Counted from the stretch's first letter, positions 1 through 32,000 are shown. The stretch: DNA of 32,000 nt from Candidatus Nanohalobium constans (GCF_009617975.1 NZ_CP040089.1:420001-452000), one strand, 5' to 3'. Translations and numbers: made by a program. Notes: generated from the sequence alone by a model not told the origin.

Positions 1-67
1 AACAATAACCAACGACTGAAAAATATAAGGTTGACCCAAAACATAGCCCCCCTTTTATTCAAAGTAT

Positions 68-2335
68 TCACTCATTCTCAACTTCACTACTCAATCCCTG
101 CACACCGTAACTCTCAGTGTTAACCCTGATCTGATCCAAATCAGCATTACTTGGGTCAACAAAGTTTAAGGCACCGGTTCCACTAGGAGTCGACAAACGC
201 ATAAAGCTTCTATCAACATCCTGAAGATCGAACACAGGAACCTCAATACTGCCAGAAGGAGTATTCAGCTTGGTAGCTCCAAGAGGGGTAGAGATATTAG
301 GATGAATATTATCATGGAACCACCACTCATTGACACTCCCGTTCCGTGGCTGTTCAACAACCTCCCGAGTCTTCAATTCATATCGTGTAGCGTTTGGAAG
401 ACCAGTAATTGTAGCTTTTTCCGAATCAGAAGAGATAGTTTGATCGTCAGTCCAACTGGAAGCACCTGTCTGCCTGTAAAAAATCTCATATTGATCCTCA
501 AACGAAGCATTATCCGTCCAACCAAGCTCTAATTCCCCGCTACCTGTAGCTCGAGAAACCAAGTTAGTAGGAGCAGCAGGCTTAGTGTACTCATGGAGAA
601 TATCCGAGATAACCACTCTATCAAATCCATGGAAATCTGCTCCACCAAGACCACCACGACCACCTAGTCTAATTCTATTATCGGTAGAAAGGTAAGAATT
701 AGGGACTAAAGCGCTTACTTCAACCCATCCTTGCTTGTTGTACTCATGGCCATGTGCAACTATTTCTTGCCAGGAAGAGCCATCATACCAGTCTATAACA
801 GTCCACTCAGTTGAATTATCCATTGAACCTGTCGCCATCACACACTTAACGATAACATCCGATTCACCTGAAAGATCACCGAGATTCTTCTGAATCAAGT
901 TACCGTCATTATCGATATCCTGTGTCAAATCAACCCAGTAAGTACCTTGATCAGCACCACTTATACCAAGATCTCCATTTCCACTATCACTTCTTACATT
1001 CGCTCCAGTAGTAGAATCCCAATTACTCAGGTCTCCAGATTCAAAATCATCCTCAAAATAGACATTACCATTATTACCGTAGTCGAAGTGAACATTCTCA
1101 GACCCAGAGCTACCATTCCAGTATCGGATCTTAAACTGGTAACGAGCATCTTCATTCAAGGTTTCGCCCGACATATCTGCCTCTAATGTAGTATTTGTAT
1201 CTATTGTAAGAGTCTGTGTGTCACCTTTACTTGTTACATCCGTCCCCCAGAAACGCTGCCAGTTCCCGTATCCAGAACCAGTATCCTCGCGAAGAACTAA
1301 AGTAGTACTTATGCTACCTAAGCTCGCTTGATCAGTTTTATTAGTCCATTTAAATTCAAATGTATTAGCATCAGGTCTTGATACTGACGGCTTATGCGGT
1401 GGAATAGGTTCTGTGTAGACCGTCGAGGAGTATGTCCACGAAGAGTTTCCCGCACTGTTTTGAGCGCGGATACGGAACTTGAAAGAAGAGTCGATGCCGA
1501 CCACTCTATCGTAGGGTTCATCACTACTGGGAGTGTAAGCTTGCGAGTAAGATGTGGAGCCATCGTCGTTGATTAGATTAGGAGCGCCTCTCGGATTTGT
1601 ATACCCCATTCCATCACGATTAATGTCAACATTGTAATCGCCACGCTCGCCACCCCAATCATCTGGTTCATCCCAATGCACTGTGATCTGGTCATTGGCA
1701 TCGACAGTTACAGAAACATTCTGCGGTTGGGAAGGAGCACTTACACGAGGTTCATATTGGATGTAGTCTGTCCAATGATCATATGCAGCGCCACAACAAG
1801 TATTTTGATCCATTGTCTGATCGGCGATATCTTCTGGCTGATTAACATTCACTATTTCAATGCTGGTGACAGGGTTGTTTGTGTCTAAGTTGGCTGTGTA
1901 ATTCTTGACTGTTCCGGTTGACAGGTTTTCCCACCTGATATCATATGTTCCAGCACTGTAGTCGAAAGTCAAAGTTACCTCATGCCAATCATTATAATTA
2001 GAGCTTGAGTAGGCATCTACTCCTGATGAACCGTCCGTATATGTCCAGCCAGGATTAGTAGTTCCAAAACCACAAACACGGTTTCCGGAACTATCAAACA
2101 ACTGGTAAGCTGCCCCATGGCTATTACTTGTCTCCTTATAATATATTCGGAACTTGCTTATTTCTTCGCCAAAACCCCGTTCAGCCATCAAATAATTATC
2201 ATAATTAGTTCCATGGTCTCCATGCGCACTGTAAGAACCGGAATAAGAAGTAGAGTCTGTATTCAAGCCACTAACATTATTCCACTCAGCAAGATCATTA
2301 TCCTCAAAATCATCCAAAACATTACTCAGTGCCAT
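68..2335 (-). CDS. Large extracellular-type protein with two concanavalin/LamG-like modules and at least three fibronectin type III-like modules; no signal peptide of its own
   Basis: 2268-nt ORF. Two similar module starts (MALSNVLDDFEDNDLAEWNN and YFEDDFESGDLSNWDS) look like LamG/ConA-type lectin folds. FN3-like starts: PSQPQNVSVTVDANDQITVHWDEP, PHKPSVSRPDANTFEFKWTNK, PAAPTNLVSRATGSGELELGWTDNASFEDQYEIFYR. N/S/T/D-rich. The N-terminus has no hydrophobic or RR signal. Confidence 0.8.
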   Translation of the reverse strand: MALSNVLDDFEDNDLAEWNNVSGLNTDSTSYSGSYSAHGDHGTNYDNYLMAERGFGEEISKFRIYYKETSNSHGAAYQLFDSSGNRVCGFGTTNPGWTYTDGSSGVDAYSSSNYNDWHEVTLTFDYSAGTYDIRWENLSTGTVKNYTANLDTNNPVTSIEIVNVNQPEDIADQTMDQNTCCGAAYDHWTDYIQYEPRVSAPSQPQNVSVTVDANDQITVHWDEPDDWGGERGDYNVDINRDGMGYTNPRGAPNLINDDGSTSYSQAYTPSSDEPYDRVVGIDSSFKFRIRAQNSAGNSSWTYSSTVYTEPIPPHKPSVSRPDANTFEFKWTNKTDQASLGSISTTLVLREDTGSGYGNWQRFWGTDVTSKGDTQTLTIDTNTTLEADMSGETLNEDARYQFKIRYWNGSSGSENVHFDYGNNGNVYFEDDFESGDLSNWDSTTGANVRSDSGNGDLGISGADQGTYWVDLTQDIDNDGNLIQKNLGDLSGESDVIVKCVMATGSMDNSTEWTVIDWYDGSSWQEIVAHGHEYNKQGWVEVSALVPNSYLSTDNRIRLGGRGGLGGADFHGFDRVVISDILHEYTKPAAPTNLVSRATGSGELELGWTDNASFEDQYEIFYRQTGASSWTDDQTISSDSEKATITGLPNATRYELKTREVVEQPRNGSVNEWWFHDNIHPNISTPLGATKLNTPSGSIEVPVFDLQDVDRSFMRLSTPSGTGALNFVDPSNADLDQIRVNTESYGVQGLSSEVENE

Positions 2336-2349
2336 CTAAACACACTAAA

Positions 2350-2577
2350 TCAACTTAAATCTTTCCTAAACCAGATTTTGTGATTTTCAGGGTTTTGAGG
2401 ATCAGTTCGTCTCACATCAATTTCAGATAGGTCTAAATTAGTTTTTCTCTTGTTGAAGGTTTGTAGTAGTTGTTCTATCATGCCTGGGAGAGAAGATAGA
2501 GAGAGTGCTGCGGCGCCTGTACCTAAGCCGAGTACTTTCAGGAATTCTCTGCGTGAAGTCTTTTCTTCTCCCATCAT
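2350..2577 (-). CDS. Mini-protein consisting almost entirely of a twin-arginine (Tat) signal peptide plus a ~45-aa basic tail
   Basis: Near-consensus Tat motif TSRREFLKVLGLGTGAAALSLSS. A GAGGT Shine-Dalgarno-like element lies just upstream of the two tandem ATGs, and the gene starts 10 nt after the stop of the upstream gene. It cannot be joined to the downstream 755-aa ORF by one frameshift, because stops occur in both other frames between them. Confidence 0.65.
   Translation of the reverse strand: MMGEEKTSRREFLKVLGLGTGAAALSLSSLPGMIEQLLQTFNKRKTNLDLSEIDVRRTDPQNPENHKIWFRKDLS
2536..2556 (-). other. Twin-arginine motif S-R-R-E-F-L-K of the 75-aa ORF
   Basis: Direct translation of residues 8-14. 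It matches the S/T-R-R-x-F-L-K Tat consensus. Confidence 0.7.
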
Positions 2578-2587
2578 TGTACCTCTT

Positions 2588-4204
2588 TTAGTCTAAGTTT
2601 GTGCAGTATACGATTTGTCCTGTTGTGGAAGGACCGTTACTGCTGCAGTCTCTTTTGTCTAAGACTGCATTTTTGATTTCGTTTTTGTTTAAATCTAGGT
2701 TTCCGTTCGGTATTTCTATGCTGCCGCCGTTATTAAGATACATTAAATGCTCGTTTGTTCCAACTTTGTCATGGATTACTAACCTGTTATTACTACCAGT
2801 TTGATCTTCTATTCTCCAGTTTGTGCCTCCTAAATCTATGTAAGCTCCGGAGTTTAATCTCATGTTTCCACCAACATCTAACGCTGTTCCACTGACGCCC
2901 GGACTAGCTATGTCAAGATTTCCGTTGGGGACTTCGACACCCCCACTATCTGGAATGATAATTTCATCGTTTCCTGTGTTGAAATTAAAGATGGAGAGAC
3001 CATTCTTGTTGTTTGAGTAACCTAAGTTGTAGAGATCGTTACTATTTCTCTGGAAACGAATATTGACATTATTGCTTGATTCTGTGCTTTCCAGGGTTAG
3101 AGGAGTACTACTAGATTGGGTTATATCCAAATCGCCGTTCGGTATTTCTATGTTTCCTCCTGGTTTTGCTGTTAATGTGTTGGTTTCTCCGGGTTGGAGT
3201 TTGATGTTTCTTGATCCGCTGTTTGTTCCTATGTTGTATCCGTTGTCGGTGATGTTGTGGGTTGCCCAGTATGTTGATGTTGATTCTTCTGTTACCAGGA
3301 ACTTTGCGTTGGCGGCTGATGCATCGATTATATCGCCGTTTCCAGGGTTGTTTACTGTTAGTTTTCCGTTTGGTATTTCCATGTTTCCGTTTTGCCGCAT
3401 TATGAGGTTTACGTTTGTATCGTCGTAGAATCTGAAGCTTCCGTCTGTTGAGTATTCTCTTCCTATCCAGGAGTTGCCGTCTCCGTCGTTATCCATGTAT
3501 TCGATTCTGCTGGGGTTGACAAGCTGGTTTCCGTTCAGGTCTAGGTTGCCGTTTGGTATTTCTACATTTCCACCTTCTTTGAGTCTTAAAATGTCTTGGT
3601 TGTTGTTTGTGTCTATGATTTGGATGTTTTGTCCGCCTGTCATTATCTGATCTGGTGCTATTATGTTGTTTGTGCCTAGTAGGTCTATTGATCCGTTGAT
3701 GCTGTCGCCGTTTGCTCTTACGAAGTTGTTTTGTGTCCAGTTGAGGTTTGCTGCGTCTCGTGAGTTTTCCGGGTTTTTGAGGTTGGTTATTTTGTTTGTT
3801 CCCATGTTGATTGTTGTGTTGGCTTTGTTGCCTTCGTTGAGTATTTGTGAAAGGTTTTGGCTTCCTGATATTCCGTTTAACTGGTTGTCTACATAGTTTT
3901 TGGGTGCTGCGTCTGAATTGGATTGTGGTGTTGGTAGTCCTGTTATGTTGTTGCTTTTAGCGTTTAGTCTGCCGTTTAAGGTGTCTCCTTCTTTGTTGAG
4001 GTATGTGCTGTCTGCGTATCCTTTGGTCATTGGTGCTGATGTTGATCCTGGGTTGGGTAGTCCTTCGATTGTGGTTCCGTCGTTTAGTTGTATGTCTGTG
4101 TAGAATTGGACTGGGTCTGGGTCTCGGAATTCTAGGTCTGCGGCTGCTGGAACTGCTAGAAGACCGGTGATCAGGGTTAATACGAGTATTTTGTTGTTTA
4201 GCAT
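2588..4204 (-). CDS. Secreted tail-fibre-like repeat protein (Sec signal, N-terminal fibre-type motifs, five G-G-N-x-E-I-P-N-G-N-L-D repeats)
   Basis: Sec-type signal MLNNKILVLTLITGLLAVPAAA. N-terminal motifs TKGYADSTYLNKEGDTLNGRLNA, DAAPKNYVDNQL and NFVRANGDSINGSIDL resemble phage tail-fibre repeats. Five copies of GGN[VIM]E[IV]PNG[NKD]L[DT] are spaced 61-77 aa apart. The C-terminus has a Cys pair (CSSNGPSTTGQIVYC). The start overlaps the stop of the upstream pilin-like gene by 7 nt. Confidence 0.85.
   Translation of the reverse strand: MLNNKILVLTLITGLLAVPAAADLEFRDPDPVQFYTDIQLNDGTTIEGLPNPGSTSAPMTKGYADSTYLNKEGDTLNGRLNAKSNNITGLPTPQSNSDAAPKNYVDNQLNGISGSQNLSQILNEGNKANTTINMGTNKITNLKNPENSRDAANLNWTQNNFVRANGDSINGSIDLLGTNNIIAPDQIMTGGQNIQIIDTNNNQDILRLKEGGNVEIPNGNLDLNGNQLVNPSRIEYMDNDGDGNSWIGREYSTDGSFRFYDDTNVNLIMRQNGNMEIPNGKLTVNNPGNGDIIDASAANAKFLVTEESTSTYWATHNITDNGYNIGTNSGSRNIKLQPGETNTLTAKPGGNIEIPNGDLDITQSSSTPLTLESTESSNNVNIRFQRNSNDLYNLGYSNNKNGLSIFNFNTGNDEIIIPDSGGVEVPNGNLDIASPGVSGTALDVGGNMRLNSGAYIDLGGTNWRIEDQTGSNNRLVIHDKVGTNEHLMYLNNGGSIEIPNGNLDLNKNEIKNAVLDKRDCSSNGPSTTGQIVYCTNLD
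2690..3574 (-). repeat. Five dispersed copies of a ~36-nt coding repeat at 3536-3574, 3356-3391, 3122-3160, 2912-2947 and 2690-2728
   Basis: On the plus strand the copies read ccgtt[ct]ggtatttc[tc]a[tc]. The copy at 2912-2947 is more diverged (ccgttggggacttcgaca). The repeat also produces the recurring FPFGISM strings in spurious antisense ORFs of the track. Confidence 0.85.
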
Positions 4205-4977
4205 GTTTGTCCCATGCAGAGGTTGTTGTCTGGTTTTATTTCTGTAAGGTTGAGGGTTCCATCAACGGTATTGTTTTCTTCACTTACATATCCTTCGAGG
4301 CTTCCCTCTTCGACGCCGCAGTTTCCACCTATGCAACCCCATTCTACCGAGTTGGTTTCGAGGGCTCCAGTCATCTCATCTCCGCTACGGTTGACATATT
4401 CTCTTACACGGTTGTCGTCTGTTGGACCGGAGTCCCCGCAGTTTCCGCCTAGACAGATATCTGAGTTCGTAGCTCGGAATGTAGAATTTGATTCAAGGGA
4501 ACTGATTTCGCCCCCGCCGATTAACAGGTAAGGTATCTGGATGCTGTCCAGTTGTACTGGCAGCCTGATATCCGTTGTTTGCTTGATGTTAGGTACTTCT
4601 GCACGGTCGTAGACTACTGTAAATGTGAAATCGTTGCATTCTTCTGTTTTAGTTGCTCCACCTAAGTTGAATGGTTCGCTGCTTCTATAAAGTGCTTTAC
4701 TTTGATTATTGTACAGTGTTTCGTTTCCTTCTATGATTATCTGGTCGATTACTACTTCTTCTGCTACCATGCTTTGAAGGGATAATGCTAGTTCTTGGCT
4801 TGTGGTTATACCCATCTCAGAGATTTTTACATCTCTTGTGCCAAGTGATTGGGGTTCAAGGTTACATGGGTCTGGTATCTGGGTGTATACCGTGCCGCTT
4901 ATCAATGCTACTGCTACAACCATCCAACCGTAGTTTGCCAGGTATTCGATTGAGGACTGTCCTTTCCAAACTGCCAC
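4198..4977 (-). CDS. Archaeal type IV pilin-like protein (class III signal peptide, DUF361-type) with a Cys-rich, tail-fibre-motif C-terminal domain
   Basis: GTG start. N-terminus MAVWKG/QSSIEYLANYGWMVVAVALISGTVY has a K-G then Q-x-S-x-E prepilin-peptidase-type site followed by a hydrophobic helix. The C-terminal part has three C-x-G-x-x-C units (CLGGNCG, CIGGNCG, CMGQTC) and the motifs EYVNRSGDEMTGALE and GYVSEENNTVDGTLNL. Confidence 0.8.
   Translation of the reverse strand: MAVWKGQSSIEYLANYGWMVVAVALISGTVYTQIPDPCNLEPQSLGTRDVKISEMGITTSQELALSLQSMVAEEVVIDQIIIEGNETLYNNQSKALYRSSEPFNLGGATKTEECNDFTFTVVYDRAEVPNIKQTTDIRLPVQLDSIQIPYLLIGGGEISSLESNSTFRATNSDICLGGNCGDSGPTDDNRVREYVNRSGDEMTGALETNSVEWGCIGGNCGVEEGSLEGYVSEENNTVDGTLNLTEIKPDNNLCMGQTC
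4888..4977 (-). other. Class III (prepilin-like) signal peptide and hydrophobic pilin helix
   Basis: Residues 1-30 of the 259-aa ORF: short charged leader, K-G|Q-S-S-I-E, then about 20 hydrophobic residues. Confidence 0.7.
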
Positions 4978-5000
4978 AAGGTTTATTCGGTGTTATTTGG

Positions 5001-5008
5001 ATTAAAAC
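5001..5008 (-). promoter_or_regulatory. TATA-like box (GTTTTAAT on the minus strand) about 27 nt upstream of the pilin-like GTG start; putative internal promoter with a leaderless transcript
   Basis: AT-rich octamer in the 71-nt gap between the 1203-aa gene and the pilin-like gene. Its spacing matches the other putative promoters in the window. Confidence 0.4.
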
Positions 5009-5048
5009 CCATCGGTCAATAGAAAGGAAAAGAAGAATAATATAGTAG

Positions 5049-8000
5049 CTAGAACAGGTTGCTGATGCTGTCAATGATGTCTTGGAAAAGGCTGCCTAAA
5101 CTATTCGATGATGTGAATTGACCTGTTATTGTTTCGCTTGGTCCTAGTTGGATGGTTCTGCTGCCGGTGAATTCTTCTCCATCATCTGTGACTGTTGCGG
5201 TGACTGTGTATTCTCCTTCTGGCAGGATGCTGGTCCTGTAGTTTCTTACCAGTACATCGTAGATCCTCTCTGTCTCTGTGTTGCGGTAGACCTCATCGCC
5301 TTCACTGTCGATCACGCTGGTTGTTATGCTGACCTGGTTGGATGTGTCTGGTTTTTCTTCGTCCCAGAGCTTGACATCGTAGCTTATCCTCTCATCTGCG
5401 GTTGATTTGTGGAGTATTGCGACGCTGTAGTCACTTGCTCCTGTATCCTCGATATTTAGGTTCAGTGGTATGTTCAGTGTCTGGTTGTTCCACTGAAGTG
5501 TCAGGTTGCCTGTATAATTTCCAGGTACTGAGCCGTTAATCTGGAGAGGCAGGTTGTTCTCTCCTTTCTTAGCTGTGAAGTTAGCCGGTACTGACACGAT
5601 TTCGGATACATTTCCGGTTACACTTGTGGTGATGTTTGTGTCTTCCGAGACATTGAATGTCAGGTTGTAACTGTCATCTATCCCTGGTTCTATATCCAGG
5701 TCTACTTCGTTGTCTCCTGTCTGGATTCTTTCTTCAATGCTTTCTTCCTCTTCTTCATCTGTTGTGGTGAAGCTGCCTCCGAAGCCGCCTCCACCACCTC
5801 CACCGCCTCCTCCGCTGGATGAGCCGCCTGAGTCTTCATCGTCGCCGCCTCCGTCGTTGTCTGAGTTGGAGGATACTGTGATGTTGTAGCTTTGGATTGC
5901 TGTGTCTGTTCCATCTGATACTTGGATTTCGACTTTGTATTCTCCGGTGTTGCTTGGGGTCCAGGTTATCTTACCGGTGTTGTTGTTTATGCTCATGCTT
6001 TGCGGTGCAGTGTTGAGTGAGTATTCTAGTGTGTCTCCGTCTGGGTCTGTGGCTTGGGCATCGTAGGTGTATTGTTGGTTGACGGTTGCTGTTGTTTTGA
6101 AGCTGGTTGATGTGAAGCTTGGAGCGTTGTTTCCTGTTACTTCTATCCGCACTGATTCAGTTGCTGTTGATCCGTTGTCGTCTGTCAATGTCAGGGTTGC
6201 TGTGTAGTTTCCTGGTTGTGTGTATGTGTAGTTGGTTTCTATGCCGTTTGCTTTGCCTCCTTCTCCGAAGCTCCAGTTGTACTGTGTTATGCTTCCATCA
6301 GGGTCTGCACTGTTTGAAGCGTTGAAATTTACTGTTAGTGGTGCTTTTCCTTTTGTTTTATTGACTGTTATCTCTGGATGAGGGATTTGGTTTTTCGGTG
6401 CTTTGTTTACTGTCAAGCTGTAGCTTTGTGTGGTGCTGTTTGTTCCATCTGATACATTTAGTGTGACTTGGTGTGGTGAGTTATCGGCGTTGTTGTTTGT
6501 TGGTGTCCAGGTTACCTCTCCGTTTTGATTGATTGTCATGTTGGCAGGTCCTTGTTCTTTCGTGTATGTGAATGATGCTGCTCCGTTGTCGGGGTCGCTT
6601 ACGGATAGCTGGTAGTAGTACTGTGTGTATGCGTCTACAGTGGTTTGTGGGTTTGATGTGATTGTTGGCGGGTCGTTTACGGGGTTGACTGTGATTTCAA
6701 AGTTGTTGCTGGTTGTTGCGCCGTAAGGGTCTGTTGCTTGGACTGTTACTGTGCATGTTCCGTGGAAGTTGGTGTTTGGTGCGATGTCTATCTCGTTTTC
6801 ATCGATGCTGACGCCGCATTTGTCTGAGGAGACATCTATTGATACATCTAGGTTGTTGTATGTTGATTCTGCGTCGGATACGAAGTTCACTAAGTTCACA
6901 TAATCGTATTCTGTGGTGTCTTCGTCAAGTGTTACATCTGGTATTTCGGAGACTGTTGGAGCTGTATTTTTCTCAGTTACTGTGACTGTCATCGAGTCTG
7001 AGTCTGTTGCTCCTGCAGTATCGGTGGCTGTGAAGGTGATCGATTCTGTGCCTGTCCATCCACTGGTTGAAGTTATGTTTACGTCGTGTGTATCCGGATC
7101 AATGTTGACATCTAGGTTTTGGTTGTCTTCTGCTCCATTAGATGTCCAGCTAATCTCCGATGCCAGGTCTTGCTGGTCTGATACGTAATTGTCTAGGTTG
7201 ATATCGTTGTTGGTGTCTCCTTCGACTATTTTCTTGTTAGGGATATCAAGTACTTTTGGAGCAGTGTTGTTGTTCTGGATTACTACTGATTTTTGTAAAG
7301 GATCTGAGGTGGTTGATTCTATGGTTAATGAGCCGCTGCTCGTTGTATATCCAGTCTTGGAGACATTGAATGTGTAGCTGCCTTTAGTCAGTTTGGTGAT
7401 CTCTGTGTTTCCGTTGGAGTCTGTTTGATTTGTTCTATCGTTTATTTTGACTTCTGCATTGTTTACTGGGTCTCCGTTTGTGTCTACTACGTTGAATTCT
7501 ACTTTCCATTTTGGTTCTTCGGCTACATCTATTTCTAGGTTGGCAGTATCTGGAGAGGTAGGAGGGTTTTCGCCTTCTGTTTGGACTGATTCGCCGGCAA
7601 CTTCTACAGTGTATGTTCCTGCGCTCTTTGGAGTCCAGCTGAATGAGAATGATTCTGCATCCTGTTCGTTTTGGTTAGCAGGTAGTTGTTCGGTGCTGAA
7701 GTTTACTTCTTGACCGTCACTGTCTCTTACAGTGTAGTTTACATCAGTCTTCACTGCAGTTTTGTCGTAATCGTTGTCGGCGTAGTTGCTTATCTTGCTG
7801 TAAGTGAATGTCTGTTGCTGTGTTGCTTTTGGATGGTTGTCCTGTATGTCTAGGTCGTTGATTAAGGTGTAGTACTCGTTCTGCGGTCTTTCCTCGTGTA
7901 CTGTGATGGGTTCCTTGTCTGTGGAAAGTATGTTGGTGCTGCTGCACTGTGGGTCAATTACTTCGGTTGACGCTTGGACAGTGTAGTTCTCTGACTTGCT

Positions 8001-8660
8001 TGGAGTCCATCCAAACTCGACTTGGTCGGTCTCATTCATGTAGATGTTCTTCTGCTGCTCGGCAGTGTGAACAGGGTTTCCATCCGTATCAGTTACTTCT
8101 AGACTGATATTTGTATTAGCGGAGTAGTACTGATCCTTGTATGCCTCAGGTACATGATCTACAGGCCCTGCTTCCTCGAAAGCACTGGAAACCGTTGATT
8201 CTGCAGTCGCAGATACGTCTACCGTCAACGGTTCATTGGCATAAACATCGTTGGTAACTGAAAATGAATCGACTGTAGCTGAGCACTGTGAAATCTTCTC
8301 GAATTGGACATCCGTAGTGTTTCCACCGCATGATCCTGAACCACCACAGCTCCAGTCTGCGTATGCCTCTACAGGCACATATCCTGGTGATACATGGTAG
8401 ACTGCGTAGCCATGGTCTTGGAGCTCTGCGGGGTAATCGATAGTTATCTCTCCATTACTGGTGGTGCCTGAGTCCAGAATGTTTCCTCCGAAATCTCCGA
8501 CATTGCTGCAGTCGGTCGAGTTAAGGCAGTTGAACGCCATTACCTCGACATCATCGACATTATAATCATAATTTATCGTAGCCTGAGCTGCTGCAACACT
8601 TGTTAATGCAGCTGCAAACACTATCAGTAAACCTATTTTGCTGCCTATTTTTCTTTTCAT
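5049..8660 (-). CDS. Giant secreted adhesin-like protein (Sec signal; Ig/cadherin-like, carboxypeptidase-regulatory-like and PKD modules; poly-Gly/acidic hinge; C-terminal beta-rich module)
   Basis: Signal MKRKIGSKIGLLIVFAAALTSVAAAQA. PKD-like module around aa 758-841 (APLTVNFNASNSADPDGSITQYNWSFGEGG...YTYTQPGNYTATLTLTDDNG). Two He_PIG/dystroglycan-cadherin-like modules (NDPPTITSNP...VSDPDNG...TWTPT and NNAPSFTST...ATDPDGDTLEY...ITWTPS). Two NTAP-initiated Ig-like modules. CarboxypepD_reg-like segment (KVEFNVVDTNGDPVNNAEVKINDRTNQTDSNGNTEITKLTKGSYTFNVSKTGYT). Many N-x-S/T sequons. ATGA overlap with the upstream gene. Confidence 0.9.
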   Translation of the reverse strand: MKRKIGSKIGLLIVFAAALTSVAAAQATINYDYNVDDVEVMAFNCLNSTDCSNVGDFGGNILDSGTTSNGEITIDYPAELQDHGYAVYHVSPGYVPVEAYADWSCGGSGSCGGNTTDVQFEKISQCSATVDSFSVTNDVYANEPLTVDVSATAESTVSSAFEEAGPVDHVPEAYKDQYYSANTNISLEVTDTDGNPVHTAEQQKNIYMNETDQVEFGWTPSKSENYTVQASTEVIDPQCSSTNILSTDKEPITVHEERPQNEYYTLINDLDIQDNHPKATQQQTFTYSKISNYADNDYDKTAVKTDVNYTVRDSDGQEVNFSTEQLPANQNEQDAESFSFSWTPKSAGTYTVEVAGESVQTEGENPPTSPDTANLEIDVAEEPKWKVEFNVVDTNGDPVNNAEVKINDRTNQTDSNGNTEITKLTKGSYTFNVSKTGYTTSSGSLTIESTTSDPLQKSVVIQNNNTAPKVLDIPNKKIVEGDTNNDINLDNYVSDQQDLASEISWTSNGAEDNQNLDVNIDPDTHDVNITSTSGWTGTESITFTATDTAGATDSDSMTVTVTEKNTAPTVSEIPDVTLDEDTTEYDYVNLVNFVSDAESTYNNLDVSIDVSSDKCGVSIDENEIDIAPNTNFHGTCTVTVQATDPYGATTSNNFEITVNPVNDPPTITSNPQTTVDAYTQYYYQLSVSDPDNGAASFTYTKEQGPANMTINQNGEVTWTPTNNNADNSPHQVTLNVSDGTNSTTQSYSLTVNKAPKNQIPHPEITVNKTKGKAPLTVNFNASNSADPDGSITQYNWSFGEGGKANGIETNYTYTQPGNYTATLTLTDDNGSTATESVRIEVTGNNAPSFTSTSFKTTATVNQQYTYDAQATDPDGDTLEYSLNTAPQSMSINNNTGKITWTPSNTGEYKVEIQVSDGTDTAIQSYNITVSSNSDNDGGGDDEDSGGSSSGGGGGGGGGGFGGSFTTTDEEEEESIEERIQTGDNEVDLDIEPGIDDSYNLTFNVSEDTNITTSVTGNVSEIVSVPANFTAKKGENNLPLQINGSVPGNYTGNLTLQWNNQTLNIPLNLNIEDTGASDYSVAILHKSTADERISYDVKLWDEEKPDTSNQVSITTSVIDSEGDEVYRNTETERIYDVLVRNYRTSILPEGEYTVTATVTDDGEEFTGSRTIQLGPSETITGQFTSSNSLGSLFQDIIDSISNLF
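5775..5828 (-). repeat. Low-complexity hinge coding for SGGGGGGGGGGFGG, flanked by DNDGGGDDEDSGG and TTTDEEEEES
   Basis: Direct translation of aa ~945-962 of the 1203-aa ORF. The plus strand reads ccgcctccaccacctccaccgcctcctccgc. Confidence 0.8.
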
Positions 8661-10600
8661 TGTACTCCGCCTCCTCTGTCTTCTCCGCCCTGTAGACCGC
8701 CATTATCGCCGCCTCCGGAATCGTCGTCTTCATCATCGTCATTTGAACTGGATGAGATTGTGCTGCCGATTTCTTGATTGATTACTTCTGTTGGCATTTT
8801 GTCGAATGGTTTGCCTCTTTTTTCTAGGTATTCCATGATGTCGCTGAATTGCTCTTCTTTTATTTCATCTATAGGAGCTAAGTTGTCTATGAAGTTTTCT
8901 CTGGTTATTCCTAGTTCTTTGACTGGGGCTGCCGCTGCTTCTAAGTAGTCGAAGGCTTCTTCGTTTAAGTCTCTGTCTTTGAATTCGGAGCTGTCTTCCG
9001 TCATGTATTCATGGGCAATATTGTATATTGCCGTGGAGGATTCTAGAATATTGAATTTCTCTTTTCTATCTTCAAGCCGGTCATTGAATGCTTTTTCAGC
9101 AATTTTTTGGACCTTGCTGTTGTTTTCTGGGAACATCGTAGCAAGGTTGTGCATGTCTACGACCAGGTCTTCAAAGACATCTTCCCGGGAGCCTGTTAGT
9201 ATTTTCTCTACTCTTCTTCCTAAGCTGTTTTCGTTGAATAATGGATTCCTGAGGTGGTAATGGCTGTCTGAATCTTCGATTAGTTTGTTGGCGGTTTTGA
9301 AGGCTCCGTCTCTGTGGTTTTTCCAGTCTTTGAAGTCTAGAGTTGTTGTTAGAGTTCTGTCGTTTATGTCGGATCTCCTTTTTATTTTGACTTTTCCTTC
9401 ATCGGAGATTGAAATATCCTTCAAGTTGTCATCTTCGTTGAAGGCTCCGTAACTCCGCATAGGATTCATGTTATAGTTTTGTTCATTCGGACCTCTACCA
9501 AGCCCGATAATTGTATCGTTATCTACACCATCTCCTGACCAGTCGTCTTCGTATGGATTATCTGGTAGTTCGAAGCTACTTTTGTTGTCTGTTCTATGGT
9601 TCATCCATTCTACTTCGGTTTCGCTTATCTCTTGGTCCTTGTTTAGTACTCCGGCAAGGATGTATCTGGATCCATCTTGAACTGTATGATCTCCGTCTTG
9701 AATAGATTGGTCGGAGTTTTCATAGGCTAGTCCTACATCGTAGGCTTGTTCAACTATTTGGAATGCCTCAATGTTCTCTTCCTGGACACGGTTCATCAAC
9801 TGTTCGGTTTGTCCGTTTTGTACTACATCGTCGTAGATGTCGATGAACTTGCCGAACTCGAAGTCTGGTTCGTACTCTGAGCTAGTACTTGTTTCGGTGC
9901 TGACATTGTTGTCGTACCATTCGGAAGCAGTTTCCAAGTCTTTCAATGTTTCAGCTGTATCTCTAGCTTCATCTTCTGATACAGAGCTTAAAGCCCTGTA
10001 GAATTCGGTTCTAGAGTTTGAAGACGAGTGGTGCTGTTCGTTGTCGACGAGAAGGTCGGTGATATTGATTTCTCCGCTAAAGGCGTCGCTTATAGCGCCT
10101 TCATCAAGACTTGTTCCATCTTCATCAAGGTAAGTTTCATCAAAGAATCCGTCATGAATTGTTTCATACGCCTCCTGCGCGCTAAGCGCCTCCGAACCCG
10201 AATCAATGTATTCACTGCTCTCCAGAACTGTCTCATGTCCGGATTCAAAGAAATGCTCCTGAACATCATCTACGTGATCATTGTCGGAAATACTGCCAAA
10301 GAAATACTCTTCCAAGCTCCCGCTATCATAATTTAACACTAAACCATCGTCTCTACTCGTACCAACACTCCCAGTCTCATCTGCCGCAGTCTTAGGCTTC
10401 GAAGAGTTAAGATCCATCGGATCTTTGGATCCAGGCAAACCATCAGAATCATCTTGTCTCCTTCCACCTAAGTAGACTGAAATACCTGAAGCTGCGGCAA
10501 GCGCACCTACGGCTACCATAGTTCTTCTATCTATATTTATATTGGTATAACTAGATTCTCCGTTATCTTCATTTCCAGACAATGGATTTTTTGGAATCAT
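8657..10600 (-). CDS. Very acidic orphan protein with an N-terminal RR-containing hydrophobic anchor or signal; first gene of the surface cluster
   Basis: 1944-nt ORF. N-terminus NIDRRTMVAVGALAAASGISVYLGG is Tat-like or a signal anchor. The remainder is D/E/S-rich with no motif I recognise. C-terminal tail SSSSNDDDEDDDSGGGDNGGLQGGEDRGGG. The stop overlaps the next start (ATGA). Confidence 0.75.
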   Translation of the reverse strand: MIPKNPLSGNEDNGESSYTNINIDRRTMVAVGALAAASGISVYLGGRRQDDSDGLPGSKDPMDLNSSKPKTAADETGSVGTSRDDGLVLNYDSGSLEEYFFGSISDNDHVDDVQEHFFESGHETVLESSEYIDSGSEALSAQEAYETIHDGFFDETYLDEDGTSLDEGAISDAFSGEINITDLLVDNEQHHSSSNSRTEFYRALSSVSEDEARDTAETLKDLETASEWYDNNVSTETSTSSEYEPDFEFGKFIDIYDDVVQNGQTEQLMNRVQEENIEAFQIVEQAYDVGLAYENSDQSIQDGDHTVQDGSRYILAGVLNKDQEISETEVEWMNHRTDNKSSFELPDNPYEDDWSGDGVDNDTIIGLGRGPNEQNYNMNPMRSYGAFNEDDNLKDISISDEGKVKIKRRSDINDRTLTTTLDFKDWKNHRDGAFKTANKLIEDSDSHYHLRNPLFNENSLGRRVEKILTGSREDVFEDLVVDMHNLATMFPENNSKVQKIAEKAFNDRLEDRKEKFNILESSTAIYNIAHEYMTEDSSEFKDRDLNEEAFDYLEAAAAPVKELGITRENFIDNLAPIDEIKEEQFSDIMEYLEKRGKPFDKMPTEVINQEIGSTISSSSNDDDEDDDSGGGDNGGLQGGEDRGGGVQ

Positions 10601-10898
10601 TTAGTAAAAACCCTCTCCCCTATTTACAATTATTAAGTAACAAAAACTTATATAGTTGCCTGTAGTCACGATTTTTTAAGAAACATAAAATAAAACCAGA
10701 TTAAAACATCAGTTGCATTATACTATATACACAACTCTACACCGTTATCTGGCTTCTAAAGCTCAAATAGTTGATTTTTCTCTGAACATAACCTCTTCCA
10801 AGGTTATATCGGAAAACTGTTGATCTAACATAACTTTCCGGCATCAATGTGTCAAAATATCCTGAATATTCGCCTATTGTTGCAGTGATTCTGGTCAG

Positions 10899-10906
10899 TA
10901 TTTTAA
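10899..10906 (+). promoter_or_regulatory. TATA-like box TATTTTAA about 29 nt upstream of the ATG at 10931
   Basis: AT-rich octamer at the spacing expected for a leaderless archaeal transcript. Confidence 0.4.
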
Positions 10907-10930
10907 CCTGTACAAACTCCAAACATCTCT

Positions 10931-12004
10931 ATGAACTCAAAAATCCTATACGCCGGTATTATCCTACTTTCCCTAGCTATAGCAGTTTTCAGCCTTCAAT
11001 CCCTTCAAAATAGTACTCCAGAGGTTGAAGACCGAAATGTGTCTGTGGTAGCTGAGGACCTGGATGTGCCATGGGGTATCGAATTTCTCCCTGACGGAGA
11101 TATGCTTGTGACGGAGCGTCCCGGGAATCTGGTTTTAGTCGAACGAGAGAACGGCAGCCTCGAGAGAACTTACAGGATACAAGGAGTCGAACACAGAGGC
11201 GAAGGTGGACTCCTGGGAATAGCACTCCATCCGAGCTTCACGGAAAACCGCCGGCTGTACCTGTACATGACCACTCAAGACGGAGATATGCTTGAAAACC
11301 GAGTAGTCAGGTACAGATTAGAAGAGAACAGTTTAACTGATTCAGAAATTATAATCGAAGGATTGCCTGGCGCACCTTACCACGACGGCGGCAGGATAGA
11401 GTTCGGACCGGATAAAAAACTCTATATAACAGCAGGAGACGCAACAAACCCGGAATGGGCGCAGAACACCAGTAGATACGCTGGTAAAATCCTGAGACTA
11501 AACCCGGACGGCAGCATACCGGGAGATAATCCTTTTGACAACGCTGTCTATAGTTACGGCCACAGAAATCCTCAGGGACTTACATGGATAGACAACCAGC
11601 TCTGGGCTACCGAACACGGCTCTACAGGTAGAGATGAATTAAACAGGATTGAAAGAGGAGAGAACTATGGCTGGCCTGAGATAGAAGGAAATGAGGACCA
11701 AGGAGGAATGAGGCAACCGGTTATACATTCCGGCAGTGATACCTGGGCGCCGGCAGGAACAGCCAGTATGGACAACAGTATCTACTTTGCTGGCCTGAGA
11801 GGTAACGCACTTTACAAAGCCGAGATAGATGGAAACAGTGTGGAAAATCTTTCACGCCACCTAACCGATTACGGTCGCCTGCGCGCCGTAGAAAAAGGAC
11901 CTGAAGAAGACCTCTACATATCAACCAGCAATACGGATGGGAGAGGAAATCCTGGAGAGAAAGATGATAAGATATTGAGAGTTGATCCGGAAACTCTCGG
12001 TTAA
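10931..12004 (+). CDS. PQQ-dependent soluble sugar (glucose/sorbosone/aldose) dehydrogenase family protein, membrane-anchored or secreted
   Basis: Beta-propeller GSDH-family motifs: GLLGIALHP, HDGGRIEFGPDKKLYITAGD, YSYGHRNPQGL, DELNRIERGENYGWP. N-terminal hydrophobic segment ILYAGIILLSLAIAVFSL. Confidence 0.9.
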   Translation: MNSKILYAGIILLSLAIAVFSLQSLQNSTPEVEDRNVSVVAEDLDVPWGIEFLPDGDMLVTERPGNLVLVERENGSLERTYRIQGVEHRGEGGLLGIALHPSFTENRRLYLYMTTQDGDMLENRVVRYRLEENSLTDSEIIIEGLPGAPYHDGGRIEFGPDKKLYITAGDATNPEWAQNTSRYAGKILRLNPDGSIPGDNPFDNAVYSYGHRNPQGLTWIDNQLWATEHGSTGRDELNRIERGENYGWPEIEGNEDQGGMRQPVIHSGSDTWAPAGTASMDNSIYFAGLRGNALYKAEIDGNSVENLSRHLTDYGRLRAVEKGPEEDLYISTSNTDGRGNPGEKDDKILRVDPETLG

Positions 12005-12016
12005 AGACTGGTTTGT

Positions 12017-12508
12017 TTATTTCACCTGGATATTTTCTCTTGCTTCGTAGATGTTTTCCCGCATCTCATCTATGTCGTAGAGGACAGGGTCATCGAATTC
12101 CTCGTCTTCAAAGTAGTTATTTATCGTTTCAACTGTGTGATCACTGATTATATCTGGCATTCTTCTTAGTTCGTGCTTTCTTCTATTTTCAAGCTGGTCA
12201 AGCCTTTCTTCCACTATATCCAGGTATTTTACAACTGTTTCTGCATCATCTACATCCATCGGCAAAGTATACTCTTCATTCACGTGAATTACATGATCTT
12301 CCAAAGTAGTTAAATCATCCTGGTAGTTAAGCAGGCTATTCCTTGTTATTTCTATCTCTTCAGAGACTTCTCTCTTGTTTGCCTTAATATATCCCTCAAT
12401 CCCGGTCAAAGCATCAATATCATCCTCAAGAAAACCAAGATTACCTTCCAAAATACCTGAAGCTCTCTCAACAGAACCAGTCAGAACAGAATCAACACTC
12501 TCTCCCAT
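12017..12508 (-). CDS. Hypothetical acidic protein
   Basis: 492-nt ORF with the same acidic composition as neighbouring genes. A TATA-like TTAAAATA (minus strand, 12531-12538) lies about 27 nt upstream of the ATG. No recognisable motif. Confidence 0.65.
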   Translation of the reverse strand: MGESVDSVLTGSVERASGILEGNLGFLEDDIDALTGIEGYIKANKREVSEEIEITRNSLLNYQDDLTTLEDHVIHVNEEYTLPMDVDDAETVVKYLDIVEERLDQLENRRKHELRRMPDIISDHTVETINNYFEDEEFDDPVLYDIDEMRENIYEARENIQVK

Positions 12509-12575
12509 AAACCCGCATTCAACAAGAAAATATTTTAATCAATCAAAACTTCACACTCCATAAAGGTAGAAACTA

Positions 12576-12881
12576 ATGCACATCAAAGCAGTGATCTCCG
12601 CAACATCCAAAGAAGAAGCCGAACAAATCTGCGACCAACTACTGGAAGAAAAACTCCTTGCTGGAACACTGATTGTGGATGGCGACTCACGGTACCACTG
12701 GAAAGGAGAGATCGTCAACGAAACATACTACAACATCCAAGCCTACACAGTAGAAAGCCTGAAGCAAGAAATCATAGATAAAGTAAGAGAAATTCATTCT
12801 GACGAAACACCAATCATAGAATACACAGAAATAGACGGAAACCAGGACTTCCTAAAATGGATAGAGGAAAACACGAAATAA
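12576..12881 (+). CDS. cutA: Divalent-cation tolerance protein CutA
   Basis: Length (101 aa) and pattern LLEEKLLAG..I....S.Y.W.GEI..E.....Q..T match CutA1. HSDETPIIEYTEIDGNQDFLKWI matches the conserved C-terminal H..E.P.I....I..GN.DYL.W. Confidence 0.88.
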   Translation: MHIKAVISATSKEEAEQICDQLLEEKLLAGTLIVDGDSRYHWKGEIVNETYYNIQAYTVESLKQEIIDKVREIHSDETPIIEYTEIDGNQDFLKWIEENTK

Positions 12882-12916
12882 TCTTGACTTGATTTCTAGA
12901 GATGTAAGAAGTTCAA

Positions 12917-13417
12917 TCAGTTTTGAGTCTCTATTATGTCTTCCAAAATGTTTTCTGAACTTTCGGAAACTGTTTGAGGGAAAATTTTCTCAAATACATC
13001 TGTTTGACCTATTTCGTAAACTCTCAACCTTGGACATCCCTCTTTCTCATCATAGACAACCTTGGAATTCTCAAGATTCATCTGAATCAGCGAATACTCA
13101 TCCCATCTACCTTCCTGCCAATCCTCTCTATCCTCATAGACTTTTTTCTTAGACTCAAAATCAGTTTTCACATCTCTTAAACGCCCTTCCTCTTTAACCA
13201 GACCTAAAGCTGGTTTCTGCAGAGGGAAAAATCTCTCAACAGCCTCAAGAACACTTTCAAAATCCTTGTCACCTCTCCACTCATACAGAGTGAAGCCCTC
13301 GTACTCCTCAACTTCAACACCGATACCAACATCCGAAAAAACAGCCCTAGAATTATACCTGCTATTCTTAGACTCATCAACATACGAAAGATGCTCCAAA
13401 TCCTGATCAAAGTTCAC
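12917..13417 (-). CDS. Hypothetical acidic protein
   Basis: GTG-initiated 501-nt ORF with a TATA-like CATTTTAA (minus strand, ~13441-13448) about 27 nt upstream. No recognisable motif. Confidence 0.65.
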   Translation of the reverse strand: MNFDQDLEHLSYVDESKNSRYNSRAVFSDVGIGVEVEEYEGFTLYEWRGDKDFESVLEAVERFFPLQKPALGLVKEEGRLRDVKTDFESKKKVYEDREDWQEGRWDEYSLIQMNLENSKVVYDEKEGCPRLRVYEIGQTDVFEKIFPQTVSESSENILEDIIETQN

Positions 13418-13462
13418 TCAAAACAAAGAACATCTAAAACTTAAAATGTTGTTGTGACCAGC

Positions 13463-13475
13463 ATTAAATAAATTT
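13463..13475 (+). promoter_or_regulatory. TATA-like element ATTAAATAAATTT about 26 nt upstream of the GTG at 13494
   Basis: AT-rich element at leaderless spacing. Confidence 0.35.
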
Positions 13476-13493
13476 GATGCCTGAGTCTTATTC

Positions 13494-13991
13494 GTGTCCT
13501 TGAACCTAGATAGCTACCAGTATTCAGGCGAAGAACTTCTCGATCGCCTCGACGAACTGAATTCATCACTCGAAAGAGCAAGATATGCGTTAACACTGGA
13601 AGAAGAGATCAACCATCTTCTAGGAATCAGAATCCCTGAAAATCATGCCTTGGAAAACAGACAAACAGAGTACTGGCTAGATCAGGTAAGAGAAGCAGAG
13701 GCTGAGTTAGACACATTTTTCGAAGAAGAAACAACCAAGTTCCCGATCGAAACAGTTAATGAAAACGAAAGGGGAAATACTTCCTACACAGTGACCATAA
13801 TGAACACAGGCGCTAACTCCTACACAGAGATAGTAAACTCATTCCAGGAAATAAACGGGAATCTGTCCGAAGGAGAACCCACAACCAAACACTCAGAAGT
13901 ACCCTCAATGATCACAGCAGTAGACCACTCAGACCTCCTTATAGAAACATGGGAAAAACTCCAGAACACATACAAATTCTCGGAGAACTAG
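13494..13991 (+). CDS. Hypothetical acidic protein
   Basis: GTG-initiated 498-nt ORF with a helical-looking N-terminal half. Ends with TAG. No recognisable motif. Confidence 0.65.
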   Translation: MSLNLDSYQYSGEELLDRLDELNSSLERARYALTLEEEINHLLGIRIPENHALENRQTEYWLDQVREAEAELDTFFEEETTKFPIETVNENERGNTSYTVTIMNTGANSYTEIVNSFQEINGNLSEGEPTTKHSEVPSMITAVDHSDLLIETWEKLQNTYKFSEN

Positions 13992-14022
13992 AAAAATAAC
14001 TCTTTAGATAAATCTGGTAATT

Positions 14023-14496
14023 ATGGAAACTCAAATCCGACAAGCAGAAAACTCAGACATAGAAAGAATATAGGAACTAAACACCGAACTATCAGAAATG
14101 GAAGCAGAAGAACACGACCCAACAATCGACCCAGAATGGACGCTAACAGAAGAAGCAGCCAACTGGTACAGAGAAAGAATAAACCAAGGAAACGGATTTG
14201 CAGTAGTAGCACAAGAAGACCAAACAGTAATCGGATACGCAATAGGAGTCACAGAATCAGCAGAAGAGTTCCGAACCACCGACACACTAGCAGAACTCGA
14301 AACCATGTACCTCCAACCACAATACAGAGGACAAGGAATTGGTTCTAAACTAGTACAAGAATTCAAAGACTGGGCACGAGAGAAAGGCGCAGATCGATTG
14401 AGAGTAGAAGCATCAGCCGAGAATGAAGACGCTATTCGGTTCTATCAGGAAAACGGTTTTGAAGATTACTCAGTTACTCTTGAGGAAGATTTTTAG
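14023..14496 (+). pseudogene. GNAT-family N-acetyltransferase interrupted by an in-frame TAG at 14071-14073 (otherwise intact, ~157 codons)
   Basis: ATG at 14023 gives METQIRQAENSDIERI, then TAG, then in frame ELNTELSEMEAEEHD..., which continues into the 132-aa track ORF (14098-14496). M..IR.A...D...I..L is the canonical GNAT beta1/alpha1 start. The acetyl-CoA motif QPQYRGQGIGSKLV lies downstream. Confidence 0.75.
14071..14073 (+). other. In-frame amber (TAG) codon inside the GNAT reading frame
   Basis: Codon-by-codon reading from the ATG at 14023. The TAG is 16 codons in, and the track ORF Met at 14098 is exactly 25 codons from that ATG. Confidence 0.9.
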
Positions 14497-14717
14497 CTAG
14501 GTAACTCTTCTATTATTCTGATTACTAGAACTGCCACTACTATACCTAAAATTGCAGGAATTATGAGTTCAAGCAAAGCTGAAGCGAACTGATTTATTAT
14601 TGACTCATACTGCGGCAAGTAAATCTGTGCCACTATACTTGCTGCTAATATGATGAATATTGAGCCTATTCCAACCTCTATTATCTCTTCAACCTCAATC
14701 TTCATTGACATCACCAT
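14493..14717 (-). CDS. Small two-TM membrane protein (hypothetical)
   Basis: Two hydrophobic helices (GIGSIFIILAASIVAQIYL and LLELIIPAILGIVVAVLVIRII). The start may be an internal Met (MKIEVEE at 14705). The stop overlaps the convergent GNAT stop. Confidence 0.55.
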   Translation of the reverse strand: MVMSMKIEVEEIIEVGIGSIFIILAASIVAQIYLPQYESIINQFASALLELIIPAILGIVVAVLVIRIIEELPS

Positions 14718-15042
14718 TTTTGAAGTAGTCTTTATTATGACTTATGAGTTCAATAAATTTGCTTCTATATTTTACAGCCTCATATAAAGGGAAAAGAACC
14801 ACAAACGCCGAAATCCAGAGTGCTGCAGATTCGGGCATACCGGTGCTCTGTAAACCTTCTTTCATGCCAGCGAACCATTCTAATAGTGGCATCATCAGAG
14901 GAAGTATTATAGGGTTGATTACTTCTGTTTCAAATGCTCCGATGGATCCTATAGCACCTACTAAAACTATCAGAGGCTTCCAAGGATCTTCTTTAGCCTT
15001 CTCTCGGAATCTGTCTATCATAAATGTGGAAAGCATTTCCAC
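14695..15042 (-). CDS. Membrane protein (hypothetical, about 3 TM)
   Basis: Hydrophobic segments PLIVLVGAIGSIGAF, INPIILPLMMPLLEWFAG and ALWISAFVVLFPLY. Same strand as nrdJ and downstream of it. Confidence 0.6.
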   Translation of the reverse strand: MEMLSTFMIDRFREKAKEDPWKPLIVLVGAIGSIGAFETEVINPIILPLMMPLLEWFAGMKEGLQSTGMPESAALWISAFVVLFPLYEAVKYRSKFIELISHNKDYFKNGDVNED

Positions 15043-15093
15043 CCGATTAGAGTAAGAAAATGCTAAATATGGTCGATTAAGGCTCGACCAAGC

Positions 15094-15309
15094 CTAATTG
15101 TTGAATAATTCTGAAAATGTTTGCGCCATCTTCTTGTAACCCATTAAGACTAGACCAACAGTCACCAATCCTGTTCCAAGGAAGAAACCTCCTGGAATTG
15201 AGGGAATAATGTTGGTCGCACTGTTCAATATTGCTAGGCCTCCAGCTAGGAAGATAATGGTTCCAGTAACTTCGATCAGGTAATCCTGTAAGTCATCTAG
15301 CCAAGTCAT
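15094..15309 (-). CDS. Small two-TM membrane protein translationally coupled to nrdJ
   Basis: The ATG at 15309 (MTWLDDLQDYL...) is preceded by a perfect GGAGGTGAT Shine-Dalgarno that overlaps the nrdJ stop. TM segments TGTIIFLAGGLAILN and GGFFLGTGLVTVGLVLMGY. The GTG start in the track (15318) is less likely. Confidence 0.65.
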   Translation of the reverse strand: MTWLDDLQDYLIEVTGTIIFLAGGLAILNSATNIIPSIPGGFFLGTGLVTVGLVLMGYKKMAQTFSELFNN

Positions 15310-15313
15310 TTGA

Positions 15314-15322
15314 ATCACCTCC
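15314..15322 (-). promoter_or_regulatory. Shine-Dalgarno GGAGGTGAT, 4 nt upstream of the ATG at 15309, overlapping the nrdJ TAG stop
   Basis: The minus strand reads TAGGAGGTGATTCAAATG. It is complementary to the conserved archaeal 16S 3' end (..GAUCACCUCC). Confidence 0.6.
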
Positions 15323-18255
15323 TAACATTTTGAATACCCGCATTCGGGGCACTTGTTGCATCCTTCTTGTAGGACGAGCATGCCGCCGCAGTCTGGGCAT
15401 TCTGGGTTGCCTCCGTCTTGGACGATTTTGGCTGCGTCTGCTTTTTCTTCTTGACTGGTTTTTGGCTGTGTTTCGCCCATTTGTTCCTGTTTCTGGCCGG
15501 GTGTTTCGTACTGGTCGACGGTTTGTTGGTTGCCGCTTTGTACTTGCATGTGGCGTTTCATTGCTTCTGCGATTGCGTCGGGTACGCTGTGGATCTGTGT
15601 TCCTTGGTCCCATGCGATTTGTGGGCTTCTGATGTCGTCTAGTTGTTTGATGACATCTTCTCCTTCTGCACCTGACCGTAGTGCCAGTGAGGTCATTCTT
15701 CCTAGTGCCTGTGTGAATGACTGGGTATAACCTCCGCTTTTGCCTAGGTTGGCGAATACTTCGAATGGTCCGTTGTTCTCTGAGTTGTTGATGGTGACGA
15801 AGAGGTCGCCGTAGGCTGTCTCTATTTCCTGTGTGGTTCCTTGTGCGACTTTTGGTCTTTCCTTGACGTTTTTGGATTTGCCCATTTCTGTGGCTCCGCC
15901 TTGGTCTGGGCTGTCGGCTTCTACTCCTTCCTGTGTTACTTCTTTGTCCAGGTTTTCTGTTTCTTCGTCTTGGAGTTGTACTCCTGTCTGGCTGACTACT
16001 TCTTCGAATTCGTTGGATTGTACTAGGTCTTCTGGTCCTCCGAATTCGTCGATGACTTCGGAGAGCATGTCGACTTTGTCCATGTCTGTCAAGGTGTTTT
16101 CTTTGTTGGTTTGCATGACTTGTGTGTCTCTTGTTCCGTCTCTGTAGACTGTCATGCCTTTGACTCCTTTGTCGTAGGCTCGCATGTAGGCTTCTCTGAC
16201 GTCGTCTTTCGAAGCTTCGTTTGGGAAGTTGCATGTCTTGCTGATGCCTGAGTGGTTGTGGTGCTGGAATGCTGCCTGAATATCGATGTGTTCGGCAGGG
16301 CTGACCTGGTTGGCTGTGGCGAAGATTTCTTTAACGTGTGCCGGAAGAACTTCGTCGGGAATACTTTCTACGCCTTCCCATTCGTTGTTCTCCATCTTCT
16401 CCTGTGCAGCTGCCTTGACTTCCTCTACATCTACATCGTTGGCTTCTAAAGCCCTGATGAAGTAGTCGTCGAACTCGACAAGCATGTCTTCTCCTTGGAT
16501 GTCCTTTGCGACGTTCTTGAAGTAGGCCAGGCTGAAGATCGGTTCACATCCTCCGGAGGTGTTTCCGATCATGGATGTTGTTCCGGTTGGTGCGATGGTT
16601 ACCGTGTTGTGGTTTCTCATCTTGAGGCCGTCCTCAAACTCTTGTGGATCAAGACCTCCTGTGTACTGTTTGAACCATTCCTCGTGTTCTGTCGGGTTTG
16701 CCCACTTGGATTTCTCCCATTCTGAGAATTCTCCTCTGACGTCTGCGAGTCTGTTGGATTCTTCGATTGAGAATCTTGTGATCAACCGCTGGATTTCTTT
16801 GGCGATTGCTACTGATTCGTCTGAACCGTAGCGGACTCCTAGCTGGATCAGCATCTGTGCGTATCCCATGAGTCCGAGTCCAACCTTTCTTAAGGAGCTG
16901 ACTGTTTCCTCGATCTCTTCCAGTGGGAAGTCTGACATGGTGACAACGTTGTCGAGGAACCGTAGACCTGTCTTGGCGACGTATTCGAATCTTTCCATGT
17001 CCAGTGCTTCCTGCATGTACTCCTGAACTGCTGCCTCTAGATCTGCCTGGTCGTCGAAGTTATATCTTCCGGAGTTTTCTTCCTTCCATTCTGGGAAGCT
17101 TAACGCTCTTCCATCGCCTTTGTCGTCTACTAGGACGGACAGGTTGATGTGTCCGAGGTTGCATGCCTCGTAGTTCTCCAGTGGCTGTTCTCCACAAGGG
17201 TTGGTTGCTTCGATCCGGTGCTCTGGATGCTTTTCGACGTCGAAAGAGTGCATTTCGTTGGTTTGGTCGTACATGAATAGTCCTGGTTCTCCGTTTCTCC
17301 ATGCTCCGTCGATGAGACATTCCCAGATGAATCGTGCTGGGAGTGTCATTTCTTCGCCGGGTTCGAGGTCGATGTCGTATTTCTGGACTTCGTCTCCGAA
17401 GGTTGCAGCGAAGTCTCTCCAGAAGTTATCATCCTTACCTTGGTCTGAACCTGCTGCTTCCGGGTACCATTCTTCGTCCGAGTTGTAGAACTGTGCGGTC
17501 ATCTCTGCGACTTCGAATGGTTCGTCGGTTCTTGGGTTGATTAGTGTGTATTCTTCGTCGTTTTTGACTGCGTCCATGAAGTCTTCCGTCAAGCCGACGG
17601 AGATGTTGAAGTTGGATAGGTTTCCTTCTTCTCTCTTGGCTGTCACAAAGCGAAGGATGTCAGGATGGTCTACTTTCATGATTCCCATCTGTGCTCCTCT
17701 ACGCTTCCCTCCTTGCTTGATGGTTCCACACATCGTGTCGTAAACCTGCTGGAAGCTTAGTGGGCCAGAGCTTACTCCTCCTGTACTGCTCACTCTGTCG
17801 CCTTTTGGACGCATTAGGTGGAATGGGTATCCCATGCCTCCTCCGGACTGGAAGATCTTTGCAGCGTCGTGAACTGTAGAGAAGATGCTGTCCATGTCGT
17901 CTTCTGGGTGGACGACGAAGCATGCTGAGAGCTGTTGTAGTTCTGCTCCTGCGTTCATCAGCGTTGGAGAGTTAGGCATGAATGCTAGGTTGGACATTAA
18001 ATCGAAGAATTCTTGCCAGCTCTCCTCGAAGTCTATATCATCGTATTCTTTGTCGGGTTGCGCTACATTCTTGGCTACTCGTTCGAAGAGTTCCTCTGGT
18101 TCCTCCACCGTTTCTCCTTCCTCGTTTTTGAGGAGGTATCTGGATGGCAGGATCCGTTGGTAGGCGTTTTCTGTCAGTCTTTCTTCGACTGTGTCGCCTG
18201 TTACTCTTTTTACGGGTAGTTTGAAATCTGACTTTTGTTTGACTTTGTTAGCCAT
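15322..18255 (-). CDS. nrdJ: Class II (adenosylcobalamin-dependent) ribonucleotide reductase
   Basis: 977 aa with RNR core motifs: [65 protein letters not shown] and the class II C-terminal module ([20 protein letters not shown]...). Ends with a zinc ribbon, CPDCGG...CNKCPECG. Confidence 0.95.
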
Positions 18256-18288
18256 GGTTAAACCACTTGATAATATAGGATTAAGTTA

Positions 18289-18729
18289 TTATTTTGACTT
18301 CAGAGACTCTACTTCTTCTTTAAATGATTCTGCATCTTCAAACGATTCGTATACTGATGCGAATCTGATGTAGGCTACTTCGTCTCGTGTTGAGAGTTCT
18401 TCTTTTATTTTGTTGCCTATTTCTTCTGATTCGACTTTGTTTTTGCCGCGGACCATTTTCTTGACTTCTTCGATGATTTCTTCGACTTCTTCTGCGCCTA
18501 GTGAGGTCTTGTTGGTTGCTTTTTCCAGGCCATCGCGGATTTTTTCTTCTCTGAATTTTTCCGTTTCTCCGTCTCCTTTGATGACTTGGATGTCGAGGTC
18601 GTCGGCAGTTTCATATGTTGTGAATCTTTCTCCGCAGCTCTGGCATTCTCTTCTTCTACGGACTTTTCCCTCTGATTCTCTTGAGTCCACTACTTTTGTT
18701 TTGCCGTCGCTGCAGTAGATGCATTTCAT
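18289..18729 (-). CDS. nrdR: Transcriptional repressor NrdR (zinc ribbon plus ATP-cone)
   Basis: MKCIYCSDGKTKVVDSRESEGKVRRRRECQSCGERFTTYE is the canonical NrdR N-terminus, followed by an ATP-cone (VIKGDGETEKFREEKIRDGLEKA...AYIRFASVYESF). I place the start at the ATG at 18729 rather than the track GTG at 18765. It lies 33 nt upstream of nrdJ on the same strand. Confidence 0.92.
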   Translation of the reverse strand: MKCIYCSDGKTKVVDSRESEGKVRRRRECQSCGERFTTYETADDLDIQVIKGDGETEKFREEKIRDGLEKATNKTSLGAEEVEEIIEEVKKMVRGKNKVESEEIGNKIKEELSTRDEVAYIRFASVYESFEDAESFKEEVESLKSK

Positions 18730-18761
18730 TTGGATATAGTTACCTCTGGCTGAACAATCAA

Positions 18762-18777
18762 CCACTATATGTCGTGG
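18762..18777. promoter_or_regulatory. NrdR-box-like palindrome CCACTATATGTCGTGG (proximal)
   Basis: Matches 12 of 16 positions of the bacterial NrdR-box consensus acaCwAtATaTwGtgt, including the CAC...GTG arms. It lies 33 nt upstream of the nrdR ATG. Confidence 0.55.
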
Positions 18778-18794
18778 AGAACTCTATTCCCCTC

Positions 18795-18810
18795 CCACAA
18801 CATCTTGTGC
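18795..18810. promoter_or_regulatory. NrdR-box-like palindrome CCACAACATCTTGTGC (distal)
   Basis: Perfect inverted arms CACAA/TTGTG and 12 of 16 matches to the consensus. Its centre is 33 bp from the proximal box, about three helical turns. Confidence 0.55.
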
Positions 18811-18929
18811 CTTTGAGTCAATATTCCAACCTACTCCTTATATATCCTGCGATGTTGACCCAAAACGAATGTTGAGTAAGAAGTGACAAATTTAGAATAA
18901 CTTCATATAAAGTTTTATGTTATAACTCT

Positions 18930-19727
18930 GTGTTAGTGGCAGAGAAGAATCCTGAATGGGTGATTAGAAAACAAGAGGAGGATCTTTCGAGTATTATTGA
19001 TGAGGGTGTTTTTGGTCCTCCCCGTTCTGACAGTAATTCTGAGTTCACAGATTCGTTTGATTTCAATAATATTCCTGTTGATCCTGGGAGTTCCTTTGAG
19101 GATATTTTTCCATGTGCTGGAAGTCTAGTAGATTGTTTAGAGGTTGGAAGCTTTGCAGAGGTGCTTAATTTTCTATCAGCTAATCCAAGGTCTGAGGGAG
19201 AAGGTTATACGAATAAAGCAGGGCTTCTATATGCGGTCGATAGCTCCGTCAACTCCCAAATGGTTTTAGGTTTGAAGGAATCGACGTATCTCGATGCACT
19301 TTCTGACTTTGAGGATAAGAATTTGGTTTACTTTGATGATGAAGAGTCTCCACAGATTACTTCAACTGGGAAAGCCGTAAAAGAAGGTTTAACTCCTCTA
19401 GTCACAGAATTTGAAGATTATCAGGATGCCTCTAGAATCCTGTCTCGAGTGGCAGGGAGAAAACCGTATCAAGAGGATCGTCTTCTAACATTTCTCTACT
19501 CAATGGAGACAGAGGAATCTTTTACAGAAATAGCTGATAATTTGGAGGCTGGCAGAAGGGCTGCAACCATAAGATATGAGAAAATGCGAGATGATCATGG
19601 TCTATTTATAGGTGAGCCGGATAACAGGAAGAGAACTCCCAGAGGAGAGAACACCTACCAAAGCATTGCAGCAATGGCTCACATGCTAGATAGAGTGTCT
19701 TCTAGAGAATATCTGTCACACAGCTGA
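18930..19727 (+). CDS. Hypothetical acidic protein, possibly with winged-helix-like segments
   Basis: GTG-initiated 798-nt ORF with TATA-like CATATAAAG (18904-18912) about 23 nt upstream. Segments such as VLNFLSANP...GLLYAV...YLDALSDFEDKNLVYFD look wHTH-like. No firm family call. Confidence 0.65.
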   Translation: MLVAEKNPEWVIRKQEEDLSSIIDEGVFGPPRSDSNSEFTDSFDFNNIPVDPGSSFEDIFPCAGSLVDCLEVGSFAEVLNFLSANPRSEGEGYTNKAGLLYAVDSSVNSQMVLGLKESTYLDALSDFEDKNLVYFDDEESPQITSTGKAVKEGLTPLVTEFEDYQDASRILSRVAGRKPYQEDRLLTFLYSMETEESFTEIADNLEAGRRAATIRYEKMRDDHGLFIGEPDNRKRTPRGENTYQSIAAMAHMLDRVSSREYLSHS

Positions 19728-19730
19728 GAG

Positions 19731-19738
19731 TTTTAAGA
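19731..19738 (+). promoter_or_regulatory. TATA-like box TTTTAAGA about 27 nt upstream of the ATG at 19761
   Basis: AT-rich octamer at leaderless spacing in the 33-nt intergenic gap. Confidence 0.4.
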
Positions 19739-19760
19739 ATGAGACAGGAAACCACTAAAT

Positions 19761-21548
19761 ATGACTAACAAAATTGTACCTGATACTTCCGCACTGATTG
19801 ATGGAGAAGTTTCCAAACTTGTTGATGAAGGAGAGTTAGAAGATGTTGAAGTGGTTATTCCGGAGTTTGTTGTGGATGAGTTGGAGAATCAGGCGAATAA
19901 AGGAATGGAAGTAGGTTACAAAGGTATCGAAGAACTAGAACAGTTTCAGGAACTTGATAATATAACTGTTTCCTTTACTGGTAGGAAGCCAACTACTGAA
20001 GAGATTAAGATGGCTAGTAATGGCCGTATCGATGCTTTGATTCGTGATGTTGCTGAGGAAATGGATGCTACTTTGTTTACTGGCGACTATGTTCAGTATC
20101 GCTTGGCTGAGGCTAAAGGCGTTGATGTAAGATTCTTTGAAACTGAAGATGACTTGAAGTTTTCCTTGGAGGATTACTTTGATGATAAGACTATGAGTGT
20201 TCACTTGAAGGAAGGTGATGTTCCGAGGGCGAAGAAGGGTTTGCCGGGAGAGTTCGAACTAGAACAGATAGGTGAAAATGTAATTGAAAGAGAGGAGATT
20301 GAGGACTTGATTTCTGAGACTATTGAAAATGCTGAGATGAGTGATGAAGGACTTATCGAGATGGAAGGGAATGGGGCAACAGTAGTACAAATAGGTAAGT
20401 ACAGGATTGCTATAACTCGTCCTCCTTTCTCTGAAAAGGCTGAGATCACGGCTGTACGACCTGTTGCCAAGGTTGGATTAGAGGATTATGATTTAAGCGA
20501 TGAGTTGATGGATAGGCTGGATGAGAAAGCTGAAGGAATCCTGATCGCCGGTGCACCAGGGCATGGAAAGTCTACTTTTGCACAGGCATTGGCAGAGCAC
20601 TATGAGGCTAAGAATAAGGTTGTTAAGACGATGGAGAAGCCGCGTGACCTGGATGTCGGCGAAAGAATCACACAGTACTCAGAACTTGATGGCTCGATGG
20701 AGAATACTGGTGACTTCCTATTGTTAGCTCGTCCTGACTATACTATCTATGATGAGGTACGGAAAACGCGGGACTTCGAAGTATTCTCCGACCTCCGCCT
20801 GGCAGGAGTAGGGATGATTGGTGTTGTCCACGCTTCGAAGGCAGTGGACGCTGTTCAAAGGCTGATCGGCAGGGTTGAGCTGGGAATGATTCCGGAGGTC
20901 TGCGACACAGTAATCCACATCCAGAACGCAGGAGTGGAAAAAGTATACAAGATTGAACTCACGGTCAAAGTACCGGAAGGAATGACGGAAGAAGACCTTG
21001 CAAGACCGGTCATCCAGATCTCACGATTCGAAAACGACAAACCGGAATATGAGATCTACACTTACGGCGAGGAAACGGTTGTTGTACCGATCGAAGAATC
21101 CAGTGTAGAAACCGGAGCTCAGAGACTAGCCCGTGACCAGATCAAGCACCGACTCAAAAAGCATGTGAAAAACCCGGAGATAGAGTTTATCTCAGATGAT
21201 CACATCAGACTTCTCATTGATGAAGGAAACATTCCACAGATTATCGGTCAGGGCGGCGAGAGAATCGATGAGATAGAGGACGAATTAGGTCTCAGCATCA
21301 CTGTAGAGCCTCGAGGAGCAAGTAACAAGGAGAATATTGACTACGATATCGATGAAAGAGGTAATTCTGTAGTATTAGAACTGGGTGAAGAATACGCCAG
21401 CCAGGATGTCGATATTTTTGATGGAGAGGAGTACCTGTTTACCGCAACAGTAGGGAAGACAGGAGAAGTTTCACTGACTAAGAGTTCAGAGGTAGCAGGC
21501 AGAATACTTCGATCTGCCTCTGATCACAATCTCGAGGTCAAAGTCTAG
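19761..21548 (+). CDS. PIN-domain / PilT-like ATPase / KH-domain protein (archaeal COG1855-type ATPase)
   Basis: N-terminal PIN (IVPDTSALIDGEVS...TGDYVQ), Walker A GAPGHGKST, Walker B-like IYDEVR, C-terminal KH motif IIGQGGERIDEIEDELGL. Confidence 0.9.
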   Translation: MTNKIVPDTSALIDGEVSKLVDEGELEDVEVVIPEFVVDELENQANKGMEVGYKGIEELEQFQELDNITVSFTGRKPTTEEIKMASNGRIDALIRDVAEEMDATLFTGDYVQYRLAEAKGVDVRFFETEDDLKFSLEDYFDDKTMSVHLKEGDVPRAKKGLPGEFELEQIGENVIEREEIEDLISETIENAEMSDEGLIEMEGNGATVVQIGKYRIAITRPPFSEKAEITAVRPVAKVGLEDYDLSDELMDRLDEKAEGILIAGAPGHGKSTFAQALAEHYEAKNKVVKTMEKPRDLDVGERITQYSELDGSMENTGDFLLLARPDYTIYDEVRKTRDFEVFSDLRLAGVGMIGVVHASKAVDAVQRLIGRVELGMIPEVCDTVIHIQNAGVEKVYKIELTVKVPEGMTEEDLARPVIQISRFENDKPEYEIYTYGEETVVVPIEESSVETGAQRLARDQIKHRLKKHVKNPEIEFISDDHIRLLIDEGNIPQIIGQGGERIDEIEDELGLSITVEPRGASNKENIDYDIDERGNSVVLELGEEYASQDVDIFDGEEYLFTATVGKTGEVSLTKSSEVAGRILRSASDHNLEVKV

Positions 21549-21970
21549 TTTCTTTCCTTGATTTTTTGTTCTATTTCAGGGATGATTTCTTCGGCAAATT
21601 CTTTGATTTGTCCTGCTTCTTCCACTTTGATTTCTCTTGCTTCATATCTTGATTCGTTTCGTAACTTTCTGAATCTGTGCAGCCTGTTTACTATGGATCT
21701 GTTGAATTCTAATTCGTCTTTTGCATAAGCTATGGTGGAGACATGGTCGTTTGATTTGTATCCATCAGCAGCCATTGCTGCCTCTAAAGCCTCTCTTAAA
21801 GACTCATATATGTTTTCCAGGATTTCAAAGGCAGTGTTTTCATCTATTTTCCTGGACTTCTGGTTCTCAAGTCTTGCCTTTGATCTTTTGATAAGTCCTT
21901 TTTGCTTTGCGTAATCTTCGCTTACTTCCTCAACTCTGTCATCCTTCAATAGTTCGTTAAAATTCCTCAT
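21545..21970 (-). CDS. HEPN-domain protein (putative toxin partner of the upstream nucleotidyltransferase)
   Basis: All-helical 141 aa with an HEPN-type LHRFRKLRNESRYEAREI motif. Its ATG overlaps the stop of the MNT gene (ATGA). Confidence 0.75.
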   Translation of the reverse strand: MRNFNELLKDDRVEEVSEDYAKQKGLIKRSKARLENQKSRKIDENTAFEILENIYESLREALEAAMAADGYKSNDHVSTIAYAKDELEFNRSIVNRLHRFRKLRNESRYEAREIKVEEAGQIKEFAEEIIPEIEQKIKERN

Positions 21971-22485
21971 AGTTCAAGATGACCTCTCATAGTTATTCCA
22001 TTGGCTAAAGCTTCCACAAAGTTTTCTCCTGCTTCATCAAGTTTAATATTGTGGATGTTTATCTCTCTTCCAAGCTCTTCCTCATATTCGCTTAAATCCC
22101 TATCAAATTTTTTCCCTTCTAAAACCGCTATATCTATATCACTGCTGGCTTTATCCTCTCCACGGCTATAACTACCGAATAAGACTATTGCTACAGGTAT
22201 ACACTTCTCTTCGATTGAATTGATTAACCCAGAACTAGTCAAACTGTAGATATTGTAAGCTCTTTTTACATCTCTGAAATATTTGTTCCTAGATGCCTGT
22301 ATCTCCATTCTTCCCCTATTCTCTCCAACCGATACTAACCCTTCTTCCTCAATTTCACTAACTATTCTCGAAACTGTGGATGGTGCAACACTAACCTCCT
22401 CCGCCATCTCACGGACTCCAAACACCCGATCAGGATCCCGAAAAATTGTTTTAACTATCAAACGCTTATTTTTTGAATCAAACAT
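21967..22485 (-). CDS. Winged-helix plus minimal nucleotidyltransferase (MNT) protein, antitoxin-like
   Basis: N-terminal wHTH (VREMAEEVSVAPSTVSRIVSEIEEEGLV), then the Pol-beta-superfamily NTase signature VLFGSYSRGEDKASSDIDIAVL. Confidence 0.88.
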   Translation of the reverse strand: MFDSKNKRLIVKTIFRDPDRVFGVREMAEEVSVAPSTVSRIVSEIEEEGLVSVGENRGRMEIQASRNKYFRDVKRAYNIYSLTSSGLINSIEEKCIPVAIVLFGSYSRGEDKASSDIDIAVLEGKKFDRDLSEYEEELGREINIHNIKLDEAGENFVEALANGITMRGHLEL

Positions 22486-22531
22486 GTGTTTAATATATCA
22501 AACAAAGTTTTTAACTCTGGTGTACAGCCAG

Positions 22532-22540
22532 TATTTTTAT
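22532..22540 (+). promoter_or_regulatory. TATA-like box TATTTTTAT about 29 nt upstream of the GTG at 22565
   Basis: Supports the GTG at 22565 as the true start of the DUF389-like gene. Confidence 0.4.
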
Positions 22541-22564
22541 TCACAGATAGCCCACTCATCAGAT

Positions 22565-23710
22565 GTGAGGCAGCTACAGGTAACAGTTCCGAAAAAGTTT
22601 TCTGAAGAAGCAAAAGAGATACTTGAAGATTTCAGTACTGATATAAGCACCAAAGAAGCGGAAAAAGATGATTACAAAGCTGTTGAAGTAACTGCAACTG
22701 CTGAATCCGATGACATAGATGAGATAACTGCGAAATTGAAGGATATTGGTGATATTGAGTCGGGAAAGCTTTCTATCCGTGTCTTGGAGCAGGAGAGCCT
22801 GATTCAGAAAGGTCAGAAAACTAAAGGCTCTTTCTCAGCTCTATCACAGGAGGAAATATACAGCAAGGCACAGGAATCAGGCAGCTTCAACATCACTCAA
22901 TGGAGTCTGGTTGCTGCTTCTTCAGCTATCGCAGCACTGGGCATAGCTTCCAACAGTATTATAGCTGTTATCGGAGCTATGATGCTTGCACCGATGCTCT
23001 CACCGTTCATAGCGGGTTCGATTTCTCTTTCTGTCGGTGACAGGACATTGATGCAGGATTCGATGATTGCAGGTTTTGGGAGTATTCTCCTGGCATTCAT
23101 TACCGCTCTTTTGATTTCTCTACCTCTGGAGTTTACAGTTACCTCAGCTCTAAGTACTGTTCTTGCACCAGGCTTCCTGGCCGTTCCTCTATCTTTGATT
23201 GTTGGAGCTGCAGCAGCCCTCAGCTTTACAACCGGTTTCAGGGATCAGATTGCTGGTGTTGCAGTTGCTGTAGCACTGGTACCGCCTATCGCCGCTGCTG
23301 GACTGACTTTTGGTGCTGGAAGATATCTCCTCGGATTTAAGGCATTGAACCTGGCTATTATGAATGTTTTAGCGGTCCTGGTTTCAGGTTATGCTTGCCT
23401 GAAAGTGTTTGGTTTGGAGCCCACTACTTACTATAAGAAGAAGTCAGCTGAAACGATGAGAAAAGCTATTCCTATTGGTATAATCTTGATTATGCTTCTT
23501 GGTATTCCTCTCAGCTTCTCATTCTACGATACTGGGGGCGATATCGGTGTTCAGGACAGTGCTGAGGACTTCTTCGGTGATAACCTTGTTAAGGTTCAGA
23601 GAGGTAATGATGAAGTCACAGTGATGGCTTATGGGAACTTCAGTACATCCAGTTTTGAATCCCGGTTTGAGGATAGAAATGTGGATGTAGTGATACTGGA
23701 GAGAAAGTAA
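22565..23710 (+). CDS. DUF389 (TIGR00341-like) integral membrane protein
   Basis: With the start at GTG 22565, the N-terminus VRQLQVTVPKKFSEEAKEILEDF fits the soluble N-domain of DUF389. Then multiple TM helices (WSLVAASSAIAALGIASNSIIAVIGAMMLAPMLSPFIAGSISL...). The upstream 94 codons of the track ORF overlap the MNT gene antisense and are not acidic. Confidence 0.78.
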   Translation: MRQLQVTVPKKFSEEAKEILEDFSTDISTKEAEKDDYKAVEVTATAESDDIDEITAKLKDIGDIESGKLSIRVLEQESLIQKGQKTKGSFSALSQEEIYSKAQESGSFNITQWSLVAASSAIAALGIASNSIIAVIGAMMLAPMLSPFIAGSISLSVGDRTLMQDSMIAGFGSILLAFITALLISLPLEFTVTSALSTVLAPGFLAVPLSLIVGAAAALSFTTGFRDQIAGVAVAVALVPPIAAAGLTFGAGRYLLGFKALNLAIMNVLAVLVSGYACLKVFGLEPTTYYKKKSAETMRKAIPIGIILIMLLGIPLSFSFYDTGGDIGVQDSAEDFFGDNLVKVQRGNDEVTVMAYGNFSTSSFESRFEDRNVDVVILERK

Positions 23711-23726
23711 GAAGAGAGGAAAAAAT

Positions 23727-24899
23727 TTAGTGTTCTGTTCTCTGTTCTTTCTTGTCTCTGATTAATCGGTTCATCTCAGATAGGCAGTCATCTACTACTT
23801 CCAGTAGGTCCCAGGCTTCTGACTGAACGGTTGTCTGTCCGAACTCTGAGAAGAGCTTCATTGTGGCTTCGTAACGGTGTTTCTTCCCGTCTTTCTCTGC
23901 CTTTTTCATGACAAGGTTGAGTTCTTCCGGTCTCTTGAGTTTGCGTCCCAGGCTTCCTCTGAGCTGTGTTTCTATCTTGTTGTGGACAGCTGCTTTCTCC
24001 TCATCCACATCTAATCCTGTCAGGTTGACTAGTACTGCGTTTCTCTGCTGAAGGTTGGATACTTCCTCGATATAGTCTTTGACCGTGACGATGCTTTGAG
24101 GGTAACGGTCTTCGACAATGATGACTTCTTTTTCATCATTTTCCGACATTTTCTGGATTGCTTCGTCGGCATCCTGGTGTCCTTCGATCGTTAGAGGCGT
24201 TCTATCCATGATTTCGGATATTTCTATCTGTGCCATGGATTCTTTCTCTGATCCGCCTGAAATGTTCAGGTCTTGAAGGTTGTCGCGGGAAGTGCCACCA
24301 CTGCCCTGTCTCTCCCGTGAAATCATTACTTTCAAGAGGTCAGTGCTTGTTACTATTCCTGTGAGGTTACCTGAATTATCGAGAACCGGTAACCGTGAGA
24401 TATTGTTGTCAAGCATCTTGTGCCGTACTTCTTCGATTGAATCTTCCTCGAAAGCCTGTAGTACTTCATTGGCACCGAGGTCTAGCGTGGTTACCTGGGA
24501 GAATTCTTCTGCATTTACAAATGCTTCTCTGAATTCATCGTCGCCGACGATACCCTGAAGTTTTCCGTTTTTAGTCTTCACCAGCATTTTTCTCCCTGAT
24601 TCTATCCTCAATTCTGCTATATCTACCAATGAATCTGAATCCTCAAACTTTGGAGGATTGTGCATAACTTTTTCCAGGCTGGCATTGTCAGGGTTGAACT
24701 GTACATGCCTTATCAGGTCTCTGTAACCTATTGCGCCTTCGACCCGGTTCTTGGAATCTACTACTGTTAGGGCTCGTAGATCGTGTTCTTCCATTTTGTT
24801 CTTGGCTTTAGCCAGGTTTGCATCGTTTTGAACTGTTTCTGGGTTTTCATTCATGACCTCGGTCGCGGATCTATCTCTTAAGCTCATTTTTTGGAACAC
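23727..24899 (-). CDS. Four-CBS-domain protein with a C-terminal HPF/RaiA (ribosomal S30AE)-like domain
   Basis: Repeated CBS signatures (ATEVMNENPETV...LRALTVVD...GAIGYRDLI, ...KMLVKTKNGKLQGIVGDDEF, ...ISRLPVLDNSGNLTGIVTSTDLL, ...EIMDRTPLTI...VIIVED...IVTVKDYI). The C-terminal 100 aa are described under the HPF-like feature. The start may be the ATG at 24887 (MSLRDR). Confidence 0.85.
   Translation of the reverse strand: MFQKMSLRDRSATEVMNENPETVQNDANLAKAKNKMEEHDLRALTVVDSKNRVEGAIGYRDLIRHVQFNPDNASLEKVMHNPPKFEDSDSLVDIAELRIESGRKMLVKTKNGKLQGIVGDDEFREAFVNAEEFSQVTTLDLGANEVLQAFEEDSIEEVRHKMLDNNISRLPVLDNSGNLTGIVTSTDLLKVMISRERQGSGGTSRDNLQDLNISGGSEKESMAQIEISEIMDRTPLTIEGHQDADEAIQKMSENDEKEVIIVEDRYPQSIVTVKDYIEEVSNLQQRNAVLVNLTGLDVDEEKAAVHNKIETQLRGSLGRKLKRPEELNLVMKKAEKDGKKHRYEATMKLFSEFGQTTVQSEAWDLLEVVDDCLSEMNRLIRDKKEQRTEH
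23745..24038 (-). other. HPF/RaiA-like C-terminal domain (aa ~288-385 of the CBS protein)
   Basis: VLVNLTGLDVDEEKAAVHNKIETQLRGSLGRKLKRPEELNLVMKKAEKDGKKHRYEATMKLFSEFGQTTVQSEAWDLLEVVDDCLSEMNRLIRDKKE. By eye it follows the pattern of E. coli HPF/RaiA (hhNITG..hEhT..h...V..Kh.KL......h...hVhL...........A.h.h...G..h.A......hY.AID.hh.KL.RQL.K.K). Confidence 0.55.
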
Positions 24900-25400
24900 C
24901 TAGTCTACCAAGTATTTATCGGATTTATCATCCATGTCGATAAAGTTGTCGGCGGATTCCCTGATTTCTTTGGCACTACTTCTTCCGAAGCTCATGACTT
25001 CGACACGGCAACCCATCGACTTCAAATGGTCAACTAGTACTGCGAAGTCTCCGTCACCGGTTACCAGGACGACCGTGTCGAGTTTCTTGGCTTGTTGCAC
25101 CATGTCGACTGTCATTCCTAGGTCCCAGTCTCCTTTCTTTTCACCGCCGTAGAACTCCTTCAACTCCTTGATCTTGACCTCGTAGCCAATCTTCCTGAGA
25201 GCCTCGAAGAAGTTGTTTTCTCCAGGCGAGTCTCCTTTGATTACATAGGCTGATGCCCGGATCAAGTTACGGTTCATCACCGCTGCATCCAGGACATTCT
25301 TGAAGTCTACTTTAGTATCGTAAAGGTTTTTTGCACTGTAGTACATATTTTGAACATCGACGAAAACGCCGACGCGCTGATCATTGTGAATATTAGACAT
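24900..25400 (-). CDS. NYN/LabA-like (DUF88, PIN-like fold) domain protein
   Basis: RVGVFVDVQNMYYSA...ASAYV...VVLVTGDGDFAVLVDHLKSMGCRVEVMSF is the LabA/NYN signature. Its stop codon directly abuts the start of the CBS gene. Confidence 0.88.
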   Translation of the reverse strand: MSNIHNDQRVGVFVDVQNMYYSAKNLYDTKVDFKNVLDAAVMNRNLIRASAYVIKGDSPGENNFFEALRKIGYEVKIKELKEFYGGEKKGDWDLGMTVDMVQQAKKLDTVVLVTGDGDFAVLVDHLKSMGCRVEVMSFGRSSAKEIRESADNFIDMDDKSDKYLVD

Positions 25401-25507
25401 AATTTTTCTACCTTAAATTGTTCTCAATTTATTTGCTTGAAAACCCGGCCGCATCAAGAAAAACTTCTAGCAGCCCTGTCTTCAATAAATAAAAAGTAGA
25501 AGGAGTC

Positions 25508-25834
25508 TTATAAGAGGTTCGAAAAATCGTACTCGGAAAATTCATTTACCAGCTGACCTGTACCATACCTTCCAGCCCCATATCCTACAGCAAACTCGCC
25601 AGAATCTAACCAACTAATACCGTCTTCATGATCTAAAAGATGTTCTTGCCCTTCATCCGCTGCCTGCATTAGAATACCTAGAGTTGCTCCTCTTGCAAAA
25701 CTCCCAGTAGCTGAGGTTTCTAAATCATGTTTATATGTGCTGTAAATCTCCTCAGCTGATCCAGCAACAGCGCCTATACTCATAACGGCCAAATCCTCAA
25801 TATACTCTCCTTCTGTCAGCAAGTCATCAATCAT
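25508..25834 (-). CDS. Hypothetical small acidic protein
   Basis: 327-nt ORF starting 14 nt downstream of the nfo stop on the same strand. No recognisable motif. Confidence 0.55.
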   Translation of the reverse strand: MIDDLLTEGEYIEDLAVMSIGAVAGSAEEIYSTYKHDLETSATGSFARGATLGILMQAADEGQEHLLDHEDGISWLDSGEFAVGYGAGRYGTGQLVNEFSEYDFSNLL

Positions 25835-25848
25835 ATTGGTTTCACTCT

Positions 25849-26691
25849 TTATTCTCTCAACTCTCTAATCTTCTCGATATTCTCTTTGTAACTCGCTCGA
25901 TTGTCGCTAGGAGTCTCTAAAACCATAGGCAGGTCTTCAAACTCTTCTGCGTTCACGATATTTCTGAAGCCTTCTTCACCAATGTTCCCATATCCGATGT
26001 CTTCGTGATTATCTTTCTCACTGCCTTTTTCGTCTTTGGAGTCGTTTAAGTGAAGTACTTTGATCTTGTCCAGTCCTATATCCTCTTTGATTTCTTGTAT
26101 GAAGTCTTGGAAGCCTTCTTCACTGACTAGGTCGTATCCTGCGGCGTGTGCGTGGCATGTGTCGATGCAGACACCGATTTTTTCATCCGGTGTATCGGCT
26201 TGATCAATCATTTTCCTTAGTTCGCCCATAGATCTTCCGAGTGTTGTTCCTTTACCAGCAGTATTCTCCAATAAGAGAGTTACATTGTCTGGTATGTCTA
26301 GTTCGTCGATTCCTTCTGCGATTCTTTCTATTCCAGTTTCTCTTCCGCTGCCGGTGTGTGCTCCAGGATGGAATACTACATATTCTACGCCTAGAGTGCT
26401 GGCTGCGTCTAGTTCGCTTTGAAGGCAGTTCAGTGATTTCTCGAATAGGTCGTCTTTTGGAGTGGCTAGGTTGACGAGGTATGTTGAGTGGATGACATAT
26501 GGGTTCTGGTCTTCTTCGTCTCGAAGCTCCTGGAATTCTTCTCCTTCTTCGTCTTCGTATTCTGATACGCTCCAGGTACGAGGGCTTCCTGCGAAGATTT
26601 GTCCGCAGTTGCCGGTTTCTTCTTTCTGTCTTTCTATTGCTTTGTTTACGCCGCCTGAGATGCTTACATGGGCTCCTATTCTGAAGGTCAT
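25849..26691 (-). CDS. nfo: Endonuclease IV (AP endonuclease, TIM-barrel)
   Basis: MTFRIGAHVSISGG start, HSTYLVNLA, VVFHPGAHTG, LLENTAGKGT.LG, CIDTCHAHAAGYD, LHLNDSK...GS.KD.HE.IG.G.IG. I prefer the ATG at 26691 over the track GTG at 26730, by analogy with MKYIGAHVS-type N-termini. Confidence 0.92.
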   Translation of the reverse strand: MTFRIGAHVSISGGVNKAIERQKEETGNCGQIFAGSPRTWSVSEYEDEEGEEFQELRDEEDQNPYVIHSTYLVNLATPKDDLFEKSLNCLQSELDAASTLGVEYVVFHPGAHTGSGRETGIERIAEGIDELDIPDNVTLLLENTAGKGTTLGRSMGELRKMIDQADTPDEKIGVCIDTCHAHAAGYDLVSEEGFQDFIQEIKEDIGLDKIKVLHLNDSKDEKGSEKDNHEDIGYGNIGEEGFRNIVNAEEFEDLPMVLETPSDNRASYKENIEKIRELRE

Positions 26692-26733
26692 AAAGTGGAT
26701 TTTATGTGTGATCTTCAATAATGTTTTCACGGT

Positions 26734-26889
26734 TTATTCTTCCTGGATTTTTTGTTCTGCTTCCTCTCTATTTAGTTCTCTGTCGTGTTGTCGGTCGAAA
26801 TGTGCTTTGGCTCGGGCTACTGCTTCTCTCTTTTTCTCTGCCCTAAATTCTCTTCCACAGACGCTGCAGGTAAATCGGTAAGGCATCAT
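26734..26889 (-). CDS. Small C2H2-type zinc-finger protein
   Basis: MMPYRFTCSVCGREFRAEKKREAVARAKAHFDRQH gives C-x2-C...H-x5-H. Immediately upstream of nfo. The track ORF extends to a GTG at 26922. I prefer the tandem ATGs at 26889/26886, with a TATAAT-like element at about 26923-26928. Confidence 0.55.
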   Translation of the reverse strand: MMPYRFTCSVCGREFRAEKKREAVARAKAHFDRQHDRELNREEAEQKIQEE

Positions 26890-26973
26890 AGAGTTGGTTA
26901 AGAAAACTTTTGCCAACTCCACTATAATAGGATTCTTACGGTTAAACCCGTATCCCTGAACACAACTGAAAGT

Positions 26974-27201
26974 CTATAATTCGCCCTGTAAAACAGCAAA
27001 AACAAGTATCCCGAAAAACAACAGTTCGCCCAAAACAATCACAGAAACAAATACGCCGCCTCTCGACTGCAAGAAACCGATGTTGAAGAAATCTCCTAGA
27101 AAAACCAGGAAAACTATCAAAAGTACAGCGCCGACAGCACCGCCAATCCTTAAACCTAGATCCTTCAAAAACCCTTTCCACCCTGGAGATTCGTGGTTCA
27201 C
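26974..27201 (-). CDS. Small membrane protein (hypothetical, two TM)
   Basis: GGAVGAVLLIVFLVFLG and VFVSVIVLGELLFFGILVFAVL. It competes with an overlapping Cys/Arg-rich ORF (26942-27181) that looks non-coding. Confidence 0.45.
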   Translation of the reverse strand: MNHESPGWKGFLKDLGLRIGGAVGAVLLIVFLVFLGDFFNIGFLQSRGGVFVSVIVLGELLFFGILVFAVLQGEL

Positions 27202-27255
27202 ATCTTAATTGTTTGAACCGTTTGGTCTAAAAGATTCTTCCAGCAAGTTTTTGAT

Positions 27256-27984
27256 GTGAACATTGTTTCCCTAGCACCATCCAACACAGAAATACTGTAC
27301 GAAATCGGAGCAGGAGACCAAGTAGTTGCCACAACCTCGCTCTGCGACTACCCTGAGAAAGCCCGGGAAAAGCCGAGTATAGGAGGATGGACCAATCCGA
27401 AAATCTCTAGAATCCACGAATTCCAACCAGATTTAGTTATCGCTTCAGACGATCTCCAAGACGAAGCAGTGGAGAAAATCCAGTCAGAAGGCTACCCGGT
27501 TCTTCAGGTCAAGCCTCACAGCCTGGAAGAAGTCTATGAAAGCATAGAGGAAATTGGAGAAGCAGTAGATAGAGGAGAGGAAGCTGAGGAACTTATTCGT
27601 GAAATGAAGTCTGAATTGGATGGTATTTCTCTTGAAGGAAGTCCGAGGATTTACTGCGAGGAGTGGATGGATCCGCCGATGGCTTCAGGCAACTGGATAC
27701 CAGACTTAATCGAAAAAATAGGCGGCGAATACTTTATAGAGGAAGGAAGAAGTCAGAAATTCAACTTTGGGGAGTTGCAGGATTTTGATCCGGAGTACAT
27801 CTTCATGCACATCTGCGGTGCAGGAGAAAACCTCAACACAGCCCAGTTAACCGAACGAAAAGATTGGGAAGAAATCGAAGCCGTAGAAAAGAACCAAGTC
27901 TATATTATCGACGATAACCTGCTGAACCGACCAGGTCCAAGGCTTGTAGAAGGCGCCAAGAGAATTAAGGAGAAAGTTTCTTAG
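27256..27984 (+). CDS. BtuF/TroA-like periplasmic-binding-protein-fold protein (cobalamin/iron-chelate binding family) without a signal peptide
   Basis: GTG start. NIVSLAPSNTEILYEIGAGDQVVATTSLCDYP and PDLVIASDD are typical of class III PBPs (BtuF/helical-backbone receptors). C-terminal NRPGPRLVEGAKRI matches the family end. TATA-like TCTAAAAG at 27227-27234. Confidence 0.78.
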   Translation: MNIVSLAPSNTEILYEIGAGDQVVATTSLCDYPEKAREKPSIGGWTNPKISRIHEFQPDLVIASDDLQDEAVEKIQSEGYPVLQVKPHSLEEVYESIEEIGEAVDRGEEAEELIREMKSELDGISLEGSPRIYCEEWMDPPMASGNWIPDLIEKIGGEYFIEEGRSQKFNFGELQDFDPEYIFMHICGAGENLNTAQLTERKDWEEIEAVEKNQVYIIDDNLLNRPGPRLVEGAKRIKEKVS

Positions 27985-28135
27985 CTTTATCCAAAGATAA
28001 TTCCAGAAAAAACTCAGGCTCATTTGAAGAGAAATTGCCCTATCGTGCTCTCCAAATTCCTCCCTATTTTGAGCATAAAAAAGTATATTCTGCAGGAGAG
28101 TTCGTGGCTTCACCCGGTCCAGAGGAAAAGAAATC

Positions 28136-28699
28136 CTAGGTATCGTGATCTTCGAATGGTTCTCCACGCAGATCGGTTAAGAGATTGACTGCTGCCTGTG
28201 CTCCATCTCCGATAGCTACAGAGGTTTGGTACTCCCATGTGTTGGCTAGTCCTGCGGCGAAGATTTTCTCGTTCTCAGTTGATTGATTGTGTTGATCAGT
28301 CTTTACATGTCTATCCATCATGTAAGGTCCTTCAACGCCGTCCTCGAATTCTACTAGGTCTTCTAGGTAGGTTAGGTCGCCGGCGGAAGCTGCCACGATA
28401 TACTCGGCTTCATACTCATCGTCCTCAGTGATTACTTTGAATCCTCCATCTGTTTCTTCTAATTCTTCGACTTTTTCTTCTTTGATCTCTCCGCCGAAGT
28501 CGTCTAGTTTGTCTTTTCCTTTTTTGAGTAGTTCGCTGCCGGAGACTGAGTCATGTCCGATCAGATTCTGAATGTTTGATGTGTTCAGCACTAGGCTTTC
28601 TCCTGTGTCGAGTACAAGTGTTTCTTCTCCTGCTTTTGCGGTAAAGACTCCTGCTTGAAGTCCTGCTATTCCGCCTCCGATTACGATTACTGTCTTCAT
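28136..28699 (-). CDS. Short FAD-dependent oxidoreductase, thioredoxin-reductase-like but lacking the NADPH domain and a CxxC
   Basis: MKTVIVIGGGIAGLQAGVFTAKAGEETLVLD (GxGxxG Rossmann plus acidic end) and the C-terminal FAD motif IFAAGLANTWEYQTSVAIGDGAQAA. Only 187 aa. Confidence 0.78.
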   Translation of the reverse strand: MKTVIVIGGGIAGLQAGVFTAKAGEETLVLDTGESLVLNTSNIQNLIGHDSVSGSELLKKGKDKLDDFGGEIKEEKVEELEETDGGFKVITEDDEYEAEYIVAASAGDLTYLEDLVEFEDGVEGPYMMDRHVKTDQHNQSTENEKIFAAGLANTWEYQTSVAIGDGAQAAVNLLTDLRGEPFEDHDT

Positions 28700-28725
28700 A
28701 GAAAATTAATTTAGAGGTTAGAATT

Positions 28726-29103
28726 TTAGATGTTTGCCGCAATCAGGTAGATTATCAGGGTTAGTAGTCCTGCACCTATAATGGATTGAAGTATGATTAG
28801 AGCGGCTTTTCTTCGGTCTTTGGAAATACTCTCTGAGTTTTCTATCTCTTCTTCTGATTTATTGGTTTTGAATTTCTTCTTTAGTGCGTACCCGGTGCAA
28901 AAATGGTTTCTGTACTGTAGGTAGCCTACAAATCCTGTCAGATACAGTAAGAATATTGTGAAGTATAATGGCGTGAAACCCGGGTAGATTAGCATTGTTG
29001 CGGATAGAAGTGCTGCGTTGAAGAATCCTACGATACCTACAATCAGTCTCTTCTTTCTTTCTGTTTCATTGATGTTGCAGGTCCCAGGTTTGTAGTCTGT
29101 CAT
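28726..29103 (-). CDS. Membrane protein, tentatively DUF2892/YgaP-TM-like, with two conserved-looking Cys
   Basis: TCNINETERKKRLIVGIVGF...GFVGYLQYRNHFCTGYAL resembles the N.G..[DE]R..R...G ... C..Y pattern. An extra C-terminal TM follows. Lies 26 nt upstream of the flavoprotein gene on the same strand. Confidence 0.55.
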   Translation of the reverse strand: MTDYKPGTCNINETERKKRLIVGIVGFFNAALLSATMLIYPGFTPLYFTIFLLYLTGFVGYLQYRNHFCTGYALKKKFKTNKSEEEIENSESISKDRRKAALIILQSIIGAGLLTLIIYLIAANI

Positions 29104-29157
29104 ATTAACTTCTGTCTGAGCGAGATTTATGTACTTGGTGAGCTAAAGTTTCCAGTT

Positions 29158-29685
29158 ATGGAGATGCCAGAGTTTTCACCTGATTACTGTCCAGACTGCG
29201 GAAATAGATTGGATTCAAAGTTCATAGATGGTAGAGAAAGACTTTTCTGCGAAGAATGTGATGATGTTGTCTGGCTGAATCCTGATGTGGCGGCAGGGTT
29301 TATCGTCAGAAAAGAGGATAAGGTGTTACTTCAGAAGAGAAAGATTGAACCTCACAGCGGTAAATGGAGTATCCCGGCAGGTTACTTAGAGCTAGATGAA
29401 AAACCATTGGAAGGAGCTAAGAGAGAACTTAGAGAGGAGACAGGTCTCAAAGTTACCGGTAATACTCAATTTGTTGACCATGTTTCCCTGAAGCATCCTG
29501 ATGGTAGACGTGTTGTCGTGGCTGTATACTTAGTAGGTTTTGAGGGTGTTGAGGGAGAGCTTAACCGTGAGGAGGAAGAAGTTGAAAAACTTGAATTATG
29601 GAAATACGAAAAAATACAGGAAAACAAGGCAGATCTGGACTACGAAGTTTACCTAAATCTGATAGAAAAAATAAGAGAAGAATAA
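29158..29685 (+). CDS. Nudix hydrolase with an N-terminal zinc ribbon
   Basis: CPDCGNRL...FCEECDDVVW zinc ribbon. Nudix box GYLELDEKPLEGAKRELREETGL (G-x5-E-x7-R-E-U-x-E-E-x-G-U). Confidence 0.9.
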   Translation: MEMPEFSPDYCPDCGNRLDSKFIDGRERLFCEECDDVVWLNPDVAAGFIVRKEDKVLLQKRKIEPHSGKWSIPAGYLELDEKPLEGAKRELREETGLKVTGNTQFVDHVSLKHPDGRRVVVAVYLVGFEGVEGELNREEEEVEKLELWKYEKIQENKADLDYEVYLNLIEKIREE

Positions 29686-29700
29686 AGAGAGAGGTGTTTT

Positions 29701-30300
29701 TTATTCGAACTTCTGACTGATGTCTTCGTATCTCTCCTGTACATCGCTCCAGTCTACTACTTCGAAGAAGTTGTCGATGAATTCTCCACGGTCTGGTCCG
29801 TAGTCGTGGTAGTAGCTGTGTTCCCAGACATCAACTGCCAGGATTGGGTGTGCTCCCCATACTGCTCCGTCGTCGTGTTTGTCGACTGCTACATTGTGCA
29901 GAGAGTTGTTGTACGGGATGTAGACTAGTAGTGCCCATCCGGAGGCTGATTTGGCTGCTTGTTTGAACTCTTTCTTCCAGTTTTCGTAGCTGCCGAATTC
30001 TTCTTCAATTCTTTCCATGAGTTCATCTTCTGGTCTTCCTCCGCCGTTTGGAGACATGTTGTGCCAGAAGATTTCGTGCAGAATATTCCCACAGAAGTTG
30101 TGAGTGAAAGAGTTTAGAAGTGCTCCCGTTCCTGAGAAGTCGCCTTCTTCTCTCTGTTCCTGTAATCCTTCTTCTGCACTGTTCCAGCCGTCTACATAGC
30201 CTTGATGGTGGACATCGTGATGCCATTCCATCACTTGTTCGGAGATGTACGGGGTTAGGGCGTCGTAATCATACGGTAGTTTGACAAGTCCTTGATTCAT
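29701..30300 (-). CDS. sod: Fe/Mn superoxide dismutase
   Basis: LPYDYDALTPYISEQVMEWHHDVHHQGYV, ...FWHNM..., DVWEHSYYHDY give the metal ligands H, H, D, H in canonical context. I prefer the ATG at 30300 (MNQGLVKLPY); the track uses a GTG at 30315. Confidence 0.95.
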   Translation of the reverse strand: MNQGLVKLPYDYDALTPYISEQVMEWHHDVHHQGYVDGWNSAEEGLQEQREEGDFSGTGALLNSFTHNFCGNILHEIFWHNMSPNGGGRPEDELMERIEEEFGSYENWKKEFKQAAKSASGWALLVYIPYNNSLHNVAVDKHDDGAVWGAHPILAVDVWEHSYYHDYGPDRGEFIDNFFEVVDWSDVQERYEDISQKFE

Positions 30301-30424
30301 AGAGAATTGATTCACCTTACGATAAGTAATTGGGTTTCGAATGGTTAAAAGCTGAGGTTGCTTCTAGTTGGAGAAGTTGGTTTGATTAAGAAATAAGAAA
30401 AGTGAATAAGGGGTTCCCCAGGGT

Positions 30425-31114
30425 TTACTGGGTTGTGTTTGTTGTCTGGTTGTTTCCTGTCTGATTCTCAGGTTGCTGTTCTGCTTGTTGTGCTCTTTGA
30501 ATCAGTTGGTCGATGTCATAGGCTACGTTCTGTGCGCCGAAAGGACTTCTTACCTGTTCTGGGAATAGAATCTTCCCGTCTGTAGTCAGGTAGAACATCT
30601 GTGACTGTGTCTGCTGTGTACCGTTCACTGTCCTATCTACGGATGCATTAATGTAGTACATGTTGTTCTTAGGCTCTGCAGTCACTGAAATCTGATCTTC
30701 TGGCTGTCCGCTTGCCACCAGGAAGTCTTCTACTTTCTCGGTTGCCTGTGTCTGGGAGATCTGGTCTCCTCCCATTGAAGGCATAAGCAAAGATCCTACA
30801 AGAAGACCTGCTATAATTCCGAATAGTGCTCCTCCGCTGACAAGCTGTACGCGGTTGAAGCTTCCTAGAAGTCCTTCGCTTGTCTCTTCTTCGATTTCTT
30901 CGACAAGTTCTTCTTCTACTTCTTCCTGTTCCTCTACTTCTTCATGGATTTCCTCTTCTACTTCTTCTCCAATCTTCTTTTCTAGGAATTCCTTTACGGT
31001 TTTACGGTCTTTGCCTTGCTCCTCTTCTTTGAGAAGTTCTTCATAGTTTACATCTGAGGCGTCTCGGATTTTTTCCTTGACCTCGTCAACAGTTCCATCT
31101 AGATAATCTGCCAT
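30425..31114 (-). CDS. Single-pass membrane protein with an acidic cytoplasmic HeH/Rho_N-like N-terminus and (EEVEE)n linker; hypothetical
   Basis: MADYLDGTVDEVKEKIRDASDVNYEELLKEEEQGKDRKTVKEFLE, an E/V-rich linker, TM VSGGALFGIIAGLLVGSLLM, then an extracytoplasmic domain and a Q/N/T-rich tail. The ATG at 31114 has a TATA-like AAATATTTTATAA (minus strand, 31142-31154) about 32 nt upstream. The track uses a TTG at 31135. Confidence 0.68.
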   Translation of the reverse strand: MADYLDGTVDEVKEKIRDASDVNYEELLKEEEQGKDRKTVKEFLEKKIGEEVEEEIHEEVEEQEEVEEELVEEIEEETSEGLLGSFNRVQLVSGGALFGIIAGLLVGSLLMPSMGGDQISQTQATEKVEDFLVASGQPEDQISVTAEPKNNMYYINASVDRTVNGTQQTQSQMFYLTTDGKILFPEQVRSPFGAQNVAYDIDQLIQRAQQAEQQPENQTGNNQTTNTTQ

Positions 31115-31179
31115 ATATGCATAAATTCTGTCCAAGCAGGCTTATAAAATATTTACACTGTCCGCCCTCTTTCCCAACC

Positions 31180-31186
31180 TATAAAA
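31180..31186 (+). promoter_or_regulatory. TATA box TATAAAA about 28 nt upstream of the ATG at 31211
   Basis: Canonical archaeal TATA at leaderless spacing. Confidence 0.45.
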
Positions 31187-31210
31187 CCTGCCGCAGACTC
31201 ACTCACAACT

Positions 31211-32000
31211 ATGACAGTAGAAAAAGTCGCCTGGTTTGACACAGAAAACTGGGAGAAAGAATACCTTGAGAACAAGGATTTCCCCTTTGAGATAAAATTC
31301 TTTGAGGAAAGCTTAACCAAGGATACAGCAGCCAAGACAGAAGGTTTTGATGCAGTATCCGTCTTTGTTTCTTCCCAGGTCAGCTCTGAAGTAATTGAGG
31401 AGTTAGATGTCGATATAATCGCTTGTAGGTCTACAGGATTCGATCATGTCGACATTGAAACAGCCTCAGAACAAGGCATCAAAATATGCAATGTCCCAAG
31501 ATATGGTGCTAATACGGTAGCAGAACACGCATTCGGTTTAATCCTAACACTTTCCAGGAGGATTCACGAGGCGATTAGTAAGGTAGAGAACGGTGAGTTT
31601 GACCATCAAGGGCTGAAGGGTTTTGATCTTGAGGGGAAAACGCTGGGAGTTGTAGGGACGGGCAGTATAGGTCAGAAAGTTATCGAAATGGCACACGGAT
31701 TTAACATGGATGTCCTAGCATCTGACCCATACCCCAAAGAGGGCTTGGAAGAAGAGCTAGGCTTCATGTATGTCTCGATGGAAGACTTGATCAAAAAGTC
31801 TGATATAATAACTATTCACTGTCCTTTAACTGATGAAAACCACCACTTATTCTCTGAGGAACAGTTCAAGCTAATGGATGAAACTGTTCTGATTAATACG
31901 GCTCGTGGAGAGTTAGTAGATACAACTGCGCTGATAAGAGCATTGGAAAACGGGAATGTTTCCCGGGCAGGACTTGATGTACTGGAAGAGGAATGTGTTA
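31211..32000 (+). CDS. D-isomer-specific 2-hydroxyacid dehydrogenase (D-lactate/phosphoglycerate dehydrogenase family), 3'-truncated by the window edge
   Basis: Absent from the ORF track because it has no stop in the window. My translation is MTVEKVAWFDTENWEKEYL...CRSTGFDHVDIE...NVPRYGANTVAEHAFGLILTLSRR...KTLGVVGTGSIGQKV (GxGxxG)...ITIHCPLTDENHHLF...LINTARGELVD...AGLDVLEEE, open through position 32000. Confidence 0.9.
   Translation, partial: MTVEKVAWFDTENWEKEYLENKDFPFEIKFFEESLTKDTAAKTEGFDAVSVFVSSQVSSEVIEELDVDIIACRSTGFDHVDIETASEQGIKICNVPRYGANTVAEHAFGLILTLSRRIHEAISKVENGEFDHQGLKGFDLEGKTLGVVGTGSIGQKVIEMAHGFNMDVLASDPYPKEGLEEELGFMYVSMEDLIKKSDIITIHCPLTDENHHLFSEEQFKLMDETVLINTARGELVDTTALIRALENGNVSRAGLDVLEEECV

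Follow-up and report, generated by a model that had tools for sequence, protein, structure and literature searches.

Candidatus Nanohalobium constans LC1Nh is a cultivated archaeon that lives as an ectosymbiont on a haloarchaeon. Six of its genes, LC1Nh_0482 to LC1Nh_0487, all run in one direction and are best read, at a probability of roughly 0.55, as a composite cell-surface adhesion locus, in which a pilin-anchored adhesin would be built from virus tail-fibre parts, possibly with piggy-back export through the Tat system. They lie in the window, the whole 32,000-nucleotide stretch of DNA that was analyzed. A preliminary description had taken the source for a nanohaloarchaeal episymbiont, which was borne out, and the coordinates of its six minus-strand reading frames were reproduced exactly:

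p647 (LC1Nh_0487), 8657..10600, minus strand: acidic protein of 647 aa, first gene of module 1
p1203 (LC1Nh_0486), 5049..8660, minus strand: giant adhesin-type protein with a Sec signal, second gene of module 1
Intergenic gap, 4978..5048, minus strand: T-rich tract (5021-5048) following the stop codon of p1203, and TTTTAAT (5001-5007), both read from the sequence
p259 (LC1Nh_0485), 4198..4977, minus strand: type IV pilin-like protein, GTG start
p538 (LC1Nh_0484), 2588..4204, minus strand: phage-tail-fibre-like protein with a Sec signal
p75 (LC1Nh_0483), 2350..2577, minus strand: small Tat-signal protein; the annotation starts at the second ATG (74 aa)
p755 (LC1Nh_0482), 68..2335, minus strand: signal-less, FN3-rich protein homologous to haloarchaeal virus tail proteins

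The junctions are as tight as first described, with an ATGA overlap at 8657-8660, a 7-nt overlap at 4198-4204, and gaps of 10 nt (2578-2587), 14 nt (2336-2349) and 71 nt (4978-5048). The TATA-like box reported in the largest gap lies about 27 nt upstream of the p259 start. The gap may contain a terminator and the archaeal TATA box of a leaderless p259-p538-p75-p755 transcript, and the block, which consists of three co-oriented modules (p647 with p1203, p259 with p538, p75 with p755), is probably transcribed as two units.

The products look like surface proteins, as had been proposed: all six have surface- or virion-type composition, and searches of Pfam, PHROGs and NCBIfam returned no enzyme family. 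Five were detected by published proteomics at similar abundance (PAI 0.8-1.25), p75 being the one undetected (bioRxiv 10.1101/794461 supplement). The mean density of N-x-S/T sequons is 1.78 per 100 aa in the cluster vs. 0.64 in the rest of the window, owing to the N/S/T-rich composition; the claim of many sequons in every product does not extend to p75, which has none, or to p538, which has 6 vs. 12.8 expected from composition.

The pilin-like protein and its fibre

The N-terminus of p259 has an Epd-type class III signal, KGQ|SSIEY (nt 4942-4965), and a hydrophobic helix. Residues ~48-145 form a beta-sandwich domain, and the Cys-rich C-domain, at residues ~165-259 (nt 4201-4485), has three CxGxxC motifs. 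It also bears two motifs of tail-fibre type, YVNRSGDEMTGAL and NNTVDGTLNL. In the family, which comprises 13 proteins of 252-264 aa (37-89% identity), seven Cys are invariant, as are G6, Q7 and E11, the last of these giving a Glu at position +5 relative to the predicted cleavage. The class III signal previously assigned to p259 thus stands on its motif and on family conservation; no pilin or class III signal model in Pfam or NCBIfam matches the protein. The AF2 model is poor (pLDDT 51.7; 75-82 in the beta-sandwich core), and Foldseek gave nothing significant, an archaeal pilin (8fk7_A) coming only 23rd in the list (E 0.12).

When 185,579 species genomes were scanned for conserved N-terminal motifs of the family, the loci obtained were from DPANN, with none from Halobacteria. 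Among 39 DPANN loci fetched with such motifs, 20 have a type-IV-filament assembly gene, and in about 15-18 of the 39 short paralogues of the p259 N-domain lie directly downstream of an ATPase and two platform genes. The same layout characterizes the two-platform "System 1" loci of methanogens and DPANN (bioRxiv 10.64898/2026.04.22.720090). From its sequence, p259 is best read as an Epd/"System 1"-type type IV pilin-like protein. That assembly genes must lie elsewhere agrees with the part of the published annotation covered, which has FlaI/FlaJ loci at LC1Nh_0346-0352 and LC1Nh_1129-1132 and a VirB11-like ATPase, LC1Nh_0941; in that same portion no prepilin peptidase was seen.

The tail-fibre-like character of p538 was upheld by PHROGs tail-fibre matches and by tblastn, which aligned it with annotated tail fibres from Synechococcus and Roseobacter phages (31-39% identity). 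Its conserved, pilin-linked N-domain (residues 23-176, nt 3677-4138) is accompanied by about five (V/I)E(I/V)PNG(N/D/K)L repeats. Virus-type fibres in its match list include P0024, P0028 and P0032, the last encoded directly after a Baseplate_J gene. In the published proteomics, p259 gave 5 peptides from biomass, and p538 gave 13 from biomass and 8 from the secretome (bioRxiv 10.1101/794461 supplement).

That a pilin-like protein is encoded together with a fibre-like one also holds beyond this locus. At all six loci fetched as DNA with a full-length p259 relative, the next gene encodes a Sec-signal fibre with an N-domain of the DLEFRDPxxVxFYT type, and fibres that do not adjoin a p259-type pilin are devoid of this domain. 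Pilin-fibre pairs fetched as DNA lie at L001, L002-5, L045/46, L047 and L008; by the published annotation LC1Nh_0257/0258 have the arrangement too. The distal parts differ from locus to locus (YadA_head repeats, a GLUG motif, other sequence), having been exchanged among lineages. A fixed pilin and fibre N-domain with variable distal parts is the pattern to be expected if an anchor carries an interchangeable ligand-binding partner. One exception is the p259 paralogue LC1Nh_0404 (36% identity, E 1e-55), which by the published annotation is followed directly by a Tat gene with no fibre between. In an hhalign comparison the p259 C-domain and the fibre N-domain had only the 24-residue motif in common.

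This constant adjacency speaks against regarding the six products as independent surface proteins that are neighbours by chance, which neither assemble as pilin, fibre and p755 nor take part in host recognition. Such proteins might be S-layer-associated glycoproteins, serve bindosome-like capture of polysaccharides or nutrients, or act in biofilm or matrix adhesion. Class III-signal proteins other than filament subunits do exist, e.g., in the bindosome (surveyed in bioRxiv 10.64898/2026.04.22.720090); N. constans lives on polysaccharides, both host-derived and exogenous (PMC7443923); and p755 has a weak hint of a carbohydrate-binding fold (CBM_4_9, E 0.033). The binding proteins of the Sulfolobus bindosome carry class III signals, as does p259, but the cluster is without a solute-binding-protein domain in Pfam and NCBIfam searches. 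In addition, the C-terminal 38 aa of p538 (nt 2591-2704) co-occur with p75 and p755 in two genomes, being common only to a 178-aa fibre that precedes the p75 and p755 homologues in L048 (68% identity), and the viral homologues of the cluster proteins are tail-fibre or tail-tip proteins, i.e., binders of cell surfaces. Chance neighbourhood is rather unlikely.

The Tat pair, the adhesin pair and the three modules

The Tat signal claimed for p75 was confirmed by NCBIfam TIGR01409 (23.3 bits vs. a cut-off of 16.7); Pfam TAT_signal scored 20.4 bits, under the cut-off of that model. The motif is SRREFLK (nt 2536-2556), no AxA cleavage site is obvious, and the C-terminal end is the conserved motif DPQNPENHKIWFRKDLS. 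Stop codons in both frames separate p75 from p755. In the latter, the N-terminal beta-domain is variable and the core (residues ~190-680) conserved, and the C-terminus has a "connector" motif of ~70 aa (residues 681-748, nt 92-295), which is also found at the N-terminus of LC1Nh_0402 and of a 395-aa protein of L001. Its AF2 model (pLDDT 79.7) consists of strings of FN3 domains. With 24 peptides from biomass and 4 from the secretome, p755 is not enriched in the latter (bioRxiv 10.1101/794461 supplement).

A p75-type Tat gene lies directly upstream of a p755-type gene in three nanohaloarchaeal genomes, namely in the window, in L048/L049 (47% identity to p75) and in L068 (38%). Five further cases have a small Tat protein followed by one or more signal-less proteins; they come from LC1Nh_0403/0402/0401, in which LC1Nh_0403 is a p75 paralogue, L048 (240 aa, then 298 aa), L001 and L002. 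N. constans encodes TatA and TatC, and TatA was detected by published proteomics. The examined N-terminal sequence of LC1Nh_0401 lacks a signal peptide; in the published secretome this protein is enriched (25 vs. 12 peptides), and so is the neighbouring LC1Nh_0400 (32 vs. 7), and this secretome also includes plainly cytoplasmic proteins.

The remaining pair is of another kind. What had been called an RR-type anchor in p647 is a degenerate, Tat-like RR motif; residues ~25-46 (nt 10463-10528) are hydrophobic, with a single 19-mer of this kind at residues 27-28, and the C-terminal tail is acidic and Gly-rich. No match was found in Pfam, PHROG or NCBIfam. An exhaustive phmmer search of 1.84e9 representatives gave a single homologue, P0139 (29% identity), and it is only this protein that has a canonical Tat signal plus lipobox. 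Both p1203 and p538 have the Sec-type N-terminal hydrophobic signals attributed to them. Most of the adhesin-like domains named in the preliminary description were recovered: p1203 has CarboxypepD_reg, cadherin-like/Big_9, PKD and He_PIG domains (He_PIG 3.9e-23, PKD_4 2.9e-21, Big_9 5.6e-18), a poly-Gly linker and 31 sequons, and p755 has FN3, but LamG-like domains were detected in none of the products. Peptides of p647 numbered 23 in biomass and 5 in the secretome, those of p1203, 21 and 22 (bioRxiv 10.1101/794461 supplement). Module 1 would thus combine a Tat-targeted, acidic and probably membrane-anchored p647 with a Sec-secreted giant Ig/PKD adhesin.

It had been suggested that all six products form one dedicated cell-cell contact apparatus encoded by a single operon. 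The tight and overlapping junctions, the similar abundance of the five detected proteins and the shared composition speak for this, as does the length of the co-directional run, the longest in the window (other runs reach four genes), although such a run is by itself not strong evidence of a functional unit. The six-gene order is not conserved. No p647 or p1203 homologue adjoins the pilin-fibre pair at the other loci fetched; pilin and fibre occur without p75/p755 in L001, L002, L045, L047 and L008, and p75/p755 occur without that pair in L048 and L068. A pairing of the p647/p1203 type was found on one contig only, that of P0139, which is without the other modules and on which the next gene, for a large protein, resembles p1203 in its signal peptide only. 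The T-tract and TATA-like box in the 71-nt gap also speak against it. A single apparatus is accordingly quite improbable. N. constans itself has at least two further paralogous modules, at least three in all.

Kinship with haloarchaeal virus tails

The preliminary description had overlooked that haloarchaeal virus tail proteins have homologues in p755 and in the repeats of p538. For p755, 73 homologues (28-51% identity) were found, many from Halobacteria. Tail proteins of Humcor1, CGphi46, and Halorubrum and Natrinema proviruses share 40-48% identity with it; the match to HrrHm1_100 of Humcor1 is 40% over 81% coverage, and CGphi46 and HGTV-1 were matched as well. Viral and proviral homologues are encoded second after the tape measure, or after baseplate J and a tail fibre, and none of the p755 homologues has a signal peptide. 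On contig L055, which we take to be related to Hafunaviridae-type haloarchaeal myoviruses, the order is baseplate J (55% identical to HCTV-6, HRTV-11 and HSTV-2), a p538-like fibre and, adjacent to it, a p755 homologue. That fibre is 26-28% identical to p538 over ~410-500 aa (pairwise E about 3e-12), and 46% identity links its C-terminus to the head domain of the fibre next to the pilin in L008 (pairwise E 1e-17). The preliminary description would have been refuted by orthologous clusters common in free-living haloarchaea with an established unrelated role; relatives of p755 are indeed common in free-living Halobacteria, but there they are provirus tail genes and not this cluster.

Modules 2 and 3 do not belong to a virus or provirus: housekeeping genes flank the block, the GC content of p755 (43.3%) equals that of the genome, and the pilin family is absent from the viral collections IMG/VR and INPHARED. 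HEPN/MNT toxin-antitoxin genes, frequent companions of mobile islands, lie near several of the loci. Together with the clear homology of p755 and the p538 repeats to tail-module proteins, they are what could be said for p538, p75, p755 and perhaps p259 being the decaying remnant of a provirus tail module without cellular function, the least probable reading of the block, since genes for capsid, portal, terminase, tape measure, baseplate and integrase are absent from the window and, by the published annotation, from LC1Nh_0479-0481 immediately downstream, the reading frames are intact and expressed, class III, Sec and Tat signals absent in the viral homologues have been added, the GC content is fully ameliorated, and the gene syntax occurs three times in N. 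constans and is kept at 37-54% identity in housekeeping neighbourhoods of several nanohaloarchaeal genomes.

Proposed working of the locus

In the adhesion locus proposed here, modules 2 and 3 would together form a pilin-anchored device resembling a virus tail fibre. Type-IV-filament machinery, with its genes at another place in the genome, would insert p259, whose Cys-rich C-domain bears the tail-fibre motifs, into the membrane or a short filament. After Sec export, p538 would dock on p259 through its conserved N-terminal domain. As a virion-type protein with no signal peptide, p755 may fold in the cytoplasm and leave through Tat piggy-backed on p75; p75 may remain in the membrane, and the exported p755 would join the fibre.

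The fibre proteins appear to come from a common stock with tail-fibre and tail-tip proteins from viruses of Halobacteria, and the surface of the haloarchaeal host is, by this analogy, the most likely ligand. Some of the viral contigs with p755 homologues have a low GC content (45-52%), and the donor could have been a virus of low-GC haloarchaea or of nanohaloarchaea, which weakens the step from virus-derived to host-binding. The union of a pilus-type anchor with kin of viral tail fibres suggests how the symbiont recognizes its host.

Organization of the six-gene block

Candidatus Nanohalobium constans LC1Nh is a cultivated ectosymbiont, and its host is the chitinolytic haloarchaeon Halomicrobium sp. 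LC1Hm (PMC7443923). A preliminary description of the six minus-strand genes considered here had proposed that they encode one attachment apparatus. The underlying observation is largely correct. The coordinates and strand of all six open reading frames were exactly as described, and a check on the sequence gave the same overlaps (an ATGA at 8657-8660 and 7 nt at 4198-4204) and the same gaps, including those of 10 and 14 nt. The notion of one six-gene apparatus was not supported: synteny gives three modules, p647 with p1203, p259 with p538, and p75 with p755, and homologues of p647 and p1203 were not found beside either of the other pairs in the loci retrieved. The locus tags LC1Nh_0482-LC1Nh_0487 and the co-culture proteomics come from the supplement to bioRxiv 10.1101/794461, according to which the window spans 420,001-452,000 of the genome. 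Since the published secretome includes cytoplasmic proteins, it is a rough guide to export only.

The six genes, with window coordinates, and the peptides of each product in the biomass and secretome of the co-culture (bioRxiv 10.1101/794461 supplement)
68-2335, minus strand: p755, 755 aa, LC1Nh_0482; biomass 24, secretome 4
2350-2577, minus strand: p75, 75 aa; biomass 0, secretome 0
2588-4204, minus strand: p538, 538 aa; biomass 13, secretome 8
4198-4977, minus strand: p259, 259 aa, GTG start; biomass 5, secretome 0
5049-8660, minus strand: p1203, 1203 aa; biomass 21, secretome 22
8657-10600, minus strand: p647, 647 aa, LC1Nh_0487; biomass 23, secretome 5

The accessions for strain LC1Nh, the chromosome of which is 973 kb, are QGA80382 and QGA80384-QGA80387; an exact database match to p75 in its ORF-caller form was not found. 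The strands of the approximately 30 genes in the window read ------+-+-++---++--+----+--+--, and the six-gene run is the longest, which alone is not strong evidence for a unit. The sole sizeable gap (4978-5048) contains a T-rich tract past the stop codon of p1203 and the sequence TTTTAAT at 5001-5007. The latter sits about 27 nt upstream of the GTG of p259, a spacing that would fit the archaeal TATA box of a leaderless p259 transcript.

The remaining genes are those of ordinary chromosome and include glucose/sorbosone dehydrogenase, CutA, a GNAT acetyltransferase, a class II ribonucleotide reductase and NrdR, a PIN-ATPase-KH protein, a HEPN/MNT pair and superoxide dismutase. There are no tRNA or virion genes within the 32-kb window. 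An integrated provirus was rejected, as Pfam and PHROGs revealed no capsid, portal, terminase, tape measure or integrase gene there. A possible pilus ATPase at 19761-21548, suggested by a weak T2SSE match, was read as the common archaeal PIN-domain ATPase of the PIN-ATPase-KH gene.

Several features of the surroundings may be recorded. The class II ribonucleotide reductase, a 977-aa protein that includes a TSCPD domain, adjoins the NrdR-type repressor (15322-18765); NrdR is mainly bacterial. A DUF389 reading frame with a TTG start (22283-23710) overlaps the MNT frame at 21967-22485 by some 200 nt, and its true start is probably further downstream. HEPN/MNT toxin-antitoxin pairs recur beside fibre loci, in the window at 21545-22485, at LC1Nh_0481 just to its left, and on contigs L045 (5640-6313, separating the fibre gene from that of the Tat protein), L047 (8738-9404) and L068 (7484-8280 and 11442-12211). 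Directly downstream of p755 lies a nucleotidyltransferase gene, followed in the published annotation by a G1P thymidylyltransferase gene. The HEPN/MNT pairs may mark variable islands.

The first module consists of p647 and p1203. A Sec-type signal precedes CarboxypepD_reg, cadherin-like/Big_9, PKD and He_PIG domains in p1203, and the Pfam scores, 82.2 bits for He_PIG, 75.7 for PKD_4, 69.5 for PKD and 66.1 for Big_9, are above the gathering thresholds. From its domains and signal peptide it is a predicted Ig-like adhesin of the PKD/He_PIG kind. A run of ten Gly (approximately 5750-5850) separates its He_PIG domains from the C-terminal region. There was no match to p647 in Pfam, PHROG or NCBIfam, and no viral relative; phmmer, run exhaustively against 1.84 billion representative proteins, yielded one homologue, P0139, with 29% identity. 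Although its own Tat motif is degenerate (DRRTMV), p647 is most likely Tat-targeted and membrane-anchored, because the N-terminus of P0139, TRRGILKTAGAAGITATLAGC, has a canonical Tat signal (TRRGILK) and a lipobox. The P0139 gene is followed by that of a large protein with a Sec signal resembling that of p1203. On the evidence of this one other contig the two genes may form a separate unit, and the preferred reading is of an anchored adhesin distinct from the other modules. At the C-termini of both p647 (8660-8760) and P0139 (contig L054, 406-2370) an acidic run is followed by a Gly/Pro-rich tail.

The pilin-like protein p259 and its tail-fibre-like partner

The N-terminus of p259, MAVWKGQSSIEYLANYGWMVVAVALISG, contains [K/R]-G followed by Q-x-S-x-E, with Glu at +5, and a hydrophobic helix. 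Its family has 13 members of 252-264 aa (37-89% identity), in which G6, Q7, E11, Y12 and a YGWM stretch are invariant. This motif and its conservation favor the class III signal first proposed for p259, which would be of the Epd/DUF361 type with Glu at +5, but curated profiles gave no match: neither the full protein nor its N-terminal 68 aa had a pilin or class III hit in Pfam, where Class_IIIsignal and Pilin_N are the models at issue, at E<=10, or in NCBIfam at E<=1. The AF2 model has a mean pLDDT of 51.7 and is confident only in a beta-sandwich at residues 48-145. No significant match was found in Foldseek or PDB-sequence searches; on this low-confidence model the best Foldseek E was 0.036, and the archaeal pilin 8fk7_A ranked 23rd with a TM score of 0.49.

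Genomic context was regarded as decisive. When one genome per species was scanned for the N-terminal motifs of the p259 family, 39 loci were retrieved, nearly all in Nanohaloarchaeota, Woesearchaeota, Micrarchaeota and Altiarchaeota and none in Halobacteria. A type-IV-filament assembly gene is present in 20 of the 39, and in some 15-18 of these 20 the order on one strand is ATPase, T2SSF, T2SSF and, directly downstream, a paralogue of the p259 N-domain of about 145 aa. This succession of an ATPase with two platform genes corresponds to the 'System 1' loci described in methanogens and DPANN archaea (bioRxiv 10.64898/2026.04.22.720090). Because of this context, the N-terminal half of p259 is assigned, from gene order and sequence, to the predicted pilin family of the DPANN type IV filament system, p259 being a stand-alone copy with an added C-domain. 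A prepilin peptidase gene was found neither in the window nor in the searchable part of the published LC1Nh annotation. A viral origin of p259 was not supported, since it had no match in IMG/VR or INPHARED. A metagenome scan with p259 alone gave no loci, and a rescan with an alignment of the C-domain gave three loci only.

The C-domain carries two tail-fibre-type motifs, and seven Cys, as three CxGxxC motifs (window 4201-4485), are invariant in it throughout the family. Many Sec-exported fibres end in CxGxxC as well, in the form CMGQYC, CAGRFC, CIGDQC or CLGDNC; they include LC1Nh_0258, fibres on L001, L045 and L048, and numerous homologues from metagenomes. The motif might serve as a disulfide cap or as a common docking element.

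Its neighbor p538 has a Sec signal and the phage-tail-fibre motifs YxNxxGDxxxGxL and 'PxxxxDAxxKxYVD'-type. The likeness to tail fibres noted in the preliminary description was confirmed by PHROG tail-fibre families (best E 1.8e-5), by tblastn against annotated podophage tail fibres of cyanophages and roseophages (best E 4e-8), and by pairwise comparison with the fibre of the haloarchaeal myovirus contig L055. The locus around p538 is cellular, with no virion tail module, and the protein has a Sec signal; the baseplate-anchor N-terminus of viral fibres has been replaced. It is predicted to be fibre-like in its action and not a virion component.

The association of the two genes is not confined to this window. 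The full-length relatives of p259 that were retrieved as DNA (loci L001, L002-L005, L045/L046, L047 and L008) are each directly followed, often with an overlap, by the gene of a Sec-signal protein. The first 130-175 residues or so of these proteins match p538 and have a DLEFRDPxxVxFYT-type N-terminus, and the rest is unrelated: YadA_head repeats in L008, GLUG/M26-N in L047 and other repeats in L001, L002 and L045. Where a fibre has no p259-type pilin beside it, its N-terminus is instead of the type EPxHPLSxIxPxD. Fibres of this kind, with the fuller motif EPxHPLSxIxPxDxxLNM, form a second and larger class of nanohaloarchaeal Sec fibres, which includes L048 9229-9765 and 12288-12635 and the proteins P0007-P0009, P0012, P0023, P0025-P0027, P0034, P0037, P0038, P0040 and P0047-P0049.

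A 24-residue tail-fibre motif is common to p538 and the C-domain of p259 (hhalign probability 72%). In the published annotation N. constans itself has a paralogous pair, in which the pilin-like LC1Nh_0257, containing a PKD insertion, precedes LC1Nh_0258, a fibre that terminates in CMGQYC. Another paralogue, LC1Nh_0404, is 36% identical to p259 (E 1e-55) and precedes a small Tat-signal protein (LC1Nh_0403), the signal-less LC1Nh_0402 and the ConA-like LC1Nh_0401-LC1Nh_0399; the N-terminus of LC1Nh_0402 matches the C-terminal 'connector' of p755, a motif described below.

The Epd-type System 1 pili of Methanococcus maripaludis resemble p259 in their KGQ|xSxEY-type class III signal with Glu at +5 and in the ATPase and two platform genes that adjoin its N-domain paralogues. 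Stand-alone pilin genes remote from the assembly locus and pilin-like proteins with adhesin domains are already known there. In contrast, p259 fits no Pfam or NCBIfam pilin model, has a Cys-rich C-domain with phage-tail-fibre motifs, and is paired with a Sec tail-fibre-like protein, a Tat protein and a homologue of a virus tail protein. A second comparison is with the pilus-tip adhesins (PilY1/PilC) of bacterial type IV pili and with the type IV pili of episymbiotic Saccharibacteria (PMC12206443). The functional logic would be the same as that proposed here, with an ultrasmall episymbiont displaying an adhesin toward the host from a type-IV-filament anchor, but there is no sequence relationship, and the candidate adhesin of N. 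constans is a Sec tail-fibre-like protein rather than a PilY1-type beta-propeller.

The p75 and p755 pair and haloarchaeal virus tail genes

FN3 domains and the lack of a signal peptide characterize p755. The LamG-like domain attributed to it earlier was not recovered, as neither the full protein nor two candidate sub-domains matched Laminin_G; there is a weak match to CBM_4_9 (E 0.033). Its AF2 model has a pLDDT of 79.7, and the matches in a fold search were limited to generic strings of FN3 domains and to minor-tail or host-specificity proteins of phages that contain FN3, and so added nothing to the sequence result. There are 73 homologues (28-51% identity), many in free-living Halobacteria, and none has a signal peptide.

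Homologues with 40-48% identity over 60-90% of the length are found in Humcor1 and CGphi46 of the Graaviviridae, on contigs L055 and L069, and in proviruses. In Halorubrum virus Humcor1 the homologue (HrrHm1_100) lies two genes past the tape measure, and in CGphi46 (HALG_00046), the genes of which are unannotated, it occupies a matching run of gene sizes. The order in a Natrinema provirus is tape measure, a gene of about 375 aa, the p755 homologue and a gene of about 910 aa; a Halorubrum provirus shows this arrangement too, on the downstream side of its capsid genes. The position that would mark a viral member of the family, past tape measure and Dit or past baseplate J and a fibre, is not that of p755: in the window and on contigs L048 and L068, p755 or its homologue comes after a small Tat-signal gene within a cellular locus.

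Contig L055 (GC 47.8%) is from a haloarchaeal myovirus, with a baseplate J 55% identical to those of HCTV-6, HRTV-11 and HSTV-2. The next gene encodes a 652-aa tail fibre, the first 113 residues of which match HSTV-2 gp31, while residues 111-556 align with p538 residues 62-511 at 26-28% identity (pairwise E ~3e-12) and the last 90 with the head of the fibre next to the pilin in L008 at 46% identity (E 1e-17). A p755 homologue (43% identity) comes next, and so a halovirus also has a fibre gene followed by a p755-type gene. Three other p538 matches, P0024, P0028 and P0032, have a viral-type N-terminus and no signal peptide, and P0032 is encoded right after a Baseplate_J gene. In the cellular fibres the baseplate-anchor N-terminus is exchanged for a Sec signal and a pilin-linked domain, and in the cellular loci a Tat-signal gene is added ahead of the p755 homologue. 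The halovirus tail proteins, from Humcor1, CGphi46 and the gene after baseplate J in myoviruses of the HSTV-2/HRTV-2/HCTV-6 type, are homologous to p755 and likewise signal-less, but the N. constans locus is cellular, without virion genes, and its GC, ameliorated to 43%, differs from the 62-64% of most haloviruses. Among 13 IMG/VR contigs with p755 homologues GC was 62-64% in ten and 48-52% in the others. The GC content of the p755 gene, 43.3%, equals that of the genome; therefore any transfer is old.

Contig L069 (JGI 3300023197, GC 45.7%) contains a myovirus-like baseplate region of low GC (798-8746) with a p755 homologue that is 48% identical over residues 1-694, the N-terminal domain included. 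It could be from a nanohaloarchaeal virus, which would bear on the gene donor. The 'connector', TPSG...PV[FY]...TPSG.G.L.LVDPS.A...V.T, covers about 70 residues at the C-terminus of p755-type proteins (p755 residues 681-748, window 92-295). It is N-terminal in other signal-less proteins (L001 13323-13535 and LC1Nh_0402) and is also present in genes 32/33 of the haloarchaeal myovirus HGTV-1. Its disorder in the monomeric AF2 model suggests that it may be an oligomer or partner interface.

The canonical Tat signal recognized earlier in p75 holds, with 23.3 bits against a cut-off of 16.7 for the NCBIfam model TIGR01409; there is no clear AxA cleavage site. TatA (LC1Nh_0432) and TatC (LC1Nh_0433) are in the published annotation. 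On contigs L048/L049 the order is a 178-aa Sec fibre, a p75 homologue (47% identity) and a p755 homologue (50% identity); the last 38 residues of the fibre are 68% identical to the C-terminus of p538, and a type IV filament assembly operon adjoins the set. On L068 the p755 homologue comes directly after a 126-aa Tat protein that shares the p75 C-terminal motif. The p75-type then p755-type order occurs in three genomes, and a Tat protein precedes a signal-less one in five more pairs, giving eight instances, from five genomes or contigs, of a small Tat protein directly before at least one signal-less protein. A single frameshifted gene was ruled out: there are stops between p75 and p755 in both frames and a clean ATG, and two other genomes have separate p75-type genes. 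A strict regular expression for the p75 C-terminal motif matched only p75 homologues among viral ORFs. The longer Tat proteins of related loci have a charged, coiled-coil-like extension of 40-70 residues before the RR motif (L001 11675-13306, L045 6434-7672, L048 12645-13367 and L068 1913-2293); such extensions are unusual among Tat substrates.

This gene arrangement points indirectly to a possible export of p755 by piggy-back on p75. LC1Nh_0401, which has no signal peptide in the available sequence, and its neighbor LC1Nh_0400 are enriched in the published secretome; against such export, p755 is not secretome-enriched and p75 was undetected by proteomics. The Tat hitch-hikers of E. coli, HybO-HybC hydrogenase and DmsA-DmsB, also have a Tat-signal gene directly upstream of a signal-less partner, which must fold before export, and N. 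constans has TatA and TatC. The classic examples are cofactor-containing redox enzymes, whereas here the carrier would be a stub of 45-100 aa and the putative cargo a virion-type adhesin.

Proposed mechanism and significance

Host-attachment machinery is our best functional guess, now with concrete parts. In the proposed mechanism p259 would be processed as a class III substrate, and one of the three FlaI/FlaJ-type systems in the published annotation of N. constans would put it in the membrane or a short filament. Exported by Sec, p538 would dock on the C-domain of p259; the 24-residue tail-fibre motif is in both. Like its viral relatives, p755 would fold in the cytoplasm, here a salt-in cytoplasm, and leave through TatAC bound to p75, which may stay in the membrane. 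The assembled fibre would then bind the haloarchaeal host.

A more radical reading, plausible but less likely than not, is that the obligate episymbiont domesticated a receptor-binding tail-fibre cassette from the viruses of its host lineage, with a Sec-exported, pilin-docking fibre and a Tat-piggy-backed tail-tip protein that leaves the cell already folded, and that swaps of the distal module, like those of phages, set host range.

Other attachment proteins have been proposed in Nanohaloarchaeota, namely SPEARE of Candidatus Nanohaloarchaeum antarcticus and the secreted PKD/LamG proteins of N. constans. p1203 (LC1Nh_0486) is in the published table of PKD proteins. In the accessible text of the main N. 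constans paper SPEARE proteins are reported to be absent from this organism, 'eight strain-specific secreted proteins' (PKD, ConA/LamG) and pilus-like structures are considered likely host-interaction factors, and the six-gene cluster is not described (PMC7443923). The searchable N. constans text and supplements likewise hold no mention of the pilin-fibre pairing, the pairing of small Tat and signal-less proteins, or the halovirus homology. One comparative study reports that no pilins could be annotated in Nanohaloarchaeota (PMC9563170). A survey of haloarchaeal and nanohaloarchaeal viruses describes viromes that diverge deeply and have exchanged few genes, chiefly those of capsid and packaging proteins, and the passages searched do not mention these tail genes (bioRxiv 10.1101/2025.02.15.638363). 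In the searchable literature as a whole, neither a pilin paired with a Sec-exported tail-fibre-like protein, nor Tat stubs before virion-type proteins, nor halovirus tail genes in nanohaloarchaeal surface loci were found. The nearest known systems, Epd-type pili with adhesin-like accessory pilins, halovirus tail fibres, Tat hitch-hiking and episymbiont pilus-tip adhesins, each fit a part and fail at least one defining feature. We rate the block among type-IV-filament-associated adhesin systems, as a variant that was not found described.

The results bear on how DPANN archaea recognize and hold their hosts, for which the literature on Nanohaloarchaeota cites large LamG, PKD and SPEARE proteins and 'pili' but names no parts. 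Added here are a conserved pilin-like family for this phylum, its interchangeable tail-fibre-like partner, and the tie of the partner proteins to the tail modules of haloarchaeal viruses. The culture of N. constans with Halomicrobium sp. LC1Hm makes it directly testable which protein binds the host, whether distal-domain swaps are the basis of host specificity, and whether Tat carries virion-type proteins out of a salt-in cell. If the more radical reading is true, this would be a reuse of host-virus genes by a cellular symbiont, which would grip haloarchaeal cells with the tools of those cells' own viruses.

What the first reader, a model, noticed from the sequence alone, without database searches (positions are those of the whole stretch)
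2588..4977. A type IV pilin-like protein and the overlapping downstream 538-aa protein share phage-tail-fibre-type motifs; the latter has a five-fold G-G-N-x-E-I-P-N-G-N-L-D repeat
**Seen in sequence**
- The 259-aa protein starts with a class III signal (K-G|Q-S-S-I-E plus a hydrophobic helix). Its C-terminal half contains EYVNRSGDEMTGALE and GYVSEENNTVDGTLNL.
- The 538-aa protein, whose ATG overlaps the pilin stop, contains TYLNKEGDTLNGRLNA, DAAPKNYVDNQL and NFVRANGDSINGSIDL.
- All of these fit [YF][VL]-x3-G-[DG]-x-h-x-G-x-L-x-h, often preceded by DAA-x-K-x-Y-V-D.
- The 538-aa protein then has five copies of GGN[VIM]E[IV]PNG[NKD]L[DT], spaced 61-77 aa apart. The copies are also conserved at the DNA level.

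**Inference**
- From memory, the shared pattern is the hallmark of phage tail-fibre N-terminal repeats (Y-x-P-L-S-G-G-T-M-T-G-x-L type).
- The repeat spacing suggests a beta-helical or fibre-like solenoid.
- A pilin N-terminus fused to a fibre-type head, translationally coupled to a fibre protein with the same motif, suggests a pilus-anchored fibre or tip adhesin. That would be a viral receptor-binding architecture put to cellular use.
Basis: partly seen in the sequence, partly recalled or inferred. Interest (0 to 1): 0.7.

Follow-up and report, generated by a model that had tools for sequence, protein, structure and literature searches.

The report
Pilin-anchored virus-like host-binding fibre
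A tiny salt-loving archaeon that lives attached to a larger archaeon carries a conserved gene pair: a pilin-like anchor protein followed by a secreted fibre built from the same modules that viruses of such hosts use in their tail fibres. This suggests, but does not prove, that symbiont and virus grip the host with related tools.

Summary
Both ORFs lie on the minus strand of the Candidatus Nanohalobium constans chromosome. They are annotated only as hypothetical proteins (QGA80385.1 and QGA80384.1).

**The 259-aa protein**
- It has an invariant class III (prepilin-type) N-terminus, homologous to short DPANN pilins.
- It also has a beta-sandwich head and a C-terminal stub: two fibre half-repeats between three CxxxxC pairs.

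**The 538-aa protein**
- It is a Sec-secreted, anchorless mosaic.
- Residues 43-181 are homologous to shaft repeats of phage tail fibres (database-wide E = 1e-16).
- Residues 186-523 hold the five GGNxEIPNG repeats. They align in register with a baseplate-adjacent fibre protein of a Hafunaviridae-like haloarchaeal myovirus (E = 3e-20 pairwise, 3e-8 database-wide).

**Conservation**
- The pair, usually followed by a Tat-signal protein, recurs in nine distinct Nanohaloarchaeota loci besides the window.
- Flanks are housekeeping genes. No viral hallmark gene was seen.
- The fibre's middle part varies. Two partners carry YadA-head adhesin repeats.

**Best reading (about 0.5):** a pilin-anchored, probably trimeric, host-binding surface fibre.

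**Not shown:** prepilin processing, trimerisation, physical docking and the receptor. AlphaFold monomer models were uninformative.

This is a new variant of known kinds. I found no description in the papers I could search.

The parts
4198..4977 (-). p259 (QGA80385.1), 259 aa: pilin-like anchor protein with a C-terminal fibre stub.
   Evidence: ORF. It has 12 full-length homologs at 37-89% identity.
4885..4977 (-). p259 residues 1-31: class III (prepilin-type) signal MAVWKG|QSSIEY, followed by the hydrophobic helix LANYGWMVVAVALISGTVY.
   Evidence: G6, Q7, E11, Y12, Y16, G17, W18 and M19 are invariant in 13 sequences. The same N-terminus occurs in about 27 short DPANN pilins. Hydropathy is 1.74 over 15 aa. 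No curated pilin model matches.
4543..4839 (-). p259 residues 47-145: beta-sandwich head domain. The invariant C38 (just upstream of this range) and C114 probably form a disulfide.
   Evidence: This is the only confident part of the AlphaFold model, with pLDDT about 78. tblastn homology to short pilins reaches about residue 149. Foldseek found nothing significant; the archaeal pilin 8fk7_A gave E = 0.12 and TM 0.49.
4201..4485 (-). p259 residues 165-259: the fibre stub. Its order is CLGGNC - YVNRSGDEMTGAL - CIGGNC - YVSEENNTVDGTLNL - CMGQTC.
   Evidence: Three CxxxxC pairs, VNRSGD and TxDGTL are invariant. The stub profile beats every decoy on p538 and other fibres.
4198..4204 (-). 7-nt overlap (ATGCTAA) of the p259 stop codon and the p538 start codon.
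   Evidence: Seen directly. Overlapping or abutting junctions recur in L001, L002, L006, L007 and L057.
2588..4204 (-). p538 (QGA80384.1), 538 aa: secreted mosaic fibre protein.
   Evidence: ORF. It has 49 homologs. There is no hydrophobic segment besides the signal peptide.
4139..4204 (-). p538 residues 1-22: Sec-type signal peptide MLNNKILVLTLITGLLAVPAAA.
   Evidence: Hydropathy is 2.13 over residues 4-26. The cleavage site is inferred from the A-x-A motif and from the alignment of 11 partner proteins.
4070..4138 (-). p538 residues 23-45: N-terminal element DLEFRDPDPVQFYTDIQLNDGTT, specific to partners of the pilin-stub protein. It is the proposed docking end.
   Evidence: The pattern A-[DEQN]-[LI]-x-F-x-x-x-x-[PVI]-x-[FYS] is conserved in 11 partners, with F26 invariant. 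The docking role is inferred.
3662..4078 (-). p538 residues 43-181: phage tail-fibre shaft repeats of the type GDxhxGxL...NxIxxLxxPxxxxDAxxKxYVD. Copies lie at 42-65, 71-106, 131-154 and 165-181.
   Evidence: P0010 gives E = 2.6e-17 and P0011 (carries PF03906) gives E = 1.4e-16, both database-wide. BLASTP gives 6e-19. Annotated tail fibres of Synechococcus and Roseobacter phages give E = 4e-8. The unit profile, which includes p538's own unit, hits solved phage fibres.
2681..3649 (-). p538 residues 186-508: domain of five 41-77-aa repeats, each ending in GGNxEIPNGxLD. The cores lie at nt 3539-3574, 3356-3391, 3125-3160, 2912-2947 and 2693-2728.
   Evidence: Repeats shown. Residues 186-523 align to the viral protein P0028 at 75-387 (E = 3e-20 pairwise; 3e-8 database-wide). 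Only 58 clusters among 1.84 billion representatives carry the domain.
2350..2577 (-). 75-aa protein with a twin-arginine (Tat) signal (SRREFLKVLGLG), starting 10 nt after p538. It is the third member of the conserved cassette.
   Evidence: TIGR01409 scores 23.3 bits against a cutoff of 16.7. Pfam TAT_signal gives E = 4.6e-4. Tat-signal genes follow the fibre gene in L001, L002, L006 and L054.
68..2335 (-). 755-aa FN3-domain protein without a signal peptide, starting 14 nt after the Tat ORF in another reading frame. It may belong to the operon.
   Evidence: fn3 gives E = 5e-12. Its membership of the cassette is not established.

Best explanation
This is a chromosomal cell-surface fibre cassette of Nanohaloarchaeota. 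It is not a prophage.

**Gene 1 (p259)** is a modular type IV pilin-like protein.
- A class III signal would be cut by the cell's prepilin peptidase.
- The hydrophobic N-terminal helix would hold the protein in the membrane or in a type IV filament.
- A beta-sandwich head follows, and then a short fibre stub: two fibre half-repeats stapled by three CxxxxC cysteine pairs.

**Gene 2 (p538)** is translationally coupled to gene 1 and exported by Sec. It has no anchor of its own.
- A conserved 20-aa N-terminal element would dock it onto the stub.
- Next come phage-type shaft repeats.
- The distal domain of five GGNVEIPNG repeats is shared with fibre proteins of haloarchaeal myoviruses.
- The fibre is probably a homotrimer. 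It would extend from the symbiont surface and bind the envelope of the haloarchaeal host (Halomicrobium for this strain).

**Gene 3** is a small Tat-exported protein. It could be a distal segment or an assembly factor, by analogy with the small gene that follows tail-fibre adhesin genes in hafunaviruses.

The anchor is conserved while the fibre's middle and distal parts are swapped between genomes. That is the pattern seen in receptor-binding proteins.

**Shown:** the homologies, the signals, the gene-pair conservation and the cellular context.
**Inferred:** processing, trimerisation, docking of p538 on p259, and host binding.
For: **Source and context**
- p538 is 100% identical to a Ca. Nanohalobium constans protein on a 973-kb contig.
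- The window flanks are housekeeping genes: GSDH, class II RNR, NrdR, SOD and endonuclease IV.
- GC content shows no anomaly.

**Pilin-like end**
- G6, Q7, E11 and Y12 are invariant.
- The N-terminal half is homologous to short pilins of Nanohaloarchaea and to N-terminal segments in Woese-, Micr- and Altiarchaeota.
- The same pilin domain is fused to what look, by eye, like LamG-like, Ig-like or sulfatase-modifying-factor-like modules elsewhere. This points to a modular pilin family.

**Pair conservation**
- The pair occurs in L001, L002-L005, L006, L007-L009, L012, L054, L055 and L057.
- Upstream synteny is SRP54-Metallophos_2 or Nop-fibrillarin. No viral hallmark gene was seen in the Pfam annotations of the neighbours, although many neighbours have no Pfam hit.
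- The partner N-terminus is conserved.

**Viral homology**
- Shaft repeats.
- Repeat domain against P0028 and P0032, which sit directly after Baseplate_J.
- That contig's Baseplate_J is 62% identical to the Baseplate_J of HSTV-2, HRTV-2 and HCTV-6.

**Adhesin and trimer hints**
- Partner orthologs in L006 and L012 carry YadA_head repeats well above the Pfam cutoff.
- Among the solved proteins hit by the shaft unit are phage tail fibres, tailspikes and hyaluronidases. From my own knowledge these are trimeric.

**Need for a partner**
- p538 has no transmembrane segment or other anchor after its signal peptide.
- The stub and the fibre share motifs above the decoy level.
- The C-terminal CxxxxC cap occurs in 14 of 23 signal-peptide fibres and in 1 of 30 signal-less, virus-type ones. 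It is shared with the p259 stub.

**Filament machinery in this organism**
- La Cono et al. 2020 (PMC7443923) report pilus- or archaellum-like stalks and at least 20 type IV filament genes in this strain. They also report that SPEARE proteins are absent.
Against: - No curated pilin or tail-fibre model reaches its threshold for either protein.
- No pilus assembly ATPase or platform gene lies next to the pair in the window, and none was found in the 14 related short-pilin loci checked.
- AlphaFold monomer models are poor, with pLDDT 52 and 51. The fold, the oligomeric state and the interface are therefore unknown.
- Foldseek found no significant match for p259.
- The idea that the p259 C-terminus and the p538 N-terminus complete one repeat unit found no support.
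- Adjacency and coupling would also fit mere co-regulation.
Confidence: 0.5

Rival explanations
1. The two proteins are co-expressed but physically independent. p259 is an ordinary minor or modular pilin. p538 is a secreted or S-layer-associated adhesin that is not attached to it.
For: - No interaction evidence of any kind was obtained.
- The similarity between stub and fibre is confined to short motifs.
- Class-2 fibres (for example P0023 in L056) are not immediately preceded by a p259-type gene.
Against: - The order and the overlap are strictly conserved in nine distinct loci besides the window.
- A partner-specific N-terminal element is found only in fibres that follow a pilin-stub gene.
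- p538 has no anchor of its own.
- The CxxxxC cap motif is shared.
Confidence: 0.27
2. The genes are a remnant of an integrated virus, or part of a tailocin-like particle. In that case p538 is simply a viral tail fibre.
For: - Homology to viral fibre proteins is strong.
- One related locus (L002) has a weak Phage Tail Collar hit nearby: 22.1 bits against a cutoff of 24.
Against: - No capsid, terminase, portal, sheath or baseplate gene was seen in the window or in the Pfam annotations of the related loci. Flanks are SRP54, fibrillarin, Nop, RNR and similar genes.
- p538 lacks the viral N-terminal attachment domains: PF03906 scores only 12 bits, and the alignment to P0028 starts at P0028 residue 75.
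- Both proteins carry cellular export signals.
- The p259 family is absent from IMG/VR.
- GC content matches the host genome.
Confidence: 0.05
3. The fibre is a surface structure with another target. It could bind polysaccharide substrate such as chitin or glycogen, bind other nanohaloarchaeal cells, or act as a decoy or shield against viruses. In this reading it does not recognise the host.
For: - No receptor is known.
- La Cono et al. 2020 (PMC7443923) leave open whether surface filaments attach to polysaccharide or to the host.
- The neighbouring genes encode PKD and FN3 proteins.
Against: - The repeat domain is shared specifically with fibres of viruses whose isolated relatives infect Halorubrum and Haloarcula.
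- The repeat family is tiny and, as far as sources are named, confined to Nanohaloarchaea and such virus contigs.
- Fibre modules vary between genomes, as expected for host-specificity determinants.
Confidence: 0.12
4. The motifs are a composition artefact of N/G/D-rich sequence.
For: p538 is 16% Asn and 10% Gly.
Against: - Shuffles give 0.0006-0.002 expected matches for the shared motif and none for the repeat core.
- Database-wide E-values reach 1e-17.
- Decoys score well below the real hits.
Confidence: 0.01

Closest known systems
Modular (bimodular) type IV pilins, for example PilB and PilC of Streptococcus sanguinis (PMC8179133, PMC9934059)
   Same: A prepilin-type N-terminus and pilin module carries an extra C-terminal module that gives the filament an adhesive function. 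Relatives of the p259 pilin domain carry what look, by eye, like LamG-like, Ig-like or other modules.
   Different: - Here the grafted module is a short fibre stub, not a globular adhesion domain.
- The adhesive part would be a separate, co-translated protein.
- The organism is an archaeon, and no sequence similarity to the bacterial pilins was seen.
Tail fibres of T7-like podoviruses, for example cyanophage P-SCSP1u gp28 (PDB 8i4m), T7 gp17 (Pfam PF03906) and phage depolymerases such as 9m4c
   Same: p538 residues 43-181 carry the same shaft and junction unit...GDxMxGxL...NKIxxLxxPxxxxDAxxKxYVD.
   Different: - p538 has no N-terminal tail-binding domain (PF03906 scores 12 bits against a cutoff of 25).
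- It has a Sec signal instead.
- It is encoded in a cellular chromosome.
Fibre protein at the gp31 position of Mincapvirus (Hafunaviridae) haloarchaeal myoviruses, in the hypervariable adhesin region that sets host range (Liu et al. 2021, PMC8651126)
   Same: - The five-repeat domain of p538 aligns in register with P0028, which lies directly after Baseplate_J in a relative of HSTV-2 and HRTV-2.
- A small gene follows the fibre or adhesin gene in both systems.
   Different: - p538 lacks the conserved viral N-terminal 60 aa.
- The isolated hafunaviruses in INPHARED lack the GGNVEIPNG repeat.
- The direction of transfer is unknown.
Coiled-coil proteins in type IV pilus loci of cluster 2 DPANN that are predicted to resemble the reovirus sigma-1 attachment protein (Hamm et al. 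2024, PMC11291902)
   Same: Both concern Nanohaloarchaeota, an association with type IV filaments, and a resemblance to a viral attachment protein.
   Different: - The proteins differ (coiled coils, similarity by structure prediction only).
- The loci differ (next to CpaF and TadC).
- There is no pilin fusion and no tail-fibre repeats.
Trimeric autotransporter adhesins (YadA family)
   Same: Partner proteins of p259 homologs in L006 and L012 carry YadA_head repeats (72.6 and 98.6 bits). This shows that the slot is used for adhesin modules, which in YadA are trimeric (from my own knowledge).
   Different: p538 itself has no YadA repeats, there is no beta-barrel anchor, and the envelope is archaeal.

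Membership tests
Archaeal type IV pilin / class III signal peptide protein | A short basic leader ending in Gly, with cleavage before a polar residue, Glu at +5 and a hydrophobic helix of about 20 aa. | tested here: met
   The N-terminus is MAVWK-G|QSSIE-YLANYGWMVVAVALISGTVY. G6, Q7, E11 and Y12 are invariant in 13 sequences. The same motif occurs in about 27 short DPANN pilins.
Archaeal type IV pilin / class III signal peptide protein | A match to a curated pilin or class III signal model (Pfam or NCBIfam). | tested here: not met
   No pilin family appeared for p259, its 12 homologs or 7 related short pilins, even at E <= 1-10.
Archaeal type IV pilin / class III signal peptide protein | A globular beta-rich head after the N-terminal helix, similar to solved pilins. 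| tested here: inconclusive
   The AlphaFold model shows a beta-sandwich at residues 47-145 with pLDDT about 78. The best pilin match is 8fk7_A with E = 0.12 and TM 0.49. Nothing is significant.
Archaeal type IV pilin / class III signal peptide protein | Processing by a prepilin peptidase and assembly by an ATPase and platform machinery. | not testable with these tools
   No assembly genes lie next to the pair in the window, and none was found in the 14 short-pilin loci checked. The strain is reported to have FlaI- and FlaJ-type genes elsewhere (PMC7443923).
Phage tail fibre (T7 gp17-like / podovirus type) | A repeated shaft unit of the type GDxMxGxL...P....DAxxKxYVD. | tested here: met
   P0010 and P0011 give E = 2.6e-17 and 1.4e-16. 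BLASTP gives 6e-19. Annotated phage tail fibres give E = 4e-8. The unit profile gives E = 2e-9 to 2e-3 on solved phage fibres.
Phage tail fibre (T7 gp17-like / podovirus type) | An N-terminal tail-attachment domain (PF03906). | tested here: not met
   The score is 12.1 bits against a cutoff of 25.2. Only profile positions 119-153 of 157 match.
Phage tail fibre (T7 gp17-like / podovirus type) | Encoded within a viral structural module. | tested here: not met
   The context is chromosomal housekeeping in the window and in the related loci. The p259 family is absent from IMG/VR.
Phage tail fibre (T7 gp17-like / podovirus type) | A homotrimeric fibre. | not testable with these tools
   Only monomer prediction was available and it failed, with pLDDT 51.
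Hafunaviridae-type baseplate fibre (gp31 position) | A central GGNVEIPNG repeat domain. | tested here: met
   p538 residues 186-523 align to P0028 residues 75-387 with E = 3e-20 pairwise and 3e-8 database-wide. P0028 and P0032 lie directly after Baseplate_J.
Hafunaviridae-type baseplate fibre (gp31 position) | The conserved N-terminal domain shared with HSTV-2 gp31 and HRTV-2 gp31. | tested here: not met
   The conserved viral N-terminus is P0028 residues 6-67. The p538 alignment begins at P0028 residue 75.
Trimeric autotransporter adhesin (YadA) | YadA_head repeats. | tested here: not met
   p538 has none. They occur only in the partner orthologs of L006 and L012.

The most novel reading that the evidence does not exclude
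Nanohaloarchaeal ectosymbionts and tailed viruses of haloarchaea draw on one shared pool of receptor-binding fibre modules, because both must latch onto the same haloarchaeal envelope.

In the symbiont these modules would be mounted on a dedicated pilin-derived adaptor: a trimeric cap or membrane stalk stapled by CxxxxC knots. That adaptor would replace the viral baseplate. Swapping the distal cassette (GGNVEIPNG repeats, YadA heads and others) would set which host a nanohaloarchaeon can colonise, just as swapping tail fibres sets viral host range.
Probability: 0.3. Interest if true: 0.85.

Novelty: new variant of a known kind. Interest (0 to 1): 0.62.

Why it matters
How DPANN ectosymbionts recognise their specific hosts is an open question. 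Ca. Nanohalobium constans is one of the few cultivated models. It lacks the SPEARE proteins proposed for other nanohaloarchaea (PMC7443923).

This cassette gives a concrete, testable candidate for host recognition:
- a conserved pilin-like adaptor;
- an exchangeable fibre whose distal domain is homologous to fibres of viruses whose isolated relatives infect Halorubrum and Haloarcula.

If confirmed, three things would follow.
- It would show that a cellular symbiont and viruses share attachment modules.
- It would suggest that receptors identified for haloviruses could predict symbiont host range, and the reverse.
- It would add an archaeal case of a modular pilin that recruits a separate fibre.

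It also assigns a putative role to about a hundred hypothetical proteins of hypersaline metagenomes.

Tried and rejected
- **Structure prediction.** AlphaFold2 monomers with family alignments gave a mean pLDDT of 52 for p259 and 51 for p538. Only the p259 head domain is usable. Both prediction jobs are spent, so no multimer or fusion test was possible.
- **Foldseek.** The p259 model against the PDB gave nothing significant.
- **Curated libraries.** Pfam, NCBIfam and PHROGs on both proteins gave no hit above a curated cutoff. There were only weak tail-fibre PHROGs and PF03906 at 12 bits.
- **PDB by sequence.** Whole p259 family and whole p538 gave nothing.
- **Viral contigs.** The p259 family in IMG/VR gave no relative. 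The 35-sequence p538 alignment was too divergent to seed a locus scan, so an alignment of repeat units was used instead.
- **The genome itself.** Look-ups of the N. constans contig beyond the window failed, as the proteins are not on record.
- **Pilus assembly genes.** A search for a pilus ATPase next to related short pilins, using the Walker A pattern, found only SRP54 and FtsY-like ORFs.
- **Isolated viruses.** The repeat was not found in INPHARED.
- **Split-repeat idea.** The p259 C-terminus plus the p538 N-terminus do not form one shaft unit according to the unit HMM.
- **Evolutionary rates.** Comparing a close relative (L057), the pilin is 89% identical, the partner N-terminus 75% and the upstream gene 70%. 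This gives no clear sign of faster fibre evolution at that distance.
[quoted passage not shown] No paper cites the accessions.
- **Rejected readings.** The prophage reading and the composition-artefact reading were considered and rejected (see the rival explanations).

Full report
**Where the window comes from.** The 538-aa ORF is 100% identical to a hypothetical protein of Candidatus Nanohalobium constans on a 973,463-bp contig. The accessions are QGA80384.1 for p538 and QGA80385.1 for p259. This organism is a cultivated nanohaloarchaeal ectosymbiont of the chitin-degrading haloarchaeon Halomicrobium sp. LC1Hm (PMC7443923). The rest of the window is ordinary chromosome: glucose/sorbosone dehydrogenase, class II ribonucleotide reductase, NrdR, a CBS protein, a NYN protein, endonuclease IV, superoxide dismutase and a nucleotidyltransferase (NTase) protein of the kind that pairs with HEPN proteins. 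There are no tRNA genes, and GC content over the finding is unremarkable.

**Checking the observation.**
- Both ORFs are on the minus strand. p259 is 4198..4977, with a GTG start. p538 is 2588..4204.
- The p538 ATG overlaps the p259 stop by 7 nt.
- The five repeat cores lie at residues 211, 272, 349, 420 and 493, spaced 61, 77, 71 and 73 aa. Three fit the strict pattern and two are close variants.
- Four of the five copies are also detectable as 57-nt DNA repeats at 61-72% identity.
- A relaxed form of the shared motif, written after seeing the matches, is expected about 0.001 times per shuffled protein and is absent from 6164 aa of other window genes. The repeat core never arose in 20,000 shuffles.

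**The 259-aa protein.**
- It has 12 full-length homologs at 37-89% identity, all unnamed sequences from metagenomes.
- Invariant positions are the prepilin-type N-terminus (G6, Q7, E11, Y12, then YGWM), one cysteine pair in the head (C38, C114), three CxxxxC pairs (175/180, 215/220, 254/259), and the motifs VNRSGD and TxDGTL.
- A scan of one genome per species (GTDB) found 39 loci. In all but one, only the N-terminal part of p259 matches, reaching at most residue 149. These genes are mostly short pilins of 145-175 aa with the sequence RKGQSAIEYLTTYGW. They come from Nanohaloarchaea, Woesearchaeota, Micrarchaeota and Altiarchaeota.
- In several genomes the same pilin domain is fused to other C-terminal modules. 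By eye these look LamG-like, Ig-like and sulfatase-modifying-factor-like; they were not scanned. In L055 a PKD domain is inserted before the stub.
- p259 therefore belongs to a family of modular pilin-like proteins.
- No curated Pfam or NCBIfam pilin model detects any of them.
- AlphaFold is confident only for a beta-sandwich at residues 47-145. Foldseek gives no significant hit; an archaeal type IV pilin (8fk7) appears at E = 0.12.
- The pilin assignment therefore rests on the invariant motif and on homology to short DPANN pilins. It does not rest on any curated model or experiment.

**The C-terminal stub of p259.**
- Pairwise, its similarity to p538 is weak (E = 0.004). Its similarity to a phage fibre is not significant (hhalign E = 0.23).
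- A profile of the stub from 13 sequences does better. It scores 23.1 bits on P0019, 18.2 on p538 residues 63-124, 16-17 on P0007 and P0009, and 15.8 on the phage-type fibre P0011.
- The best of 2009 shuffled or reversed decoys scores 9.5 bits.
- The stub is thus related to the first half of the fibre unit (SGDxMTGxL). It lacks the second half.
- Each half-unit is bracketed by CxxxxC. The same CxxxxC ends 14 of 23 signal-peptide-bearing fibre proteins but only 1 of 30 signal-less, virus-type ones.
- From memory, two cysteines four residues apart form the interchain knot that staples FACIT collagen trimers. This is a lead, not a test.

**The 538-aa protein.** It is a mosaic.
- Residues 1-22 are a Sec signal. 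There is no other hydrophobic segment and no recognisable anchor.
- Residues 23-45 (DLEFRDPDPVQFYTD...) form an element conserved in all 11 fibre proteins of this class, with F26 invariant. Seven of the 11, counting p538, are seen directly downstream of a pilin-stub gene; the context of the other four was not examined.
- Residues 43-181 are phage tail-fibre shaft repeats.
  - Database-wide hits include P0010 (E = 2.6e-17) and P0011 (E = 1.4e-16; it carries PF03906). BLASTP against P0011 gives 6e-19.
  - P0011 is itself a homolog of the solved fibre gp28 of cyanophage P-SCSP1u (8i4m, E = 6e-93).
  - tblastn against isolated phages hits annotated tail fibres of Synechococcus and Roseobacter phages (E = 4e-8).
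  - A profile of the 36-aa unit hits solved phage fibres and spikes: 23sh gp9 at 2e-9, 8vbx gp47 at 2e-8, depolymerases 9m4c and 9m4d at 8e-8, phage hyaluronidases at 3e-4. The profile includes p538's own unit but is dominated by phage sequences.
- Residues 186-523 contain the five repeats.
  - The family consensus of the unit is x[VI][RY]DxxNxQDI[AL]RFxEGGNVEIPNGNLD.
  - This domain aligns in register with P0028 (E = 3e-20 pairwise; 3e-8 database-wide).

**The viral counterparts.**
- P0028 and P0032 have no signal peptide. They lie immediately downstream of a Baseplate_J gene in gene arrays resembling the HRTV-2 tail/baseplate module, on contigs of 61% and 54% GC.
- The Baseplate_J protein next to P0028 is 62% identical to those of HSTV-2, HRTV-2, HRTV-11, HCTV-6 and HCTV-15. 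The first 60 residues of P0028 are 55% identical to the gene that follows Baseplate_J in those viruses.
- In HRTV-2 (Hafunaviridae, Mincapvirus) that gene is gp31, directly upstream of the putative adhesin gp32.
- Liu et al. 2021 (PMC8651126) showed that this hypervariable adhesin region determines hafunavirus host range. They also showed that the adhesin gene is followed by a small gene.
- Two IMG/VR contigs carry the same repeat. One has a tape-measure-like ORF followed by an ORF running off the contig end that carries the repeat (L050, 63% GC). The other has a terminase and portal (L049).
- Isolated viruses in INPHARED do not carry the repeat.
- The repeat domain is rare: 58 clusters among 1.84 billion representatives.
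- In the proteins in hand, about half have signal peptides (cellular type) and half have virus-type N-termini.

**The gene pair is conserved and cellular.**
- A p259 homolog directly followed by a fibre gene with the DLEF-type N-terminus occurs in L001, L002-L005, L006, L007-L009, L012, L054, L055 and L057. The two genes often overlap.
- Upstream genes are SRP54 and a metallophosphoesterase in one clade, Nop/fibrillarin in another, and the 1203-aa PKD protein in N. constans and its close relative.
- No viral hallmark gene was seen in any of them, although many neighbouring genes have no Pfam hit.
- The fibre varies from 311 to 1057 aa (complete partners). Two partners carry YadA_head adhesin repeats far above the Pfam cutoff.
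- A protein with a twin-arginine signal usually follows. It is 75 aa in the window and 132, 364, 543 and at least 296 aa in the other loci.

**Most likely mechanism.**
- p259 would be processed like a pilin. It would be held by its N-terminal helix in the membrane, or at the tip of or along a type IV filament.
- Three copies would form a short disulfide-stapled fibre stub.
- The secreted, anchorless p538 trimer would dock by its conserved N-terminal element and project its halovirus-like repeat domain toward the host envelope.
- Shown: the homologies, the signals, the coupling, the conservation and the cellular context.
- Inferred: processing, trimer formation, docking and the target.
- I put about 0.5 on this full model.
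- About 0.27 goes to co-expressed but independent proteins, and about 0.12 to a surface fibre with another target. A viral remnant gets about 0.05 and a composition artefact about 0.01.

**Comparison with what is known.**
- The closest kinds are modular type IV pilins of Streptococcus sanguinis (PMC8179133), podovirus tail fibres, the hafunavirus gp31/adhesin region, and trimeric autotransporter adhesins.
- Within Nanohaloarchaeota, the closest precedent is the set of coiled-coil proteins in pilus loci that resemble the viral sigma-1 attachment protein (PMC11291902). Those are different proteins in different loci.
- p538 fails the membership tests for a viral tail fibre: it has no tail-attachment domain and no viral context. 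It works like one in architecture.
- p259 meets the motif definition of a class III signal protein but matches no curated model.
- I found no paper describing this pair. A 2026 survey of archaeal type IV filament systems does not mention it.

**Verdict.** The finding is real and more interesting than a stray motif. It is a new variant of known kinds, with interest about 0.6. The decisive tests are multimer modelling, N-terminal proteomics, co-purification, cryo-ET localisation and host-binding assays.

Noticed in passing
window 2350-2577 (-) and 68-2335 (-): The 75-aa Tat-signal ORF ends 14 nt before a 755-aa FN3 protein that has no signal peptide and lies in another reading frame. Tat-signal genes at this position in other genomes are 132, 364, 543 and at least 296 aa. 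The two window ORFs could be one gene split by a frameshift, or two genuinely separate genes.
   Followed up: partly
window 68-2335 (-), C-terminus; L001 11323-12510: The C-terminus of the 755-aa protein (LNTPSGSIEVPVFD...LSTPSGTGALNFVDPS) resembles, by eye, the N-terminus of the 395-aa protein at the end of the L001 cassette (KVDTPDGAKSLPVY...KVDTPSGVGYIPLVDPS). This hints at a fourth conserved component.
   Followed up: no
window 5049-8660 (-) and 8657-10600 (-): Upstream of p259 lies a 1203-aa secreted protein with PKD, He_PIG, Big_9 and cadherin-like domains and a poly-Gly/acidic linker. Its start overlaps by 4 nt the end of a 647-aa highly acidic protein with one hydrophobic segment. All these genes are on the same strand as the pair, so the operon may be longer. 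This context is shared only with the close relative L057.
   Followed up: partly
L055 4108-5133: A divergent pilin-stub protein (341 aa) has a PKD domain inserted between the pilin head and the stub. It ends in LCIGNNC and is followed by a 930-aa fibre (P0005).
   Followed up: partly
L056 (Ca. Nanohalococcus occultus CP180231.1) 205-7557: A second class of fibres has the N-terminus EP[SR]HPLSxIxPxDxDxNM (P0007-9, P0012, P0023, P0034 and others). In L056 it lies beside a divergently transcribed cluster of three proteins with class III-like N-termini, and next to giant LamG proteins. This class may use a different anchor.
   Followed up: partly
L002 10983-11588: A 201-aa protein three genes downstream of the fibre gene has a weak Phage Tail Collar match (22.1 bits against a cutoff of 24) with the motif GWTLCDG...PDLRNRFVVG. 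This is another virus-like module in a cellular cassette.
   Followed up: partly
P0014 (L002 8756-9997), P0016, P0025: C-termini: Several fibres end in a conserved domain of about 150 aa (GADLAEIY..GDVVAI..KVPVKV..GDRL). No Pfam hit was found for P0014, the only one scanned at E <= 0.01. From memory it recalls the autoproteolytic chaperone ends of phage fibres.
   Followed up: no
P0039 (Nanohaloarchaea MAG): One repeat-bearing homolog carries PF13884 (Peptidase_S74, the intramolecular chaperone of phage tail fibres and spikes). NCBI names it 'tail fiber domain-containing protein'.
   Followed up: no
L007 71-3121: The SRP54 gene upstream of the cassette in one metagenome contig encodes 1016 aa with intein and LAGLIDADG domains. 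It is an intein-containing SRP54.
   Followed up: no
L055 10384-13150; window 21545-22485: Four tandem nucleotidyltransferase/HEPN gene pairs lie next to the fibre locus in L055. A nucleotidyltransferase gene also lies in the window, next to a 141-aa ORF with no Pfam hit, and another NTase/HEPN pair sits between the fibre gene and the Tat gene in L006.
   Followed up: no
window 15293-16234 (-): A 313-aa, extremely Arg-rich ORF lies in an alternative frame inside the ribonucleotide reductase gene. It is almost certainly a frame artefact.
   Followed up: no
window 19761-21548 (+): A 595-aa protein combines PIN, a T2SSE-like ATPase and a KH domain. It is the only secretion-ATPase-like domain in the window. 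Its domain architecture is not that of a pilus assembly ATPase.
   Followed up: partly
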